From Polyangiales bacterium (GTDB lineage Bacteria; Myxococcota_A; Polyangia; Polyangiales; Polyangiaceae), in contig JBBRLQ010000028.1 of the NCBI GenBank assembly GCA_038231275.1, positions 32,001-96,000 on the forward strand: 64,000 bases of DNA, given 5' to 3'. Below are positions 1 to 64,000 of the stretch, piece after piece. Under the pieces are notes generated by a model that had not been told where the DNA came from, did no database searches, and was given only the letters and a program-made list of their open reading frames with translations. A program made the translations under genes and the position numbers. Numbering within the stretch: the first letter of the stretch is position 1; every line of letters starts with the position of its first letter.

Positions 1-213
1 CCGATCGTCTCCCCGAGTAGGGGCGTCGAGGTGGTGCCGTGGGAGTAGGCGAGGAAGGGGGAGGCGGAGGGGGAGGAGGCCGTCATCGCCGGGATCCTAC
101 GCCCGGGCAGGTCTCGCAAAATAAAAGTCGAGGCCTGTCGATCCTGGCGTGGCTCGCGCGTCGTCTGTTCGGAAGCCGCGAAGCGACGCGGCACCCAAAT
201 GTTGGAGATCACA

Positions 214-978
214 ATGAGCAAGACCAATTCGACCGGGCGTTTCCTCTGGCAGGAGCTGATCACCACGGACCCGAAGACGGCGCACGCCTTCTACGGCGAG
301 CTCTTCGGGTGGAAGACCGCCGCGATGGACATGGGGGCGGGCGGCCCGTACACGATCTTCAAGTCCGGCGACAAGGACGTCGGCGGCGGGCTCTCGGCCG
401 AGCGCTCGAAGGGGCTGCCGCCGCATTGGAATGTCTACTTCTCGACGCCCAACGCCGACGCGACGGTCGAGACCGTGAAGGCGAACGGCGGCAAGGTGAT
501 GAGCCCGGCGTGGGACATCCCGAACATCGGCCGCGCGGCGGTCCTCGTCGATCCGCAGGGGACGAGCTTCTCGATCCTCACGTCGACCGACGAGCGCCCG
601 GAGACCGAGGCGAAGCCGGCGGCCGGCGAGTTCTGCTGGGTCGAGGGGATCGTCGACGACACCGCGAAGGCGCTCGCCTTCTACGGCAAGGTGTTCGGCT
701 GGACCTCCAAGGAGACCGACATGGGCGAGGCTGGCGCGTACCAGCACCTCTCGCGCGCGGGCGGCAAGCCGGCGGGGGGCATCACCAAGAAGCGCATGGA
801 CGGGCCGAACGCATGGCTCTCGTACGTGGCGGTCGACGACGTCGACGCGTCCGTGAAGCGCGCCGCTCGCCTGCGCGGCACGGTGCTCGCGCCCGCGACG
901 TCGGTGCCGGGCATCGGGCGGTTCGCTGTGCTCCAGGATCCGACGGGCGCGGTGTTCGCGATCTTCAAGGGGGAGTGA
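214..978 (+). CDS. VOC/glyoxalase family protein (two tandem VOC domains)
   Basis: Two repeats (WQELITTD..FYGELFGW..GRAAVLVDPQG and WVE..FYGKVFGW..GRFAVLQDPTGA); GGAG RBS upstream of ATG 214. Confidence 0.9.
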   Translation: MSKTNSTGRFLWQELITTDPKTAHAFYGELFGWKTAAMDMGAGGPYTIFKSGDKDVGGGLSAERSKGLPPHWNVYFSTPNADATVETVKANGGKVMSPAWDIPNIGRAAVLVDPQGTSFSILTSTDERPETEAKPAAGEFCWVEGIVDDTAKALAFYGKVFGWTSKETDMGEAGAYQHLSRAGGKPAGGITKKRMDGPNAWLSYVAVDDVDASVKRAARLRGTVLAPATSVPGIGRFAVLQDPTGAVFAIFKGE

Positions 979-1744
979 AGTGTAGGCGCGACGCGCGCCA
1001 GCTGGTCGCGGCGCCGACGATCGCGAGCGCGAGCCACTGCGTCGACGTCACGCCCCACGCGCCTCGCGCGAGATCGCCTCGCGCGAGGTCCGTGCACGCG
1101 CGCAGCACGGCGAAGGAGACGAGGACCCTCGCCATGCGCGCGCCTGCCGGGCCACGGGTCGGCGCGGTCGCGACGAACGCGAGCGCGACGCCGGCCGCGA
1201 GCTCGTAGAGCTGCACCGGGTGAACGGGGAGGGTCCACGCGTCTCCCGGTGCGATGAGACCGCGCGCGCTTTGCCCCGCGAACGCGGCGGTGCCTTGCGG
1301 ATATCGGATCGCCCACGGGGCGTCGCTCGGCGCGCCGTAGTCGCACCCGGCGAAGAAGCAGCCTCCGCGCGCCGTCGCGAGCATGGGTCCGACGGCGTAG
1401 GCCAGCTCGTCGAGCGCGCGCGCAGGTGAGATGCCGCGACGCCCGCTCGCGAGGACGAAGCCGAGCGCGAGACCGACGAGCGCGCCGGTGCCCGCGAGCT
1501 CGATCTCCGGCGGCGGTCCGCGCCGGGCCGCGAGCCACGAGGCCCAACCCAGGCCGCCGCCGAACGCCAGCGCGCCGAGCACGGCGACGAGGAGCCCGAT
1601 CGCGAATGGCCGAAGCGCGTGGCGTCCTGTGGCACGAAGCAAGACGACGCCGCCGGTGACGATCGCCACGAGCTGCCAGAGCTCCCAGCGTCCCCACCAG
1701 GCGTCGTGCCCCGCCGCGAACAGGTGCTCGAGCCACGCTCCCAC
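965..1744 (-). CDS. Prolipoprotein diacylglyceryl transferase (Lgt)-like membrane protein, divergent paralogue
   Basis: ARGGCFFAGCDYG..PWAIRYP and VHPVQLYE motifs, multiple TM segments; GTG 1744 chosen as start because it follows a sigma-54 site (start uncertain). Confidence 0.75.
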   Translation of the reverse strand: MGAWLEHLFAAGHDAWWGRWELWQLVAIVTGGVVLLRATGRHALRPFAIGLLVAVLGALAFGGGLGWASWLAARRGPPPEIELAGTGALVGLALGFVLASGRRGISPARALDELAYAVGPMLATARGGCFFAGCDYGAPSDAPWAIRYPQGTAAFAGQSARGLIAPGDAWTLPVHPVQLYELAAGVALAFVATAPTRGPAGARMARVLVSFAVLRACTDLARGDLARGAWGVTSTQWLALAIVGAATSWRASRLHFTPP

Positions 1745-1758
1745 GACGTTTGCGCTCT

Positions 1759-1774
1759 TGCAGGCGCGATGCCG
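1759..1774 (-). promoter_or_regulatory. Putative sigma-54 -24/-12 promoter for the Lgt-like gene
   Basis: Minus strand CGGCATCGCGCCTGCA (GG-N10-GC). Confidence 0.5.
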
Positions 1775-1917
1775 TCCATCGAGATCGTTTCGCGTGCAAC
1801 CTCGTCGCGGACTTGCGGGCGCGGCGCGCGAAGGCGCCTTCGCGGTGCGGAGCGTAGCGTTCGCAACTGGTTGAACCATTCGATGTGTAAATGTTCGAAC
1901 CCTGGTCGGCGGCGCGC

Positions 1918-1933
1918 CGGCGCGGTCGTTGCT
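1918..1933 (+). promoter_or_regulatory. Putative sigma-54 -24/-12 promoter for the peptide/ferritin-like operon
   Basis: CGGCGCGGTCGTTGCT (GG-N10-GC), followed by GGAGGT RBS and ATG 1959. Confidence 0.55.
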
Positions 1934-1958
1934 CTTCGGGCCGCCCGGAGGTGACGCG

Positions 1959-2264
1959 ATGAGTGACGACGTTCGTGCGAAGGCGAGGGCGAAGGGTCTA
2001 CGGATGGCGGCGCGCGTGGCCGGTCTCGGTGGGCTGGCGCTCGCCGCCGCGGGGATCGCAGAGGCCCGCGCGACCGAGACGCCGACGGTAACCGCGGCGA
2101 GCAGCACTGCGACGGGCGGCGATTCTTCGCTGCCGCTGGAGGCGTGGCTCCGTCAAACGCGCGGTGGCAATTGTGGATGCTCGCCGTGCTGGGGACCTCC
2201 CGCGCCGCCGCGCAAGGCCCGCTCGATGCACTCGACGCGTCGCGCGGCGACGAGGAGCGCGTGA
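1959..2264 (+). CDS. Small protein with hydrophobic N-terminal segment and a GG-NCGCSPCWGPPAPP Cys-rich motif (candidate precursor peptide)
   Basis: Strong RBS GGAGGTG; stop overlaps the next start (GTGA). Confidence 0.7.
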   Translation: MSDDVRAKARAKGLRMAARVAGLGGLALAAAGIAEARATETPTVTAASSTATGGDSSLPLEAWLRQTRGGNCGCSPCWGPPAPPRKARSMHSTRRAATRSA

Positions 2265-3043
2265 CGGCGCTCGACTTGCGGCGCGAAGCGGCCCGCGCGC
2301 CGCTCTCGATCCCATTGCCGCCGCTCGATGCCGAGCAGCTCTCGGCCGCGCGCGACAATTGGCGCGAGCGCATGGTGAGCGAGCACGCGTCGGCCCGCGT
2401 CTTCGGCGCCATGCTCGCGCCCATGATGCGGGCTGGCCTTCCCGCCGCCGAGCTGCGCCGCGTCGCGGACATGGCGCGCCAAGAGCTCGATCATGCCGTC
2501 CTCTGCGCGCGCGTGCTGTCCGCACTCGGCGCTCCCGCGGTCCACGAGATGCCGCGCCTCGACGACGTCCCGTTCCATGAGGACGCGTCGCCGCTCGAAG
2601 CAGTCGTGCGCAACGCCATCAGCATCGGGTGTTGCAGCGAGACGGTCGCGGTGGCCCTCGTCGCGACCGAGCGCGAGCAGGCAGGACCGCCCGCCGTGCG
2701 GCGGGTCCTCGATCAGATCCTGCGAGACGAGGTGAAGCACTCGCGCTTCGGATGGCGCCTGGTGGGGAGCCTCGCGCCGAAGCTGTCAACGCGCGAGAGG
2801 GATGGCGTCGACGCGTACCTGGTCGACGTCTTCTCCCACCAGCTCCGCTTCCATGCGCCGTTTCTCGACATGCCGTCGTCGGACGCGAAGGCCGCTAGTA
2901 TCGGCGCGCCGCACGGCGCCTCCAACTGGGCGATCTTCGTCGACGTGATGCTCGGTGTGGTCATCCCGGGCCTGGAGCGCGCGGGGCTCGGCGCGCACGC
3001 GGCGTGGGCCGAGGCGACGCGAGCCGAGCCCGGAACGGCCTAA
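2261..3043 (+). CDS. Ferritin-like diiron four-helix-bundle protein
   Basis: E..ExxH..E..ExxH ligand pattern (SEHAS, QELDH, SETVA, DEVKH); translational coupling to the upstream ORF. Confidence 0.85.
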   Translation: MTALDLRREAARAPLSIPLPPLDAEQLSAARDNWRERMVSEHASARVFGAMLAPMMRAGLPAAELRRVADMARQELDHAVLCARVLSALGAPAVHEMPRLDDVPFHEDASPLEAVVRNAISIGCCSETVAVALVATEREQAGPPAVRRVLDQILRDEVKHSRFGWRLVGSLAPKLSTRERDGVDAYLVDVFSHQLRFHAPFLDMPSSDAKAASIGAPHGASNWAIFVDVMLGVVIPGLERAGLGAHAAWAEATRAEPGTA

Positions 3044-3112
3044 AATCAGGACGAAACGCGGTCCGCTGCAACCTCGCGCGCTCCGCCCCCCACTACCGGT
3101 GTGACGGAGGCG

Positions 3113-3394
3113 ATGATGAACCCCTTCTTCCTCACTCCCCAGACCGGACCGACGCCGCCTCTGCCGCTGCGCGTGCGGCTCTTGGCGCTGCGAATTTCTC
3201 CGCCGCTCATCCGGCTGAAGCAAGAAGACCCGGACGATGCGCGGCCTCGCGTGAGACCCGCTCCCAGGCGCCCGCGGATCGTGCTCCTTGGGCTGGTCTT
3301 TGCAGCGTCTGCCGCGGGCGCGTTCGTGGCGGGGACCGCGGCGCGCAACCTCGTGCCGCCGCTCGTCGAGCCCCCGTCGGGCAGGGTGCGATGA
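3113..3394 (+). CDS. Hypothetical small membrane protein
   Basis: GGAGG RBS; one hydrophobic segment IVLLGLVFAASAAGAFVAG. Confidence 0.45.
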   Translation: MMNPFFLTPQTGPTPPLPLRVRLLALRISPPLIRLKQEDPDDARPRVRPAPRRPRIVLLGLVFAASAAGAFVAGTAARNLVPPLVEPPSGRVR

Positions 3395-3444
3395 GTACTC
3401 GGGCCCCTTCAGCTTCTCCGCAACGCGCCGTACTTCCCCTTGCC

Positions 3445-3675
3445 ATGGCCCTGATCACCCATCGCTGCGCCGACTGCGGCACGACGTCTCCCCCCACCGA
3501 GGCCAAATACTCCCTGCTCAGCCTGTCCGGCTGGCGCTCCGTGAACGTCATGGAAGCCGATGGAAGTCAGGGGGAGTGCTGGCGCTGCCCGCCGTGCTGG
3601 CAGGCGCACAAGCAGAAGGGGCGCGCGGTCACGTTAATAAACGTACCGCGCCTGAAAGACCTGACGCGTCGCTGA
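3445..3675 (+). CDS. Small putative zinc-finger protein
   Basis: CADC ... GW ... WRCPPCW. Confidence 0.6.
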   Translation: MALITHRCADCGTTSPPTEAKYSLLSLSGWRSVNVMEADGSQGECWRCPPCWQAHKQKGRAVTLINVPRLKDLTRR

Positions 3676-3693
3676 GCGCGCGGCGCAGATCCC

Positions 3694-4623
3694 TCACGGC
3701 TCGAGTGACGCGCGCATCGGGCGACCGGCGAGGGCCGCGCAGCTGACGCCGCAGGCCGTCGCGAGCGACTCGACGTACCCCTCGACCACGAACGCGCGCG
3801 ACGCCGGCTCGGCCTCCGGCGTGACCTGATCGATGGTGACGCGAAGCGTCTTGTCGTCGAGCGTCACCTTCGCGTGACGCGACTTGAGGAGTGACGCGGC
3901 CTCTTCCGGCACCGCGATGCGCGCGCGCAGGCCTTCTCCTCCGACCACCCGCGCGACGATGTCGCCTGTATGCGCAGTGGTGCCGGGCTCGAAGTTCACG
4001 GACGAGACGATCCCGGCGAACGGCGCGCGCAGCTCGCTCTCCTGCAGCGCGACGCGCAGCTGATCGACGCGCGCCTTCATCTCGGCGATGTGCGCCGAGG
4101 CCGACGCCGCCTTCGCGCCCGCGCTCTGGGCCTCGAAGTGCGACTGCGCGGCCTCTTCGCCGGAGACCAGGGCGACGCGTTGCCCGCCAACGTCCACCGT
4201 CGCGTTGCGCCGAGCCGCCCTCTTGCGCGCCGCGAGGTACTCGGAGCCGGCGCCCGCCGCCTCGGCCCGCGCCACCTTGAGCTGCGCCTCGGCGATCGCG
4301 AGATCGTGCTGCCGCTCGCGCAGGTCGAACGCGACGATCACGTCACCGGCCTTCACCGCCTGGCCGGCCTTCGCGCGGATCTCGAGGACCTTGCCGTCGG
4401 CGCGCGGCGAGAGATTCGCCATCTGCGGCGGCAGGAGCACTCCGACGAAGTCGTTCGTGATGTGGGCGCCCGCCGGCTGCGCCTGCGCCTTCGCAGCGTC
4501 ACGCGGCGCCTCGCCGGCCTCGCTCTTACGCGTCAAGAGCATTCCGACGAGCGGCGCTCCGACGAGGACCACGATCGCGAGCACCGCCTTCGCTGCCCAC
4601 CTCGTCCACACGCGCGCGCTCAT
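3694..4623 (-). CDS. Membrane-fusion (periplasmic adaptor) protein
   Basis: N-terminal TM, lipoyl-like GKVLEIRAKAGQAVKAGD, coiled coil, LRAPFAGIV. Confidence 0.88.
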   Translation of the reverse strand: MSARVWTRWAAKAVLAIVVLVGAPLVGMLLTRKSEAGEAPRDAAKAQAQPAGAHITNDFVGVLLPPQMANLSPRADGKVLEIRAKAGQAVKAGDVIVAFDLRERQHDLAIAEAQLKVARAEAAGAGSEYLAARKRAARRNATVDVGGQRVALVSGEEAAQSHFEAQSAGAKAASASAHIAEMKARVDQLRVALQESELRAPFAGIVSSVNFEPGTTAHTGDIVARVVGGEGLRARIAVPEEAASLLKSRHAKVTLDDKTLRVTIDQVTPEAEPASRAFVVEGYVESLATACGVSCAALAGRPMRASLEP

Positions 4624-7106
4624 CTCGTCCTCCCGGTGTCCCAGCCGGCGTGGGGGTCCCACGTCTCCACGTCGCCGTGCCACGTCGGCGCGTCCGGATC
4701 GAAGGTCGGGGCGCCGCCGCCCGCCGCCTCGAGCGCCTGCGGAGCCACGTCGCGCACGCGCGCCATCCGCCGCTCGCCCAGCTGAACGACCGGGGCCTGG
4801 CCCCTCCGTCGCGCGGTACCGCTCTTGCCGTCCGTCGACGGGCGCTGAATCTGCGCCTGCGCCGGCCGCTCGCCGCTGTCGCCGAGCTGCGCATCGACGA
4901 GTCGCGCATAGGCTCCCCTCCGCGCGAGGAGCTCGTGGTGCGTCCCCTGCTCGACGAGCGCGCCGTCCTCCATCACGAGGATGCGATCGGCGCCGACCAC
5001 GGTGCTGAGGCGATGCGCGATGAAGATTCGCGTACAGCGGAGATCCTCGAGCTGGCGCTGCACCGCGCCCTCGGTGATCGAGTCGAGCGCGCTCGTCGCC
5101 TCGTCGAGCAGCACGATCGCGGGATCGTCGACGAGCGCGCGTGCGAGTGCGATGCGCTGCCGTTGCCCGCCCGACAACGACGCGCCGCCCGCGACCACCG
5201 GCGTGTCGTACTGCATCGGCATCTTGACGATGTCCTCGTGGATGCACGCGCGCATCGCCGCGTGCTTGATCCTCTCGAGCGACGTCTCCGGATCGGCGAG
5301 CGCGATGTTGGCGCGAATCGTCGTCCCGAAGACGTGCGGCCTCTGGATGACGACGCCGAGCTGACGCCGCACGCTCCTCAAATCGAGCTGGCTCAGAGGG
5401 TTGCCGTCGAGCGAGACGACGCCGTCGGTCGGCTGGTACAGGCCGAGGAGCAGGCGCCCCATCGTCGTCTTGCCGGAGCCCGAGCGCCCCACGATCGCGA
5501 CGCACTCCCCGGGCGCGATGTGCACGGTGACGCTGCGGACGGCGAGCGGCAGCTTGGGGCCGTACCGGAAGCTCACGCGCTCGAGGGAGATTTGCCCCTG
5601 GAGCGGCGGCGCGATGCGGAGGTTGCCGGCGTTCTCCTGCTCCGGCGCGGTGCCGAGCACATCGTTGATACGTGTAAGATGCACGCGTGTGGTCTGCAGC
5701 TGCTGCAGCGTCGAGACGAGGTTCATCATCGGCGAGATGAACCCGACGGCCAGCGCGTTCGCGGACAGCATCACGCCCAGGCTCATCTTGCGGTCCATGA
5801 CCTCGACGACGCCGCCGATGAGCAGCACCATCGGCCCCACGATGTGCATCGTCGACAGGAGCGCCTGCGAGAACGTCGCGACGCTGCCTTGCCGGAGACC
5901 GATGTTCATCACGTCGACGTAGCGCGCGGCCCAGGTGTGCGACGCCTTGTGCTCGCAGCCGCTCGCCTTCAAGGACTCCATGCCGGAGAGCAGCTCGTTC
6001 AGCGCGTTCGCCGCCTCCGTCTGCTTCGCGATGCTGCCCGCCGCGAGCTCGCGGAGCTTGGTGCGCGTCGCGACGTAGACGGCGACCTGCACGCCGACGA
6101 TGACGAGCGCGATGAGCGTCATCTTCACGCTCATGATCGACAAGAAGAGGAGATGGCTCGCGACCATGACGCCGTCGATGCTGCCCGACAAGACCGCGCC
6201 GGTGAGCGTCTCGCGGATCGTCGCGACGCTGGCGACGCGCATCTGGAGATCGGCAGCGTGGCGGCGCTCGAAGAAGCCGTAGGGGAGGCGCAGCAGGTGC
6301 TCGAGGAAGCCGAACGTCATCTTCGCGTCGAAGCCGGTCCGCAGCTGGAGGAGGAGCTGGCTCCGCGTGATCGACGTGAAGAAGTGGAAGACGACCGTCG
6401 TGGCGAGCCCGGCCACGAGGACGAAGAGCAGGTGCGTGTCGTTGCGTGGGACGACGCGATCGATGAGGCGCCCGTTGATCATCGGGAGCACCAGCGCCAG
6501 CATCTCGAGGAAGATCGAAGCGAACGCGATGCGGTGCCAGTCGTTCGAGCCGGCGAACGCGTTCTTGAGGTGACGCCAGACGAGGTTGTCGCCCTTTTTG
6601 CTCGGGACGAATTTCTCGGTCTTCTCGACGATGAGCGCGACGCCGGTGAAGCTCTTCTTCGCCTCCTCCATCGTCACGGTGCGGCGCCCGAGGGCCGGGT
6701 CGATGATCCGCACGCCGTTCTTGGTCAACGAGTCGAAGAGGACGAAATGGCTGAAATTCCAGTGCAGAATGGACGCGCGCGGGAGGTGCTCGAGGTCCGA
6801 GACGTCGAGCTTCACGCCGCGGCAGCGCAGATCGTAGAGCGCTGCGGCCTCGAGGATCGCGCGCGCCGTCACGCCGTCGCGACCGACCGACATGGTGGTG
6901 CGGAGCTCGTCGAGCGCGACGTGCCGACCCAAGTAGGCGAGGCACATCGCGAGGCAGGCGGCGCCGCAGTCGGTCGCCATCGCCTGTTGGACGACGGGGA
7001 TCTCCTTCGTGCGGAGCGGCTCGCCGAGCTTCTTCAGCGCCGGGAACTCCGAGACGAGGCGACGAGCGAGATTGCCGGAGGGGGTCGGGGTGTCGGTGGT
7101 GGCCAT
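4620..7106 (-). CDS. Peptidase C39-containing ABC transporter (PCAT)
   Basis: QQ..DCGAACLAM (Cys), HWNFSHFV (His), IIDP (Asp); TM domain; GRSGSGKT, LSGGQRQR, LLDEATSALD. Confidence 0.95.
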   Translation of the reverse strand: MATTDTPTPSGNLARRLVSEFPALKKLGEPLRTKEIPVVQQAMATDCGAACLAMCLAYLGRHVALDELRTTMSVGRDGVTARAILEAAALYDLRCRGVKLDVSDLEHLPRASILHWNFSHFVLFDSLTKNGVRIIDPALGRRTVTMEEAKKSFTGVALIVEKTEKFVPSKKGDNLVWRHLKNAFAGSNDWHRIAFASIFLEMLALVLPMINGRLIDRVVPRNDTHLLFVLVAGLATTVVFHFFTSITRSQLLLQLRTGFDAKMTFGFLEHLLRLPYGFFERRHAADLQMRVASVATIRETLTGAVLSGSIDGVMVASHLLFLSIMSVKMTLIALVIVGVQVAVYVATRTKLRELAAGSIAKQTEAANALNELLSGMESLKASGCEHKASHTWAARYVDVMNIGLRQGSVATFSQALLSTMHIVGPMVLLIGGVVEVMDRKMSLGVMLSANALAVGFISPMMNLVSTLQQLQTTRVHLTRINDVLGTAPEQENAGNLRIAPPLQGQISLERVSFRYGPKLPLAVRSVTVHIAPGECVAIVGRSGSGKTTMGRLLLGLYQPTDGVVSLDGNPLSQLDLRSVRRQLGVVIQRPHVFGTTIRANIALADPETSLERIKHAAMRACIHEDIVKMPMQYDTPVVAGGASLSGGQRQRIALARALVDDPAIVLLDEATSALDSITEGAVQRQLEDLRCTRIFIAHRLSTVVGADRILVMEDGALVEQGTHHELLARRGAYARLVDAQLGDSGERPAQAQIQRPSTDGKSGTARRRGQAPVVQLGERRMARVRDVAPQALEAAGGGAPTFDPDAPTWHGDVETWDPHAGWDTGRTR

Positions 7107-7116
7107 GGTGATTGTC

Positions 7117-8064
7117 TCAGGGCAAAAACTGACGAAGCGCGGGCACCAGCGTGACGAGGATGGGCTCGCTGCGAACGCGGATCTCGGCGGTGCCGGTGAG
7201 GCCGTCGAAGTAGCCGTAGGGTTGGCCTTCGGAGGTGAACGTCGCTTTGGGAAGACGCGCGGTGACAAGGACCTTCGCGCCGGGATCGAGGACGACGGCG
7301 TCGGCGCGCTCCTGACCGAGGAAGCGCTGCACCTCGGTCGGGCCGACCGCTTCGGCCGAGACGTCGGTCACGACGAGGTCCGAATACTCGTAGCGAAAGC
7401 CGTCGAGCTCGAAGCGCATCTTGAGGCCGTCCTTGAGCATCGGGCGGTAGTCGGCGGGGACCATCGACACGAGCGACACCTGCGCGCTCCCTTTCGGCGC
7501 GACCGCGAGGAGGACCTCGCCGGCGTTGACGTGCTGGCCCGGGCGGACGCGCACGTCGCTCACGTAGCCCTGCACCTCGGCGCGGACCGTGCGCGATTCG
7601 ACCACGTTTTTGGCCTGATCGCGCTGCGCACGGAGCGTGGCGAGTGCCTGCTTCGCTGCGACGTCGCTCGGATCGCGGAGCATGCGCACGAGCTGGAGAT
7701 CGAACTCGCGCGACGCGCGCGTGAGCTCGTTGTTCTCCTCGACGTTGTACATGCGCACGAGCACGGTGCCGACGTCGACGAGCTGCCCGGGGCGGACCTC
7801 GACGCCCTCTACGGTCGCGGGCGACGTCGCGGTGATCATGCGGCGTCCGTCGACGCGGACCACGGCGGGGCCCGTCGCGTACTCGTCGACGTTGAACAGG
7901 CTGATGAAGAGGAACCCGCACACCGCCGCGGCGACGAGGATCTTGTAGATTACACCTGTCCAGGCGCGGTCGAAGCGGAGGACGTCGCCCTCCTCCTCGC
8001 CGCCGGCGTGGTGCTCGATCGCTTCGGGGCGAAAAATCCCTACTTGATCTTGCTCGGGCGTCAC
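7117..8064 (-). CDS. HlyD-family secretion adaptor
   Basis: IFRPEAIEH N-terminus, TM, biotinyl-lipoyl halves, GLTGTAEIRV C-terminus typical of peptide-export HlyD proteins. Confidence 0.88.
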   Translation of the reverse strand: MTPEQDQVGIFRPEAIEHHAGGEEEGDVLRFDRAWTGVIYKILVAAAVCGFLFISLFNVDEYATGPAVVRVDGRRMITATSPATVEGVEVRPGQLVDVGTVLVRMYNVEENNELTRASREFDLQLVRMLRDPSDVAAKQALATLRAQRDQAKNVVESRTVRAEVQGYVSDVRVRPGQHVNAGEVLLAVAPKGSAQVSLVSMVPADYRPMLKDGLKMRFELDGFRYEYSDLVVTDVSAEAVGPTEVQRFLGQERADAVVLDPGAKVLVTARLPKATFTSEGQPYGYFDGLTGTAEIRVRSEPILVTLVPALRQFLP

Positions 8065-9389
8065 GGCGACTCCTCTACGATCTTCTTTCCGGTGGCGACC
8101 ATGAGGCGCACGACGGCGAGGGCGTGCGCGAGCTCGGACTGCGTGCGCTGGATGCGCGCGTCGGCGTCGGAGCTCTCGGCGTCGATGAGCTCGAGCGGGC
8201 TCGACAGGCCCTGGACGTAGCGCGCCGACACGATCTGGAGAACTCCCGCCGCGCCGTCGGCCGAGCGCTTCGCGTGCTCGAGGGCGACTGCGGTCGTGCG
8301 GACCGCGAACGACGCGCGCGCCGCCTCGCTCTTCGCGTCGCGCCGCGTTTGCTCGAGGGTCGCCGCCGCCGTCGCCGCATCCGCGCGCGCGCCGGTCAGG
8401 TTCGGCCCGATCGACGCGTCGAAGATCGGGACGCTCACGACCAGCGACGCGGTCGCCTGGCGCGTGTTCAAAAGGACGTCGCTCTTGTCGGAGCGCGTGA
8501 GCCGGTAGTAGTCGTCGACCGCGAGCGAAATCGCCGGCAAATACCGAGCAAACGCCGCGTCGGCGGCCGCCTCCTTCGAGTCTTTGTCGGCGGTGGCCGA
8601 CGCGACGGACGGCAGGTGCTCGGCCTCGCGCGACGCGATGGCGCTGTCCATGTCGAGGCGCGGGAGGCGCGGCGGCGCGACCTTGAGCGGCGCCGCAGGA
8701 TCGAGCGAGAGCAGCGCCGCGAGGACCGCGCGCGCGTCGTAGGCGTCGGCCTCGGCGGTCGCGAGCTGGAGCCGGGCCGCCTCCGCGCGCGCCGAGGCGC
8801 GGATCTCCTCGAGCGGCGGCTGGAGGCCCGCCTTGATGAGACCCTTGGCGATCACGACGAGCTTCTCGCGCTGCGTGAGCGTCGCCTTCGTCACCTCGCG
8901 GAGCTGCTCCTTGTAGTGGAGGTTCACGTACGCCGTGGCGACGTCGTTCATCACGCCGAGCTCGGTGCCGGCGTGGCTCGCGGTCGCCGACGTGTGATTC
9001 GCCTCGGCGGCCGCGACGTTGCCGCTCGTGCGCCCGAAGTCCCAGAGCGTCCAGCGCACGCTCGTCCCCGCGCTTCCGGCGGCCGAGTAGTTCACGAACG
9101 CGAAGAGCCCCTCGGAGGGCGGCGGCGTCGGCTGCGTGTCGCGCACGGCGGCGCCGCTACCCGTCACGTTGGCGCTCAGCGACGGGTAGTAACCGGCGCG
9201 CTGCTCGTCGATGTTCGCCTCCGCCGAGTCGGCGCGCGCGCGCGCGCCTTTGATCTGGGGAGAGCGCTGGCGGCCGATCTCGAGAGCGCGCGACAATGTC
9301 AGCGACGGCTCCTCCGCCATCGCGCGCACGGGGACGGCGAGCGTCAACGCGAACGCCGCGAAGACCGTCACCGCTGCGAGACGCTGCAT
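8061..9389 (-). CDS. TolC-family outer membrane protein
   Basis: Signal peptide, LTLSRAL..YYPSLS, LWDFGR, VPIFD, RYVQGLSSPLELIDA. Confidence 0.92.
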   Translation of the reverse strand: MQRLAAVTVFAAFALTLAVPVRAMAEEPSLTLSRALEIGRQRSPQIKGARARADSAEANIDEQRAGYYPSLSANVTGSGAAVRDTQPTPPPSEGLFAFVNYSAAGSAGTSVRWTLWDFGRTSGNVAAAEANHTSATASHAGTELGVMNDVATAYVNLHYKEQLREVTKATLTQREKLVVIAKGLIKAGLQPPLEEIRASARAEAARLQLATAEADAYDARAVLAALLSLDPAAPLKVAPPRLPRLDMDSAIASREAEHLPSVASATADKDSKEAAADAAFARYLPAISLAVDDYYRLTRSDKSDVLLNTRQATASLVVSVPIFDASIGPNLTGARADAATAAATLEQTRRDAKSEAARASFAVRTTAVALEHAKRSADGAAGVLQIVSARYVQGLSSPLELIDAESSDADARIQRTQSELAHALAVVRLMVATGKKIVEESP

Positions 9390-9401
9390 GTCTCATCACG
9401 G

Positions 9402-9417
9402 TGCAAAGTCGGGACCG
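9402..9417 (-). promoter_or_regulatory. Putative sigma-54 promoter of the T1SS operon
   Basis: Minus strand CGGTCCCGACTTTGCA (GG-N10-GC) just upstream of the tolC ATG. Confidence 0.4.
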
Positions 9418-9683
9418 ACAGTGCGCGCGCGAAAATTTTTGCCGTGGACGGAGCGGCACGGCGGCGCGATGCCCGCGACCCCCGAAGGAGGTCGATTTGT
9501 GCTCCAAAGACCTACATTGACCCTGATGCAGCCCCGTCTCGCGCGACACGCCGACGATCCATCGGCGTTTTAGGGTGTTCTGTGGTGAGAACGGAAACCT
9601 CCGCGGGGGCAAGATCTCGACGAATTCCGCGATGTTCATTCGCGTGCTCGACGTGGAGGCCGTTTCCCCGCTTTAATCGTCCC

Positions 9684-10547
9684 ATGCGGGTGCGCCTCCT
9701 CTTGATCGCGACGGCGACGTTCGCGATCGCGCCCGTGGTCTTCGCGCAGGCCCCCGTCGACGACGGCGCCGAGGAGCCGGATCCGCCTTCCGCTCCCACG
9801 CCTCCGCCCGCTCCGACGAGCACGGGCTCGGCGCCTGCGGGTCACACGGGGCTTCCCACGCGCGGAGGAATGATTCGACTCCCGGGCGGCCGCTTCACGA
9901 TCGGGAGCGCGGATCGAGGCACCGCGCCGAACGAGCGGCCGCCGCACGCCGTGAGCGTCGCGCCGTTCTGGATCGACAAGATCGAGGTGAGCGTCGGCGG
10001 GTACCGCGCGTGCGTCGACGCACGCTCTTGCGCGGCGCCGTCGCGAGCGAGCGCGAGCTGCACGTACGACCTCGGCGATCCCGAGCTGCCCGTATCGTGC
10101 GTGCATTGGAAGGACGCTGACGCGTACTGCCGCGCGCAAGGCAAGCGTCTGCCGCGCGAGGCGGAGTGGGAGTTCGCGGCGCGCGGAAACCTGCGCGTGC
10201 GTTATCCGTTCGGCAACGCATCCCACTGCGGCGTCGCGGTGACATTGCTCCACGAGTCGACGGGGCGAAGCTGCGGCGGCACGCGCCCCGCGCGCGTCGG
10301 CGCCCACCCCGGCGGGGCGAGCCAATTTGGCGTGCTCGATCTCGCGGGCAACGTCGAGGAGTGGACGGCGGACTGGTACGTCGAGAGCCTCGCCGAAGGG
10401 GCCGCACCGCGCGCCGGCGCGAGCCACGTGCTGCGTGGCGGCGGGTGGCTCTCTCCGCCCTCGATGGCGCGGACGACGGCGCGCAACTGGGGCTCGAGCG
10501 TCGAAGCGGGGCCCAACGTGGGCTTTCGCTGCGCGAAGGATGCATGA
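9684..10547 (+). CDS. Secreted formylglycine-generating enzyme (SUMF1/FGE-sulfatase) fold protein
   Basis: Signal peptide; FWIDKIEV, RLPREAEWEFAARG, DLAGNVEEW, RGGGW, GFRCA; lacks the catalytic Cys pair. Confidence 0.9.
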   Translation: MRVRLLLIATATFAIAPVVFAQAPVDDGAEEPDPPSAPTPPPAPTSTGSAPAGHTGLPTRGGMIRLPGGRFTIGSADRGTAPNERPPHAVSVAPFWIDKIEVSVGGYRACVDARSCAAPSRASASCTYDLGDPELPVSCVHWKDADAYCRAQGKRLPREAEWEFAARGNLRVRYPFGNASHCGVAVTLLHESTGRSCGGTRPARVGAHPGGASQFGVLDLAGNVEEWTADWYVESLAEGAAPRAGASHVLRGGGWLSPPSMARTTARNWGSSVEAGPNVGFRCAKDA

Positions 10548-13111
10548 TGCAACCGTCTCCCAACTTGATCGCGGGGAGGTACGAGCTCGGCGAGCGGATC
10601 GCGCGCGGGGAGCACACCGTGGTGCACGCGGCGCGCTTGGTGTCGCTCCAGACGTCGGTAGCGATCAAGTTCCTCGACCCTCAGCTCGCGAGCAACGCCG
10701 ACGCGTGCGCGCGCTTCTTCCACGGCGCCCGCGTCACCGCGCGGCTCGCAGGCTTGCGCGTGATGTCGGTGCTCGACGTCGGCTCGGCGGAGAACGGCGT
10801 CCCCTTCATCGTCATGGAGCGCGTCAGCGGCGAGACGTTGCGCGCGAGGGTCCAGCGGCTGCGCGCGGTGCCCCTCGGAGAGCTCGTGTCGATCGTGCGC
10901 GACGTCGGGAGCACGCTCGACGCGATGCACGCGCAGGGTCTCTTGCACCAAGACGTGAAGCCCGACGACGTCTTCCTCGTGCCGAAGGACGGTCACGAGG
11001 TCGCGCTCCTCACCGGGTTCAGCTGGGCAGGACCGCCGTCCGATGCCGGTCACGGGGGGATCCTCGGGACGCCGTATTTTCTCGCGCCCGAGCGGCTCCA
11101 GGCCGGCTTCGGTACCGACGCGCGCGCGGATCTCTGGTCGCTCGGCGTCGTCACGTATTTCGCGGCGACCGGCGTGCTCCCGTTCGAGGCGCCGTCGATG
11201 CCCGAGCTCTTCGGCGCGATTCTCGAAGGGCCCATGCCGGTCCCGTCGCGCGTCGCGCCGCATCTCCCGCGCGCGTTCGATGCGTGGTTCGCGCGCGCGT
11301 GCGCCCGCGATCGTCGGGAGCGATTCCACAGCGGCGCGGAGCTCGCCGATGGGCTCGCCGCGTGCCTTCAGCACGACACGTCCGGCTTCGGCACACTCTC
11401 TCGGGCGCCGAGCTCCGAGACGCCGTGCGGCGCGTGCGGCGAGCCGATCCGCGTGCCGCCGATGGTGTTCTGCCCGAACTGCGGCGTTCGGCTCGTCGCG
11501 CAGACCGGCGCGCCTCCGCTCACCACGAACACTGCGCCCGTCCCCGCGCCGGAGTTCGGCGAGTATCCAGGTCTCAGCGCCGCGACCGCTCCGCACCTGG
11601 GAGACTTCCGCCCCTCGTCGATCCCGCCACTCGATCCCGAGCCGCAGTCGCAGCCGACGATGGCGCTGCAGACCGACGCGTACACCGTCGCGGAGATGCC
11701 TCCGGAGCCGGTGGCCGCGCGCCCACCGTCGCAGCCGACGCTCGCGGTCGACGGCGCGACCTACGACGCGTATGCGGCGCAGCTTCCGAATCCACCGACG
11801 CCTCTACCTGCTCCGCCGCCGTCGCAGCCGACGCTCGCGCTGTCACGCGTGGACTCGTACGCGCCGTCGCCGCCCCCTGCGCGTCCGCCGTCGCAGCCGA
11901 CGCTCGCGGTGGAGGTACCGGAGATCCCGGCCGCCGCCGTTCGCGCGGCGCCGGTGCCGCGGATCGAGAGGCCAGTCGCGTCGCCCCGACCGACGCCGCC
12001 GCCCATCCCTCCGCAGGCGGCTCCGCCGCAGCCCATCGCGGCACAGCCTCCGCCGCCACCCCCACCGCCACCGCCACCTCCTCCTCCCCCGCAGCAGCAC
12101 TCCGCGCCGTCGTTCGCCGTTCCGCCCGCCGCGCAATCGACGCCGGCGTTCTTGGACGCGCCGACCGATCCCTTCGGCCCTGCAGGCATTCCAGCGAGCT
12201 CCGACAAACCGTCGGCGTGGCTCTTTCGTGCGCGACTCGGCGTGTGGCGGCGCGCAGAGGTGCTCGCCGCCGGCTTCGCCGCCACCGGCGTGAACGCGCT
12301 CGCCGTCACCGCGACGCGCGTGGTCGCGACGCGCGGCGGCGCGTGGGAGGAGTTGCAGCTCGACGCGAAGATCGATCTCACGCGCGTGCGCGCCATCCGC
12401 GGCGTAGGGCACGACGCGTTCTTTCTCCTCGGCGCGGCGGGGCTCGTCTTGCGCGTCACGCTCGAAGGGGCGTGCGAGTTCTGGGGCCTGGAGCTCGACC
12501 CGGCAGCGCCGATCGCCGCGGCGGAGATCACGTTCTACGACGCGCTCCCCGAGGGCGACGGCGCGCTCTTCGTCGGCGAAAGGCCGGGCGCAGCGGGTCC
12601 CGTCGGCATCCTCGCGCGCGGGGCGCCTCGGTCGGTGCGCATCGTCGTCCCCGGCACGCCTGCCGCGCGTCTTCGGAGCATGACGCGCATCGCCGGCGGC
12701 ACAGTCGTCGCGTGCGGTGACGGCAAGCTCGTCGCCTTCGAGAAGGACGCGGTCGCAGGCGTCGCCGAGATCGCTCCGGGCGAGCTCAATCACATCGCGT
12801 CGAACGAGAACGGCGCGCTCGTGGTCGGCGCCGGGGCCTACGCGTTCGCGGTCGGGCAGAAGCTCCACGCGCAGCTCGAAGAGGTGCAGACGACGAGCGA
12901 TCTCGTCTCCCTCACCGCGTACGAGGGCGTCGGGTGGGCCGGCTCGGCGCGCGGCGCGCGTATCCTCCGGCGCACGTCGCAAGGCCTCTGGACGCGACTC
13001 ACCGGCAACCTCGGAACCGACGCCGGCGTCATCGCGCTCGCCGCGACCGAGCGCGAGGTCCGCGCCGTCCTCGACGACGGCACGCTGGTGACCGGCACGC
13101 TCGGAATCTAG
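10544..13111 (+). CDS. Degenerate Ser/Thr kinase-domain protein with Zn ribbon, Pro-rich repeats and a C-terminal beta-rich domain
   Basis: VAIK, HQDVKP, GTPYFLAPE, DLWSLG; CGAC..CPNC; poly-Pro linker. Confidence 0.88.
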   Translation: MMQPSPNLIAGRYELGERIARGEHTVVHAARLVSLQTSVAIKFLDPQLASNADACARFFHGARVTARLAGLRVMSVLDVGSAENGVPFIVMERVSGETLRARVQRLRAVPLGELVSIVRDVGSTLDAMHAQGLLHQDVKPDDVFLVPKDGHEVALLTGFSWAGPPSDAGHGGILGTPYFLAPERLQAGFGTDARADLWSLGVVTYFAATGVLPFEAPSMPELFGAILEGPMPVPSRVAPHLPRAFDAWFARACARDRRERFHSGAELADGLAACLQHDTSGFGTLSRAPSSETPCGACGEPIRVPPMVFCPNCGVRLVAQTGAPPLTTNTAPVPAPEFGEYPGLSAATAPHLGDFRPSSIPPLDPEPQSQPTMALQTDAYTVAEMPPEPVAARPPSQPTLAVDGATYDAYAAQLPNPPTPLPAPPPSQPTLALSRVDSYAPSPPPARPPSQPTLAVEVPEIPAAAVRAAPVPRIERPVASPRPTPPPIPPQAAPPQPIAAQPPPPPPPPPPPPPPPQQHSAPSFAVPPAAQSTPAFLDAPTDPFGPAGIPASSDKPSAWLFRARLGVWRRAEVLAAGFAATGVNALAVTATRVVATRGGAWEELQLDAKIDLTRVRAIRGVGHDAFFLLGAAGLVLRVTLEGACEFWGLELDPAAPIAAAEITFYDALPEGDGALFVGERPGAAGPVGILARGAPRSVRIVVPGTPAARLRSMTRIAGGTVVACGDGKLVAFEKDAVAGVAEIAPGELNHIASNENGALVVGAGAYAFAVGQKLHAQLEEVQTTSDLVSLTAYEGVGWAGSARGARILRRTSQGLWTRLTGNLGTDAGVIALAATEREVRAVLDDGTLVTGTLGI
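11641..11911 (+). repeat. Four dispersed intragenic ~27-bp repeats encoding PxSQPT(L/M)A(V/L)
   Basis: gtcgcagccgacg core at about 11647, 11728, 11821 and 11890. Confidence 0.85.
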
Positions 13112-13114
13112 CGC

Positions 13115-14479
<1,365 letters not shown>

Positions 14480-14490
14480 TGCGGACGAGA

Positions 14491-15858
14491 CTACTCCTGA
14501 ATCGTCAGCGTGAAGCATGTTCGCGCGCCCTCGCGCGCATAGACGACCTCGCCGCGGTGCGACTCGGCGACCGAGCGCGACAGGGCGAGGCCGAGGCCGG
14601 TGCCGTCGGGCTTGGTCGTGAAGAACGGCTCGAAGAGCTCGGAACGACGCGATTCGGGGACGCCTGTCCCCTCGTCGATCACACGGATCGCGGCGAGATC
14701 GCCGGTCCGCGAGAGCTCCACGAGGACGGTGCCGTCCTTGGCCGAGGCCTCGACCGCGTTACGAAGGAGATTGTCGATCGCGCGGCCCATCGCGTCGACG
14801 TCGACCGCCGCGCGCGCGTCGCCCGTGATCTCCAACGTGACGCCGCGCTCACGCGCCCACGGCGAGAGGAGGCCGACGCGCGACGTCGCCAGCGCCGCCA
14901 GATCCGTGTCCGCGCGCTCGGCGACGCGACGACCTGCGACGACGAGCAGATCCTGCACGAAGCGATTCAGGCGCCCGACTTCGCGCGAAATGTCGCCGAG
15001 ATCGCGGGCAAGGACCGGGTCGAGGCTCGCGTTCTCGAGCGCCAGATCGGCGCGCAGCTTGATCGCGGCGAGCGGATTTCGAACCTCGTGCGCCACGCCC
15101 GCGGCGACGCGCCCGAGCGCTGCGAGCCGCTCGCGAGCCGCCAGCTCGCGCGTGAGCGCCTCCTTCTGGTCCTGCGCGGCCGAGAGATCGAAGGCGAGCT
15201 GCTCGATCCCGTCGGCGATGACCGCGAGCTCACGCAACTTCGGTTTTTCGACCGTCTCGTCGAGGTTCTTCGCGACGCCGCGGAGCGACGCGCCGAGCGA
15301 GCGCGCGCCGACCTGGAACGCGCGGAGCGTGTGGAGCGACGCCGCCACGAGCAGCACGCTCACGAGCGCCAAGGCGAGGATGAGCGCGCGAAGCGGCTGC
15401 TGCGCCAGCGGCGTGCCCGCGAACGTCGCTGCCCAGACGTAGCCGCCCGACGGAAGCGCGAGGGCGCCGATGACGAGCGGTGCGCCGTCCGCCGTCGCCG
15501 CGTCGCGCACCACGACGCCGCCGCCCACCTTCGCCGCACGCGCCACCTCGGAGCGCGAAGCGATCACGACCGGGCCGAACGGCGCCGGCCCGTTCTCGTC
15601 GCCGAGCGCGTCGGTCAAGAATCCGCTCCTCAGAGCGCCGAAATCGCGTCGTCCCCGCCGCCGCGTCTCCGGCGTCGGCGCGCGCTCGAAGAGTTGAGCG
15701 AGGCGGTCCACTTCCGCGGCGACCGTCTCGTGCCCGCGCGCGATGCGCTGCTGCGTCGTCGTGGTCGCGAGGTGCAGGAGGCCCAAGATCGCACCCACCA
15801 TGCCGACCGCCGCGAGCAGCGTGACGACGAGCATTCGGGTGCGAAGGGACCAGAGCAT
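14491..15858 (-). CDS. Membrane sensor histidine kinase
   Basis: Two TMs, HAMP-like linker, AHEVRNPL, NLLRNA, DEGTG, FEPFFTTK, GTGLGL. Confidence 0.93.
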   Translation of the reverse strand: MLWSLRTRMLVVTLLAAVGMVGAILGLLHLATTTTQQRIARGHETVAAEVDRLAQLFERAPTPETRRRGRRDFGALRSGFLTDALGDENGPAPFGPVVIASRSEVARAAKVGGGVVVRDAATADGAPLVIGALALPSGGYVWAATFAGTPLAQQPLRALILALALVSVLLVAASLHTLRAFQVGARSLGASLRGVAKNLDETVEKPKLRELAVIADGIEQLAFDLSAAQDQKEALTRELAARERLAALGRVAAGVAHEVRNPLAAIKLRADLALENASLDPVLARDLGDISREVGRLNRFVQDLLVVAGRRVAERADTDLAALATSRVGLLSPWARERGVTLEITGDARAAVDVDAMGRAIDNLLRNAVEASAKDGTVLVELSRTGDLAAIRVIDEGTGVPESRRSELFEPFFTTKPDGTGLGLALSRSVAESHRGEVVYAREGARTCFTLTIQE

Positions 15859-16022
15859 CGACTCCTCGTGCCACGAAGCAAGCCCCGTGCGCGCGAAGAG
15901 TGCGAAAAGTACCGGGCGTTTTCGCCCCGGCGCGTCGCGATTCCAGACGGACGTCGCGATTCGCGACGCGCGACGCTTCGCGTGACGTCGGACCTTGGCC
16001 CAAGTTTGGGGGTGAAACGCGG

Positions 16023-16038
16023 TGGCGCGCGACTTGCT
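16023..16038 (+). promoter_or_regulatory. Putative sigma-54 promoter of the PPIase-HupE-DUF3604 operon
   Basis: TGGCGCGCGACTTGCT, near consensus; divergent from a sigma-54 activator system. Confidence 0.65.
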
Positions 16039-16050
16039 GAGGCGCGGGGA

Positions 16051-16914
16051 ATGCGTATTCCGTCGAAGCTCCGCGCGCTCGCCCAGAGCCGCCTCGCGCA
16101 GTTCTGCGTGATCGGTGCGGCCATCTTCGCGCTCGCGCCGCACGATCGCGGCCGCCGCGTCGACGTCCCGGGGGCGACCCTGGCCGCGCTCCGCTCCGCC
16201 GAGGCCCGCCGCGTCGAAGCGCCGCTCGACGATCCCAAAGCGCACGAGGTCGAGGCGCGCGCCATCGAGGACGAGATCCTCTACCGCGAGGCGCTCCGCA
16301 TGTCGCTCGACAAGGGAGATCCGCTGGTCCGGCAACGCCTCATCGAGAAGCTGCTGCTCCTCGTCGAGGACATGGGCGGGGCGTCGCGCGCGCCGACCGA
16401 CGCCGAGCTGCGGGCGTACTTCGAGGAGACGCGCGCCCAGTGGCGTCGCGCGTCGCGCGTGCATTTCGTCCACGTGTTCGCGGCACGAAAGGACGCGCTG
16501 CCACCGGAAGGCGTGCTCGACCCTGACGCGCGCGAGGCCCCGGCCGTCGGTGACGCGTTCCCCTACGCGCGCGACGTGACGGCGACGCGTGACGAGATCG
16601 GCCGCCTCTACGGGGCGGACGTGGCCGATCAGCTTGAGCGGCAAGACGGCGGGTGGAGCGCACCCGTGGCGTCATCCTTCGGGTGGCATCGCGTGCGCGT
16701 CGTCGAGAGGCTCCCCGGCGCGCCGGCGCGCTTCGAAGAGGTGAAGAAGGAGATGGAGCTCGACTTCATGCTCGCGCGTCGCGAGAAGGTGGTCGGTTCG
16801 TACCTTCGCCGCCTCGCCTCCGAGTACGACATCCGCATCGACGGCCACAAGCTCACGGGCTTCGTCCCTACGCGTCGCGTCGCGATGCGGGTCGACCCCT
16901 CGGCGGAGGACTGA
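16051..16914 (+). CDS. Parvulin/rotamase-like peptidyl-prolyl isomerase domain protein
   Basis: EDEILYREALRMSLDKGDPLVRQRL, PTDAELRAYF, WSAPVASSFGWHRV, LASEYDIRI. Confidence 0.85.
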   Translation: MRIPSKLRALAQSRLAQFCVIGAAIFALAPHDRGRRVDVPGATLAALRSAEARRVEAPLDDPKAHEVEARAIEDEILYREALRMSLDKGDPLVRQRLIEKLLLLVEDMGGASRAPTDAELRAYFEETRAQWRRASRVHFVHVFAARKDALPPEGVLDPDAREAPAVGDAFPYARDVTATRDEIGRLYGADVADQLERQDGGWSAPVASSFGWHRVRVVERLPGAPARFEEVKKEMELDFMLARREKVVGSYLRRLASEYDIRIDGHKLTGFVPTRRVAMRVDPSAED

Positions 16915-16916
16915 CC

Positions 16917-17894
16917 GTGCGTGCCTACGTTCTGAACGCGCTCTTTTTCGTGATTGTCGTCTTCGTCGTGGCGCTGCCGCGTGCGGCGCACGCGCACGGG
17001 ATGAGCACTGCGTTCCTCGAGGTGACCGAGCTGGGGCAGGGTCGAGCGCTCCTTCGGCTCACGGCGTCGACGTCGACCTCGAGCCTGGCGATCGCGCCGC
17101 CGACCGGCTGCCGCGACGAGGAGCCCGACGGCGCCGGCGTCCGTTTCGTCGCGTGCGACGGCGACCTCGAAGGACGGAGCCTCGAAGTGAAGGGCATCGG
17201 CCCGCTCGTCAGCGAAGTGGTCCTGCAAGTGACGTTCGAAGGCGGCGCCGTCGTCACGCGCGTCCTGACCGCCGACGCGCCGTCGTGGACGATCCCGCGC
17301 GCGTCTCACCGGGGCGCGCTGCTCGCCGACTACGCGCGCCTCGGCGCGGTCCACATCTTCGGCGGCGTCGACCACCTCTTGTTCCTCGCCGCACTCGCGC
17401 TCTCCGTGCGAAAGGTCCGCGCCGTCCTCCTCGCCGAGACCGCCTTCACCGCGTCGCACTCGCTCACGTTCACGGCGAGCGCGCTCGGGTGGGTGCACGT
17501 CTCGTCCGTGGCGGCGGAGGCGTGCATCGCACTGTCGCTCGTCCTCGTGGCGCTCGACGCGGCGAAGGCGGCGGCCGACGGGGTGCTCGTCCCGGCGCGC
17601 CGCGCCGCCGGGCTCGCGTTCGCGTTCGGGCTCGTGCACGGGCTCGGCTTCGCGGGGGGCCTCGCCGAGATCGGCCTGCCCGATCGCGCGGTGGGCTGGG
17701 CGCTCCTGGGCTTCGCGGGCGGCGTCGAGGTCGGCCAGGTGATCTTCCTCGTCGTCTTCGTCGCCGCCCTCGCCGCCGTGACGCGCGTTCGCGCGCTCTC
17801 ACGTGCTCCGCTCGCCGTCGCCTACGCGGTCGGCGGCGCGGGGGCGTTCCTGGTGCTCGAGAGACTGTCGGTGTTCGTCGCTCTCTTTTCGTGA
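16917..17894 (+). CDS. HupE/UreJ-family membrane protein
   Basis: AHAH signal end; HIFGGVDHLLF, AFTASHSLT, FGLVHGLGFA, GVEVGQ. Confidence 0.9.
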   Translation: MRAYVLNALFFVIVVFVVALPRAAHAHGMSTAFLEVTELGQGRALLRLTASTSTSSLAIAPPTGCRDEEPDGAGVRFVACDGDLEGRSLEVKGIGPLVSEVVLQVTFEGGAVVTRVLTADAPSWTIPRASHRGALLADYARLGAVHIFGGVDHLLFLAALALSVRKVRAVLLAETAFTASHSLTFTASALGWVHVSSVAAEACIALSLVLVALDAAKAAADGVLVPARRAAGLAFAFGLVHGLGFAGGLAEIGLPDRAVGWALLGFAGGVEVGQVIFLVVFVAALAAVTRVRALSRAPLAVAYAVGGAGAFLVLERLSVFVALFS

Positions 17895-17903
17895 GGTGAT
17901 TCG

Positions 17904-19772
17904 ATGAAGCGCGTCCTTTTTTTCTTGCCCGTTCCCATGATGCTCGTCCACGCCGTCGCGTGCGGCAGCTCGAACGACACGTCCTCGCCGCCGGCCGATG
18001 GAGGGCCCGACGCGACGACCGACACCGCGCCGCCGCCGCCGCCGGACGACTCCGGACCGCCCCAGGACGCCGGGGCCGACGTCGCGCCCGTCGCGTGCCC
18101 CGATCGAAATCCCCTCAAAAATGCCTACTTCGGCGACCTCCACGCGCACACCGCGTACTCGCTCGACGCGTACAGCTTCGCGACGCGCAACACGCCGTTC
18201 GACGCGTACGCGTTCGCTCGCGGCAAGACGCTTCAAGTCGCCGGCGCCTCACCGGACGGCGGCGGCCCGACGACGACGATCGAGCGCCCCCTCGATTTTC
18301 TCGCCATCACCGATCACAGCGAGTGGCTCGCCGCCGCGTATGGCTGCGGCACCGATCTCGCCGGCACGCCGTTCGATCCGGCGAGCCCGTACGGCGCGAG
18401 CGCGACGTGCGACGAGGTCCGAGCCACCGACACGGCCACGCAAGCCAAGGTCTTCGCGACGATGGGCGTCATCACGCGCGATCTGTGCGACGGGGGCGCG
18501 TGCATCCCGGTCGTGCAATCGGCGTGGCAGAGCGAGCAGCAGGCGGCGGCGTCGGCGTACGTCCCGTGCAAGTTCACGAGCTTCGTCGCGCAGGAATGGA
18601 CGCGCGGCCTCGCCGGCGCCACGCTCCACAAGAACGTCATTTTCGGCACCGACAAGGTCCCGCCGCAGCCGCTCGACTCCGTCGCGTACCCTTCGCAGGC
18701 CGATCTCTGGAATGGCCTCGAGTCGCAGTGCCAAGAGGACGCGGGCTGCGCGGTGATCACGGTGCCGCACAACTCGAACTTGAGCCGCGGCAGCGCGTTC
18801 CTCATGGCGCCCGGCCTCGAAGCGCTCTCCGCGAAGTACCAGCGCCTCGTCGAGGTCTTCCAGCACAAGGGAGGCAGCGAGTGCTTCTGGGACCCGACGA
18901 CCGACGCGGGATCGCGCGAGCCGGAATGCAACTTCGAGTACCTCGGCGGCGTGACCGAGCCGAACAATCCGGCGAGCTACGTGCGGAGCGCCCTCTACCG
19001 CGGCATCCAGGACGGCGGCGTGAACCCGTTCATGTTCGGCTTCATCGGCTCGAGCGACGATCACAACGGCACGCCCGGCAACACGCGTGAGGACACCTGG
19101 CCCGGCCACGCGGGGCGCCTCGACGACGCGCCCGAGAAGCGCCTCAACCCGCCGGCTGCCGGCGGCCTCGGAGTACGCGCCGGCCACAACCCCGGGGGCC
19201 TCGCGGTCGCGTGGGCCGAGCAGAACACGCGCGAGAGCATCTTCGCCGCGCTTCGCCGGCGCGAGACGTACGCCACGAGCGGCACTCGCATCCTCGTCCG
19301 CTTCTTCCAGACGTGGAGCGCCGCCGACCCGTGCGCCGATCCGAGCTTCCCTGCGCAGCTCGTCGCCGCCGGCGCGTCGTCGATGGGCGGTACGTTCGGC
19401 CCGGCGCCCGCCGGCGCGAGCGGCGGCCCGCGCTTCGTCACGTACGCGTGGAAGGACAAGACCGATCTGGCGCGCATCGACGTCGTGAAGCTCTCCTACG
19501 ACGCCGCCGGCACGCCGCACGAGACCGTGGTGCACGACGTGATCCCCGCAGGCATGGGCGGCGCGCGCTGCTTCGTCTGGCAGGACCCTGCGTTTTCTCC
19601 GGGACCAACCGTGTACTATGCACGCGTCCTCGAAGACCCGACGCCGCGCTGGTCGATGGGCGATTGCGCCAAAGCGCCGGGCGTCGATCCGGTCGCCTGC
19701 GCCGATGGCGGTGCCCTGAACATCACGATTCAGGAGCGCGCCTGGACCTCGCCGATTTGGTTCGCCCCGTGA
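17904..19772 (+). CDS. DUF3604-domain lipoprotein (PHP-like metal-binding fold)
   Basis: Lipobox AVAC; YFGDLHAHTAYSLDA, PLDFLAITDH, PHNSNLS, GSSDDH, RRETYATSG, YYARVLEDPT.RWS, IQERAWTSPIW. Confidence 0.88.
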   Translation: MKRVLFFLPVPMMLVHAVACGSSNDTSSPPADGGPDATTDTAPPPPPDDSGPPQDAGADVAPVACPDRNPLKNAYFGDLHAHTAYSLDAYSFATRNTPFDAYAFARGKTLQVAGASPDGGGPTTTIERPLDFLAITDHSEWLAAAYGCGTDLAGTPFDPASPYGASATCDEVRATDTATQAKVFATMGVITRDLCDGGACIPVVQSAWQSEQQAAASAYVPCKFTSFVAQEWTRGLAGATLHKNVIFGTDKVPPQPLDSVAYPSQADLWNGLESQCQEDAGCAVITVPHNSNLSRGSAFLMAPGLEALSAKYQRLVEVFQHKGGSECFWDPTTDAGSREPECNFEYLGGVTEPNNPASYVRSALYRGIQDGGVNPFMFGFIGSSDDHNGTPGNTREDTWPGHAGRLDDAPEKRLNPPAAGGLGVRAGHNPGGLAVAWAEQNTRESIFAALRRRETYATSGTRILVRFFQTWSAADPCADPSFPAQLVAAGASSMGGTFGPAPAGASGGPRFVTYAWKDKTDLARIDVVKLSYDAAGTPHETVVHDVIPAGMGGARCFVWQDPAFSPGPTVYYARVLEDPTPRWSMGDCAKAPGVDPVACADGGALNITIQERAWTSPIWFAP

Positions 19773-19779
19773 TCCTGGA

Positions 19780-20988
19780 TCACGCCGCCGCGTTTGCCGC
19801 GCGCGGGACGGCGAAGCGCCGGTAGACGACCATCGCCAGCGCGAAGGCCAGACCCAGCGCCGCGTAGATCGACCACACGAGCGTCGGCTGGCGCTCGCCG
19901 ACCTCCGGCAGGTACGCCGCGATGAGCCGCCCCGACGCCTGCCCGCCCACCCACGCGCCGATCGCGAACGGCACGAAGGCCAGCCCCATGTACATCCCCG
20001 CCTTGCCGCTCGGCGCGAAGCTCGCGAGGTAGTCGTAGAACCGCGGCGAGAAGCACATCTCCGAGAACGCGAAGATCGCCCCGCTCATGCAGGCGCCGAG
20101 CATCCCGGGCACGACGCCCATCACGAGCATCGACGCGCTTCCGAGCAGCATGCCGAGGATCATGCCGGTCACCGGGTGCAGCCCCCGCGTCGCGCGCAGC
20201 ACCACGCCCTGGAAGAGCGCGATCAGCGCAGGGTTGATGAGCGTGATGAGCTCCAGGGGCGCGCTCTTGTCGATGTGGCGCGTCACGTACTTCGGGAACG
20301 TCATGTAGAACTGCTCGGCCATGAAGTAGAAGCCCGCGAAGACGACGAGCGCCACCGCGAAGCGCGCGTTCTTGAGCGCCGTGCCATACCCCGCGAGCAG
20401 CTTCCCCATCGGCTCCGGCGTACTCTTCCCGCGCGTCGGCTCCTCGTACGCCGCCGCCGCGAGCCCGAGCGCGATCAAGCTGCCGACGACCGACGTGATG
20501 AGCACGTGCCGGATGGACACGATCACGCGCACGCCGTACGCGAGCGTCTTGCCGGTGACGCTGCCGGCGTTGATCATCCGGTAGAAGATCGCGAAGCCCT
20601 CGTCCTGCCGTCCCTCCGGCGACGTGCGCACGACGGTGCCCGTGATGACGGGCTTCATGAACCCGCCGGCGACGCCGATGCACATGAGCGCGATCGCCGC
20701 CGTCGCCGGGGCGGGGTAGAGGTAGAGCCCGCCGTACCCGATCGCGAAGAGCGAGAAGGCGATGAGCAGGCTCTTCTTGAAGTTGATGCGATCGGCGATC
20801 GCCCCGCACGGGATCGGCGCAAGCGCGCTGACGAGGCGAAAATTCCCGAGCAGCGAGCCGGTGTCCTTGTCGCCAAGGCCGACCACCTTCGACAGGTACA
20901 GGCTGAGGCCCACGTACATGCCGTAGAAGGCCAGGCGCTCGAAGAGCTCGATCGCGTTGGCGACGTAGAACGTTCGCGGGAACTTCAC
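19780..20988 (-). CDS. MFS transporter, POT/PTR (di/tripeptide) type
   Basis: ELFERLAFYG (ExxER) motif, FYRMINAG, about 12 TMs. Confidence 0.88.
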   Translation of the reverse strand: MKFPRTFYVANAIELFERLAFYGMYVGLSLYLSKVVGLGDKDTGSLLGNFRLVSALAPIPCGAIADRINFKKSLLIAFSLFAIGYGGLYLYPAPATAAIALMCIGVAGGFMKPVITGTVVRTSPEGRQDEGFAIFYRMINAGSVTGKTLAYGVRVIVSIRHVLITSVVGSLIALGLAAAAYEEPTRGKSTPEPMGKLLAGYGTALKNARFAVALVVFAGFYFMAEQFYMTFPKYVTRHIDKSAPLELITLINPALIALFQGVVLRATRGLHPVTGMILGMLLGSASMLVMGVVPGMLGACMSGAIFAFSEMCFSPRFYDYLASFAPSGKAGMYMGLAFVPFAIGAWVGGQASGRLIAAYLPEVGERQPTLVWSIYAALGLAFALAMVVYRRFAVPRAANAAA

Positions 20989-21055
20989 GGGCGACCGAGT
21001 CTAGATCATCCCGCGGCACGATCGATTCGATCGCGCCCGCGCGTTCGGCGTTCGA

Positions 21056-21478
21056 CTACGCCGCGCGCCAGAAGACGCGATCGACGATCGCGTAGGAGAT
21101 CCCTCCGGCGCCGCGCGCGACGACGTGGACGACGTAGTCGCCGACCTTTGCGTGCTGCCCGACGTCGAGCAGCCACTGCGCCGCGCGCGTCCCGATCGCG
21201 AGGAGCCCCGCGCCGAACGGTTGCCGTTGCGAGACCGCCGCCCGCACTTCGAGGCCTCCGAGCTGGTGCACCGCCGCCTGCCGCAGCTCGATGCCTACAA
21301 TTACCCACACGTGCCCGCCCTCCGAGACGGTCACGGCGTCGCCGTTGCGCGTGACCCGAACGCGGCGATCCAGGAGGTTGCCGAGCGTCACCGCGGTGGG
21401 AAGCGCGTCCCGAAGCACGCGAAGATCGGAGATCTCGTCGCTCGAGGCGCCTTCGGCACGGGGCGGGGTCAATAGCAT
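21056..21478 (-). CDS. Hypothetical protein
   Basis: ATG-started ORF with normal amino-acid composition filling an intergenic gap; no recognised motif. Confidence 0.4.
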   Translation of the reverse strand: MLLTPPRAEGASSDEISDLRVLRDALPTAVTLGNLLDRRVRVTRNGDAVTVSEGGHVWVIVGIELRQAAVHQLGGLEVRAAVSQRQPFGAGLLAIGTRAAQWLLDVGQHAKVGDYVVHVVARGAGGISYAIVDRVFWRAA

Positions 21479-21558
21479 TTGCTTCTCTCGGCTCGTCCTT
21501 GGAACACGCGATCGCGTCGCGTACTTCCCTGGAACACGCCAGCTGCCCCCCGGGTTGG

Positions 21559-21587
21559 TTGACGAAAATCCGGCGCTCGACTATCCC
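21559..21587 (+). promoter_or_regulatory. Putative sigma-70 promoter for yajC-secDF
   Basis: TTGACG-N17-TATCCC in an AT-richer intergenic region. Confidence 0.4.
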
Positions 21588-21725
21588 GAGCGGCCCCAGC
21601 GGCCATCCGTTCTGCGGCCGACGGCCTCGACCTGGACGCTTTCCCAAAAAGCGCCTCAAAGAGCGCGGATTCCCCCAATAAATTCAAAACGTAAGCGTCG
21701 CGGGCCGTGACGCACGAGGTACGAC

Positions 21726-22142
21726 GTGTCCTTTGCCTTCCAAAAAGTAGAACCGAAGGGATCTCCGGGAGTCGCGCAGCCCGACGGCGCCAGCCCGCCG
21801 AGCGGAGGCAGCTCGGCCGGCGGCGGCCTGAGCATGCTCTTCCCGCTGCTCATCATGGTGCCCTTCCTCTTCTTGATGTTCCGGCGTCAGAAGAAGGAGC
21901 AAGCGGCGCGCTCCAGCTTGAAGAAGGGAGACACCGTCGTCTCGCAGAGCGGCCTCGTCGGCGAGCTCATGGAGATGGACGAGAAGCTCGCGAAGGTGAA
22001 GATCGCCCCCGGCACCACCGTCCGCATGCTCGTCACCTCGATCTCGCCCATGGTCACCGAGGCCGACAAGAAGGCCGCCGACGCCGCCAACAAAGACCTG
22101 AAAGACCTGAAGGACGCGAAGGTCGCTGCGGAGAAGAAATAG
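21726..22142 (+). CDS. yajC: Preprotein translocase subunit YajC
   Basis: TM followed by RRQKKEQ..SLKKGDTVVSQSGLVG; directly upstream of secD. Confidence 0.92.
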   Translation: MSFAFQKVEPKGSPGVAQPDGASPPSGGSSAGGGLSMLFPLLIMVPFLFLMFRRQKKEQAARSSLKKGDTVVSQSGLVGELMEMDEKLAKVKIAPGTTVRMLVTSISPMVTEADKKAADAANKDLKDLKDAKVAAEKK

Positions 22143-24200
22143 ATGCCTGCCTCGCGGCGCAACGCGCTCGTGCTCGCTCTGGGCGCGATCGTGTGCGGAT
22201 TCCTCTTTTACAAGGCCGACTCGTTCTGGGGCGTCATCACCTGCGGCCTCGTCAGCCTCTGGGCGGCCATCGGCGCGCTGCCCGTCATGGACGGCGGCTG
22301 GCGCTTCAAGACCGGCCTCGCCATGGTCACGCTCATCGGCGGCTCCATCATCTTGTGGCCCACCATCGAGTCGATGAGCGGCGGCCGCGCGAAGTGCCCG
22401 GCCTACTTCAAGGACAACATCAAGTTCGGCATCGTCAAAGGCCTGGATCTCCAGGGCGGTATGCGCCTCGTTTACACGGTGGAGGTCGAGGAGGCGATCC
22501 GCGACAAGCGTGACCGCTTCGCCGACGAGATGCGGCAAGAGCTCGCCATCTCGTACAAGTTCCACTCGGGCGACGGCGTCATCACGCGCGACGCCGCCAA
22601 CAAGCTAGAGGAGAAGGTCCACGTCTCCCTCCCGGAGTCGGCGGTCATCAAGGTCAAGTTCACCGACCCGGCCGACATCGCCAAGATCGACGATCGCTTC
22701 AACAAGAAGTTCGGCACCGAGATGGCGCAGCAGCGCTCGGCGACGCCCGGCGAGGTCTCGTTCAAGATCCGCGGCGAGGTCGAGACCCAGATCCGCGAGC
22801 GCGCCGTCGCGCAGGCGAAGGACACGGTCAGCAAGCGCGTCGACGAGATGGGCCTCCGCGAGGCGAGCGTCACGATCCGCGACGAGGACATCATCATCGA
22901 GGTCCCCGGTCAGGATCAGAAGGCGTTCGACGACATCAAGGAGATCATCCGCAAGACCGCCCGCCTCGAGTTCAAGATGGTGGACGACGAGGGCGCGGGG
23001 AAGTTCTTCAACATCCCCGAGAGCCAGGTGACCGCCGTCGAGAAGGAAGGCATCTCGATCTTTTTCGAGCAGGCTCCCAACGGCCCCGGAAAATCGGTCG
23101 AGAAGGCCTACTACGCCATCATCAACCGCCGAAACGACGACAAGGGAAACTTCACCGAGTCGCTCACCGACACGCTGAAGCGCTTCAAGGCGTGGACCGC
23201 CACGCTGAACGTGTCCGACGATCACCAGATCGGGTACGCGATCCGCACCGAGAATACGACCGACGACGTCACGGGCGCCGTCGAGACGAAAGAGGTCGGC
23301 TGGCGCACGTACTACCTCTTCTCGCGCGCCGAGGTGACGGGCGACTACATCACCGACGCCATGGTCTCCCAGGACACCAACCAAGGCATGGGCGGCTACT
23401 ACGTCGGCATCACGTTCAGCCCGGCCGGCGCCGATCGCTTCGAGGAGATCACCGGCGCGAACATCCAAAAGCGCTTCGCGATCATCTTGGACGACACGAT
23501 CGACTCGGCGCCCGTCATCAAGTCGAAGATCGCCGGCGGCCGCGCGAGCATCACGCTCGGCGCGGGCGATCCGGAGACGCAGCTCGCCAACGCACGGAAG
23601 CTCGAGCTCGTGCTCCGCTCCGGCGCGCTGCCTGCGCCGATCACGCCGTCGAACGAGTCGATGATCGGCCCGAGCCTCGGCAAGGACGCGATTCAGCAGG
23701 CCGTGAAGGGCATGCTCGTCGGCAGCTCGCTCGTCCTCGCGTTCATGATGTTCTACTACCGGAAGAGCGGGATCGTCGCGGACCTGGCGGTCCTCTTCAA
23801 CCTGTTCCTCCAGATGGCGATCCTCGCGTCGTTCTCGGCGACGATGACCGTCCCGGGAATCGCCGGCCTCGCGCTGACGCTCGGCATGAGCGTCGACGTG
23901 AACGTGCTCATCAACGAGCGCATTCGTGAGGAGCTCCGCGCCGGCCGCAGCATCCGCGCCGCCGTCGACGCCGGGTACGACAAGGCGTTCTCGTCGATCT
24001 TGGACGGCCACGTCACCGTCTTCATCTCGGGCCTCATCCTCGCGCAGTACGGCTCGGGCCCGGTCAAGGGCTTCGCAGTGACGCTGATCGTCGGCATCAT
24101 CTGCAGCCTCTTCACCGGTGTATTCTGCACACGCCTCGTCTTCGAGTGGTGGGTGCGTCACGCGAAGGTCAAGCGCCTCTCGGTCGGAGCGGAGTTTTAG
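22143..24200 (+). CDS. secD: Protein translocase subunit SecD
   Basis: GLDLQGG, LRSGALPAP, IGPSLG, PGIAGLALTLGMSVDVNVLINERIREE, VKGFAVTL. Confidence 0.97.
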   Translation: MPASRRNALVLALGAIVCGFLFYKADSFWGVITCGLVSLWAAIGALPVMDGGWRFKTGLAMVTLIGGSIILWPTIESMSGGRAKCPAYFKDNIKFGIVKGLDLQGGMRLVYTVEVEEAIRDKRDRFADEMRQELAISYKFHSGDGVITRDAANKLEEKVHVSLPESAVIKVKFTDPADIAKIDDRFNKKFGTEMAQQRSATPGEVSFKIRGEVETQIRERAVAQAKDTVSKRVDEMGLREASVTIRDEDIIIEVPGQDQKAFDDIKEIIRKTARLEFKMVDDEGAGKFFNIPESQVTAVEKEGISIFFEQAPNGPGKSVEKAYYAIINRRNDDKGNFTESLTDTLKRFKAWTATLNVSDDHQIGYAIRTENTTDDVTGAVETKEVGWRTYYLFSRAEVTGDYITDAMVSQDTNQGMGGYYVGITFSPAGADRFEEITGANIQKRFAIILDDTIDSAPVIKSKIAGGRASITLGAGDPETQLANARKLELVLRSGALPAPITPSNESMIGPSLGKDAIQQAVKGMLVGSSLVLAFMMFYYRKSGIVADLAVLFNLFLQMAILASFSATMTVPGIAGLALTLGMSVDVNVLINERIREELRAGRSIRAAVDAGYDKAFSSILDGHVTVFISGLILAQYGSGPVKGFAVTLIVGIICSLFTGVFCTRLVFEWWVRHAKVKRLSVGAEF

Positions 24201-24202
24201 TC

Positions 24203-25453
24203 ATGGAGTTGTTCAAGCCAGGTCGGCAGTTCGACTTCATGGCGCAGCGGTGGTTCTGGATCCCGCTGTCCCTCGCCCTCGTCGCCATCTCCACCGCGTT
24301 CTCGTTCTGGCCGGAGACGGTGTGGCCGTACGGCCCCAACTACGGGACCGACTTCCGCGGCGGGACCGAGATCGAGGTCGCGTTCGCCAAGCCCTTGAGC
24401 TTCGAGGGGCAAGAGGGAGCTGCCGCGCTCCGCCGCGCCGTCGAGGCGAGCGGGTTCTCGACGCCGGATGTCGTGCAGGTCGGCGACAACGCGAAGAACC
24501 AGTTCCTCGTCCGCGTGCAGGACGTCAGCGTCATCGCCGAGAGCGCGAAGGACTTGGTCAAGAAGGCGCTGTGCCTCACCACCGACTCCAAGGCGCCCGT
24601 GGGCGACGAGGCGGCGTGCCCGGTTCGCGCGCGCGCGACCGAGGTGAAGTTCAGCGCCGGCGGCGACAAGGTGGCGACGCGCTACGACTCCGATCCCGAT
24701 CTCGAGAAGGTGAAGGCGCAGCTCCAGTCGGTGCCCGGCGTCCGCCTGCGCGCCAGCCCCACCAACCCCCAGGTCACCAACCAGCGCGACCATCGCGTCG
24801 AGATCCAGCTCGAGAGCAAGGGCGACCAGCTCTTGAACTCGCTCCGCAGCAAGCTCGGCGACGCCGTCCCCGACCACGCGCTCCGCGTGGAGTGGGTCGG
24901 CCCCAAAGCGGGAAAGCAGCTCCGCGACAGCGCACGAAACTCGGTCGCCATCGCGATCGTCTTCATCATGCTCTACCTCGCGTTCCGCTTCGACCTGCGG
25001 TTCGCGCCCGGCGTCGTCATCGCGTGCATCCACGACGCGATGGTGGTCATCGGCATGTTCATCGTCCTCCACAAGGAGATCACGCTGAGCACCATCGCCG
25101 TCGTCCTCACGATCGTCGGCTATTCGATGAACGACACCGTCGTCATCTACGACCGAATCCGCGAGAACCTCGGCAAGCACCGCGGCAAGACGTTCGCGCA
25201 GATCATCAACATGAGCGTCAGCGAGACTCTCTCGCGCACCATCCTGACCTCAGGCGCGACGATGCTGTCGGTCCTCGCGTTCTTCATCTGGGGAACCGGC
25301 GTCATCAAGGACTTCGCGCTCGGCATGGTCATCGGCATCGTGGCCGGCACCTACTCGAGCATCTACGTGGCCGCGCCGCTCACCGAGTGGATCGACAAGA
25401 AGATGTCGAGGACGAGCGACGTGAAGAAGAGGCTCGAATCCCCAAAAGGCTGA
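24203..25453 (+). CDS. secF: Protein translocase subunit SecF
   Basis: GTDFRGGT, VGPKAG, GYSMNDTVVIYDRIREN, GTYSSIYVA. Confidence 0.97.
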   Translation: MELFKPGRQFDFMAQRWFWIPLSLALVAISTAFSFWPETVWPYGPNYGTDFRGGTEIEVAFAKPLSFEGQEGAAALRRAVEASGFSTPDVVQVGDNAKNQFLVRVQDVSVIAESAKDLVKKALCLTTDSKAPVGDEAACPVRARATEVKFSAGGDKVATRYDSDPDLEKVKAQLQSVPGVRLRASPTNPQVTNQRDHRVEIQLESKGDQLLNSLRSKLGDAVPDHALRVEWVGPKAGKQLRDSARNSVAIAIVFIMLYLAFRFDLRFAPGVVIACIHDAMVVIGMFIVLHKEITLSTIAVVLTIVGYSMNDTVVIYDRIRENLGKHRGKTFAQIINMSVSETLSRTILTSGATMLSVLAFFIWGTGVIKDFALGMVIGIVAGTYSSIYVAAPLTEWIDKKMSRTSDVKKRLESPKG

Positions 25454-25555
25454 CGCCGCGCCTCGGCGCGGCACCCTGAGAGCCTCTCTGCTGCTTGCAC
25501 GTCGATCTCATCCGTTGTAGACCCCGGGCGCCCCGAAGGGGACTGGGGGTCTGCC

Positions 25556-25852
25556 ATGAGTATCCGTACGTCTGCCTCGCTGGTCGCGCTCGTTCTGCTC
25601 GGTGCCACCGCGTCGTTCGCGGCTACGCAGCGCCGCGTCGCGGGGATCATCACGCACGTCGAGGCGGCGAAGCTGTCCATCACGCCGATGCACGCCAAGA
25701 CCGCCGTGACGGGGCGCCTGGTGCCTGGCAGGACCGTGGTGCTCGTCGATGGCCACTCGGCGCAGATTGCAGACCTGAAGGTCGCGTGCGACGCGAAAGC
25801 GGAGCTCGGCCTCGACGACGCCTGGATCTCGGTACGCGCCGACTCGCAGTGA
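25556..25852 (+). CDS. Small secreted hypothetical protein (OB-fold-like)
   Basis: Signal peptide ending ASFA; beta-rich mature region. Confidence 0.5.
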   Translation: MSIRTSASLVALVLLGATASFAATQRRVAGIITHVEAAKLSITPMHAKTAVTGRLVPGRTVVLVDGHSAQIADLKVACDAKAELGLDDAWISVRADSQ

Positions 25853-25871
25853 TAACCTCCGACGCGGTGGG

Positions 25872-26681
25872 ATGAAGCACGAGCACGTCAAGACGCCCAA
25901 GGGTGAGGTGCTCATCTCCTTCCGGGGAGTGAAGAAGTCGTTCGGGCCCAAGGTCATCTACACCGACCTGAACCTCGACATCCGCCGCGGTGAGACGACG
26001 ACCATCCTCGGAGCGTCGGGCAGCGGCAAGAGCGTCATGCTCAAGATGCTCATCGGTCTCCTCACGGTCGACGCAGGAGAGATCATCTTCGACGGCGCGG
26101 ACGTGTCGAAATACGACGAGCACCAGATGATCGACGTTCGCCGTCGCGTCGCGTACCTGTTCCAGGGCGCCGCGCTCTTCGACTCGCTCGACGTCGGCGA
26201 GAACGTCGCGTACGGCCTGCGCGAGCAGTACTGGAACACGATGACCGACGCCGAGATCCGCGCGCGCGTGTCGCAGTCACTCGGGCTCGTGGGACTGCCG
26301 GGCATCGAGCAGATGCGCCCCAGCGATCTCTCCGGAGGCATGAAGAAGCGCGTCGGCCTCGCGCGCACGCTCGCGCTTCAGCCCGAGGTGCTCCTCTACG
26401 ACGAGCCGACCACCGGTCTCGATCCGATCAACACGGCGCGCATCAACCACCTCATCAACGGCATCAAGCGCGCCCTGGGCCTCACCAGCATCGTCGTCAC
26501 GCACGACATGGGTACCGCGTTCACCGTCTCCGACCGCCTCGCGATGATCGGCCGCGGGCGCGTGCTGATGAGCGCGCCCAAGGACGAGTTCAAGAGCACG
26601 CAAGACAAGTACGTCCGCGACTTCATCGACGGCCATGCGCCGGAAACCGAGGACGTCGACTCGCTGCTCTCCACGTCGTGA
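25872..26681 (+). CDS. mlaF: MlaF/Mkl-family ABC ATPase
   Basis: GASGSGKS, LFQGAALFDSL, PSDLSGGMKKRVGLAR, YDEPTTGLDP. Confidence 0.88.
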   Translation: MKHEHVKTPKGEVLISFRGVKKSFGPKVIYTDLNLDIRRGETTTILGASGSGKSVMLKMLIGLLTVDAGEIIFDGADVSKYDEHQMIDVRRRVAYLFQGAALFDSLDVGENVAYGLREQYWNTMTDAEIRARVSQSLGLVGLPGIEQMRPSDLSGGMKKRVGLARTLALQPEVLLYDEPTTGLDPINTARINHLINGIKRALGLTSIVVTHDMGTAFTVSDRLAMIGRGRVLMSAPKDEFKSTQDKYVRDFIDGHAPETEDVDSLLSTS

Positions 26682-26745
26682 GCCATTTTCGCGCGCGCCT
26701 CACGCCGCGCTGGAATGCGCGGCGGTTTTCAGGTCAAAAGGAGAG

Positions 26746-27717
26746 ATGAGCCTTTCTTCGTACAAGCCCCGGGTCGCCGCGGCGTCGGTCGCGTGGCTCG
26801 CGTGTGGCCTCGCGGTCGCGTGCTCGTCGAGCTCGTCCACGGACACGCCGGGCGCCGACGCGTCGGTCCCGCCGCACGACGCGACGACCGGCGCCGACAC
26901 GAACGCGCCCGCCGACCAGGCCGCGCCTGACGCGGGCGGGGGCGACGACGCATCGGACGGTGCGGCGACGGCGAACCCCGCGCACGTTGGGTTTTTCTCG
27001 TTCAAGCAGTTCGAGGCCCCGCGGTGGGATTTCGGCGGAGGCTTCGTCTCGAACGAACCGACGCCGCCGCCGAACCCCTACTACACCTGCACCACGTCGA
27101 CGGCGGGCGAATGCACGCTCTCGATCTGCACGCCCATCGACGGCGGTCCACCACCACCTCCTCCTCCGCTCCTCGTCTTGGTGAACCCGGGCGACATCAC
27201 CGTCACCGGTGGCACCATCCCGGCAGGGACCAAGCTGGCGGCGGTGGACGGCGGCGGCAACGGGAGCTCGGTGGGCGCCGCAGGCGTCGTGGTCGTCAAC
27301 GGGGACGTGATCCGCGTGTCGGCGCCTGGCAGCGCGGATGTTCCCGCTTTCGCGCTCTCGATCGTCGCGAACCCGACGTACACCGTCACGAACCCCGCCT
27401 GCGACGCGGGGACCTGCCCTGGTGTCGACCGCACGAAAGACTACGTCTTCACCTGGACGGGCCTCGCCCAGGGCACGCTGCAGGTCGCGTTCGCCTACGT
27501 GAACGGGCCACCGCTCGACCGCATCGTCTGCAATTTCCCGGGGGCGGCGGGGCAGGGGACCATTCCGTCTTCGCTGCTCACGCAGTTCCCCGGCACCGCG
27601 GGCATCCAGCTCGAGGCGGTCTCGAAGAACGTGACCCGCGCGGTGGTCGGCGACTACGGCACGACGATCGACTTCACCGGCAACTACTTCGACAGGGTCT
27701 TGCCGATCGTCAACTGA
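26746..27717 (+). CDS. Hypothetical lipoprotein
   Basis: Lipobox LAVAC, Asp/Ala/Gly linker, Cys-containing beta domain. Confidence 0.75.
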   Translation: MSLSSYKPRVAAASVAWLACGLAVACSSSSSTDTPGADASVPPHDATTGADTNAPADQAAPDAGGGDDASDGAATANPAHVGFFSFKQFEAPRWDFGGGFVSNEPTPPPNPYYTCTTSTAGECTLSICTPIDGGPPPPPPPLLVLVNPGDITVTGGTIPAGTKLAAVDGGGNGSSVGAAGVVVVNGDVIRVSAPGSADVPAFALSIVANPTYTVTNPACDAGTCPGVDRTKDYVFTWTGLAQGTLQVAFAYVNGPPLDRIVCNFPGAAGQGTIPSSLLTQFPGTAGIQLEAVSKNVTRAVVGDYGTTIDFTGNYFDRVLPIVN

Positions 27718-30700
27718 CGACGTCGATCCCGCAGACCTCGGCGATTGGGCGACCGGTGCGGATCGCCCGTTTGAGCTGCGCGTAACGCCAATAGGTGTAA
27801 ATTACAGGTATGAGCTCGAGCGTCAGAAACGCGCTCGAGAGGAGCCCGCCCACCATCGGCGCGGCGATGCGCTTCATCACGTCGGAGCCGCTGCCGGTCG
27901 CCCACAAGAGCGGCACGAGGCCGATGAGCATGGTGCCCACCGTCATCAGCTTCGGGCGAACGCGGAGGACGGTGCCCTCGGTGTGGGCGTGGAGGATGTC
28001 GTCGAGCGTCGCGAGCTTGCCGGCGCGCACGCGTCGCGCGAACGCGTGGTCGATGTACACGATCATGACCACGCCGGTCTGCGCCGCGAGGCCGACCAGC
28101 GCGATGACGCCGACCATCACCGCCGTCGAGATGCGGTAGTCGAGGAGGTAGAGGAGCCACACGCTCCCCACGAGCGCGAACGGGATCGACAGGAAGACGA
28201 TGAGGACCTCCGTGAGCTTCTTGAACTGCAGGTAGAGGAGCAAGGCGACGCCCGCCAAGGTCAGCGGGATCAGGATCTTCATCCGGGCGCGCATTCCCTC
28301 GAGGAGCTCGTACTGCCCGGTCCACGCGAGGTGCATTCCCGTGCCGACCGTGACCTCTCCGCGCGCGCGCGCCGCGTCGACCGCCGCTTTGGCCCCCTCG
28401 ACGTAACCGCCGAGATCGCGCGATGGATCGACGTCGACGTACACGTACCCCACGAGGAGCCCGGCTTCGTCGCGCAGCATCGGCGGGCCCTCCACGATCG
28501 CCACGTCCGCGAGCTCTCCCAGCGGCAACGCGCGCCCGGCTTGCCGCAGCGGCACGAGCACCCGCCTCAGTTGCTCGGGGCTCGCGCGGAAATCCTCCTT
28601 GTAGCGGACGTTGACGGTGAACCGGCGGCGCCCCTCGACGGTCGTGGTGACGGGCTCGCCGCCGATCGCCTGCTCCACGATGGCGTTCACGTCGTCGACG
28701 GTCAGCCCGTACCGTGCGAGCGCGTCGCGACGCGGCGTGACGTCGACGTAGCTCCCGCCGAGCGACCGCTCGTACAGCACGCTGCGTGTGCCGGGCACCG
28801 CCCGCAGCGCGGCCTCCAGCTCGCGCCCCGTCTTCTCGATCGCGGGCAAATCCGGCCCGAGCACCTTGATCCCGACCGGGGTGCGCACGCCCGTGGTCAG
28901 CATGTCTACGCGCGTCTTGATCGGCATCGTCCATGCGTTCGTCCACCCGGGCAGATCGAGGTGCGCGTTCATCTTCTGCACGAGCTCGTCCCACGTCTCC
29001 GGCTGCTCCTCCGGCCAGAGCGCGCCGAGCGGGCGTTTCATCCACGACGGCGCCCACCCCGAGTACCAGCGATCGTGGTGCACGCGCGGCCACTCCTCCG
29101 GCGGCTTCAGCGCGACGATCGTCTCGACCATCGAGAGCGGCGCGGGATCGGTCGGCGACTCCGCGCGCCCCGCCTTGCCGAACACGCTCTTCACCTCGGG
29201 CAACGACGCGAGCAGACGATCTTGCCGCTCCAGCTGACGCTTCGCCTCTTCGATCGAGATGTTGGGGAGGGTCGTCGGCATGTAGAGCACGTCGCCCTCG
29301 TTGAGGGGCGGCATGAACTCGCTCCCGAGCTTCAGGAGCGGCGGGATCGCCGAGAGCAGCGCGAAGACACCGATGAGCAGCGTCGTCCACGGTCGACGGA
29401 GCGCGACGTACACGAAGGGGCGATACACCGACACGATCGCGCGCGACACCGGATGGTCGGCCTCGCGGCGAATCTTCCCGCGGAGGAGCGCGTCGCGCAG
29501 GGCCGGCGCGAGCGTGATGCTGAGGATCGCCGCGCCGAGCATCACGAACGTCTTCGTGTACGCAAGCGGCTTGAAGAGGCGGCCAGCCTGCCCGTTCAGG
29601 CCGAAAATAGGCACGAAGGAGATCGCGATGATGAGGAGCGAGAAGAAGATCGCCGGCGTCACCTCGCGCGCGGCGTCGTGGAGGAGCTTCGAGCGCGCGG
29701 CGGGCGAGATGTCCTTCGGCGCGTCCTCGAGCTTCTTGTGGCAGGCCTCGATCATCACGATCTCGGCGTCGACGGTGGCGCCGATCGCGATCGCGATGCC
29801 GCCGAGGCTCATGATCGTGGCGGGGATCCCGAGCAGGTACATCGGGATGAACGAGAAGAGGACGGCGAGGGGCAACGTCACGATGGGGAGGAGCGCGCTC
29901 CGGACGTGCAAGAGGAAGAGGAGGATGACGAGGGCGACGACGATCATCTCCTCGCCGAGGGCACGCCGCAGCGTCGAGATGGCGCGCTCGATCAGGTTCG
30001 AGCGATCGTAAGCCGTCGCGATCTCGACGCCGGGCGGCAGCGACGCCTGGAGCTCGGCGAGCCTCGTCTTCACGCGCCCGATGACGTCGAGCGCGTTCTC
30101 GCCGTAGCGCGCGATGACGATGGCCCCGACCGTCTCGCCCGCGCCGTTCCAGTCTGCGACGCCGCGCCGGATCTCACCGCCGACTTGCACCGTCCCCACG
30201 TCGGCGACCGTCACCGGAGTCCCACCTGGCGCCGCACGAAGCGCGACCTTGCCGACGTCGGTGACCCCCTGGAGGTACGCGCGGCCGCGGACCACGTACT
30301 CGCGCCCGCTCATTTCGAGGAGGCGCCCGCCCACTTCGCCGTTCGATTTGCGGATGGCGTCGGCGACGTCGGCGACGGTCATGCCGTACGCGCGCATCTT
30401 CTCGGGATCCAAGGTGACCTGGTACTGCCGCTCGTAGCCGCCAACGCTGGCGACCTCCGCGACGCCGGGGACGCTCTCGAGGGCGTAGCGGAGGGTGAAG
30501 TCCTGGATGGCGCGGAGCTCGCCGAGATCGTGCTTGCCGGACCGGTCGACGAGCGCGTACTCGAAGACCCAGCCGATGCCAGTCGCGTCGGGGCCGAGGA
30601 CCGGGGACGCTGCGGGAGGCAATTTTGCCTTGATGCCGCTCAAGTACTCGAGGACGCGCGAGCGCGCCCAGTACACGTCGGTGCCCTCCTCGAAGAGCAC

Positions 30701-30982
30701 GTAGACGAAGCTCATCCCGAACATCGACGTGCCGCGCACCGCGGTCACCTTGGGCGCGGCGAGGAGGGCGCTCGCGATCGGGTAGGTGACCTGGTCCTCC
30801 ACGATCGTCGGTGACTGGCCCTTCAGCTCGGTGAAGACGATGACCTGGGCGTCCGACAGATCGGGGATCGCGTCGAGGGTCACGCTCCGCATCGCGTTGA
30901 CGCCGAAGAGGACGAGCACGCCGTACGCGAGGAAGACGAGGCCGCGGTGCTTGGCGGACAAGGAGAGAATGCGTTCGATCAT
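27710..30982 (-). CDS. cusA: CusA/CzcA heavy-metal RND permease
   Basis: LDAIPDLSDAQV, YWARSRVLEYL, GPDATG, GSEFMPPL, RVRPKLMT, MKRIAAPMVGG. Confidence 0.93.
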   Translation of the reverse strand: MIERILSLSAKHRGLVFLAYGVLVLFGVNAMRSVTLDAIPDLSDAQVIVFTELKGQSPTIVEDQVTYPIASALLAAPKVTAVRGTSMFGMSFVYVLFEEGTDVYWARSRVLEYLSGIKAKLPPAASPVLGPDATGIGWVFEYALVDRSGKHDLGELRAIQDFTLRYALESVPGVAEVASVGGYERQYQVTLDPEKMRAYGMTVADVADAIRKSNGEVGGRLLEMSGREYVVRGRAYLQGVTDVGKVALRAAPGGTPVTVADVGTVQVGGEIRRGVADWNGAGETVGAIVIARYGENALDVIGRVKTRLAELQASLPPGVEIATAYDRSNLIERAISTLRRALGEEMIVVALVILLFLLHVRSALLPIVTLPLAVLFSFIPMYLLGIPATIMSLGGIAIAIGATVDAEIVMIEACHKKLEDAPKDISPAARSKLLHDAAREVTPAIFFSLLIIAISFVPIFGLNGQAGRLFKPLAYTKTFVMLGAAILSITLAPALRDALLRGKIRREADHPVSRAIVSVYRPFVYVALRRPWTTLLIGVFALLSAIPPLLKLGSEFMPPLNEGDVLYMPTTLPNISIEEAKRQLERQDRLLASLPEVKSVFGKAGRAESPTDPAPLSMVETIVALKPPEEWPRVHHDRWYSGWAPSWMKRPLGALWPEEQPETWDELVQKMNAHLDLPGWTNAWTMPIKTRVDMLTTGVRTPVGIKVLGPDLPAIEKTGRELEAALRAVPGTRSVLYERSLGGSYVDVTPRRDALARYGLTVDDVNAIVEQAIGGEPVTTTVEGRRRFTVNVRYKEDFRASPEQLRRVLVPLRQAGRALPLGELADVAIVEGPPMLRDEAGLLVGYVYVDVDPSRDLGGYVEGAKAAVDAARARGEVTVGTGMHLAWTGQYELLEGMRARMKILIPLTLAGVALLLYLQFKKLTEVLIVFLSIPFALVGSVWLLYLLDYRISTAVMVGVIALVGLAAQTGVVMIVYIDHAFARRVRAGKLATLDDILHAHTEGTVLRVRPKLMTVGTMLIGLVPLLWATGSGSDVMKRIAAPMVGGLLSSAFLTLELIPVIYTYWRYAQLKRAIRTGRPIAEVCGIDVVS

Positions 30983-32292
30983 CGCGCCGCGCCGATGGCC
31001 GCGCGCAAGCGGCTCTCCGAGTCGATGAGGAACGTCGCGCCGGACACGACACGCTCCCCCGCGGCGAGGCCGGACTCGATGACGGTGTCGTCGCCGTGTG
31101 CGCCGCCGAGCGTGACCGCGCGCGGAACGTAGCGGCCCTCGGCTTCCACGACGAAGAGGTACGCCGCGGTCCCGGTGTCGACGATGGCGTCGCGCGGAAC
31201 GGTGATGACGTCGCGCGCGGCGGTCTCCAGCAGGGCGACGCCGTACTCCCCGGGGCGCAGCGCGTGACGAGCGTTCTTGACCTGCATGCGGACGCGGGTG
31301 GTGCGCGCCTCGGCGTCGAGGACGGGATAGACGAGATCGACGGTCGTGGCGACGGCGTCCTCTGCGCGGCCATTCGGCGTAAATTTGCCGGCGAGGCCGG
31401 TCTTCACGAGCTTCATGTCCCGCTGGAAGACATCGGCGACCACGTACACCCGCGACAGGTCGACGAGCTCGTAGAGCACCATCTCGGGCGTGACGTACGA
31501 GCCGAGGACGACGCCCTTCTTCGCCACGTAGCCCCCTTGCGGCGCGGTGACGGGGATGGCGCGCATGGCCTGGCCGGACGCGAGCACTTGGTCGACGTCC
31601 TTGGCCGCCATGCCGAGCAGCTCCAGCTTGCTGCGCGCACGGTCCGACGCGCGCGCGCCGGCGTCGCCCTCCCACGTGCGCGTGGCGAGGAGCTCGGCCT
31701 CGGCCTGGAAGATCTCGGGGCTGTAGAGGAGAAAGAGCGTCTGCCCGCGGCCGACCGTCACGCCGAGCTGCGCGGCGTCGATGCGCTCGACGAAGCCCGA
31801 CGCGCGGACGTGCACCTCGGCGACGGACTGATCCGCCGGCGCGATCGACGCGGTGACGCGGAGCGGCTCGCCGGACTTCTCGGCGCGGGCCAGCGCGGTG
31901 CGTACGCCGATCGCTTGAACGCGATCGAGCGGGAGGTCCACCGTCGTCGTGCCGGGAGGCAGCCCCGCCGCGTCTCCCTGCGCATCGGCGGCGCCTGCGT
32001 CCGCCGAGCCACCTGCGCGGGCCGACGTGATCGGCTCGAGCGCCATGTGGCAGATCGGGCACTCGCCGGGCTCGTCCGAGACGACCTGCGGGTGCATCGG
32101 ACATTGGTATTTCCAGACGTGCGCGTGCCCCGCCGCGCTGGAGGAAGGGTGCTGCGCCTGCGCGAGGGTGAGGAGGCTGCCTACGGCGAGGAGCGCGGCG
32201 AGCGCGAGGATGATCCATCGCACCACGGCCATCACGCGCACGCCTCGCGGCGGCGGCTCGGCGCCTTCGGGCATCGGATGCTCATCGGACAT
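30979..32292 (-). CDS. cusB: CusB-family RND adaptor with heavy-metal-binding domain
   Basis: YQCPMHPQV..PGECPICHMAL, LYSPE, FLIDSESRL. Confidence 0.9.
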   Translation of the reverse strand: MSDEHPMPEGAEPPPRGVRVMAVVRWIILALAALLAVGSLLTLAQAQHPSSSAAGHAHVWKYQCPMHPQVVSDEPGECPICHMALEPITSARAGGSADAGAADAQGDAAGLPPGTTTVDLPLDRVQAIGVRTALARAEKSGEPLRVTASIAPADQSVAEVHVRASGFVERIDAAQLGVTVGRGQTLFLLYSPEIFQAEAELLATRTWEGDAGARASDRARSKLELLGMAAKDVDQVLASGQAMRAIPVTAPQGGYVAKKGVVLGSYVTPEMVLYELVDLSRVYVVADVFQRDMKLVKTGLAGKFTPNGRAEDAVATTVDLVYPVLDAEARTTRVRMQVKNARHALRPGEYGVALLETAARDVITVPRDAIVDTGTAAYLFVVEAEGRYVPRAVTLGGAHGDDTVIESGLAAGERVVSGATFLIDSESRLRAAIGAAR

Positions 32293-33619
32293 GGTCGCCT
32301 CCGCTCGTCGTAGTGCTGGTGAGGGGGACGCGTGGAATCGCCAGGCCTGCCGCCGCGTCGAGATCGGCGAGCGCGTGGTCGAGGGTCGCGCGCGCGGCGA
32401 CGATCTCGAGATCGACGTCCACGACGCCGCGCTCCGCCACGAGGGCGACGGACATCTCGGTGCGCGCGCTCTCGTAGCCGGTCCACGCGACGTCGAAGGC
32501 GCGCTTCACCGCGGGCTTGGCGCGCGAGGCAAGGGCGTCGAGGCGCCGGGCCGCGCTGCGGGTGGCGGCCTCGGCGGTGGCCACGTCGACGTCGATGGCG
32601 AGTTGCTGCCCGAGCGACTCGTCGGTCGCCGCCTCCAGCTTCTCGCGTTCGACGTCACGACGCGCTCCGGCGGCACCCCAGAGCCACGGCAGCGTCATCT
32701 GTGCGTTGACGCCGTAGCCATGCGCCGGCATCGGCCCGACCGGCGCGAAGTACAGCGCCGCCACCTTGAACGACGGCCACGTCGCCTCGCGATCCGCCGC
32801 AGCGTGCTCGCGCGACTGCGCTTCGCGCGCCGCGTTAGCGCCACGAAGCTCGGGTCGCGTCGCGCGCGCTTTCGCGAGGAGCGTCGCGGCGTCCCACGCG
32901 GGGACCTCCGGGGCGCCCACCACCGGCGGGCCGAGCGGCGCCCCGAGATCGCGACCGAGGAGCGCGTTGATGCGCGCGCGCGCCGCCTGCTCGCGCGCCG
33001 CGTCGGTCTCCACGTCGGCATGAACGCGTGCGATCTCCGCCTCGAGCTGCGCGACCTCCACCAGAGACCCGCCCGCCGCCTGCCGCGCCTCGGCGACCTG
33101 GAGCATGCGCGCGTCGACGTCACGGTGCGCCAGGTGAATGGCGTGCCGGGCGGTCGCTTCTGCGTAGTCGGCGAAGACGTGCTCGGCGTCGCGCGTAACG
33201 AGGCGCGCCCGATCGTCGGCCATCGCCTCGCCCTCGCGTGAGAGCGCGACCTTCGCGGCCTCACGCTCTCCCCGCGCTCCCGGCGACGGAAATTCCTGTT
33301 CGACGCCGAACATCGCCATCTGCGCGTCGCCGATCGCGTACGGCCGCGCCAGCGGTACCTGCCAGACCTGCACCATCGCGCTCGGGGGCGGCAGGCGCGA
33401 CACGGCGTCCCCTTCGCGCGCCATCGCGCGTGCTCGCCCCTTGGCGGCACGGATCCCAGGGCTCCGCGCGACGGCGGCGCGCACGAGCGCGGGCCGTTCG
33501 ACTCCTGCGCCGAACGATCCATCGGCGGAGGGGCTCTCGGATGCGTGTAGAGTGCATGCGTACGCAGCGATGGCGCACGCGAGCGCGCCCGCGCGGCGCG
33601 CACGAAGGTTCGTGGACAT
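32282..33619 (-). CDS. TolC/CusC-family outer membrane factor
   Basis: EQEFPSPG, MTLPW, OEP helical repeats; operonic with cusBA. Confidence 0.85.
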   Translation of the reverse strand: MSTNLRARRAGALACAIAAYACTLHASESPSADGSFGAGVERPALVRAAVARSPGIRAAKGRARAMAREGDAVSRLPPPSAMVQVWQVPLARPYAIGDAQMAMFGVEQEFPSPGARGEREAAKVALSREGEAMADDRARLVTRDAEHVFADYAEATARHAIHLAHRDVDARMLQVAEARQAAGGSLVEVAQLEAEIARVHADVETDAAREQAARARINALLGRDLGAPLGPPVVGAPEVPAWDAATLLAKARATRPELRGANAAREAQSREHAAADREATWPSFKVAALYFAPVGPMPAHGYGVNAQMTLPWLWGAAGARRDVEREKLEAATDESLGQQLAIDVDVATAEAATRSAARRLDALASRAKPAVKRAFDVAWTGYESARTEMSVALVAERGVVDVDLEIVAARATLDHALADLDAAAGLAIPRVPLTSTTTSGGDHVR

Positions 33620-33714
33620 GACGGCTTCTCCCGACGAGACGTGGACCGGCCGCGCGCAACGCGCGGCGACCAAGGCAGGCCAAAGGCGAGGTGCCTGGGC
33701 CTGCCCCTACCGCC

Positions 33715-34167
33715 TCAAATCAAGAAGACGCCGTGGAGGGCACACCGCTCCGGTGCCGTCGGTGGTGGCGATTCGATTGCGCCTCCGGCGATCGTGCGTC
33801 GCGGTGCCGGGGCGAGCGCCGCCGGTGCCGTCGTTACACGAGGGAGTACCGCGAGGAGTGGCGCCGCACGGACGGTCTCAGGCGCGCGCGCCGTCGCATC
33901 GGGGAGGCGCGCGAGGGCGAGCCCTTCGCAGCATTGGTCCTGATCGTCGAGCCGAGCCGAATCGGCGCCCGCCCCGTCGTCGTCCCCGTCCTGATGATCG
34001 CTGGCGCAGCACGGCCGTTCTGCGAGGCTCCCCATCGCCGCGCAGAAGAAGACGCGCGCGCCCGATCGAAATGCGCCGCAGACCAGCGCCGTCGCGACCA
34101 CGCACGCCGCGAGGGCAGGCCACAGCCTGCGCGCGGAGCGGAGCCATCGAGGCGCACGACGGAGCAT
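33715..34167 (-). CDS. Cys-rich small protein upstream of the cus operon (HYC_CC_PP-like)
   Basis: TM, FFC..M, PCC, CCE, SPPP, C-terminal HGVFLI. Confidence 0.6.
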   Translation of the reverse strand: MLRRAPRWLRSARRLWPALAACVVATALVCGAFRSGARVFFCAAMGSLAERPCCASDHQDGDDDGAGADSARLDDQDQCCEGLALARLPDATARAPETVRAAPLLAVLPRVTTAPAALAPAPRRTIAGGAIESPPPTAPERCALHGVFLI

Positions 34168-34503
34168 GCCCCTAGCGTAGCACTACTGCGAGAGATCCCG
34201 TTCCTGCCGACAGTTGGTTTCGATCGAGCTGCGGCAGCGGGACGACCGGGGAGCCCGGCGCCACGTTCGCTCGGGTCAGCATGATCGCATGGCGTATCGG
34301 CGCCTCCCGCCGCGCACCGCGGCCCTGCGCCGGCCACGCCGGGTCGTCCCGCTGCCGCGGTTCGGCAGCACCCTCATTTGAGCCTCGGACGTCGATGTCT
34401 CGCAGTAGTGCTAGGCGCGCACCGAGGTCGCGCAATGTGTGCTTCGTCCGCGACGCTCGACCGCGCCCCGATGCTGGTACGCTCTCCGGCTAGAGAACGC
34501 CCC

Positions 34504-35637
34504 ATGGGAAAACAGCTTCGCGTCGGCATCTTCGTCCTCGTCGGTATCGTGCTCATGGGGGCGGTCATCTTCGTCATCGGCGACAACCGCCAGATCTGGT
34601 CGCGCAAGGTCACCTACCGCGGCGACTTCGCGGACGTCGCGGGTCTCAAGGCCGGCGCGCCCGTTCGAATGGGCGGCGTCGACATCGGCGCCGTCACCGC
34701 CGTCGAGCACGGCGATCAGGTCTCCGACCCGAAGATCCACGTTCAAATCTCCGTCGTTCGCACCGAGGGCCGGCGCATCCGCGTCGAGACGATCGCGCGC
34801 ATCGTCAACAAGGGCCTCCTCGGCGACAAGATGGTGGAGCTCAGCGTCGTCGACGGCAAAAGCCCCGAGCTCGATCCCTCCCAGGCGATGAAGACCGAGG
34901 AGCCGCTCGACTTCGGTAAGTACATCGCGAAGTTCGAGAGCATCGCGCAGAAGACCGAGAAGGTCGTCGAGAACGCCGAGCGCGCGACGAGCGCCCTCTC
35001 CAATCCCGAGTTCACCGACGACGTCCGGGGCAGCATGAAATCGCTGCGCGCGATCCTCGACGGCATCGCCCAGAACGACGGCGCCGCCCATCGCTTCATC
35101 TTCGACCCCGAGGAGGGAAAGAAGATCGATCGCACGCTCACGAACCTCGAGAACGCGACGTCCAACCTGAACGCGACGCTCGCCGACGTGCGCGCCGTGA
35201 CCACCCAGATCAAGAGCGGCAATGGCCTCGCGCACGCCGTTGTCTACGACGCCGACATGACGAACGACGCGGCCGGCGCGATCAAGGAGGTCCACGGCGA
35301 TCTCGTCGCGATCCGCCAGGGCAACGGCCTCATCCACTCGCTCGTCTACGGCGACAGCGAGACGCAGCACATGATGGGCAACGTGAACGCCATCAGCGAC
35401 GACCTGCGGGTCGTCGTCGCCAACATGCGCGCGGGGAAGGGCACGCTCGGCGCGCTCCTCGTCGATCCCAGCGTGTACGAGGACATCAAGGCGATCGTCG
35501 GCAACGTGGATCGCAACCAGGTCCTGCGCGCGCTCGTTCGTTATTCCATCAAGGCTGACGAGCAGAGGCCCGGCGCCAAGGTGGACGTGCCGCCCCCGCC
35601 GCCGCGCCCTGCTATTGCGCCGCCGCCACCGAAGTGA
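34504..35637 (+). CDS. MlaD/MCE family protein
   Basis: LRVGIFVLVG TM, VAGLKAGAPVRMGGVDIG, GLLGDKMV, helical C-terminus GKGTLGALL.DP. Confidence 0.92.
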   Translation: MGKQLRVGIFVLVGIVLMGAVIFVIGDNRQIWSRKVTYRGDFADVAGLKAGAPVRMGGVDIGAVTAVEHGDQVSDPKIHVQISVVRTEGRRIRVETIARIVNKGLLGDKMVELSVVDGKSPELDPSQAMKTEEPLDFGKYIAKFESIAQKTEKVVENAERATSALSNPEFTDDVRGSMKSLRAILDGIAQNDGAAHRFIFDPEEGKKIDRTLTNLENATSNLNATLADVRAVTTQIKSGNGLAHAVVYDADMTNDAAGAIKEVHGDLVAIRQGNGLIHSLVYGDSETQHMMGNVNAISDDLRVVVANMRAGKGTLGALLVDPSVYEDIKAIVGNVDRNQVLRALVRYSIKADEQRPGAKVDVPPPPPRPAIAPPPPK

Positions 35638-36196
35638 CGTGACCGCCGGCAGGCGCCGGGTTCTTCCACCACTTCTCCGTCGAGCCTTGGCGATCGACGG
35701 TCAGGCGCAGCAAATCGATCTCGAGGACGGCGAAGAAGCCCTGCGCCGACGGACTTCCCGCGAGGTTCAGGAATTCTGCGCCGACGCCGAGCTGGAAGCC
35801 CCATGGCGCGCCACCGGTGAGGACGGCCTGGAGCGGCAGGCGACCGTAGTCGCCGTACTTCCAGAAGCGGCCGACGACGCCGGCGTCGAACGCCAGGCCC
35901 CACTCGCCGCGCGCGAAGCCGCCGGTCGCGATGCGCGGGCTCACGCTGATGTCCGTCCCCAACGTGAAGTGCGTGAGCATGCGGAAGACACCGCCGACCA
36001 CGAAGCGGTTCAGCGGGGACGAGCCGACGCCGACCGTGCCGGTGAAGGCGGTGGCGCGATCGTTCGAGGTAGTGACCGAGTTCTTCTCGAAGCCGTAGCC
36101 ACCGCCGAGGGCGAGCCAGCTCGTCACGTCGGCGCGCGCGGGCGCGGCCAATAGGAGCAGGCCGGCGGTCAGGGTCGGAACGAGGGCGCGTCGCAC
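35612..36196 (-). CDS. Secreted/outer-membrane hypothetical protein
   Basis: Signal peptide ending PARA; alternating beta strands. Confidence 0.65.
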   Translation of the reverse strand: MRRALVPTLTAGLLLLAAPARADVTSWLALGGGYGFEKNSVTTSNDRATAFTGTVGVGSSPLNRFVVGGVFRMLTHFTLGTDISVSPRIATGGFARGEWGLAFDAGVVGRFWKYGDYGRLPLQAVLTGGAPWGFQLGVGAEFLNLAGSPSAQGFFAVLEIDLLRLTVDRQGSTEKWWKNPAPAGGHVTSVAAAQ

Positions 36197-36216
36197 GCCT
36201 TGCCGATTACCATGGT

Positions 36217-36912
36217 TCAGCCCGTCTTGGCGAGCAGGCTGGCGGCGGGTGCGCTGGCGGCGGACCGGCGCGCGGCGACCTGCGCGGCGACGATGCGGAC
36301 GACCTCGCGATCGAAGAGGAGCGAGTTGTGGCTGCGGCCGGCGAGCACGACGACCTCCCCGTGGTGGAACGCGCCGCTCTCTTGCGGCACGACGAGGTGA
36401 TCCTCCCCGGCGATGATCGACGTGTGTGGCACGCGATCGGCGTAGGGGCTCACGCGGAGGCGCGCCAGTGTCGCGCTCTCCTCGTGGAGATCGCGACCCA
36501 CGAAGAACGGGAGCTTGCGCGCGAGCGGCGCGCCGCGGAAGGGGCTCGCCATCGAGATCGTCTGCGTCACGCGCGCGTGGCCCCCGAGCTCCTGCACGTA
36601 CCAGCGCGCGACGATGCCGCCGAGGCTGTGCCCGACGATGTGGACGCGCGATGTGATCGGGATGCGATCCACGACGCGCGCGAGCTTCCGCGCGATCGTC
36701 CGCACGGACTGCCCCGGCGCGTGCGTGAACGACGCGACGTGCGCGCCTGTCTCGCGCTCGATCCGCGCGCGCATCGGCCGAAATGCCCCGGCACTCGCGA
36801 AGAAGCCGTGGATGAGCACCACGACGTCGTCGCCGGCGCCCGCGTCGGGCACCACCGGCGAGAGATCGCGCGGCCAGAGCACCGCCTGGCGCAGCGTCGA
36901 AATCGTCTCCAT
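36217..36912 (-). CDS. Alpha/beta hydrolase (esterase/lipase)
   Basis: VVLIHG, GHSLGG nucleophile motif, DHLV, SHN. Confidence 0.88.
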   Translation of the reverse strand: METISTLRQAVLWPRDLSPVVPDAGAGDDVVVLIHGFFASAGAFRPMRARIERETGAHVASFTHAPGQSVRTIARKLARVVDRIPITSRVHIVGHSLGGIVARWYVQELGGHARVTQTISMASPFRGAPLARKLPFFVGRDLHEESATLARLRVSPYADRVPHTSIIAGEDHLVVPQESGAFHHGEVVVLAGRSHNSLLFDREVVRIVAAQVAARRSAASAPAASLLAKTG

Positions 36913-37030
36913 CCCCCATATTCGACCGCGAAGGGCGCTCTGGCCCAGCTTGGGGAGAAGGGGCATCGCCCCAACTCGTTGCATCTTTCGTGCACGCGAG
37001 GCGAGTTTTCGGCAGTAGAAGAGGTGCGGA

Positions 37031-37471
37031 ATGGAGCCCGTCCCCTTCACCCTCGCCCGCGTCGTTCAGGACGACGACATCGACATGCTCGGGCACGCGA
37101 GCAACATCGCGATAGTAAGGTGGATTCAGGACGTCGCCGTCGCGCATTCGGAGGCGGTCGGGCTGGGGTTCGAGGCGTACGCGCGGCTCGGCGCGGTCTT
37201 CGTCATTCGACGCAACGAGATCGACTACCTGCGTCCGCTCTTACGCGGTGACGAGCTGCAGGTGCGTACGTGGATTTCCAACGTGGCCGCCGCGAAGTGC
37301 CAGCGCGCGACGGAGATCCGGAAGGCGGATCTCGTCTGCGCGCGCTCGCTCACGACCTGGGGCTTCGTGGACGCGCGCAGCGGAAGGCCCACCCGTATCG
37401 CCGACGAAATACGCGAGGCGTTCGGCTACTCGCGCCGCGAGCGCGGTCCGTCGCCGGTGACCCAGACGTGA
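37031..37471 (+). CDS. Acyl-CoA thioesterase (hotdog fold)
   Basis: DIDMLGHASN, EIDYLRPL..GD, GRPTRI. Confidence 0.88.
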   Translation: MEPVPFTLARVVQDDDIDMLGHASNIAIVRWIQDVAVAHSEAVGLGFEAYARLGAVFVIRRNEIDYLRPLLRGDELQVRTWISNVAAAKCQRATEIRKADLVCARSLTTWGFVDARSGRPTRIADEIREAFGYSRRERGPSPVTQT

Positions 37472-39438
37472 AAGTCGCGCGCTTCGCCGCCTGACGCGCG
37501 CAGCGTGATCGTGTCGCCGGCCGCGATGCCGTCGTGAAGCACGGCGCGCAGCATCGCCCATGCACCCGGCGCCGTCGGAACGGGTACGGTCTCCGCGCGC
37601 GAGGGCGAGCCGCCGCCGTGTGACGCTTCGACGACGAGTCGCGAGGTCGCGTCGGTGACGCGAACGAGGAGGGTCGCGGGTCGCGCGCCGCCCCTCACGA
37701 CGAAGCGCTCGGCGCGCCCCTCGGGCAAGATGCGTCCGGCGTCGAACACGCCACCGCGCACGTCGAGGACCGTCCAGCCGCCGTCGGGCGCCGGCGACGC
37801 GTACGCGTGGGCCTCCTCGCTGATCACGTCGGCGACGTCGAGCTCGTCCACCACGTCGGCGACGTCGACATCTTCCGCGTCGAGCGCGCTCCAGTCCGCC
37901 GTGTAGATCCCTTTCGTGGTGCCGCCGCAGATGACGTTGTCGTCGATCGTGACGCGACCGATCTCGTGGCCGAAGCGCGAGGTGATCGCTCCGAACCAGT
38001 TCGGATAGAGCGCGAGCAGCGTAGGTCGCTGCGCCGGCGGAAGCCGCTGGAGCAGCTCCACGGTCGCGGCCTCGCCATGCGTTGCCGCCCGCGCGAAGGG
38101 CACGGCGTGAAATCCGCCCAGACCGAGCGCATCGATCGCGTGGCGTTGCGAGACGTAGGGGATTGCGCCGGCGTCGCCAACGAGGACCACCGCGCTTGCC
38201 GGTGCGTCGCGCGCAAGGAGCCGCCCCACCGCGACCTGCTGGTCGTGCACGTTCCGCGAGGCGCGGCGAAAGTGGTCTGCCTGCCCGGCGATCTGCGGCG
38301 CAGCCAGGACCACAGCGAGGACTCCCGCCGCGGCCGAGAAGATACGCAAACGTCGCGCGCGCGCGATGGCCGCCACCCCGAGCGAGGACGCGACGACCAG
38401 GAGCGCGAGCGCGGGCGCGTAGTACCGAAAATTCTGGAAGCGCGCCGCGCCGTTCCACGAGACGAGGAGCGCCCATAGGATCGCGCCCGCGAGGCACGCT
38501 GCCGAGAGGCCGCGCGTCCGTCGAGACGCGAGCCCGGCGAGGGCGAGCGACGGCAGGACCATCCAGAGGCGCGGCCAGGGCGAGAGCTGCGCTTCGAGGA
38601 CGCGGAGATGAAAGCTCGCGAGGTTGACGACGAGCTCGCGCGCGCGGGCGACGTCGGAGAGGTACGGATTGCGTGAAAGCAGCTTGAGGATCGCGCCTGC
38701 GCTCATCGCGTCGCCGGTGAAGACGCGGTTGGTCGCGAGGACGCACGCCGTCACGAGCGCGCCAGGAAGACCGACGCGCGCGAGGGAAGCGAGGGCCGAC
38801 CGCGCCCCAGCGCGTCGCGCGACGAGCACCCCGAACGTGGCCACCAGGACGACCGCCTCCGGCCTCGTCGCCACGAGCACCGCTCCCCACGCGCCGCACG
38901 CCCATTGCGCGCGCGCGCGGGTCAAAGGCGGCGCTTCCCTCGCGCGCTTCACGGCGACGAGCGCGCGCCCGAGGACGCCGCCGAAGAGCGCCACCTCCAT
39001 CCCGCTGAGCCAGGCCCAATCGAGCGAGCCCACCGCGACCACCAGCGCGCTCGCGATCCACGCGACCCACCACGGCGACGGCCGCACGAGCTCGCGTACG
39101 GAACGCATCAGGACCACGAGCGAGGCGAGCGCCACGATCGCGGCCCACGCGCCGAGCCACAGACCGCGAAAGCCAATCAGGTAACCGATCGCGAGCACGA
39201 ACGGATAGAGCGGCGACGTCTCGCCCGACGAGAACCCTTGCCCCGCGATCCACTCGAACGGGTGCCCGCTCGCCGTCGCGCGGGCGAAGTCGTAGTGGAT
39301 GAACACGTCGTCGAGCGGCGCCGGCCAATCGCCTCCCGTGGCGACGAGCGCCGGCGCCCAGAAGGCGCACCCAACCACCACGGCGAGCGCCGCCGAGAAC
39401 AGAAGGTGGAGCCGGTCCTCCCGGCGGCCGTGCGGCAT
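37426..39438 (-). CDS. GT-C-like integral membrane glycosyltransferase
   Basis: PLDDVFIHYDFAR, GETSPLY, SGMEVAL, TRPE, DAGAIPY..IDALGL. Confidence 0.75.
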   Translation of the reverse strand: MPHGRREDRLHLLFSAALAVVVGCAFWAPALVATGGDWPAPLDDVFIHYDFARATASGHPFEWIAGQGFSSGETSPLYPFVLAIGYLIGFRGLWLGAWAAIVALASLVVLMRSVRELVRPSPWWVAWIASALVVAVGSLDWAWLSGMEVALFGGVLGRALVAVKRAREAPPLTRARAQWACGAWGAVLVATRPEAVVLVATFGVLVARRAGARSALASLARVGLPGALVTACVLATNRVFTGDAMSAGAILKLLSRNPYLSDVARARELVVNLASFHLRVLEAQLSPWPRLWMVLPSLALAGLASRRTRGLSAACLAGAILWALLVSWNGAARFQNFRYYAPALALLVVASSLGVAAIARARRLRIFSAAAGVLAVVLAAPQIAGQADHFRRASRNVHDQQVAVGRLLARDAPASAVVLVGDAGAIPYVSQRHAIDALGLGGFHAVPFARAATHGEAATVELLQRLPPAQRPTLLALYPNWFGAITSRFGHEIGRVTIDDNVICGGTTKGIYTADWSALDAEDVDVADVVDELDVADVISEEAHAYASPAPDGGWTVLDVRGGVFDAGRILPEGRAERFVVRGGARPATLLVRVTDATSRLVVEASHGGGSPSRAETVPVPTAPGAWAMLRAVLHDGIAAGDTITLRASGGEARDFHVWVTGDGPRSRRE

Positions 39439-39468
39439 CGTGTGGTAAGAGTACCGCCGGACCCCGCC

Positions 39469-39993
39469 ATGACGAAGTACGCCCCGCCCGAAGACGCCCA
39501 CGACCACGCGCACTGGGACGCCGTCGAAGAAGCGACGGAGATGCTGCACGAGGAGCGCTTCCACGAGGCGCTGGTCTTCCTGCGCGACGTCATCAAGGCC
39601 GACGCGAAGAACCCGTACGCGTATTTTTTCCTGGGCGTCGCGCTCTTCGAGAGCGGCGAGCTCGAGGCGTCGCGTGACGCGTACCGCGCGGCCCTGGCGG
39701 TCGCTCCGGCGCACCTCGGCGCGCGCATCGCGCTCTCGCACGTGCTCCGTCAGCTCGGCGATCTGCGCGAGGCGATCAAAGAGGGCACGCAGGCGCTCAG
39801 CCACGCGCCCGGCGACGGTGACGCGCTCTACGCCGTCGGTATGGCGTACTTCGCGCGCGGCGACAACGCGGCCGCCCGAAAGTACCTGACCGCGTTCCTC
39901 GACGCGCGCCCGGAGTTCGAAATCGCCACCGAGGTGAAGGGCATGCTCGGCTCGATGGGCAACGAGCGCCAGGACGAGGACGAGTCGAACTGA
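39469..39993 (+). CDS. TPR-repeat protein
   Basis: AYFFLGVALF, ARIALSHVL, ALYAVGMAYF TPR pattern. Confidence 0.85.
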   Translation: MTKYAPPEDAHDHAHWDAVEEATEMLHEERFHEALVFLRDVIKADAKNPYAYFFLGVALFESGELEASRDAYRAALAVAPAHLGARIALSHVLRQLGDLREAIKEGTQALSHAPGDGDALYAVGMAYFARGDNAAARKYLTAFLDARPEFEIATEVKGMLGSMGNERQDEDESN

Positions 39994-40002
39994 AGCGTCG
40001 CG

Positions 40003-40050
40003 CTCGTAACTGGTCACTCGTAACGGATCACTCGTACCGGGTCACTCGTC
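40003..40050. repeat. Imperfect 14-bp tandem repeat (about 3.5 copies) between convergent genes
   Basis: CTCGTAACTGGTCA / CTCGTAACGGATCA / CTCGTACCGGGTCA / CTCGTC. Confidence 0.85.
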
Positions 40051-40464
40051 GCTGATCTTCGTCAAGAGGCGGAGCAGCTCCTGGCGTTCGCGCGTCGTGA
40101 GCCGCGAGAAGCTCGCCGCCTCGGTCGCCTCCAGCGCCGTCTCGATGGCGCGCCGCCGCTTGGTGTCGAACGGCGCCGGCTCCACGCGGACCGCGCGCCC
40201 GTCCTTCGGATCTTCGACGCGCCGGACGAGCCCGGCCTTGTGCATTCGATCGATCGCGCCGGTCAACGTCCCGCTGCTGAGCGACAGCACCCGTTGGAGC
40301 TCGCCGATCTTCAACGGCCCTTCGATCCACAAAATCAAGAGGATGTGGGCTTGCTCCGCCGAGAGCTCGAAGGGGAGAAGCGCCCGGCTGCTCGCGCGGT
40401 TCACCTGACGGAAGGCTCGCACCAGCGCGTAGCCGAGCGAGCTCTTGATCCGATCATCTTGCAT
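40042..40464 (-). CDS. MarR-family transcriptional regulator
   Basis: LSAEQ..IL, GTLTGAIDRMHKAGLVRR..DPKDGR. Confidence 0.92.
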   Translation of the reverse strand: MQDDRIKSSLGYALVRAFRQVNRASSRALLPFELSAEQAHILLILWIEGPLKIGELQRVLSLSSGTLTGAIDRMHKAGLVRRVEDPKDGRAVRVEPAPFDTKRRRAIETALEATEAASFSRLTTRERQELLRLLTKISDE

Positions 40465-40484
40465 ACGAGATATTTATCTCGTAT
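40463..40484. promoter_or_regulatory. Perfect inverted repeat, probable MarR operator
   Basis: ATACGAGATA-TT-TATCTCGTAT between divergent marR and Rieske starts. Confidence 0.75.
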
Positions 40485-40492
40485 ACGAACGA

Positions 40493-41644
40493 ATGTCCAT
40501 GAATCATCCCGCCCACCTCGCGCTCGTGAAGTCGCTGCTCCGGCGGGTCGAGGCGGTCACGGCTCCCGCGGTGCTCGTCGGGGAGGTGCCGGCGTGGCAC
40601 TACACGTCGCACGCGCGGTTCGAGGAGGAGCGCGCTGGGCTCTTCGCGCGCGTGCCCACGGTGGTCGCGCACGAGAGCGAGCTCGCGGAGGTCGGCGCGT
40701 GCATGACGGTCGACGTCGCCGGCGTTCCGCTCCTCGTCGTGCGCGGCGCGGATGGCCAGGTGCGCGCGTTCCGCAACGCCTGCCGTCATCGTTCCACCCG
40801 CCTCGTCACCCTCGACGATGCGCCGTGCCGAAAGAAGGCAATCGTGTGCCCGTACCACGGGTGGACCTACGATCTCGAAGGAGCGCGAATCCACGCGCCG
40901 CGCGAAGAGTCGTTCGGAGGCGCCGACGCCGCCCGCAAGGCGCTCGTTCCAGCGTTCGCGGCGGTGCGCCACGGCCTCGTGTGGGCCAGCCTCGTGCCGT
41001 TCGACGTCGCCGCGCACCTCTCCTCGATCGACGACGAGCTCGCGTCGATGGCGCCGCCTGGCGCGGTCCTCTACCGCCGCGTCACGCGCGAGGTGAAGGG
41101 CAACTGGAAGCTCATCGTCGACGCCTTCCTCGACGGCTACCACATCCGCCATTTGCACCGCGACACGGTCTACCGCTTCTTCGTCGATGGGCTGTCGCAG
41201 GCCGAGCCCGCAGGCGATCACATCCGCGCGGCGACCGGGCGGCGCACCCTCTTGGAGGCACGCGGGACGCGCCTCGAGGACGCCGATCTCCGTCTCCTGG
41301 CGACGCCGAGCTACGTCGTCTTTCCGAGCACGGTGCTCATCCTCCACCCCGACTACACCAGCGTCCTCACGATGACGCCGGAGGCCGCGGACCGAACGCG
41401 CTTCGTCCACATGATGCTGATCCCGCCAGGCTCACACACCGACGCCGAAGAGAAGCACTGGGCGAAGAGCTTCTCGCTCATCGACGAGGGGGTCTTCCTC
41501 CGCGAGGATCTGGCGACGGTCGAGGCCATGCAGCGAGGGCTCGCCGCGGGCGCCAACGACACGCTCCTCTTCGGCGACCTCGAGCAAGCGTCGCTGTGGT
41601 TCCACGAGAGCGTTGCGAAGACGCTCGCGTTAGCGCTCCGCTAG
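40493..41644 (+). CDS. Rieske non-heme iron oxygenase alpha subunit
   Basis: NACRHR and CPYHGW (2Fe-2S); NWK..DGYH.RHLH..ED (mononuclear Fe). Confidence 0.92.
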   Translation: MSMNHPAHLALVKSLLRRVEAVTAPAVLVGEVPAWHYTSHARFEEERAGLFARVPTVVAHESELAEVGACMTVDVAGVPLLVVRGADGQVRAFRNACRHRSTRLVTLDDAPCRKKAIVCPYHGWTYDLEGARIHAPREESFGGADAARKALVPAFAAVRHGLVWASLVPFDVAAHLSSIDDELASMAPPGAVLYRRVTREVKGNWKLIVDAFLDGYHIRHLHRDTVYRFFVDGLSQAEPAGDHIRAATGRRTLLEARGTRLEDADLRLLATPSYVVFPSTVLILHPDYTSVLTMTPEAADRTRFVHMMLIPPGSHTDAEEKHWAKSFSLIDEGVFLREDLATVEAMQRGLAAGANDTLLFGDLEQASLWFHESVAKTLALALR

Positions 41645-42255
41645 GGCGCGCCGTCGCAGTTTTCGAAGCGGAACTCCGCGGTGCCGCCGCACGTGCGGTT
41701 CTGGCCGCCGAATACGGCGTTGGGACAGTCGATCTGCGCCCAAATCGCGCCGCCCTTAACGCCCATCTCGGAGCGCGGGAAGCTGATCGTGCAGTCGTCC
41801 TGTCGGAACGTCCCCGTGTCCCCGCGCGCGAAGATGCCCTGGATGCCCGTGATCGGGCCACCCTGCGTGATCGGCGTGCTCACCGTGTTGACGGTGAAGC
41901 TGCCCTGGCCGTCCTGCGTGACCGAGACGTGCACTTCGTAGTTTGGCCCGTTCTGCAGCACGCTGCAGGCCGTGATGTGAACCGCCTGCCCCTGCCACGA
42001 GTCGCCGTCGTTGACGACCGTGCTGTTCTGCCCGGGGATCTTGGCGTTCCCGAGGACGCCGATGTTCACCCACGGCTGCTGCGAGCCGAGCTGGCACTGC
42101 GCCTGCGGGTGATCGGCCGTGTTGCCGAGGTTCGACGTCAACGCGACGTGCGCGGTCGGGTTGGTCTTGTCCCCGCAGCCCGGCACCGCCAGGACCCCCG
42201 CGGAGACGGCGACCGTGGCAGCGAGCGTGGAAAGGAAGGTACGGCTCGTGGTCAT
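41641..42255 (-). CDS. Hypothetical lipoprotein
   Basis: Lipobox VPGC, six further Cys, C-terminal FRFENC; GAGGAGG RBS. Confidence 0.75.
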   Translation of the reverse strand: MTTSRTFLSTLAATVAVSAGVLAVPGCGDKTNPTAHVALTSNLGNTADHPQAQCQLGSQQPWVNIGVLGNAKIPGQNSTVVNDGDSWQGQAVHITACSVLQNGPNYEVHVSVTQDGQGSFTVNTVSTPITQGGPITGIQGIFARGDTGTFRQDDCTISFPRSEMGVKGGAIWAQIDCPNAVFGGQNRTCGGTAEFRFENCDGAP

Positions 42256-42278
42256 CAGGGCCTCCTCGTACAACGATA

Positions 42279-43451
42279 TCACGCGTTCTTGGCGGCCGCG
42301 AAACCTCGGTCAAGATCGCCGCGCAGATCCCCGAGATCCTCGATGCCGATCGACAGGCGGATGAGGCCGTCGCCGATGCCGAGCGCCCTTCGAGCGTCGG
42401 CCGGGAGGCTCGCGTGGGTCATGATCGCGGGGTGCTCGGCGAGCGACTCGACGCCGCCAAGGCTCTCCGCGCACGCGAAGATCTGGAGCGCCTTCAAGAA
42501 CGCCGCCGACGCGCCGAGACCCCCCTTCAGTTCGAAGCTGATCATGCCTCCGGGCCCCTTCATTTGGCGCTCGGCGAGGGCGTGCCCTTTGTGCGACGTG
42601 AGGCCCGGATACAAGACACGCTCCACTTGCGCGTGCCCTTCGAGCCACGACGCGATCGAGGTCGCGCTCTCGACGTGGCGCTTCATGCGCACCGCGAGGG
42701 TCTTGAGGCCGCGGAGGACCATGTAGCAGTCGAAGGGGCTCGGCACCGCGCCGACCGACTTCTGGAGGAAGTGCAGGCGCTCGGCGAGCTCCGCGTCCGA
42801 CGTCATGATCGCGCCGCCGACGACGTCGGAGTGGCCGTTCAGGTACTTGGTCACCGAATGGACCGCCATCGTCGCGCCGAGCGCGAGCGGCAGCTGCAGG
42901 ATCGGCGTCGCGAACGTGTTGTCGACGGCGAGCCACGCGCCGTGCTTCTTCGCGATGTCGGCGATCGCCGCGATGTCGAAGATCTTGAGCATCGGGTTGC
43001 TCGGCGTCTCCATCCACACCAGTTTGGTGTTGGGCCGCAGCGCCTCTTTCACCTTTGCCGGATCGCTCATGTCGAGGAACGTCGCCTCGACGCCGAACTG
43101 CTTCATCACCTTGTCGAAGATGCGGAAGGTGCCGCCGTACACGTCGTCGCCGACGAGCACGTGGTCGCCGCTCTTCAAGAGGAGGAGCACCGCCGTCGTC
43201 GCCGCGCAGCCGCTGCCGAACGCGATCGCGTGCGTTCCGCCCTCGATCGAGGCGTAGCAGCCCTCGAGCGCGTCGCGCGTGGGGTTGCCGGCGCGCGAGT
43301 AGTCGAAGCCCTTGTGTCCGCCGGGGCCGTCCTGCGCGAACGTGCTCGACAGGACGATCGGCGTCATCACGGCGCCGTGGACGGGATCGGGGGACTGCCC
43401 GCCGTGGATGCAGAGCGTGTCGATGTGGGCGCGGTCGTGCGAAGAGGTCAT
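42279..43451 (-). CDS. Cystathionine gamma-synthase/gamma-lyase (PLP trans-sulfuration enzyme)
   Basis: YSRAGNPT, YGGT, ETPSNP, VDNTFATP, SVTKYLNGHSDV, AESLGGVESL. Confidence 0.93.
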   Translation of the reverse strand: MTSSHDRAHIDTLCIHGGQSPDPVHGAVMTPIVLSSTFAQDGPGGHKGFDYSRAGNPTRDALEGCYASIEGGTHAIAFGSGCAATTAVLLLLKSGDHVLVGDDVYGGTFRIFDKVMKQFGVEATFLDMSDPAKVKEALRPNTKLVWMETPSNPMLKIFDIAAIADIAKKHGAWLAVDNTFATPILQLPLALGATMAVHSVTKYLNGHSDVVGGAIMTSDAELAERLHFLQKSVGAVPSPFDCYMVLRGLKTLAVRMKRHVESATSIASWLEGHAQVERVLYPGLTSHKGHALAERQMKGPGGMISFELKGGLGASAAFLKALQIFACAESLGGVESLAEHPAIMTHASLPADARRALGIGDGLIRLSIGIEDLGDLRGDLDRGFAAAKNA

Positions 43452-43468
43452 CGTGCCTTGTCTTACCA

Positions 43469-44224
43469 TCAGGGGCCGCCCTCGACGAGGAGGCGCGTGA
43501 CCTCGCGGGCGCTCGCGGGACGTTCGCTGGCGTCGAAGGCAATGCACGCCTCGAGCGCCGCCGCCGTCGCTGCCGGGAGAGGCGCGGCAGCCCGCTTCGC
43601 CCAGGACGCGAGCGGTGTCTCGGCGGCCTCGGCGATCGCGGCCGCCAGCGAGGGCGCGCCGCGCGGAGCCACCCCCGAGGCGACGTGGAGGAGCGACGCG
43701 GCGAGCGCGAAGAGGTCGGCGCGCGCGTCGAACGGCTCTGCCCGCGCGATCTCCGGCGCCGCATACAGAATCGTGCCTCGAAACGCGCCGCCCGTCGGCG
43801 TCGGCCAATGCCGGCCGGTCGCGAGACCGAAGTCGAGCAGCGCCGCGGATGCACCATCGGCCGCGACCGCCACGTTCGCGGGGCTCACGTCGCCGTGGAC
43901 GATCGCGAGAGAGCCCTCGCCGTCGCCCGCCTCGTGGACCGCGGCGAGCGCGGCGAAGGACGCCTGCGCCGCGCGCGCCACCCACGCCGGATCAGGCAAT
44001 GTATCCAAATGTGTGTAGAGCGTCGGCCACGCGACTTCGGTCATCTGCAGCCAGGGGCCCGATGCGTCCTCTCCAGAGGCGAGAAGACGAGGGGCTCCTC
44101 GTCCCGCGAGCGCGTCTAGGATCGCGATTTCCGCGCGCCACTGGCGCATCGCGTCTCGATCGCCGCGCAGGCGCTCGTTGAGACGCTTGATGAACCCTGG
44201 TCCCGCGGGCGCGATCTCGGTCAC
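43469..44224 (-). CDS. Compact Ser/Thr kinase-like protein
   Basis: HGDVSPAN, LDFG, GTILYAAPE, ADLF; no clear Gly-rich loop. Confidence 0.8.
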   Translation of the reverse strand: MTEIAPAGPGFIKRLNERLRGDRDAMRQWRAEIAILDALAGRGAPRLLASGEDASGPWLQMTEVAWPTLYTHLDTLPDPAWVARAAQASFAALAAVHEAGDGEGSLAIVHGDVSPANVAVAADGASAALLDFGLATGRHWPTPTGGAFRGTILYAAPEIARAEPFDARADLFALAASLLHVASGVAPRGAPSLAAAIAEAAETPLASWAKRAAAPLPAATAAALEACIAFDASERPASAREVTRLLVEGGP

Positions 44225-44233
44225 GTGCTAAGA

Positions 44234-45460
44234 ATGCCCCCTTCGAGGTCCGTCTTGCCGAAAAGTCGCCTGTCCGTCGTCGCCTTGCTCTCTGCCGCCG
44301 CCGTCGTGGCGGCTGCCGCGTGCGGTGGCTCCTCCTCCCACGATCTGATCGGTCCGGACGGCGACGCTGGCTCCAGCGGTACGTCCGGCGCGAGCGGGAC
44401 GAGCGGCACGTCCGGGACGAGTGGCACGAGCGGGACGAGCGGCACGAGCGGGACCAGCGGGACGAGCGGGACCAGCGGCACGAGCGGGTCGAGTGGATCG
44501 AGCGGATCGAGCGGATCGAGCGGCAGCTCCGGCTCCACCGGCACGCTCCCCGACGGCGGCGCGATCGCCTACACGTCGGCGGTGAAGATCATCGTCGAGC
44601 CGTCGGACAACGGCCAGGCGCTCCTCGATGCGATCAACGCCGCGAAGACGAGCGTGCACGTCACGATGTACCTGCTCACGTTCAACGGCCCGGTCTACAA
44701 GGCGCTCATCGCCGCCAAGAGCAAGGTCGAGGTGAAGGTCGTCCTCAACCAGAATTTCCCGGGCGGTCAAGGGAGCAACGTCTCCACCTACAACGGCCTC
44801 AAGGCCGCCGGGGTCAACGTCGTATGGGCGCCGTCGGTCTACACGTTCACCCACGAAAAATGCGTGATCCTCGACACCGCGACGGCTTGGATCATGACGA
44901 TGAACGCGACGGACTCGTCGGCGTCGCAGAACCGCGAGTACCTCGCCGTCGACACCGACGCCGACGACGTGAAGTACGCGGAGCAGATCTTCGAAGAAGA
45001 CTTCACGGGCGCCGCCGCCAACGTGAGCGGCAAGCTCGTCCTTGCGCCGATCAACGCCAAGGCCCGCATCTACGCGCTGCTCAAGTCGGCCACCACGAGC
45101 ATCGACCTCGAGGGCGAAGAGTTCAGCGACATTGATCTCACCAACATCATCGCCGCCAAGGCCGACGCCGGCGTCGCGGTGCGCGTGGTCCTCGCCGACA
45201 ACACGCCGACGCCGTCGCAGCAGACCTCCGTGACGACGCTGAAGGCGCACAAGATCACCGTCAAGTCGATGTCGAACCCGTACGTCCACGCCAAGGCGAT
45301 CGTCGTCGACGGCGTGCACGCCTACGTCGGCTCGGAGAACTTCACGAGCGGCTCGATGACCGGCAACCGCGAGCTCGGCGTGCTGTTCGACACGGCCGCG
45401 GAGGTCGCAAAGGTCACGACTACGATCGCGGCGGATTTCGCCGCAGGAACGGCGCTCTAA
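44234..45460 (+). CDS. Phospholipase D-superfamily lipoprotein with two HKD motifs
   Basis: Lipobox [12 protein letters not shown] and [15 protein letters not shown] motifs. Confidence 0.9.
44375..44540 (+). repeat. 9-bp intragenic tandem repeat encoding an (SGT/SGS)n linker
   Basis: Repeated AGCGGGACG/AGCGGCACG/AGCGGATCG units. Confidence 0.9.
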
Positions 45461-45497
45461 CCTTAGGGCACGGCGAATACGATATAGGTTCGTCCCT

Positions 45498-47009
45498 ATG
45501 TCCGACGAAATCACGCAAGCGCGGACCGAAGCGCGGCTCGCGAAGGGATTCCGAGACGTCGAAGCGGCTGAAATTCGCCGACACGACGCGATGATCGCCA
45601 CGATCCGTTCGGTCTACGAGCGCTACGGCTTCGAGCCGCTCGAGACGCCGGCCTTCGAGTACACCGACGCGCTCGGAAAATTTCTGCCCGATCAGGATCG
45701 CCCGAACGCCGGCGTCTTCTCCGTGCAAGACGACGACGAGGCGTGGATGAGCCTGCGTTACGATCTCACGGCGCCGCTCGCGAGGTACGTTGCGCAGAAC
45801 TACGAACGGCTCCCCAAGCCGTATCGCCGCTACGCGACCGGCCCGGTGTTTCGGAACGAGAAACCGGGCCCCAGCCGTTTCCGTCAGTTCGTTCAGTTCG
45901 ACGCGGACACCGTCGGGACCGAGAACCTCGCGGCCGACGCCGAGCTCTGCATGCTCGCCGCCGACACGTTCGAGGCGCTGGGAATTCGGCGCGGCGACTA
46001 CATCGTAAAGCTGAACCACCGGAAGCTCCTCGACGGCGTCCTCGAAGCGATCGGCGTCACCGCAGCGTCCGACGCCGACGGCAGCAAGCGACTCGCAGTG
46101 CTTCGCGCGATCGACAAGCTCGACCGACTCGGCAACGCCGGTGTGCTTGCGCTCTTGGGGCCTGGCAGAAAAGACGAGTCGGGCGACTTCACGAAAGGCG
46201 CCGGGCTCGACGCCGCCGCGACGGACGTGGTCATGCGCTTCGTCGGCGCGACTGCCGCAAACGAGGAGACGGCCCTGTCCACTGTCGAAGCGCTCGTGGC
46301 GTCGTCCGAAATCGGGCGCGCGGCGGTCGCCGATCTCCGGCAGCTCGACGCGCTCCTCAAGGGGGCAGGGTACGGCGCGGACCGCATTCGCTTCGACTCG
46401 ACGGTCGTGCGCGGGCTCGAGTACTACACGGGGCCCGTCTTCGAGGCGGAGCTCACCTTCGAGATCAAAGGGGACGACGGAGCGCCCGTTCGCTTCGGGG
46501 CCGTCGGCGGAGGCGGGCGCTACGACGATCTCGTCGCGCGATTTCTCGGCCAGAAGGTACCCGCCACAGGCTTCTCGGTGGGCGTGTCGCGTCTTCAGGC
46601 GGCGCTTGCCCATCTGAAACAAGACGACGCCGGCGCGACGCTCGGTCCAGTGGTCGTCCTCGTCATGGACCGCGCGGAGCTGCCGCGGTACCAGGCGATC
46701 GTGCAGACCCTCCGGCACGCGGGCATTCGCGCGGAGATGTACCTAGGCACGTCGGGAATGAAGCCGCAGATGAAGTACGCCGACCGGCGCAATAGCCCGT
46801 GCGTCGTCATCCAGGGATCGAACGAGCGCGCGAACGGCGAGATTCAGCTGAAGGATCTCATCGAGGGGGCCAAAGCCGCCGCGTCGATCAAGGACAACAA
46901 GGCGTGGAAAGAAGCACGCCCCGCCCAAGTGACGATCAAAGAAGCGGACCTCGTCGACGAAGTCCGCCGTCTGCTCGCGCGGCACGACCCTCCAGCCGAG
47001 CATCCTTGA
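45498..47009 (+). CDS. hisS: Histidine--tRNA ligase, alphaproteobacterial-type
   Basis: GF.D motif 1, [29 protein letters not shown] motif 2, [26 protein letters not shown] motif 3, anticodon domain QMKYADRR. Confidence 0.96.
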
Positions 47010-47030
47010 ACGATGAACGTCGAAGCGACT

Positions 47031-47107
47031 TGGTACCAGCTCTCGGGGTCGAACCGAGGACCTCTAGATCCACAATCTAGCGCTCTAACCAACTGAGCTA
47101 AGCCGGC
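47031..47107 (-). tRNA. tRNA-His (GUG), non-canonical: no encoded G-1, A73, G1:U72, encoded CCA
   Basis: GCCGGCT TA GCTC AGTTGGTTA GAGC G CTAGA TTGTGGA TCTAG AGGTC CTCGG TTCGACC CCGAG AGCTGGT A CCA folds into a full cloverleaf. Confidence 0.97.
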
Positions 47108-47151
47108 GTACAGAAACGGTTCCTCTCAGAAACCGCGACAATTCGCTTCCT

Positions 47152-47180
47152 AGCATAAGACCGACGAGCGGTCGACGCAA
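47152..47180 (-). promoter_or_regulatory. Putative sigma-70 promoter of tRNA-His
   Basis: Minus strand TTGCGT-N17-TATGCT, about 45 nt upstream of the tRNA 5' end. Confidence 0.6.
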
Positions 47181-47230
47181 TCTGTCGCTAGGCCGATCTG
47201 CCCGGGACGGAGGGGCGTAGACGCTGCAAG

Positions 47231-47836
47231 GTGGCAGTCCCGACCGGCGCGCAGAAGGACGAGGACAAGGACGACAAGGATCCCTGCGCGACCTGCGACG
47301 CCGACAAGAAGGCCAAGAAGAAAAAGGAGCGAGACGCCAAGGTCGCCAAGATGACGGCCAAGCTCGATCCCCAGCTGAAGGCGGACGTCGAGAAGTCGCC
47401 GGAGCTGCAGAAGGATCTCGCCGAGCTCAATGACAAGGGCTGGACCGTGCGCGAGGATCCGAGCTTGAAGCCGCCGACGGCAGGCGTCACGAACTCCGCG
47501 ACCAAAGAGATCACGCTCGCCTCTGGAAGCGACACCGGCACGCTCGCCCACGAAGTGCAGCACGCCCTGAACAGCGAATCGGGTCAGTATCAGCCGCCGC
47601 AGATCGGCTCGATGAGCCGAAGCGACTTCGTGAGCGCGGCGACGCAAGCGTCGGTGCAGGACGAGCGGTCGGCCTTCGGGAATCAGAACCTCGTGAGGAG
47701 CGAGATCTTGGCCAACGGCGGCCGCGACATCGGCCCCGTCCGGAGCTTCGGGTCGCTCTACCAGGACGCGTACACGAGCTACTACACGAACGCCTACGGC
47801 AAGTACTACGATACGTATGCGCCGGGAGGGAGGTGA
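47231..47836 (+). CDS. HExxH zincin-like protein, putative toxin C-terminal domain
   Basis: TLAHEVQHA followed by DE..A and RSEILANGGRDIG; start uncertain. Confidence 0.65.
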   Translation: MAVPTGAQKDEDKDDKDPCATCDADKKAKKKKERDAKVAKMTAKLDPQLKADVEKSPELQKDLAELNDKGWTVREDPSLKPPTAGVTNSATKEITLASGSDTGTLAHEVQHALNSESGQYQPPQIGSMSRSDFVSAATQASVQDERSAFGNQNLVRSEILANGGRDIGPVRSFGSLYQDAYTSYYTNAYGKYYDTYAPGGR

Positions 47837-48288
47837 CGCCGATGAGCCACTGGATCACCTCCCTCGTCGAGCACGTCGTACGGCAGCGGATGCCCCCAAA
47901 GAGCGGAGGCCTCTGGACCGGGCTCGGCGTTCCCGTCGTTCGCACCGAGACGAGCGGAGACATGGAGTACTTCCAGGGCGCCCTCGACGCCGGCCCCTTC
48001 ACGAAAGCGGAGCTCCGGGTGAACCGCGCGACCGGCTTCGCGCTGCTCGTCCTCGCGCCACGCGACGACGCGCCCATCCGAGAAGCGGATCTCGCGCTCG
48101 ACGCTTACGGGCCCAGTCGGGTCGAGATCACGCCGGACATTTCCCCCGAGGGGGCGACCACGCTCGTCTTCGAAGTGAACGGGGTCACGGTCCGCTTCCA
48201 GCTGACGACCGACGGTCGTGTGCTCCGCGTCATGAGCTTCACGTGGCCGGCGCGCGCGCTCCATTCGGTTCCGCACGATCGCCACTGA
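47833..48288 (+). CDS. Hypothetical protein, candidate immunity protein
   Basis: GTGA coupling to the upstream putative toxin; size and position. Confidence 0.55.
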   Translation: MTPMSHWITSLVEHVVRQRMPPKSGGLWTGLGVPVVRTETSGDMEYFQGALDAGPFTKAELRVNRATGFALLVLAPRDDAPIREADLALDAYGPSRVEITPDISPEGATTLVFEVNGVTVRFQLTTDGRVLRVMSFTWPARALHSVPHDRH

Positions 48289-48336
48289 CCGAAGAATCGA
48301 CCGCGTCCGTTGTCGGGCGTGGTGCGTAGCTTCGAC

Positions 48337-48930
48337 ATGGATCATCGGTTCCCCGTCTCGAGCACCCCGCCTTGGGCCCGCCATCCTCGTGGCGGCCTGA
48401 CGTTCGCCCCTCCGAGCGGGTGGCTCGATCGGACGGTCGTCGCGTACACGAGCCCGGCCGAGTCCACGAAGCCGCTCGCGCCGAGCATCGTGATTACGCG
48501 CGAGCCGGTTCGTCCCGGCGACACGCTGCGACTTCACGGGAACCGGCAGCTGATGGAGCTCGAGGCGCAGCTCGAGCACTTCGACCTCGTGGAGTCGCGC
48601 GAGGCCGAGCTCGGTGGTTTCCCGGCCCTCTTCTATCGCTACACCTGGGTGAGCCACGTCGGGGCGCTCGAGCAGACGATGACCTTGGCGCTCTCGATGC
48701 ACGACGGCGATTCGGTGATGACTACGGTGACGACGACCGCCGCGCGCGGGGACGCACGTGACGCCGACGCCGCGTTCGCAGGCATGCTCGCGACGATGCG
48801 CTTCGACGATCCGGGCTCGCCCGAGCCCGCGCGGATCTCGACCATCGTGCCGGCACCGGCGGCCGTCGCCTCGATGGCGGACCTTCCCAGTTTTCCCATG
48901 CCCGGCGTCGGCCGCGGCGCCCGTCGCTGA
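48337..48930 (+). CDS. DcrB-related (DUF1795/Eag-like) T6SS effector chaperone
   Basis: PSGWLDRTVV..SIVITRE..QL..L..F.L pattern; immediately upstream of a PAAR effector. Confidence 0.75.
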   Translation: MDHRFPVSSTPPWARHPRGGLTFAPPSGWLDRTVVAYTSPAESTKPLAPSIVITREPVRPGDTLRLHGNRQLMELEAQLEHFDLVESREAELGGFPALFYRYTWVSHVGALEQTMTLALSMHDGDSVMTTVTTTAARGDARDADAAFAGMLATMRFDDPGSPEPARISTIVPAPAAVASMADLPSFPMPGVGRGARR

Positions 48931-48939
48931 GGCCCGGCC

Positions 48940-50595
48940 GTGAGCGTCACCCTCGCCGCCCGCATCGGCGACCAAGTCGGGAGCCATTCGGGCGCGCTCG
49001 CCGGGCTCTTGACGGGGATCGCCGTCGGCCTCGCGATCGGGGTCGCGATCGCCGTGACCATCGGCACGGGCGGCCTCGCCGGTCCCGCGCTCATCGGCGC
49101 GTACATGGCGATGGCCGGCGGCGCCGTGAGCCTGGGCGCCGTCGGGGGCATGGCCGGCGCAAAGTTTGGCGGCACGTTCAAGAAGGCCAGCCCATGCGGC
49201 GCCATCTCGACGGGCTCATCGAACGTCTTCATCGAGGGCGAGAGGGCCGCGCGCCGGGGCGTCGACACCGCCAAGCACGGCGCGAAGAAGATCGCGCAAG
49301 GGAGCTCCGCCGTCTTCGTGAACGGGTACATGCTCGCGCGCGACCAGGACGGCGTGGAGTGCGGCGGCAAGATCGTCAGCCACTGCATCAACGTCTGGAT
49401 CGGCGGCGGAAGGGGCGGCGAAGAGGTCAGCGAGCTCCCCGGATGGGCGAAATGGCTCCCGGCGATCGCCTTGGCGGGCGGCGCGGTCGCGTTGGTCGGA
49501 GGCGTACTCGCGGCAGGTGTCGTCGCGACCGGCGTCATGTTCGGCGCGTCGATGGTGGGCGGCGCCGTCGGCAAGGCGGTGCTGGGCGCTGCGGGCCGCG
49601 GCATCGACGCGCTCGGCGGACGAACCGACGGGCGATGGGCGAGCTTACTGGGAACGGTCGGCGAGGTGGGCGGGGGCCTCTTCGGCGGCGTGAAGAGCGC
49701 ACGCGTCGCGACGCGCGCGGCCGAGTGGGCCGGCGATCTCTTCCCCGCGATGAACCAGCCGCTCCTCACGCGAGGCGCGGGCGTGCCGAGCCCGGCGGAT
49801 CTCTTGACCAGACCGATCGCCGAGCTTTCGCCGAGAGAGCTCGCGGAGAGCCCCGCCGAGCAGGCTCGCCTCTTTCGCGGCGCCCAGGACGCGCGCGATC
49901 GCATGCAGGCGGTGGCGGACGGGGTTCGCGAGAAGCTCGGCCTGCCCGAGACCACGCCGTCTGGCCGGCCCACCGCGGAGTCGATGCTCAAGCGCGACGG
50001 CGAGGCGGAGTTCTTGCGTGGCGTCGAGGAGAAGTGCGCGCGGAAGGGCTATGAGCGCATCGGACAGATGGACGACATGGTCCGCGGACGATTCAACGCG
50101 CCGGACCGCGCCGCGGTCGAGCAGATCGTGGGCGAGCTCCGCGCGTCGGGCTACGAGGTGAAGGAGGTGGTCGGTCCGCGCGTGAGCGATGGCGTCGAAA
50201 GCTACTCGCGCTACCACGTCGTCCTCCGCGACGCGGAGACCGGCCTCACCCACGAATGGCAAGTCGGCACCGACGCGACCACCAGCCTCTACGAGGACCA
50301 GGGCATTCGCATCCCCGACTCCCTCGCCGCCGCGCGCGACGCCGCCGGCAAGCACTTCAACGACGATTTGCACGACGTTTATTACGATCTGTTCAAGTCG
50401 GTGAACCAGCAGAACCCGGACATGGGGCAGCGTTACGGGCTGGGCGACTTCATCGGCCAGGTCGAGGGGGCTGCGCCGCGCGCCGGCCAGGGCGAGGCCG
50501 TCGACGTTGCGGGAATGCACGAGCGCGCCTCGGACATCCTGGCGCGCATGGACGCGGAGCAAGGTTCACAATGGATCCTCGGGTTCTTCCATTGA
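48940..50595 (+). CDS. prePAAR-TM-PAAR-TM effector with a C-terminal RelA/SpoT synthetase-like toxin domain
   Basis: AARIGDQVGSH; GSSNVFIEGERAAR, GSSAVFVNG, CGGKI..NVWIGG; C-terminal K..EK..DDMVRGR..YSRYH..EWQVGT. Confidence 0.8.
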   Translation: MSVTLAARIGDQVGSHSGALAGLLTGIAVGLAIGVAIAVTIGTGGLAGPALIGAYMAMAGGAVSLGAVGGMAGAKFGGTFKKASPCGAISTGSSNVFIEGERAARRGVDTAKHGAKKIAQGSSAVFVNGYMLARDQDGVECGGKIVSHCINVWIGGGRGGEEVSELPGWAKWLPAIALAGGAVALVGGVLAAGVVATGVMFGASMVGGAVGKAVLGAAGRGIDALGGRTDGRWASLLGTVGEVGGGLFGGVKSARVATRAAEWAGDLFPAMNQPLLTRGAGVPSPADLLTRPIAELSPRELAESPAEQARLFRGAQDARDRMQAVADGVREKLGLPETTPSGRPTAESMLKRDGEAEFLRGVEEKCARKGYERIGQMDDMVRGRFNAPDRAAVEQIVGELRASGYEVKEVVGPRVSDGVESYSRYHVVLRDAETGLTHEWQVGTDATTSLYEDQGIRIPDSLAAARDAAGKHFNDDLHDVYYDLFKSVNQQNPDMGQRYGLGDFIGQVEGAAPRAGQGEAVDVAGMHERASDILARMDAEQGSQWILGFFH

Positions 50596-50639
50596 GTGCA
50601 GCGAAGCGCAGCGGAGCGAAACGACTCCTGGCGGAGAGG

Positions 50640-50894
50640 ATGGGCACGAAGATGAGCTACCGAGTCTTGCAGAACGACCGCACCGCGGCCCTCGAGCGTG
50701 ATTGCCCCGAATGCGGAACGAAGATGAAGGGAACGGGAGACCTCTACTGGAACAACGCCGGCTGGTTCGTGGCGTTCTACTGCCCGCAGCACCGCGAGGT
50801 CTTTCCGACGTGGGCGCCGGAGTATGCGCATCTCGTCGACGAGCTCACGCGCGGCGTCGACCCGCAGACGCTCCCTACGAGGGGCGGCGGCTGA
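50640..50894 (+). CDS. Small Zn-ribbon protein, candidate immunity protein
   Basis: GGAGAGG RBS; CPEC..YCPQH. Confidence 0.6.
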   Translation: MGTKMSYRVLQNDRTAALERDCPECGTKMKGTGDLYWNNAGWFVAFYCPQHREVFPTWAPEYAHLVDELTRGVDPQTLPTRGGG

Positions 50895-50907
50895 AGACGA
50901 CGCTCCT

Positions 50908-52251
50908 TTACCGCGGCGGCGGCGGGGGAGGCAATTGGCCGACGCAGACGCCGACTTCCAGGAGGACGTAGAGGAGCGCCTTCTCTTGCGCGAGGAGGCC
51001 TGACGCGCTGTCGCCCTCGCAGTGGTAGCTGCTGAAGAGGACGCGGCCGCACTTCTGCTCGAAGCTGACGGTGGCGGGGAGGATTTGTCCGCCGATGTCG
51101 GAGGTCATCCAGACCTTGGGCGTGATCGTGACCGGCTTGCCGTCGGGATCGACGCCGGGCTGCGCGTGGACGCTGGCGATGCGCGACCAGCTCGCCTTGA
51201 GCTCGATGTCGTTCTCGCCGATCGCCTTCATCCAGCTGGAGAGGCCCGGGTCTTCGGCTTTGCCCGGCGTGTCTTCGGCACCCGCGCGGCATGCGGTGCC
51301 GAGGCCGTCCGACGTCTTGGTCAGCGGGTTCATCACGTAGTCGTACCAAGTGATAAACCCCGGCCACGTCTGGCGAACGGCCTCGTAGGAGTAGTCGGTG
51401 ACGTAGAGCTTGCCGCCGCTCTGCACGTAGGTGTCGAGCGCCTTCTTCTCGCCGTCGGTCGGCGTGCCGCACACGTTGCCTTGATCGGTCTGCTGGTAGC
51501 CCATCGCTGCGCAGGGCATGAGCGTGATGTGGTAGCCGGCGAGCTCGGCGGCGCTCTGCATGAGATCCATTCCGCTCTTTCCGGTCTTGATGCCGGGCCC
51601 GCTGCTCGGAAGCGGAGGAGGAGGATCGCCGTAGCGGTAGAAGTCCTGGATGCCGAGCTTGTTCATCGAGACTTCGATGTGATCGAAGCCGCCGAGGACC
51701 AGCGCGATCTTGGGGATCGTGTCGCCGGCGGGCGCGTCGGTCTTGCCGGGCAATCGCGTGAAGGTCGCCTGCACGGGCTGATCGCCGGTCGTGACGTCGA
51801 GCTGTCTGACGCGCCGGAACTGCCCTTTTTGAACGACGAGGTACTGCTTGCCGGTCGTGTACGCGCCGAGATCGAACGTGCCGTCCGCCTTCGAATACGC
51901 GTACGGCTGGAGCGCCGTGAGGTGGACGCACGTGTCGCAATACGCGCCCGGGGGGATCGTCTCGGGCGGATCGTTCGTGAGGTAGACGAGCGCACTACTG
52001 ATCGGGATCGTGCCCTCGGGGGCGACGACCTTGCCGTGGAGCCAGCCCACTGCGTTCGGGCGCGGCGTCGCGCTGGCGTCGTGCGACGTGTCGAACGTGC
52101 CGCCCTCGCCGCCGCTGCTCCCGCTGCTGCCCGGCCCGCCGCTTCCGGTGGCGTTCGGATCGAACCCCTTCTTCGACGACCCGCACGCGACGAGCGACGC
52201 AGCGGTGAGGAGTCCGAGCGCGGCCATCGACACGATCACGTTTCTCAGCAT
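50908..52251 (-). CDS. Lipoprotein with carboxypeptidase-regulatory-like domain
   Basis: Lipobox LVAC, GKVVAPEG..PISSALVY, QKGQFRR, GGKLYVTDYSY, CGRVLFSSYH. Confidence 0.8.
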   Translation of the reverse strand: MLRNVIVSMAALGLLTAASLVACGSSKKGFDPNATGSGGPGSSGSSGGEGGTFDTSHDASATPRPNAVGWLHGKVVAPEGTIPISSALVYLTNDPPETIPPGAYCDTCVHLTALQPYAYSKADGTFDLGAYTTGKQYLVVQKGQFRRVRQLDVTTGDQPVQATFTRLPGKTDAPAGDTIPKIALVLGGFDHIEVSMNKLGIQDFYRYGDPPPPLPSSGPGIKTGKSGMDLMQSAAELAGYHITLMPCAAMGYQQTDQGNVCGTPTDGEKKALDTYVQSGGKLYVTDYSYEAVRQTWPGFITWYDYVMNPLTKTSDGLGTACRAGAEDTPGKAEDPGLSSWMKAIGENDIELKASWSRIASVHAQPGVDPDGKPVTITPKVWMTSDIGGQILPATVSFEQKCGRVLFSSYHCEGDSASGLLAQEKALLYVLLEVGVCVGQLPPPPPPR

Positions 52252-52403
52252 GGGCCCCGATATGCACCCCGGATCTCGTGCGCGCCAAGCCCGTCCGTCA
52301 CGCGCGACGTGCGAGAGACGAGGTGTCGCGCGAGGGAGACACGCGCGTCCGCTCTCGACGGATGCAATCCACTCGCGACGGACGGAATCGGAATCGGAGT
52401 CGG

Positions 52404-53444
52404 TTACCCGAGCTTGTGTCCGGCCTTCGCCGCCCACCGTGCGGCCTTGGCGAGATCGGGCGCGTCGACGTCGCGCGGGATGTCCTCTGCGTCGCCGAGC
52501 ACGAGGCCGCGCAGCGCGGAGCCGAGGCCCGACTCGAGCGACGGCAGATCGTAGCCGCCCTCGAGCACGAGCAGCGCGCGCCCTTTCGCGTGCTTGTCGG
52601 CAATCGCGCCGAGCGCGCGCGCCATCCATCCGAACGCGTCGTCGCTCACGTCCATCTGCGCGAGCGGATCGCGCTCCGCCGGATCGAAGCCCGCGCTGAT
52701 CAGCACGAGCTCCGGCGCGAACTCGTCGAGCACCGGCAGGAGCACTCGCTCGAACGCGCCGCGGTAAATCGCGTCGCCGCCTCCGGCCGACAGCGGCACG
52801 TTCACCGTCGCGCCGCGCCCGTCGCCTTCGCCGATCTCGTTCACCGCGCCGCTGCCCGGATAGAACGGGTACTGGTGCGTCGACGCGTAGAGGACGGCCG
52901 GGTCGGAGTAGAACATCTCCTGCGTCCCGTTGCCGTGATGGACGTCCCAGTCGATCACGGCGACCCGTGAGATGCCGCGTGCGCGCGCGTGGGCGGCGGC
53001 GATCGCGACGTTGTTGAGCAGACAGAACCCCATAGCCTGTCCCGGACGCGCGTGGTGCCCGGGTGGTCGCACCAGCGCGAGCCCTCTCGTCGCGCGCCCC
53101 TCGAGGAGCGCGTCGACGAGCGAGATGACGCCGCCGGCCGCGAGCCGCGCCGCCGCCACGCTCCCGGGGACGACGTACGTGTCCGGGTCGAGGTAGGACT
53201 CCTGACCCCGCAGCGCCTCGAGCTGCGTCGTGTACGCCGCGTCGTGCACCCGCGCGATCTCGTCGGCCGTCGCCTCGCGCGCTGGGACCCGCTGCCACGC
53301 CACCTTTGGCTCGAGCGCCGCCGCCGCCGCGCGCGCCGCCACGAGCCGCTCCGGCCGCTCCGGGTGGTACGCGACCGGCGCGTGAAGATCGAAACGCGCG
53401 TCATCCAAGAGGAGCGCGGCGCTTTTCTCGTGCGGTTCGGGCAT
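52404..53444 (-). CDS. Histone deacetylase-family (Zn-dependent amidohydrolase) protein
   Basis: HPERPERL, RPPGHHA, GFCLLNN, DWDVHHGNGTQ, SAGFD, LEGGY. Confidence 0.95.
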   Translation of the reverse strand: MPEPHEKSAALLLDDARFDLHAPVAYHPERPERLVAARAAAAALEPKVAWQRVPAREATADEIARVHDAAYTTQLEALRGQESYLDPDTYVVPGSVAAARLAAGGVISLVDALLEGRATRGLALVRPPGHHARPGQAMGFCLLNNVAIAAAHARARGISRVAVIDWDVHHGNGTQEMFYSDPAVLYASTHQYPFYPGSGAVNEIGEGDGRGATVNVPLSAGGGDAIYRGAFERVLLPVLDEFAPELVLISAGFDPAERDPLAQMDVSDDAFGWMARALGAIADKHAKGRALLVLEGGYDLPSLESGLGSALRGLVLGDAEDIPRDVDAPDLAKAARWAAKAGHKLG

Positions 53445-53611
53445 GTCGAGGAAATTCAGACCAAAAAAACCAGAAGAAAGGCCAAAAAATGGCGCGGCGC
53501 GAAAATGAACGGACCCCGGCGAAGGGTTGCCGCATGGCGAGCACGGATGATAGCGTCTTTGCCGATCCGTGGCGTGGCTCCAAAGAGCGCGAACACGGAG
53601 CCCGTGCAAGT

Positions 53612-53627
53612 GGGCACCGTGCCTGCT
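53612..53627 (+). promoter_or_regulatory. Putative sigma-54 promoter
   Basis: GGGCACCGTGCCTGCT (GG-N10-GC), followed by a GGGAGG element and GTG 53654. Confidence 0.6.
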
Positions 53628-53653
53628 TGCCACCGCTGGGGAGGCGGGGAGCC

Positions 53654-55078
53654 GTGCGAAATAAGATCATCGCCGTCAACGCCGTCATCGTCATCATCCT
53701 CGGGCTGCTCTCTTTCGTCATCGTGAAGAGCACGCTGGCTGCGTCCGCGGGCAACCCCGCGCAGCTGAGCGCCCTCGCGAAGCACGACGCCCAGGGGGCC
53801 GCCGCGCGGTTCCAGCTGGACGGCCTCCGCGTCGAACGCTTCTTGGCCGGCAAGGCGAACGAAGCGGCCACGCTCGACGCCATCAACAAGAGCACCCCCA
53901 ACGCCCGCGGCGAAGCGGCGACGGCGCTCTGCGACCAGATCATGAGCGTCGCGAAGGGCCAGTTCGAAGGCGCCGTCCCGTCCCTCGTCACGCTCGTCGA
54001 CGCGAACGGCAAGATCGTCGGCCGAAACGGCTCCACGATGGGCCGCGGCGAAGATCTCGCGGCGGCGTATCCGGGCCTCAAGGACGCCCTCTCCAAGAGC
54101 AAGAGCGGCAGCGACGTCTGGTCGAACAAAGACCGCAACGATCAGTACCTCGCCTCGTACGTCCCCATCGTGGACGGCGGGCAGGTCAAGGGCGCGCTCA
54201 TCATGGGCACCACCTTGAACGACGAGCTCGCCCGCGTGAGCGACGCGACCACGGGCCGCCCGCTCGTCCTCGTCGTCTCCGTGAAGGACGATCTCGTCAT
54301 CGCCGCGCACTCCGCGAACGCCGAGCCGCTCACCGACGCGGTCACCAAGATCAAGGGCGACATCAAGGGCGCGATCACGAGCGGCCACACCGCCGCTGCA
54401 TCGAGCGACGGCCTGCCTCTCGGTGCCGCGCCCCTCGAGTCGCTCGGCGACGGCAAGCGCGGCGCGATCCTCGCTGCAGCGCCGACCTCGCTCATCCCCG
54501 ACGCAGGCGCGATCGCCTACCCGATCCTCGGCGTGATGGGACTCGGTCTCGTCCTCGTCATCATCGGCGGCTGGCTCCTCGGCAACTACATCCAGGGCCC
54601 GATCGCGACGCTCGAAGAGGGCCTCCTCACGATCTTGAACGGCCAGACCGACAAGCGCTTCGAGCTCGATCACGCGGAGCTCGGCGGCCTCGCGTTCCGC
54701 ATCGATCAGCTCCTGAACCAGCTCATGGGCATCGAGGAGGACACGACCGACGACGACGGCCGTCCCTCCACCGCGCCCACCGCGGCGAACTTCGCGGCCG
54801 CGATGGGCGTCGATCGCAGCGGCGGTGACGTCGATCCCGCGGCGGTCCAGGCGCTCGCCAGCGAGCCCGCGCAGGCTTACTACGGCCGCATCTACCGCGA
54901 GTACATCTCGGCGAAGCAGGCCATCGGCGAGGCGACCGACCACATCACCGAGCAGGCCTTCCACCAGAAGATCCAGGGCATGGAGAACGAGGCGAGCGCC
55001 AAGTTCGGCAAGCCCGTGCGCTACAAGGTTCAGCCCCAGGGGAAGGAAGTCGTCCTCCTGGCGATTCCACTCGGGTGA
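53654..55078 (+). CDS. Membrane protein with Cache-like sensor domain, HAMP-like linker and MXAN_5187-like C-terminus
   Basis: Two TMs flanking LVDANGKIVGR Cache-like region; C-terminal YREYISAK..GE..F..KI..VRYKV. Confidence 0.7.
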   Translation: MRNKIIAVNAVIVIILGLLSFVIVKSTLAASAGNPAQLSALAKHDAQGAAARFQLDGLRVERFLAGKANEAATLDAINKSTPNARGEAATALCDQIMSVAKGQFEGAVPSLVTLVDANGKIVGRNGSTMGRGEDLAAAYPGLKDALSKSKSGSDVWSNKDRNDQYLASYVPIVDGGQVKGALIMGTTLNDELARVSDATTGRPLVLVVSVKDDLVIAAHSANAEPLTDAVTKIKGDIKGAITSGHTAAASSDGLPLGAAPLESLGDGKRGAILAAAPTSLIPDAGAIAYPILGVMGLGLVLVIIGGWLLGNYIQGPIATLEEGLLTILNGQTDKRFELDHAELGGLAFRIDQLLNQLMGIEEDTTDDDGRPSTAPTAANFAAAMGVDRSGGDVDPAAVQALASEPAQAYYGRIYREYISAKQAIGEATDHITEQAFHQKIQGMENEASAKFGKPVRYKVQPQGKEVVLLAIPLG

Positions 55079-55158
55079 AGACGCGCGGGCGCTCGGTCCA
55101 CGAGGACTAGCGCCCCGCCGCCGAGTGGTTAGAAGGTTGGGACCGATTGGAGCGACGC

Positions 55159-55917
55159 ATGGGTTTGTTCGACTTGTTCAGAGGTAAGGGGGACAAGAAG
55201 ACCGAAGGGGCCGAAAAACGCGGGAAATCGAACCCCGCCGACAAATGGGCCCAGGCCGCGGGGGACAAGCGCGCCCAGAACTACGATCGCCAAGAGGCCA
55301 TCCAGGCCTTGGCCGACATGAAATCGCCGGAGGCGGCCGCCGCGCTCCTGAAGCGCTTCACGTTCAACCTCGATCCTTCGATCACCGATCAAGAGGAGAA
55401 GGACGTCGCCTTCCACGGCATCCTCGCGGCGGGGCAGGACGCCATCGCTCCGATTCGCACGTTCGCGGCCAAGGCCGACAGCGTCGCCATGGCGATGAAG
55501 CTCATGAAGGAGCTCCTCGAAGAAGAGGCGTTCGTCGACGAGCTCATCTTGTGGCTCGAGCGCTGGGACACCGAATACTCCAAGTTCATCGATCCGAAGA
55601 TCCAGCTTCTGGTGGCGCTCGGCGATCACAAGAGCCCCAAGATCCGCGAGGCGGTGGAGCCGTTCCTCACCGACGTGAACGAGACCGCCCGATACCACGC
55701 GGTGGTCACGACGCTGTCGCAGGAGGACGGTGCGTGCCTCGAGGCGCTCCTCACGACCCTCGCAGACGAAGAGAGCTTCCGGGTGAAGAACAAGATCTGC
55801 GACGGGATCGCCCTGCGCGGGTGGCTCGTGCCCGCCGACGAGAGGGATCGCGTTCGGAAGTCGCTGCCGCCGGATTACGTCATCGACGCGAATGGGAAGC
55901 TCACGTCGCGGGCGTGA
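55159..55917 (+). CDS. HEAT-repeat protein
   Basis: MGLFDLF N-terminus; helical repeats (AIQALA, PFLTDVNETAR, LADEES.RV). Confidence 0.75.
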   Translation: MGLFDLFRGKGDKKTEGAEKRGKSNPADKWAQAAGDKRAQNYDRQEAIQALADMKSPEAAAALLKRFTFNLDPSITDQEEKDVAFHGILAAGQDAIAPIRTFAAKADSVAMAMKLMKELLEEEAFVDELILWLERWDTEYSKFIDPKIQLLVALGDHKSPKIREAVEPFLTDVNETARYHAVVTTLSQEDGACLEALLTTLADEESFRVKNKICDGIALRGWLVPADERDRVRKSLPPDYVIDANGKLTSRA

Positions 55918-56016
55918 GCGTGGAGCGCGCGCTTCCTCACGCACGCGAGCACGGCGGCCAGTCCGATCACGTGGCGCCTCCGCCGGCGTGCCCGCCCGAG
56001 CGGACCGAAGAACTGA

Positions 56017-56841
56017 TCAGTTGCTGACTTGCGGCTTCGGGAAGGAGAAGCCGACCGACAGCGAGATCATCTGGTTGAACTTGAACGTTCGATCGTTGCT
56101 GTCGATCTTGCGATCGGGGAACTTGCCATTGTTGCCGCCGCCCTGCTGATCGAAACCGGCGCGGTTCCACGAGAACGGAAGCGCCCGGTACTCGACGCCG
56201 ATCGAAACGAGATCGCCCGTGTAGAAGTTCAGCCCGAGGCCGAACGTCGGCGCGATCGCGGTACGGGACGCGAGCGCGAAGGACGCCGGGTCCGAGCACT
56301 TGCCGTCTCCGCAATCCCCGCGCTCCTGAAGGCCGATGAACGCAAGGCCGGCGTGCAGGTACAGGTCGGTGTCGAGGAACACCTTCTGGAAGATGGCGAG
56401 CTTGCCGCGAAACGGGGCGAACTGCAGCTGCGGCGCCGCGACCCATTGCATTTTTGCCGTCTGATCAGGGAACGACTTGCCCACGTTCGTCGCCGTTCGC
56501 GAGTTGCGCGGCGCGGTCTGATCGATTTGATCGGTCAGGTCGGTCGTCGTGTTGATGACGCCGTACGCGCCCCACACGCCGACGCTGATCCAGTCCTTGA
56601 TGTTGTACTGCAGGCGCGCGCCCGTGAGGATCGTGCGGCGGTACTCGTCGAGGAGCGAGAAGGAGAGCGACGGCGCGACCTCGAAGCGGCCTTCGCGGTA
56701 CTGACGGAGCTTGCGCACGGCGGGGGCGCCGGCGAGCGGTCCGGTCAGCTGGATTTCTTGTGCCTGCGCGGGCGCCGCGGTGAAGACGCCACCCAACGCC
56801 ACGGCGACGCCGACGAGTACCGATGTTGCGAGCCTTCGCAT
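56017..56841 (-). CDS. Myxobacterial-type outer membrane beta-barrel (GltA/B/H-like)
   Basis: Signal peptide, AVRK..YREGRFEVAP.LSFSL.D, PFRGKLAIF, C-terminal VGFSFP; GGAGG upstream. Confidence 0.75.
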   Translation of the reverse strand: MRRLATSVLVGVAVALGGVFTAAPAQAQEIQLTGPLAGAPAVRKLRQYREGRFEVAPSLSFSLLDEYRRTILTGARLQYNIKDWISVGVWGAYGVINTTTDLTDQIDQTAPRNSRTATNVGKSFPDQTAKMQWVAAPQLQFAPFRGKLAIFQKVFLDTDLYLHAGLAFIGLQERGDCGDGKCSDPASFALASRTAIAPTFGLGLNFYTGDLVSIGVEYRALPFSWNRAGFDQQGGGNNGKFPDRKIDSNDRTFKFNQMISLSVGFSFPKPQVSN

Positions 56842-56891
56842 CGTGGAGGTCCTCTTGTCTTGACCGCACTTCAGCGGCTGAAGATGCGCCG

Positions 56892-57884
56892 TCATTTGGG
56901 CAACCGGTACTCCCAGCTGAACGGCAAGAAGATGCTGACGCCGAGCTGAGCTTGAATGTCGTTGGTGATGCGGTGCTCGCCGTACCAAGTGCCCTCGTCC
57001 TGCTGCTGCTGCTGCGTCGGGGCGACGGTCAGGTTCTCGAGGTGCTCGTTGTAGATGTAGTCGCGGACCTCGAGGTTCACGGCGAGCCAGCGCGTGATGA
57101 AGATACGCAAGCCCACGCCGACGTTGAAGTCGAGGAACGGCTTGTACTTGAACGCGCGGTTGTCGGGATCGATGACCGGGATCGGGCGCGAGAAGAGCGC
57201 GCCGAGACCGCCGGTGAGGTACGCGTCGTACTGGAAGATGAACTCGCCGAAGCCGGCGAACTTTCCGTACACGGGGACGTACGTGAAGTTCAGGTTGCCG
57301 GTGAGCAGGTACTCGTTGATCGGCACGCCGATGCGCGCCGCGCGGCGGTTCTGGAAGTTGAAGTCGCTGTCGACGTTGAGGCCGCCGTAGTAGGTGCCGT
57401 TGACGCCGATCGCGAGGACGTTGGAGATGTAGTAGTTCGCCGCGAGGCCCGGGCCCGGGTGGCTGACGAACTGATCGTTCAAGCTGAACGACCAGTACGG
57501 CGACAGCTCGATGCGGTGGTAGCGCAGCGCGTAGATCTGGGGGACCGCGTAGATCTCGGCGTTCAGCTTCTTGCCGGCTGCGGCCTTGATGTCCTCCTGC
57601 TTTGGGCAGGCGGAGGGATCGATCTCGCAGATGCCTCCCGTCGGAGCGCCTGTCGAGCCTGGGACGTCGGTCCCGCCTGGCGTCGCGCCCGGCGTCCCGG
57701 CCGGCGGATTCGCCGGGGGTTCGTCGAGCTCGATTTCCTGCGCGCCTCCCGCAGGGGCCGCGGGTGCAACCGGCGGCGGCGGCGGTTTGCCCCCGCCCTT
57801 GGGCTTCTTCGGTTGCGCGAACGCAACCGCAGGCAGCAACAGACACGCTGCTGTCATAGAGAGCCACCTTCGAGCCTGCTTCAT
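56892..57884 (-). CDS. Myxobacterial-type outer membrane beta-barrel (GltA/B-like)
   Basis: Signal peptide, AVPQIYALR.HRIELSP..FSLNDQF, PVYGKFA, GVGLRIF, GVSIFLPFSWEY. Confidence 0.78.
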   Translation of the reverse strand: MKQARRWLSMTAACLLLPAVAFAQPKKPKGGGKPPPPPVAPAAPAGGAQEIELDEPPANPPAGTPGATPGGTDVPGSTGAPTGGICEIDPSACPKQEDIKAAAGKKLNAEIYAVPQIYALRYHRIELSPYWSFSLNDQFVSHPGPGLAANYYISNVLAIGVNGTYYGGLNVDSDFNFQNRRAARIGVPINEYLLTGNLNFTYVPVYGKFAGFGEFIFQYDAYLTGGLGALFSRPIPVIDPDNRAFKYKPFLDFNVGVGLRIFITRWLAVNLEVRDYIYNEHLENLTVAPTQQQQQDEGTWYGEHRITNDIQAQLGVSIFLPFSWEYRLPK

Positions 57885-58056
57885 CGCAACCCCTTCTGGC
57901 ACACCGTCATGTGAGCACTTCTGGAGCAAGAGCCGGCCGGCCTTCCAAATGAGTCGGTCGAGGTTTCGTCGCGTCCGGTCGCTCGTGCGATCGGGTCGCG
58001 CCGGGAAGGTCGGGTACTGCGGGGTACTACGCGGGTAACTACAAACCCCAGGAACA

Positions 58057-58121
58057 ATTGGGAAATCAGGCTATCGACGCAAGCGCGCGCGACTATATCA
58101 CGCACGCAATTTCCCAATCAA
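58057..58121. promoter_or_regulatory. AT-rich regulatory region with a 10-bp inverted repeat and a minus-strand sigma-70-like promoter
   Basis: ATTGGGAAAT (58057-58066) / ATTTCCCAAT (58109-58118); minus strand TTGATT-N18-TATAGT. Confidence 0.45.
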
Positions 58122-58181
58122 TTCCTTTCGAAAGCACGCATTTTGCCGTCGGGCATCGTGCGGCATGAGCGCGGGAGCCGC

Positions 58182-59411
<1,230 letters not shown>

Positions 59412-59452
59412 TCCCGCTTTTGCTCCGGCCCCGCGCACTTAGGCGGCGTGCG

Positions 59453-59482
59453 ACTATAGGAAGTGCGTAGACCCTGCGTCAA
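59453..59482 (-). promoter_or_regulatory. Putative sigma-70 promoter of ftsY
   Basis: Minus strand TTGACG-N18-TATAGT. Confidence 0.6.
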
Positions 59483-59490
59483 TGACCGCA

Positions 59491-59529
59491 ATCAAGACGC
59501 ATCAAGACGCATCAAGACGCATCAAGACG
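59491..59529. repeat. 10-bp tandem repeat ATCAAGACGC (3.9 copies)
   Basis: Directly visible; the last copy overlaps the stop codon at 59522-59524. Confidence 0.95.
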
Positions 59530-61444
59530 GTCGGGGGACCTTCGGAGGGGCTTTTTCGAGGGGGAGGGTGCTCCGCGGGTCGAACCCGGTCGCGCCGAGG
59601 CCGCGGACGGTGGCGCCGCTGCCGGGCGCCTCGCTGGGTCGGGGGCTGCTGGGAGGCTCCTCTTCTGGAGGGACGTCGCGCACCGTGAGCCCTGGATCGC
59701 CGTGCGGGGGGACACCGACGGGCGCGAGCCGATCGACCTCGGCCTCGACGCGCGCATCCACGTCGCCGCCGGCGTAGGCGGCCTTCTCGACCGCGTCGGC
59801 CCATTTCGCCATCGCGAAATCGTTGCCGGCGGCGCGCCGGACGTGGCCGGGGGTCGGCTCGGGGTGCGTGTCGTAAGGGCGGCCGCGGCGCTTCGCCCAG
59901 GCGACGAGGCGCTCGAGGAGGCGTCGCTTGCGGAGGACGAGCGCGATCTGGAGCTCCCCGCACGGAGGCAGCGGCTGGCGGAGCTCGGCGTGGAGCGGCC
60001 CGTCGACCACGAGCTCGTCGAAGCCCTCTCCGCCCCCTTCGGCGCGGAGCTCGAAGCGGCCCGCCTCGTTGACGAACGAGCTCGCCGTCACCTGGGCGCG
60101 CTCGAAGCCAGGCCGCTCGATGCGCACCCGCGCGCCGCGGATCGGCACGGCGTCGTGCGCGTCGATGACCCTTCCTGACCAGCCCGCGCGGCTATCGCGG
60201 GTCGGTCGGAGCACCTCGACGCGCGCCTCGCCGAGGATCGCCGCCTTGGGAGGCATCGTGCTCTTCGGCGTGAGGGGCTTCGGTTTGATGCGCCCGAGCA
60301 CGAGCCAGAGCACGACGGCCAGGCCCGCCACGACGAGCGGCGCCTGCCTCCACGGGCTCGGCCCTTTGACGCGCACGCGCACGATCGCGTCTTCCCCGGG
60401 GATGAGCCACGGCGCGCTCGGCAAGTAGCGAATGCGCACTTCGGCGTCGGTCTCTTCGCGCGGGCCCCCGAACGTCACGACGAGCGCCGCCTTTCCGTTC
60501 TCCAGCGGCGCCGCTCCGACGACCGCGTCACCGATTCGCGCCTCGACGCTCCCGGTCGGGGCGAGGCCGCCCTTGGTCGATGCGGCGATCGGGAGCGATA
60601 TCCCCTCCTCGGGCGCGACCGGTATCCTCAGGTCGTCGGGCGCCTGGAGCACCACCCGCGCCTGCCGTTCGATGGGTGCACTATGCACGCTCTTCGTCAA
60701 ATCGACGTTTCCGTTGAAGGTCACACGCAGCTCGCCGCGCCCCGCCGGCCCCAAGCGCTCGCTCGCCACGTTGAGCTTCAGTACACCGGCGGAGTTGGTC
60801 GCGCCGGCGCCCAAGGGATCGCCTCTCTCGTTCGTCAAGAAGAGGGGCAGGGACGCGCCGGCGTGGGTCGTCTGGTTCTCCTGGTACGACGCCAGGATCT
60901 GCACGGTGAGCTGCGCCTTGTCGAGCGAGACGACGCGCGGCTCCGGGTCGAAGCGCAGAGTGATCGACTGGCGACCTGTGTCGACGGGCAGATCCAGCTT
61001 GGCTCCTTCGAGCAGCGTCGTTCCACCCCACGCGATCGTCGCGACGTACTTGTCGCGTGGCACGGTGACGCGTACGCAGAACCGCCCGGCTTCGTCGGTG
61101 AGGAGGACGACCGGACCACCCGCGTTCTGCGGCCTTGGATCGTTCGCATCGTGGAAGCCGGCGGCGCAGCTCCGCGCGGTCTGTCCGTCCTCGGAGAACG
61201 ACACGATCTGTCGTGGGTCGGCCTCTCGCGCCAGCGTCAGTGCGACGTTCTCGCCGGCCAGCGCCTGCCCTCCATCGTCGGCGAGCGCGCCGCTGAGGAC
61301 GAGATCCCCCGCGTCGCGCGCCGCTTGTGCGTCGATGCGCGCGGAGCCGCGCACGTGGATCCGCGGTCCTGCGGCGACGTCGGCCGCCACCGCGAGCGTC
61401 GCCGACATGGCGAGGACGGCGAGAAGGTGCGAGTGCGGGGCCAC
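59522..61444 (-). CDS. Membrane-anchored protein with Ig-like/carboxypeptidase-regulatory-like domains
   Basis: Signal peptide, beta-sandwich repeats, TM near residue 370, GRVIDAHD..PIRGARV. Confidence 0.7.
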   Translation of the reverse strand: MAPHSHLLAVLAMSATLAVAADVAAGPRIHVRGSARIDAQAARDAGDLVLSGALADDGGQALAGENVALTLAREADPRQIVSFSEDGQTARSCAAGFHDANDPRPQNAGGPVVLLTDEAGRFCVRVTVPRDKYVATIAWGGTTLLEGAKLDLPVDTGRQSITLRFDPEPRVVSLDKAQLTVQILASYQENQTTHAGASLPLFLTNERGDPLGAGATNSAGVLKLNVASERLGPAGRGELRVTFNGNVDLTKSVHSAPIERQARVVLQAPDDLRIPVAPEEGISLPIAASTKGGLAPTGSVEARIGDAVVGAAPLENGKAALVVTFGGPREETDAEVRIRYLPSAPWLIPGEDAIVRVRVKGPSPWRQAPLVVAGLAVVLWLVLGRIKPKPLTPKSTMPPKAAILGEARVEVLRPTRDSRAGWSGRVIDAHDAVPIRGARVRIERPGFERAQVTASSFVNEAGRFELRAEGGGEGFDELVVDGPLHAELRQPLPPCGELQIALVLRKRRLLERLVAWAKRRGRPYDTHPEPTPGHVRRAAGNDFAMAKWADAVEKAAYAGGDVDARVEAEVDRLAPVGVPPHGDPGLTVRDVPPEEEPPSSPRPSEAPGSGATVRGLGATGFDPRSTLPLEKAPPKVPRPS

Positions 61445-61562
61445 GCGTCGAGTCTACTGGATGTGCGTACACGTGAGGAGCGCGAGGACTCGAGGCCCGA
61501 TTGAAATCCGATCGAAGGGAGCCGTTCAAGAGGGTGGCGTGCGTGATAACTTGAAGAGGATC

Positions 61563-62405
61563 ATGGCGAGCCCGTCACGACGGACTTGGACGCTCGTCTT
61601 GGCGATGGTCGTCGCCCTCGTGACGTCGCCGGCGTCGGCCGACAGCCGCACCGACTTTCTCATCGGACGATTGGCGTCCGACGACTTCCGCGTGCGCACC
61701 AACGCGGCGCTGGCGCTCGGCGCGACGAACGACGACGCGGCGGTCCAACCTCTGTGCGGCGTGCTCGACGACGCGAGCGAGGTCGTACGCCAAGCGAGCG
61801 CCGTCGCGCTGAAGCGCCTGATGAAGCCGGCGAGCGTCGGATGCCTGAAGACGCACCTCGACTCGGAAAAGAACGACTCGGTGAAGCTCCAGCTCTCGCG
61901 CGCGATCGAGGCCATCGAGGCCGCGGGCGGCGCTACGACGACCGATGATCCAGGGGGCTCCGCCGATACGCCCAAGCAGAACTCCGGCGCGAAGTACTAC
62001 GTGTCCGTCGCGCCGATCTCGAACAGCTCGGCGCGCCCGCAAGCGGACGTCGAGCGCATCGTCGGCGCCGCGGTTCGCTCGAAGCTCGACGCCCTCGGCC
62101 AGTACCAGGTGGCACCCGGGAAGGAGACGCCGGAGGCGGCGCGCGCGCTGATGCAGAAGCGCAAAATGAAGGGCTTTCACCTCACCATCGCGGTCGACAA
62201 GCTCGACTACGGCCAAGATGGGCTCAAGGTTACGTTGCGACTCGTCATCTTCAACTACCCCAGCAAGGCCATGCAGGGGATGCTCAATTCCTCGAAATTG
62301 ATGCCCGGCGCGCGGCCGGGCGACAAGTCGGCCGAGGACCAGCTGCTCGCGGCGGCGGCGTCTTCCGCCATCGACACCTTCGCGCAAAACGCGGCCAATT
62401 TTTAG
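61563..62405 (+). CDS. Secreted HEAT-repeat protein
   Basis: Signal peptide ending ASA; DDFRVRTNAALALG, LDDASEVVRQASAVAL. Confidence 0.8.
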   Translation: MASPSRRTWTLVLAMVVALVTSPASADSRTDFLIGRLASDDFRVRTNAALALGATNDDAAVQPLCGVLDDASEVVRQASAVALKRLMKPASVGCLKTHLDSEKNDSVKLQLSRAIEAIEAAGGATTTDDPGGSADTPKQNSGAKYYVSVAPISNSSARPQADVERIVGAAVRSKLDALGQYQVAPGKETPEAARALMQKRKMKGFHLTIAVDKLDYGQDGLKVTLRLVIFNYPSKAMQGMLNSSKLMPGARPGDKSAEDQLLAAAASSAIDTFAQNAANF

Positions 62406-62439
62406 CGCACCTTCCGCAATTCAACGAGGATGTGACCCC

Positions 62440-63156
62440 ATGACCACCTCTGCCCCTTCGGCGCCCGCGACACCGGGGCCCGTGAAATACAAGCGGAGCG
62501 TCAAGAACTACCTCATCGACTCGCGCTTCCAGCTCAAATACACGGCGATGATCATCGGGGTCGCGCTCGTCATCAGCGCGGTCATGGGCACGTTCCTTTA
62601 TCGGACGAGCCAGGACGTCGTTCGCGAGAGCCAGCTCGTCGTCGAGGAGAGCAAGAAGGTCTCCGACGTCGTGAAGATGAACATCGCCAAGGACCCGGTC
62701 TACAGCGACAACCCCGAGCTCGCGACGGCGTTCTCGTCCGGCGCCACCGAGTCGGACAAGAAGATCGAAGAGCAGCAGCGCCGCGTCATGCAGCAGCAAC
62801 AGACGATGATCTACGCGCTCGTCGGCGGCCTCGCGGCGATGGTCGTCCTCATCGGCCTCCTCGGCATCTACTTCACGCACAAGGTCGCCGGCCCCATCTA
62901 CAAGATGAAGCTGCTCCTCAAGCAGGTCGGCGACGGCAAGCTCACGTTCCACGGCAAGCTCCGCAAGGGCGACGAGCTGCAGGACTTCTTCGAGACGTTC
63001 TCCGCGATGGTGGAGCAGCTCCGCGAGCGGCAGGCCAAGGAGGTCGCCGAGCTCTCCGAGGCGATCGACGGCGCGCGCAAGGCGGGCGCGGCGGAGGAGG
63101 AGATCGCGAAGGTCATGCACGTCCGCGACGAGATGAAGAAGGCGCTCGAAGCCTGA
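62440..63156 (+). CDS. HAMP-domain membrane protein
   Basis: KR..KNYLID.RFQLKY, two TMs, THKVAGPIY..GDG..LRKGDELQD. Confidence 0.8.
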   Translation: MTTSAPSAPATPGPVKYKRSVKNYLIDSRFQLKYTAMIIGVALVISAVMGTFLYRTSQDVVRESQLVVEESKKVSDVVKMNIAKDPVYSDNPELATAFSSGATESDKKIEEQQRRVMQQQQTMIYALVGGLAAMVVLIGLLGIYFTHKVAGPIYKMKLLLKQVGDGKLTFHGKLRKGDELQDFFETFSAMVEQLRERQAKEVAELSEAIDGARKAGAAEEEIAKVMHVRDEMKKALEA

Positions 63157-63160
63157 CGCG

Positions 63161-63985
63161 TCAGAACGAAACCAGGGCCGGGGCGAGCTGCGCGCGGCGC
63201 GCGGGGTCGCTGCCGTCCCGACCGAGCCAGAGCACGCCGGCGGCGGCGAGGGCCACGACGCCGACGGCGAGCGTAACCCCCGACACGACGAACCGCGTCT
63301 TCACGGACGTGGCGTCCGATGCCGCGCATGTCCGGTGTGCGGCGCAGGGTGCGGCTTCGAGCGCCGACAGATCGGAGTCGGCGCCGAATCCAACGATGGC
63401 CGACGTCGACAGCGCGATCACGCCGACGCCCGCCAGCGCGATCGACGCCCACGGGAGAGAGCGCGAGGAGCCCGCCGGGGCCGGGGTCGTCGGAGGCCCC
63501 GGCGGGAGAGCCGGGGGAGGCGGCTCGCCGAGCTGAACGGAAACGGGGCGGTTCTTTTCTGCCGAGCGCAGCACGACGCGCACCTCGGCGTGCCGCGACC
63601 CCGCATCGAACGCGATCACGTGCGGTCCGGGGTCGAGCGGGATGGGCATCCCGCCGAGCCTGCTGGCGACGACCTTCCCGTCGACGGAGAGGCGCACCTC
63701 GTCGAGGTCCGCGCCGGCTGCGTCGCGTGCGCCGGCGACGACCGTTGGCACCATCGCGTCTACCTCGGCGAGCCACTTTGCGCACTGCGATTTGACGACG
63801 GCCGGACACGCCTCGCTCCCGCACGTCAGGAACTGGGCGCGCGCTGCGAGGAGCTGGCCCTGGTCGCGCGAGACCTGGCCCCCTTCGGAGCTGCTGAGGC
63901 ACTCGGTCAGATTCGGATCGGCACGCGCGATCGAGTAGGGAGCCGCCCCGAGCAAGAAGGCGAGGAGCGCCAGGCGGAGCCGCAC
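63161..63985 (-). CDS. Secreted/membrane hypothetical protein (PEGA-like domain)
   Basis: Signal peptide, Cys-rich helical N-terminus, VDG..LDPGPH, C-terminal TMs. Confidence 0.7.
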   Translation of the reverse strand: MRLRLALLAFLLGAAPYSIARADPNLTECLSSSEGGQVSRDQGQLLAARAQFLTCGSEACPAVVKSQCAKWLAEVDAMVPTVVAGARDAAGADLDEVRLSVDGKVVASRLGGMPIPLDPGPHVIAFDAGSRHAEVRVVLRSAEKNRPVSVQLGEPPPPALPPGPPTTPAPAGSSRSLPWASIALAGVGVIALSTSAIVGFGADSDLSALEAAPCAAHRTCAASDATSVKTRFVVSGVTLAVGVVALAAAGVLWLGRDGSDPARRAQLAPALVSF

Positions 63986-64000
63986 ATCCCGATCCTACGG

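Follow-up and report, generated by a model that had tools for sequence, protein, structure and literature searches.

How did a histidyl-tRNA synthetase (HisRS) gene of alphaproteobacterial type, lying tail to tail with a tRNA-His gene that lacks G at position -1, come to stand among myxobacterial genes, and does it supplement or replace the histidine system of its host? The locus lies in a 64,000-nucleotide stretch of DNA (the window, to which positions refer unless a contig is named) from a Polyangiales bacterium (assembly GCA_038231275.1, contig JBBRLQ010000028.1, positions 32,001 to 96,000). A G-1-independent HisRS/tRNA-His pair is known from the alphaproteobacterial ‘RRCH’ clade and was characterized in Caulobacter crescentus, as set out in the parts of Yuan et al. 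2010 (PMC3064791) used here, with a further source in Amrine et al. 2014 (PMC3937112). The relevant part of the latter describes loss of G-1 from tRNA-His as a unique trait that arose once, in one alphaproteobacterial clade, and a 2023 review of tRNA identity (PMC9976931) gives the trait, among bacteria, only for some Alphaproteobacteria. A literature search found no published case of the pair outside the Alphaproteobacteria. Wang et al. 2007 and Ardell and Andersson 2006 are cited for the RRCH pair by way of the first two of these papers.

The hisS gene and its convergent tRNA-His

The genes and intervals that bear on the question are the following:

44225..45460, plus strand: PLD-like lipoprotein gene (Pfam PLDc_2), a host gene on the left flank
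45498..47009, plus strand: hisS, 503 aa with ATG start, alphaproteobacterial (G-1-independent) type histidyl-tRNA synthetase
47010..47030, no strand: spacer of 21 bp from the hisS stop (47009) to the 3' end of the convergent tRNA (47031)
47107..47031, minus strand: tRNA-His(GUG), called by ARAGORN, the sole tRNA called in the whole window
47108..47183, minus strand: tRNA upstream region, the presumed promoter, collinear with the congeneric genome G001 and loosely alignable with other carriers
52404..53633, minus strand: histone-deacetylase-family gene (HDAC; Pfam Hist_deacetyl), a host gene on the right flank

The hisS open reading frame gives a full-length match to the TIGR00442 hisS profile at 373.3 bits (cut-off 286.75), assigning its product to the class IIa histidyl-tRNA synthetases, and its TIGR00443 score of 173.2 bits, below the cut-off of 271.65, argues against a HisZ identity. 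The product comprises a catalytic domain (PF13393, residues 17-366) and an anticodon-binding domain (PF03129, residues 385-466), and shows 31-36% identity to HisRS from the family of its host. In its motif-2 loop, KPGP stands in place of the RPQR of canonical relatives (in the alignment, FRAERPQRGRYRQF in three canonical family members), which puts a Gly at the site of the canonical Gln that reads G-1:C73, by the criterion in the part of PMC3937112 drawn on here. The anticodon-binding domain carries an insert of about 23 aa, common to Hyphomicrobium enzymes and absent from canonical relatives, which is probably the insert described in the corresponding part of PMC3064791. The GC3 of hisS (0.825) is slightly lower than that of neighbouring genes (0.85-0.94), and base composition is not decisive, giving no independent support for a foreign origin. 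No close PDB structure was found for the enzyme, the best match being 6nhi (190 bits); among the PDB matches, the human cytoplasmic enzyme outscores the E. coli enzyme.

The tRNA-His gene (47031-47107) scores 66.7 bits against the Rfam tRNA model RF00005 (gathering score 29). Read directly from the DNA, the base 5' of G1 is C rather than G, the acceptor stem GCCGGCU/AGCUGGU includes G1:U72 and G4:U69 as well as C3:G70, the discriminator is A73, CCA is encoded, and the GUG anticodon is accompanied by G37. An extra U (U20a) is present in the 9-nt D loop, AGUUGGUUA; in the tRNA-His of 11 canonical relatives this loop reads AGUUGGUA or AGUCGGUA. The tRNA sequence is identical in G001, G002, G070 and G421, and the -1 base is C or T in the five other carriers within the family. 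The canonical pattern (g at -1, G1:C72, C73) was found in all 11 tRNA-His recovered from other genera. None of the features of the canonical G-1:C73 system (encoded G-1, C73, motif-2 Gln) is present in the pair, and every tRNA and enzyme feature named for the RRCH pair in the portion of PMC3064791 used here (A73, G1:U72 and others, and the anticodon-domain insert in the enzyme) is found in it.

By analogy with Caulobacter, C at -1 together with A73 would leave no G-1:C73 pair, and since RNase P retains the extra G on account of this pair, the tRNA would be cut at +1, like other tRNAs. Recognition by the enzyme would depend on the GUG anticodon, U72 and A73 instead of G-1, and the enzyme would neither charge nor need a canonical tRNA-His.

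The spacer between hisS and tRNA-His is 68 bp in G070, about 75 bp in G857 and about 1 kb in G421. Alignment with G001 through the tRNA upstream region stops at 47183, and BLAST matches end at 47113 (G070), 47067 (G421) and 47107 (G857), the DNA common to carrier genera ending within a few bases of the tRNA 5' end. A promoter function of 47108-47183 is presumed; a regulatory scan gave 0 sigma-70-like sites, and terminator-like sites (3 against 2.0 expected) gave no signal. The ORFs that flank the pair in G000, G070, G421 and G857 showed no integrase or transposase domain, and no flanking repeat was noticed, which leaves the transfer with no known vehicle; the pair does not resemble a tRNA-targeting integrative island, having no flanking integrase and a tRNA that is foreign as a whole, not just in its 3' part. 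A PAAR-type toxin island, absent from G001, adjoins the tRNA in the source genome.

Descent of the enzyme and the tRNA

A HisRS tree (IQ-TREE, 43 rows, 504 columns, LG+C20 PMSF) unites five Polyangiaceae sequences in one clade (support 99/97), with the metagenomic P0013 as its sister (100/99) and Hyphomicrobium sp. GL140 plus P0012/P0015 next (98/95), all within a Hyphomicrobiaceae clade (99/97); FastTree trees of 132 and 115 rows agree with this position. At 70-77% identity, the Polyangiaceae sequences fall inside Hyphomicrobium, the closest named HisRS being that of a Hyphomicrobium (72% identical; L144), and a metagenome scan for HisRS relatives found none above 69% identity among the matches listed. 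The tRNA-His is 95% identical (73/77) to that of the GL140 genome (Hyphomicrobium sp. isolate GL140_1_metabat_265), which has the same unusual GCCGGCU acceptor strand, the four differences amounting to two compensatory pairs, and 94% identical to that of Hyphomicrobium sp. 1Nfss2.1; tRNA-His genes of the same family are only about 80% identical over 55 nt. Between Hyphomicrobium and the myxobacterium, no flank similarity was found beyond the tRNA itself. Both enzyme and tRNA evidently derive from a Hyphomicrobium-like alphaproteobacterium, judging from these comparisons.

A preliminary description of the window had proposed that enzyme and tRNA were acquired together, a view strengthened by the tRNA, which goes back to the same Hyphomicrobium lineage as the enzyme. 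It had also placed the end of hisS at 47009 and a convergent tRNA-His(GUG) 21 bp away, coordinates that proved exact, with all the peptide strings it quoted found in the ORF. Its assignment of the HisRS to the alphaproteobacterial type agrees with a phylogeny that nests the enzyme in the Hyphomicrobiaceae and not with canonical Myxococcota HisRS, and its tRNA-His without G-1 has C at -1, A73 and G1:U72.

The reading favoured here (probability about 0.85) is that a borrowed, presumably orthogonal hisS/tRNA-His pair replaced the native system and spread within the Polyangiaceae, its charging rules being those expected by analogy. Enzyme and tRNA entered the family from a Hyphomicrobium-like donor and now travel as a compact convergent unit of about 1.6 kb. 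After their arrival, the foreign and the resident G-1/C73 systems could have coexisted, because the foreign pair is not expected to cross-react with the resident one; one system would then have become dispensable, and the carrier lineages lost the native hisS and tRNA-His by deletion.

A history of two separate transfers from Hyphomicrobium-like donors, in which the genes became neighbours only later and the linked pair then spread in the family, is unlikely, though it is the best of the competing explanations; hisS may, for example, have landed at the native tRNA locus, beside a tRNA-His that had been replaced earlier. It would agree with the distance of about 554 kb between hisS and tRNA-His in 1Nfss2.1 (the nearest named relative of the donor whose chromosome is complete) and with the position of the tRNA in the source genus, exactly at the native tRNA-His locus (see below). 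It would also agree with gene order in the Alphaproteobacteria, where tRNA-His stands beside hisS at 8 of 130 loci (against 13 of 16 Myxococcota carriers), upstream and on the same strand in those eight, and the convergent arrangement was found at none of the 130. Separate arrival is opposed by the tracing of both genes to one narrow donor lineage (that of the GL140 genome), by their adjacency in all six family carriers, and by the orthogonality reported in the part of PMC3064791 drawn on here, given which a cell with only one of the two genes should gain nothing or be harmed.

Host, native loci and loss of the canonical genes

SecD is encoded 21 kb from the pair on the same contig, and its best named relatives are from Polyangiaceae MAGs, Labilithrix and Pendulispora (67-70%); judged from these relatives, the host is a Polyangiaceae-like myxobacterium. 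The genes that neighbour canonical hisS in 7/7 relatives map in this genome to positions 30298-31755 and 32010-33412 of contig C29, about 255 bp apart, and a relic of the canonical HisRS N-terminus lies at 31765-31869 of that contig (34-35 aa, 56-66% identity, E 1e-7 to 1e-10). A hisS relic is found at the same place in G001 and G002. Genome G421 keeps two hisS relic pieces, with boundaries unlike those in the source genus, and the native tRNA-His of its congener G028 is missing from it.

The native tRNA-His locus can be recognized as well. In relatives, the canonical tRNA-His sits between orthologues of the HDAC and PLD genes of the window: the HDAC orthologue flanks it in 5 of the 8 relatives examined (L063, L067, L068, L071, L076), and the PLD gene marks the locus because its orthologue directly adjoins canonical tRNA-His in G022 (L068). 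In G001 the HDAC gene directly follows the tRNA upstream region. By this synteny, the pair occupies the native tRNA-His locus in the source genus and lies elsewhere in the other carrier genera.

A search of the genome (94% complete, 164 contigs, 3.3% estimated contamination) with the hisS profile TIGR00442 gave five matches, one of them above the cut-off; the second best, on contig C4 (157 bits), is a HisZ-like gene. Of 86 tRNA calls two are labelled His, and the second (contig C1, 93 nt) was rejected, having no Rfam match at E<=1 and lying inside a frame open across the 801 bases examined. A canonical tRNA-His query found no canonical copy in the genome, and searches for a second canonical hisS, a G-1 tRNA-His and Thg1 likewise found none. 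Because no canonical hisS or tRNA-His remains and the relic of the native hisS survives, the pair is the cell's entire histidine-charging system, a replacement and not a backup. The preliminary description had allowed that the pair might replace or back up the native system; the native hisS relic upholds the former, and the lack of a canonical hisS or tRNA-His removes the latter. None of the results favours the selective reasons that it offered (HisRS inhibitors, tRNA-targeting toxins, phage).

Incompleteness of the assembly, with its 164 contigs, would be needed for the pair to be an auxiliary second system (e.g. against HisRS inhibitors or tRNA-targeting toxins) whose native counterparts merely went missing. 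Orthogonal pairs can coexist in principle, according to the part of PMC3064791 consulted, and the PAAR-type toxin island beside the tRNA in the source genome would suit such a role. This explanation is nevertheless very improbable, since both native loci are assembled, one holding only the 35-codon hisS relic and the other the foreign tRNA, with the same found in G001 and G002; moreover, the island is absent from G001, and a single hisS is present in 10/10 other Myxococcota carriers examined.

Replacement presupposes that the locus is genuine and not an artefact in which alphaproteobacterial contamination was binned with a myxobacterial genome or mis-assembled into it. The assembly is fragmented, with 3.3% estimated contamination, and in the sequencing run that best covers the region the assembly-graph contigs break inside the tRNA, at 47078/47079. 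Four runs compared with the region supplied assembly contigs only, and no RNA run was listed as containing it. Against an artefact, host genes lie on both sides of the pair on one contig, and G001, an independent assembly from the same genus, runs collinear with window positions 35071-60869, both junctions included. Contigs of run X1 (0.96 of words) bridge the PLD/hisS and hisS/tRNA junctions, a tiling that gives no independent support, since X1 may be the source sample. The same pair also stands in host contexts in five other genomes, and the native genes are missing or relics, so that an artefact has next to no probability. The myxobacterial character of the flanks noted in the preliminary description is borne out by the SecD relatives, which also show a host that is not alphaproteobacterial, and the collinearity of G001 across both junctions answers its concern that the contig might be chimeric there.

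Spread, known systems and significance

The pair occurs in at least 6 of 383 family genomes and at least 4 of 89 genera, counts that are lower bounds as 3-4 candidates per genome were scored in the large scans; the HisRS of carriers are 85-100% identical, and the flanking contexts number four. Between carrier genera HisRS is 85-95% identical and SecD 65-70% (SecD versus HisRS: 69.6 versus 86.2% for G000-G070, 65.4 versus 94.6% for G070-G421), and for the congeneric G421 and G028 the values are 89.1 versus 31.7%. Canonical HisRS among 15 family genera have a median identity of 58.6%. Because HisRS is far closer than SecD, and one genus holds both states (the foreign pair in G421, the native system in G028), the pair evidently moved laterally between genera of the family, displacing the native system at least twice. 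An ancestral, vertically inherited pair in the Polyangiaceae, with the canonical system of most genera arriving later, would suit the deep-branching G-1-less-type pairs of other Myxococcota families but is hardly credible for a HisRS clade nested within Hyphomicrobium (70-77% identity) and much more similar between carrier genera than SecD, for a pair that is not the norm of the lineage (at least 6/383 genomes), and for carriers with canonical hisS relics at the conserved ancestral locus.

A gene for a related long HisRS (41-56% identical to the present one) is the only hisS of ten more Myxococcota genomes, drawn from seven families. A tRNA-His adjoins this gene in seven of the ten, and four of these seven tRNAs (G076, G063, G363, G125) have A73 and G1:U72 and lack G-1. 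The ten enzymes branch below 82 of the 83 sampled alphaproteobacterial sequences. An origin of the system in Myxococcota was considered and rejected, the sampling covering Myxococcota and Alphaproteobacteria only and the closest named relatives of the G125-type HisRS lying in Bacteroidota, Ignavibacteria and Omnitrophota MAGs. A tentative wider suggestion, which we think possible but doubtful, is that G-1-less histidine identity is a mobile ‘identity swap’, a linked tRNA-hisS unit that has entered unrelated bacteria on many occasions. If the ten deep enzymes are truly G-1-independent, the rule change would be older or far more widespread, and its alphaproteobacterial origin would be open.

The enzyme nests in the RRCH clade; unlike the RRCH pair, however, the genes here are adjacent and convergent, the host is a myxobacterium, and the canonical system has been displaced, with its relic still visible. 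In orthologous synthetase replacement by horizontal transfer, a foreign homologue takes the place of an essential translation gene and the resident tRNA stays; here, by contrast, the tRNA was exchanged too, as it had to be because the recognition rules differ. In the pylT-pylS cassette a synthetase travels with its own tRNA, as here, but adds a new amino acid and replaces no existing pair, whereas the present pair does replace one. CPR bacteria have tRNA-Trp(A73)/TrpRS-A operons and an archaeal-type TyrRS/tRNA-Tyr identity, and in the part of Mukai et al. 2017 (PMC5370408) used here these too link a laterally acquired synthetase to a tRNA with a foreign identity element. At least in the genome cited in that part (PMC5370408), a bacterial-type TrpRS and tRNA-Trp are present as well as the foreign TrpRS operon, whereas the present pair has fully replaced the native one, is of bacterial origin, and alters, within Bacteria, how a standard amino acid is matched to its tRNA.

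A tRNA identity rule and its reader can thus cross phyla together and fully take over an essential function. The replacement has left scars that can be dated (the relic of hisS, the emptied tRNA locus and a genus with both states), making stepwise replacement of tRNA identity directly observable in nature, where it can also be used to test whether orthogonality allows a neutral intermediate with two systems. Traits of tRNA-His are unsafe as taxonomic markers, and the pair of about 1.6 kb would, if it behaves as its Caulobacter counterpart does, be a naturally portable orthogonal synthetase/tRNA unit. A soil myxobacterium has lost its own histidine enzyme and tRNA and relies on a Hyphomicrobium-like pair that, by the same analogy, would follow different recognition rules.

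The HisRS and tRNA-His genes and their donor

The histidine genes named in the preliminary description are present and convergent, arranged tail to tail with 21 bp between the hisS stop and the tRNA-His gene:

45498-47009, + strand: hisS, a 503-aa ORF containing every peptide string quoted in the preliminary description
47107-47031, - strand: tRNA-His(GUG), called by ARAGORN, the sole tRNA gene across 64 kb

The enzyme is full-length: it scores 373.3 bits on TIGR00442, above the cut-off of 286.75, and matches both PF13393 and PF03129. It carries an insert of ~23 aa in its anticodon-binding domain, and its motif-2 loop has KPGP in place of the RPQR seen in three canonical enzymes from its family; the Gly-for-Gln change in motif 2 serves as the marker in Amrine et al. 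(PMC3937112). The tRNA (Rfam score 66.7 bits), read directly, has a C preceding G1, an acceptor stem GCCGGCU/AGCUGGU that forms G1:U72 and G4:U69, discriminator A73, an encoded CCA and a 9-nt D loop, and thus lacks the extra 5' G (G-1), as claimed. Yuan et al. (PMC3064791) list the same features for G-1-less alphaproteobacterial tRNA-His: A73 and G1-U72, pairing at C3, and U20a in a D loop of 9 nt. Enzyme and tRNA both belong to a type already known and are ordinary examples of it.

Alphaproteobacteria account for all of the 80 best named genomic relatives of the window HisRS, with Hyphomicrobium and other Hyphomicrobiaceae at the top (64-72%). In an IQ-TREE analysis (43 rows, 504 columns, LG+C20+F+G4 PMSF; support as ultrafast bootstrap/SH-aLRT), five Polyangiaceae sequences form one clade (99/97), which is joined by the metagenomic protein P0013 (100/99), and then by Hyphomicrobium sp. 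GL140 and the metagenomic proteins P0012 and P0015 (98/95), within an enclosing Hyphomicrobiaceae clade (99/97); FastTree trees of 132 and 115 rows agree with this placement, which bears out the alphaproteobacterial assignment. The window tRNA-His is 95% identical (73/77) to that of the GL140 genome, with the unusual acceptor stem common to both and the four differences consisting of two compensatory pairs; its identity to the Hyphomicrobium sp. 1Nfss2.1 tRNA-His is 94%. This similarity is evidence of the donor that is independent of the enzyme tree, and the shared lineage of enzyme and tRNA supports the earlier proposal that they were acquired together.

The genes around the pair fit a myxobacterium, as proposed, and include Ser/Thr kinases, a sigma-54 activator, SecDF and AcrB. 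The best named relatives of SecD, encoded 21 kb from the pair on the same contig, are Polyangiaceae MAGs (69-70%), Labilithrix luteola (68%) and Pendulispora (67-68%). G001, an independent assembly from the same genus, is collinear with window positions 35071-60869, spanning both junctions of the pair, and contigs from one public run, which may be the source sample, span the PLD/hisS and hisS/tRNA junctions. Collinearity with G001 is broken by two segments specific to the window's genome. The first (47184-52404, 5.2 kb) adjoins the tRNA-His gene on its upstream side. It resembles a toxin/immunity-type island confined to this strain, and contains:

47231-47836 and 47833-48288: two ORFs with no Pfam match
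48310-48930: DcrB-like ORF
48940-50595: prePAAR/PAAR-domain protein

The second (about 39962-41638) contains a MarR-family regulator and a Rieske ring-hydroxylating oxygenase gene.

Loss of the native histidine genes

The pair had been suggested to replace or back up the native histidine system; the genome (G000; 9.28 Mb, 94% complete) supports replacement and speaks against backup. It contains one hisS over the family cut-off, the next-best profile match being a HisZ-like gene at 157 bits, and searches of G000 found no canonical hisS, G-1 tRNA-His or Thg1 homologue. A canonical tRNA-His query matched only the G-1-less gene, at 80% over 55 nt, plus short stretches of other tRNAs. ARAGORN reported 86 tRNAs, two labelled His. 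One of these calls, of 93 nt with a long extra arm (contig C1:499951-500043), is a false positive, having no Rfam match at E<=1 and sitting in a frame open throughout the 801 bases examined; it could mislead automatic tRNA-His counts.

In 7/7 relatives examined, canonical hisS has a conserved secreted-protein gene on one side and ruvX on the other; their G000 orthologues lie about 255 bp apart on another contig (C29:30298-31755 and 32010-33412). A hisS relic at C29:31765-31869 (L317:1965-2069, minus strand) retains 34-35 residues matching the canonical HisRS N-terminus (LRAVKGMNDILPGE...; 56-66% identity, E 1e-7 to 1e-10 in a small search), and continues in frame into the signal peptide of the downstream secreted-protein gene, probably preserving the former hisS promoter for expression of this gene. 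G001 and a further congener, G002, have the relic at the same place, and the deletion therefore predates the split of the three.

The genes flanking canonical tRNA-His map to the window region of contig C28 in 7/8 relatives. The orthologue of the HDAC-like gene (window 52404-53633) flanks canonical tRNA-His in five of these, and in G022 the canonical tRNA-His has the HDAC orthologue as one immediate neighbour and the PLD orthologue as the other, oriented as in the window. It is therefore at the native tRNA-His site that the foreign tRNA lies, with hisS inserted between this tRNA and the PLD gene.

Distribution and movement of the pair

Among 61 genomes (own, genus, family and order), 55 have at least one hisS over the cut-off. 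Window-type HisRS at 93-100% identity occurs only in G000, G001 and G002, with an identical tRNA adjoining hisS in all three, while 15 further genomes matching at E<=1e-20 are 31-40% identical. ARAGORN, applied to the 30 best DNA-match loci, called other tRNAs in 16 of the 27 loci from other genomes and tRNA-His in 11, all canonical (g at -1, G1:C72, C73, 8-nt D loop). Family-wide, with the best four candidates per genome scored and counts being lower bounds, at least 7/383 genomes match at E<=1e-90. The convergent linkage recurs in 6/6 family carriers (G000, G001, G002, G857, G070 and G421; 85-100% identity), which are at least 6/383 genomes, in 4/89 genera. The seventh match, G363 (41% identical; L174), contains a second, unrelated pair of the G-1-less type, its tRNA-His (A73, G1:U72, T at -1) lying directly upstream of hisS on the same strand. 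A single family has three HisRS kinds (loci L011-L056, from relatives of the same family and order): canonical (~430 aa, TIGR00442 ~440-490 bits); a longer kind (~36% identical to the window enzyme, ~280-410 bits), accompanying canonical G-1/C73 tRNA-His in G026 and G027; and the G-1-less type.

The pair has spread laterally within the family. The only DNA common to G000 and the carriers from other genera (G070, G421 and G857) is window 45524-47113, at 79-82% identity; the flanks of their pairs map to other G000 contigs or are without homologue, and contain ordinary metabolic genes, with no recombinase among them. Canonical HisRS among 15 family genera has a median identity of 58.6% (range 50.8-76.0%).

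Identity of SecD and HisRS between Polyangiaceae genomes
G000-G001: SecD 92.6%, HisRS 94.8%
G000-G070: SecD 69.6%, HisRS 86.2%
G000-G421: SecD 65.8%, HisRS 85.0%
G070-G421: SecD 65.4%, HisRS 94.6%
G421-G028 (same genus): SecD 89.1%, HisRS 31.7%

G028 has canonical hisS and tRNA-His both intact. In G421 the native tRNA-His is missing at the orthologous site (about 230 nt gone), and what is left of hisS is two pieces (residues ~10-62 and ~98-145) with boundaries unlike those in the genus of G000; the native system was therefore lost independently at least twice. No hisS relic was seen in G070. A dispersed short repeat of ~100 nt borders the pair in G421, just upstream of tRNA-His (L191:3658-3764), and matches at least six other places in G028 (76-86% identity).

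In a phylum sample of 401 genomes, at least 13 match the window HisRS at E<=1e-90. Ten of the 13 are not of the Hyphomicrobium type (41-56% identical), and in 10/10 of these genomes the related long gene is the sole hisS over the cut-off. The adjacent tRNA-His has A73 and G1:U72 without G-1 in G076, G063, G363 and G125, and has g at -1 and U73 in G444. It is mixed (g at -1, A73, G1:C72) in G159 and G169, of another Myxococcota family (L172, L173). In FastTree these ten deep enzymes branch below a clade (support 98) of 82/83 sampled alphaproteobacterial sequences, the Polyangiaceae clade and seven metagenomic sequences, and in IQ-TREE the alphaproteobacterial, Polyangiaceae and seven metagenomic sequences likewise exclude them (91/92). 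The nearest named relatives of the G125 HisRS (L176:1504-3057, minus strand) are MAGs labelled Deltaproteobacteria (67%), followed at 52-57% by Saprospiraceae, Bacteroidota, Ignavibacteria and Omnitrophota MAGs. Because the trees sample Myxococcota and Alphaproteobacteria only, and G125-type relatives occur in other phyla, no direction of transfer can be read for these enzymes.

Linkage, mechanism and significance

A tRNA-His lies near hisS in 1/80 named alphaproteobacterial loci (±3 kb), 0/80 loci from metagenomes with the same type of enzyme (up to ±5 kb; many short contigs), and 4/30 and 3/20 loci in two class-sample sets (±1.5 kb). Wherever the two are linked in Alphaproteobacteria (8/8), the tRNA precedes hisS on the same strand; the small genomes G722 and G564 have tRNA-Phe, tRNA-His and hisS in tandem (L342, L343). 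A distance of ~554 kb separates hisS from tRNA-His in Hyphomicrobium sp. 1Nfss2.1. In the ten further Myxococcota genomes with a related enzyme, tRNA-His is directly upstream in 7/10, with none within ±8 kb in 3/10. Since carrier lineages are related to one another, these counts are not independent events.

By analogy with the C. crescentus work (PMC3064791), RNase P would cleave the tRNA-His precursor normally at +1, and HisRS would recognize the anticodon together with U72 and A73. Cross-charging with the canonical system would be slight or absent, which would make a two-system intermediate possible. The pair may have been assembled at the native tRNA-His locus of the G000 lineage and then spread from there.

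Full-text searches found no report of a G-1-less tRNA-His or this HisRS type outside Alphaproteobacteria, whether in Myxococcota or other bacteria, and the only paper to combine tRNA-His with Myxococcota concerned Thg1. The review by Giegé & Eriani 2023 (PMC9976931) lists the trait for no organisms other than some Alphaproteobacteria and certain protists. Amrine et al. (PMC3937112) describe the loss of G-1 as unique, having arisen once in a single alphaproteobacterial clade, and mention that Wang et al. considered co-transfer into SAR11. The tRNA-Trp(A73)/TrpRS-A operons of CPR bacteria, described by Mukai et al. 2017 (PMC5370408), are a comparable linked pair. What is new here is that HisRS crossed phyla together with its tRNA-His, that the native system was displaced repeatedly and left visible relics, and that the pair is mobile within the family.
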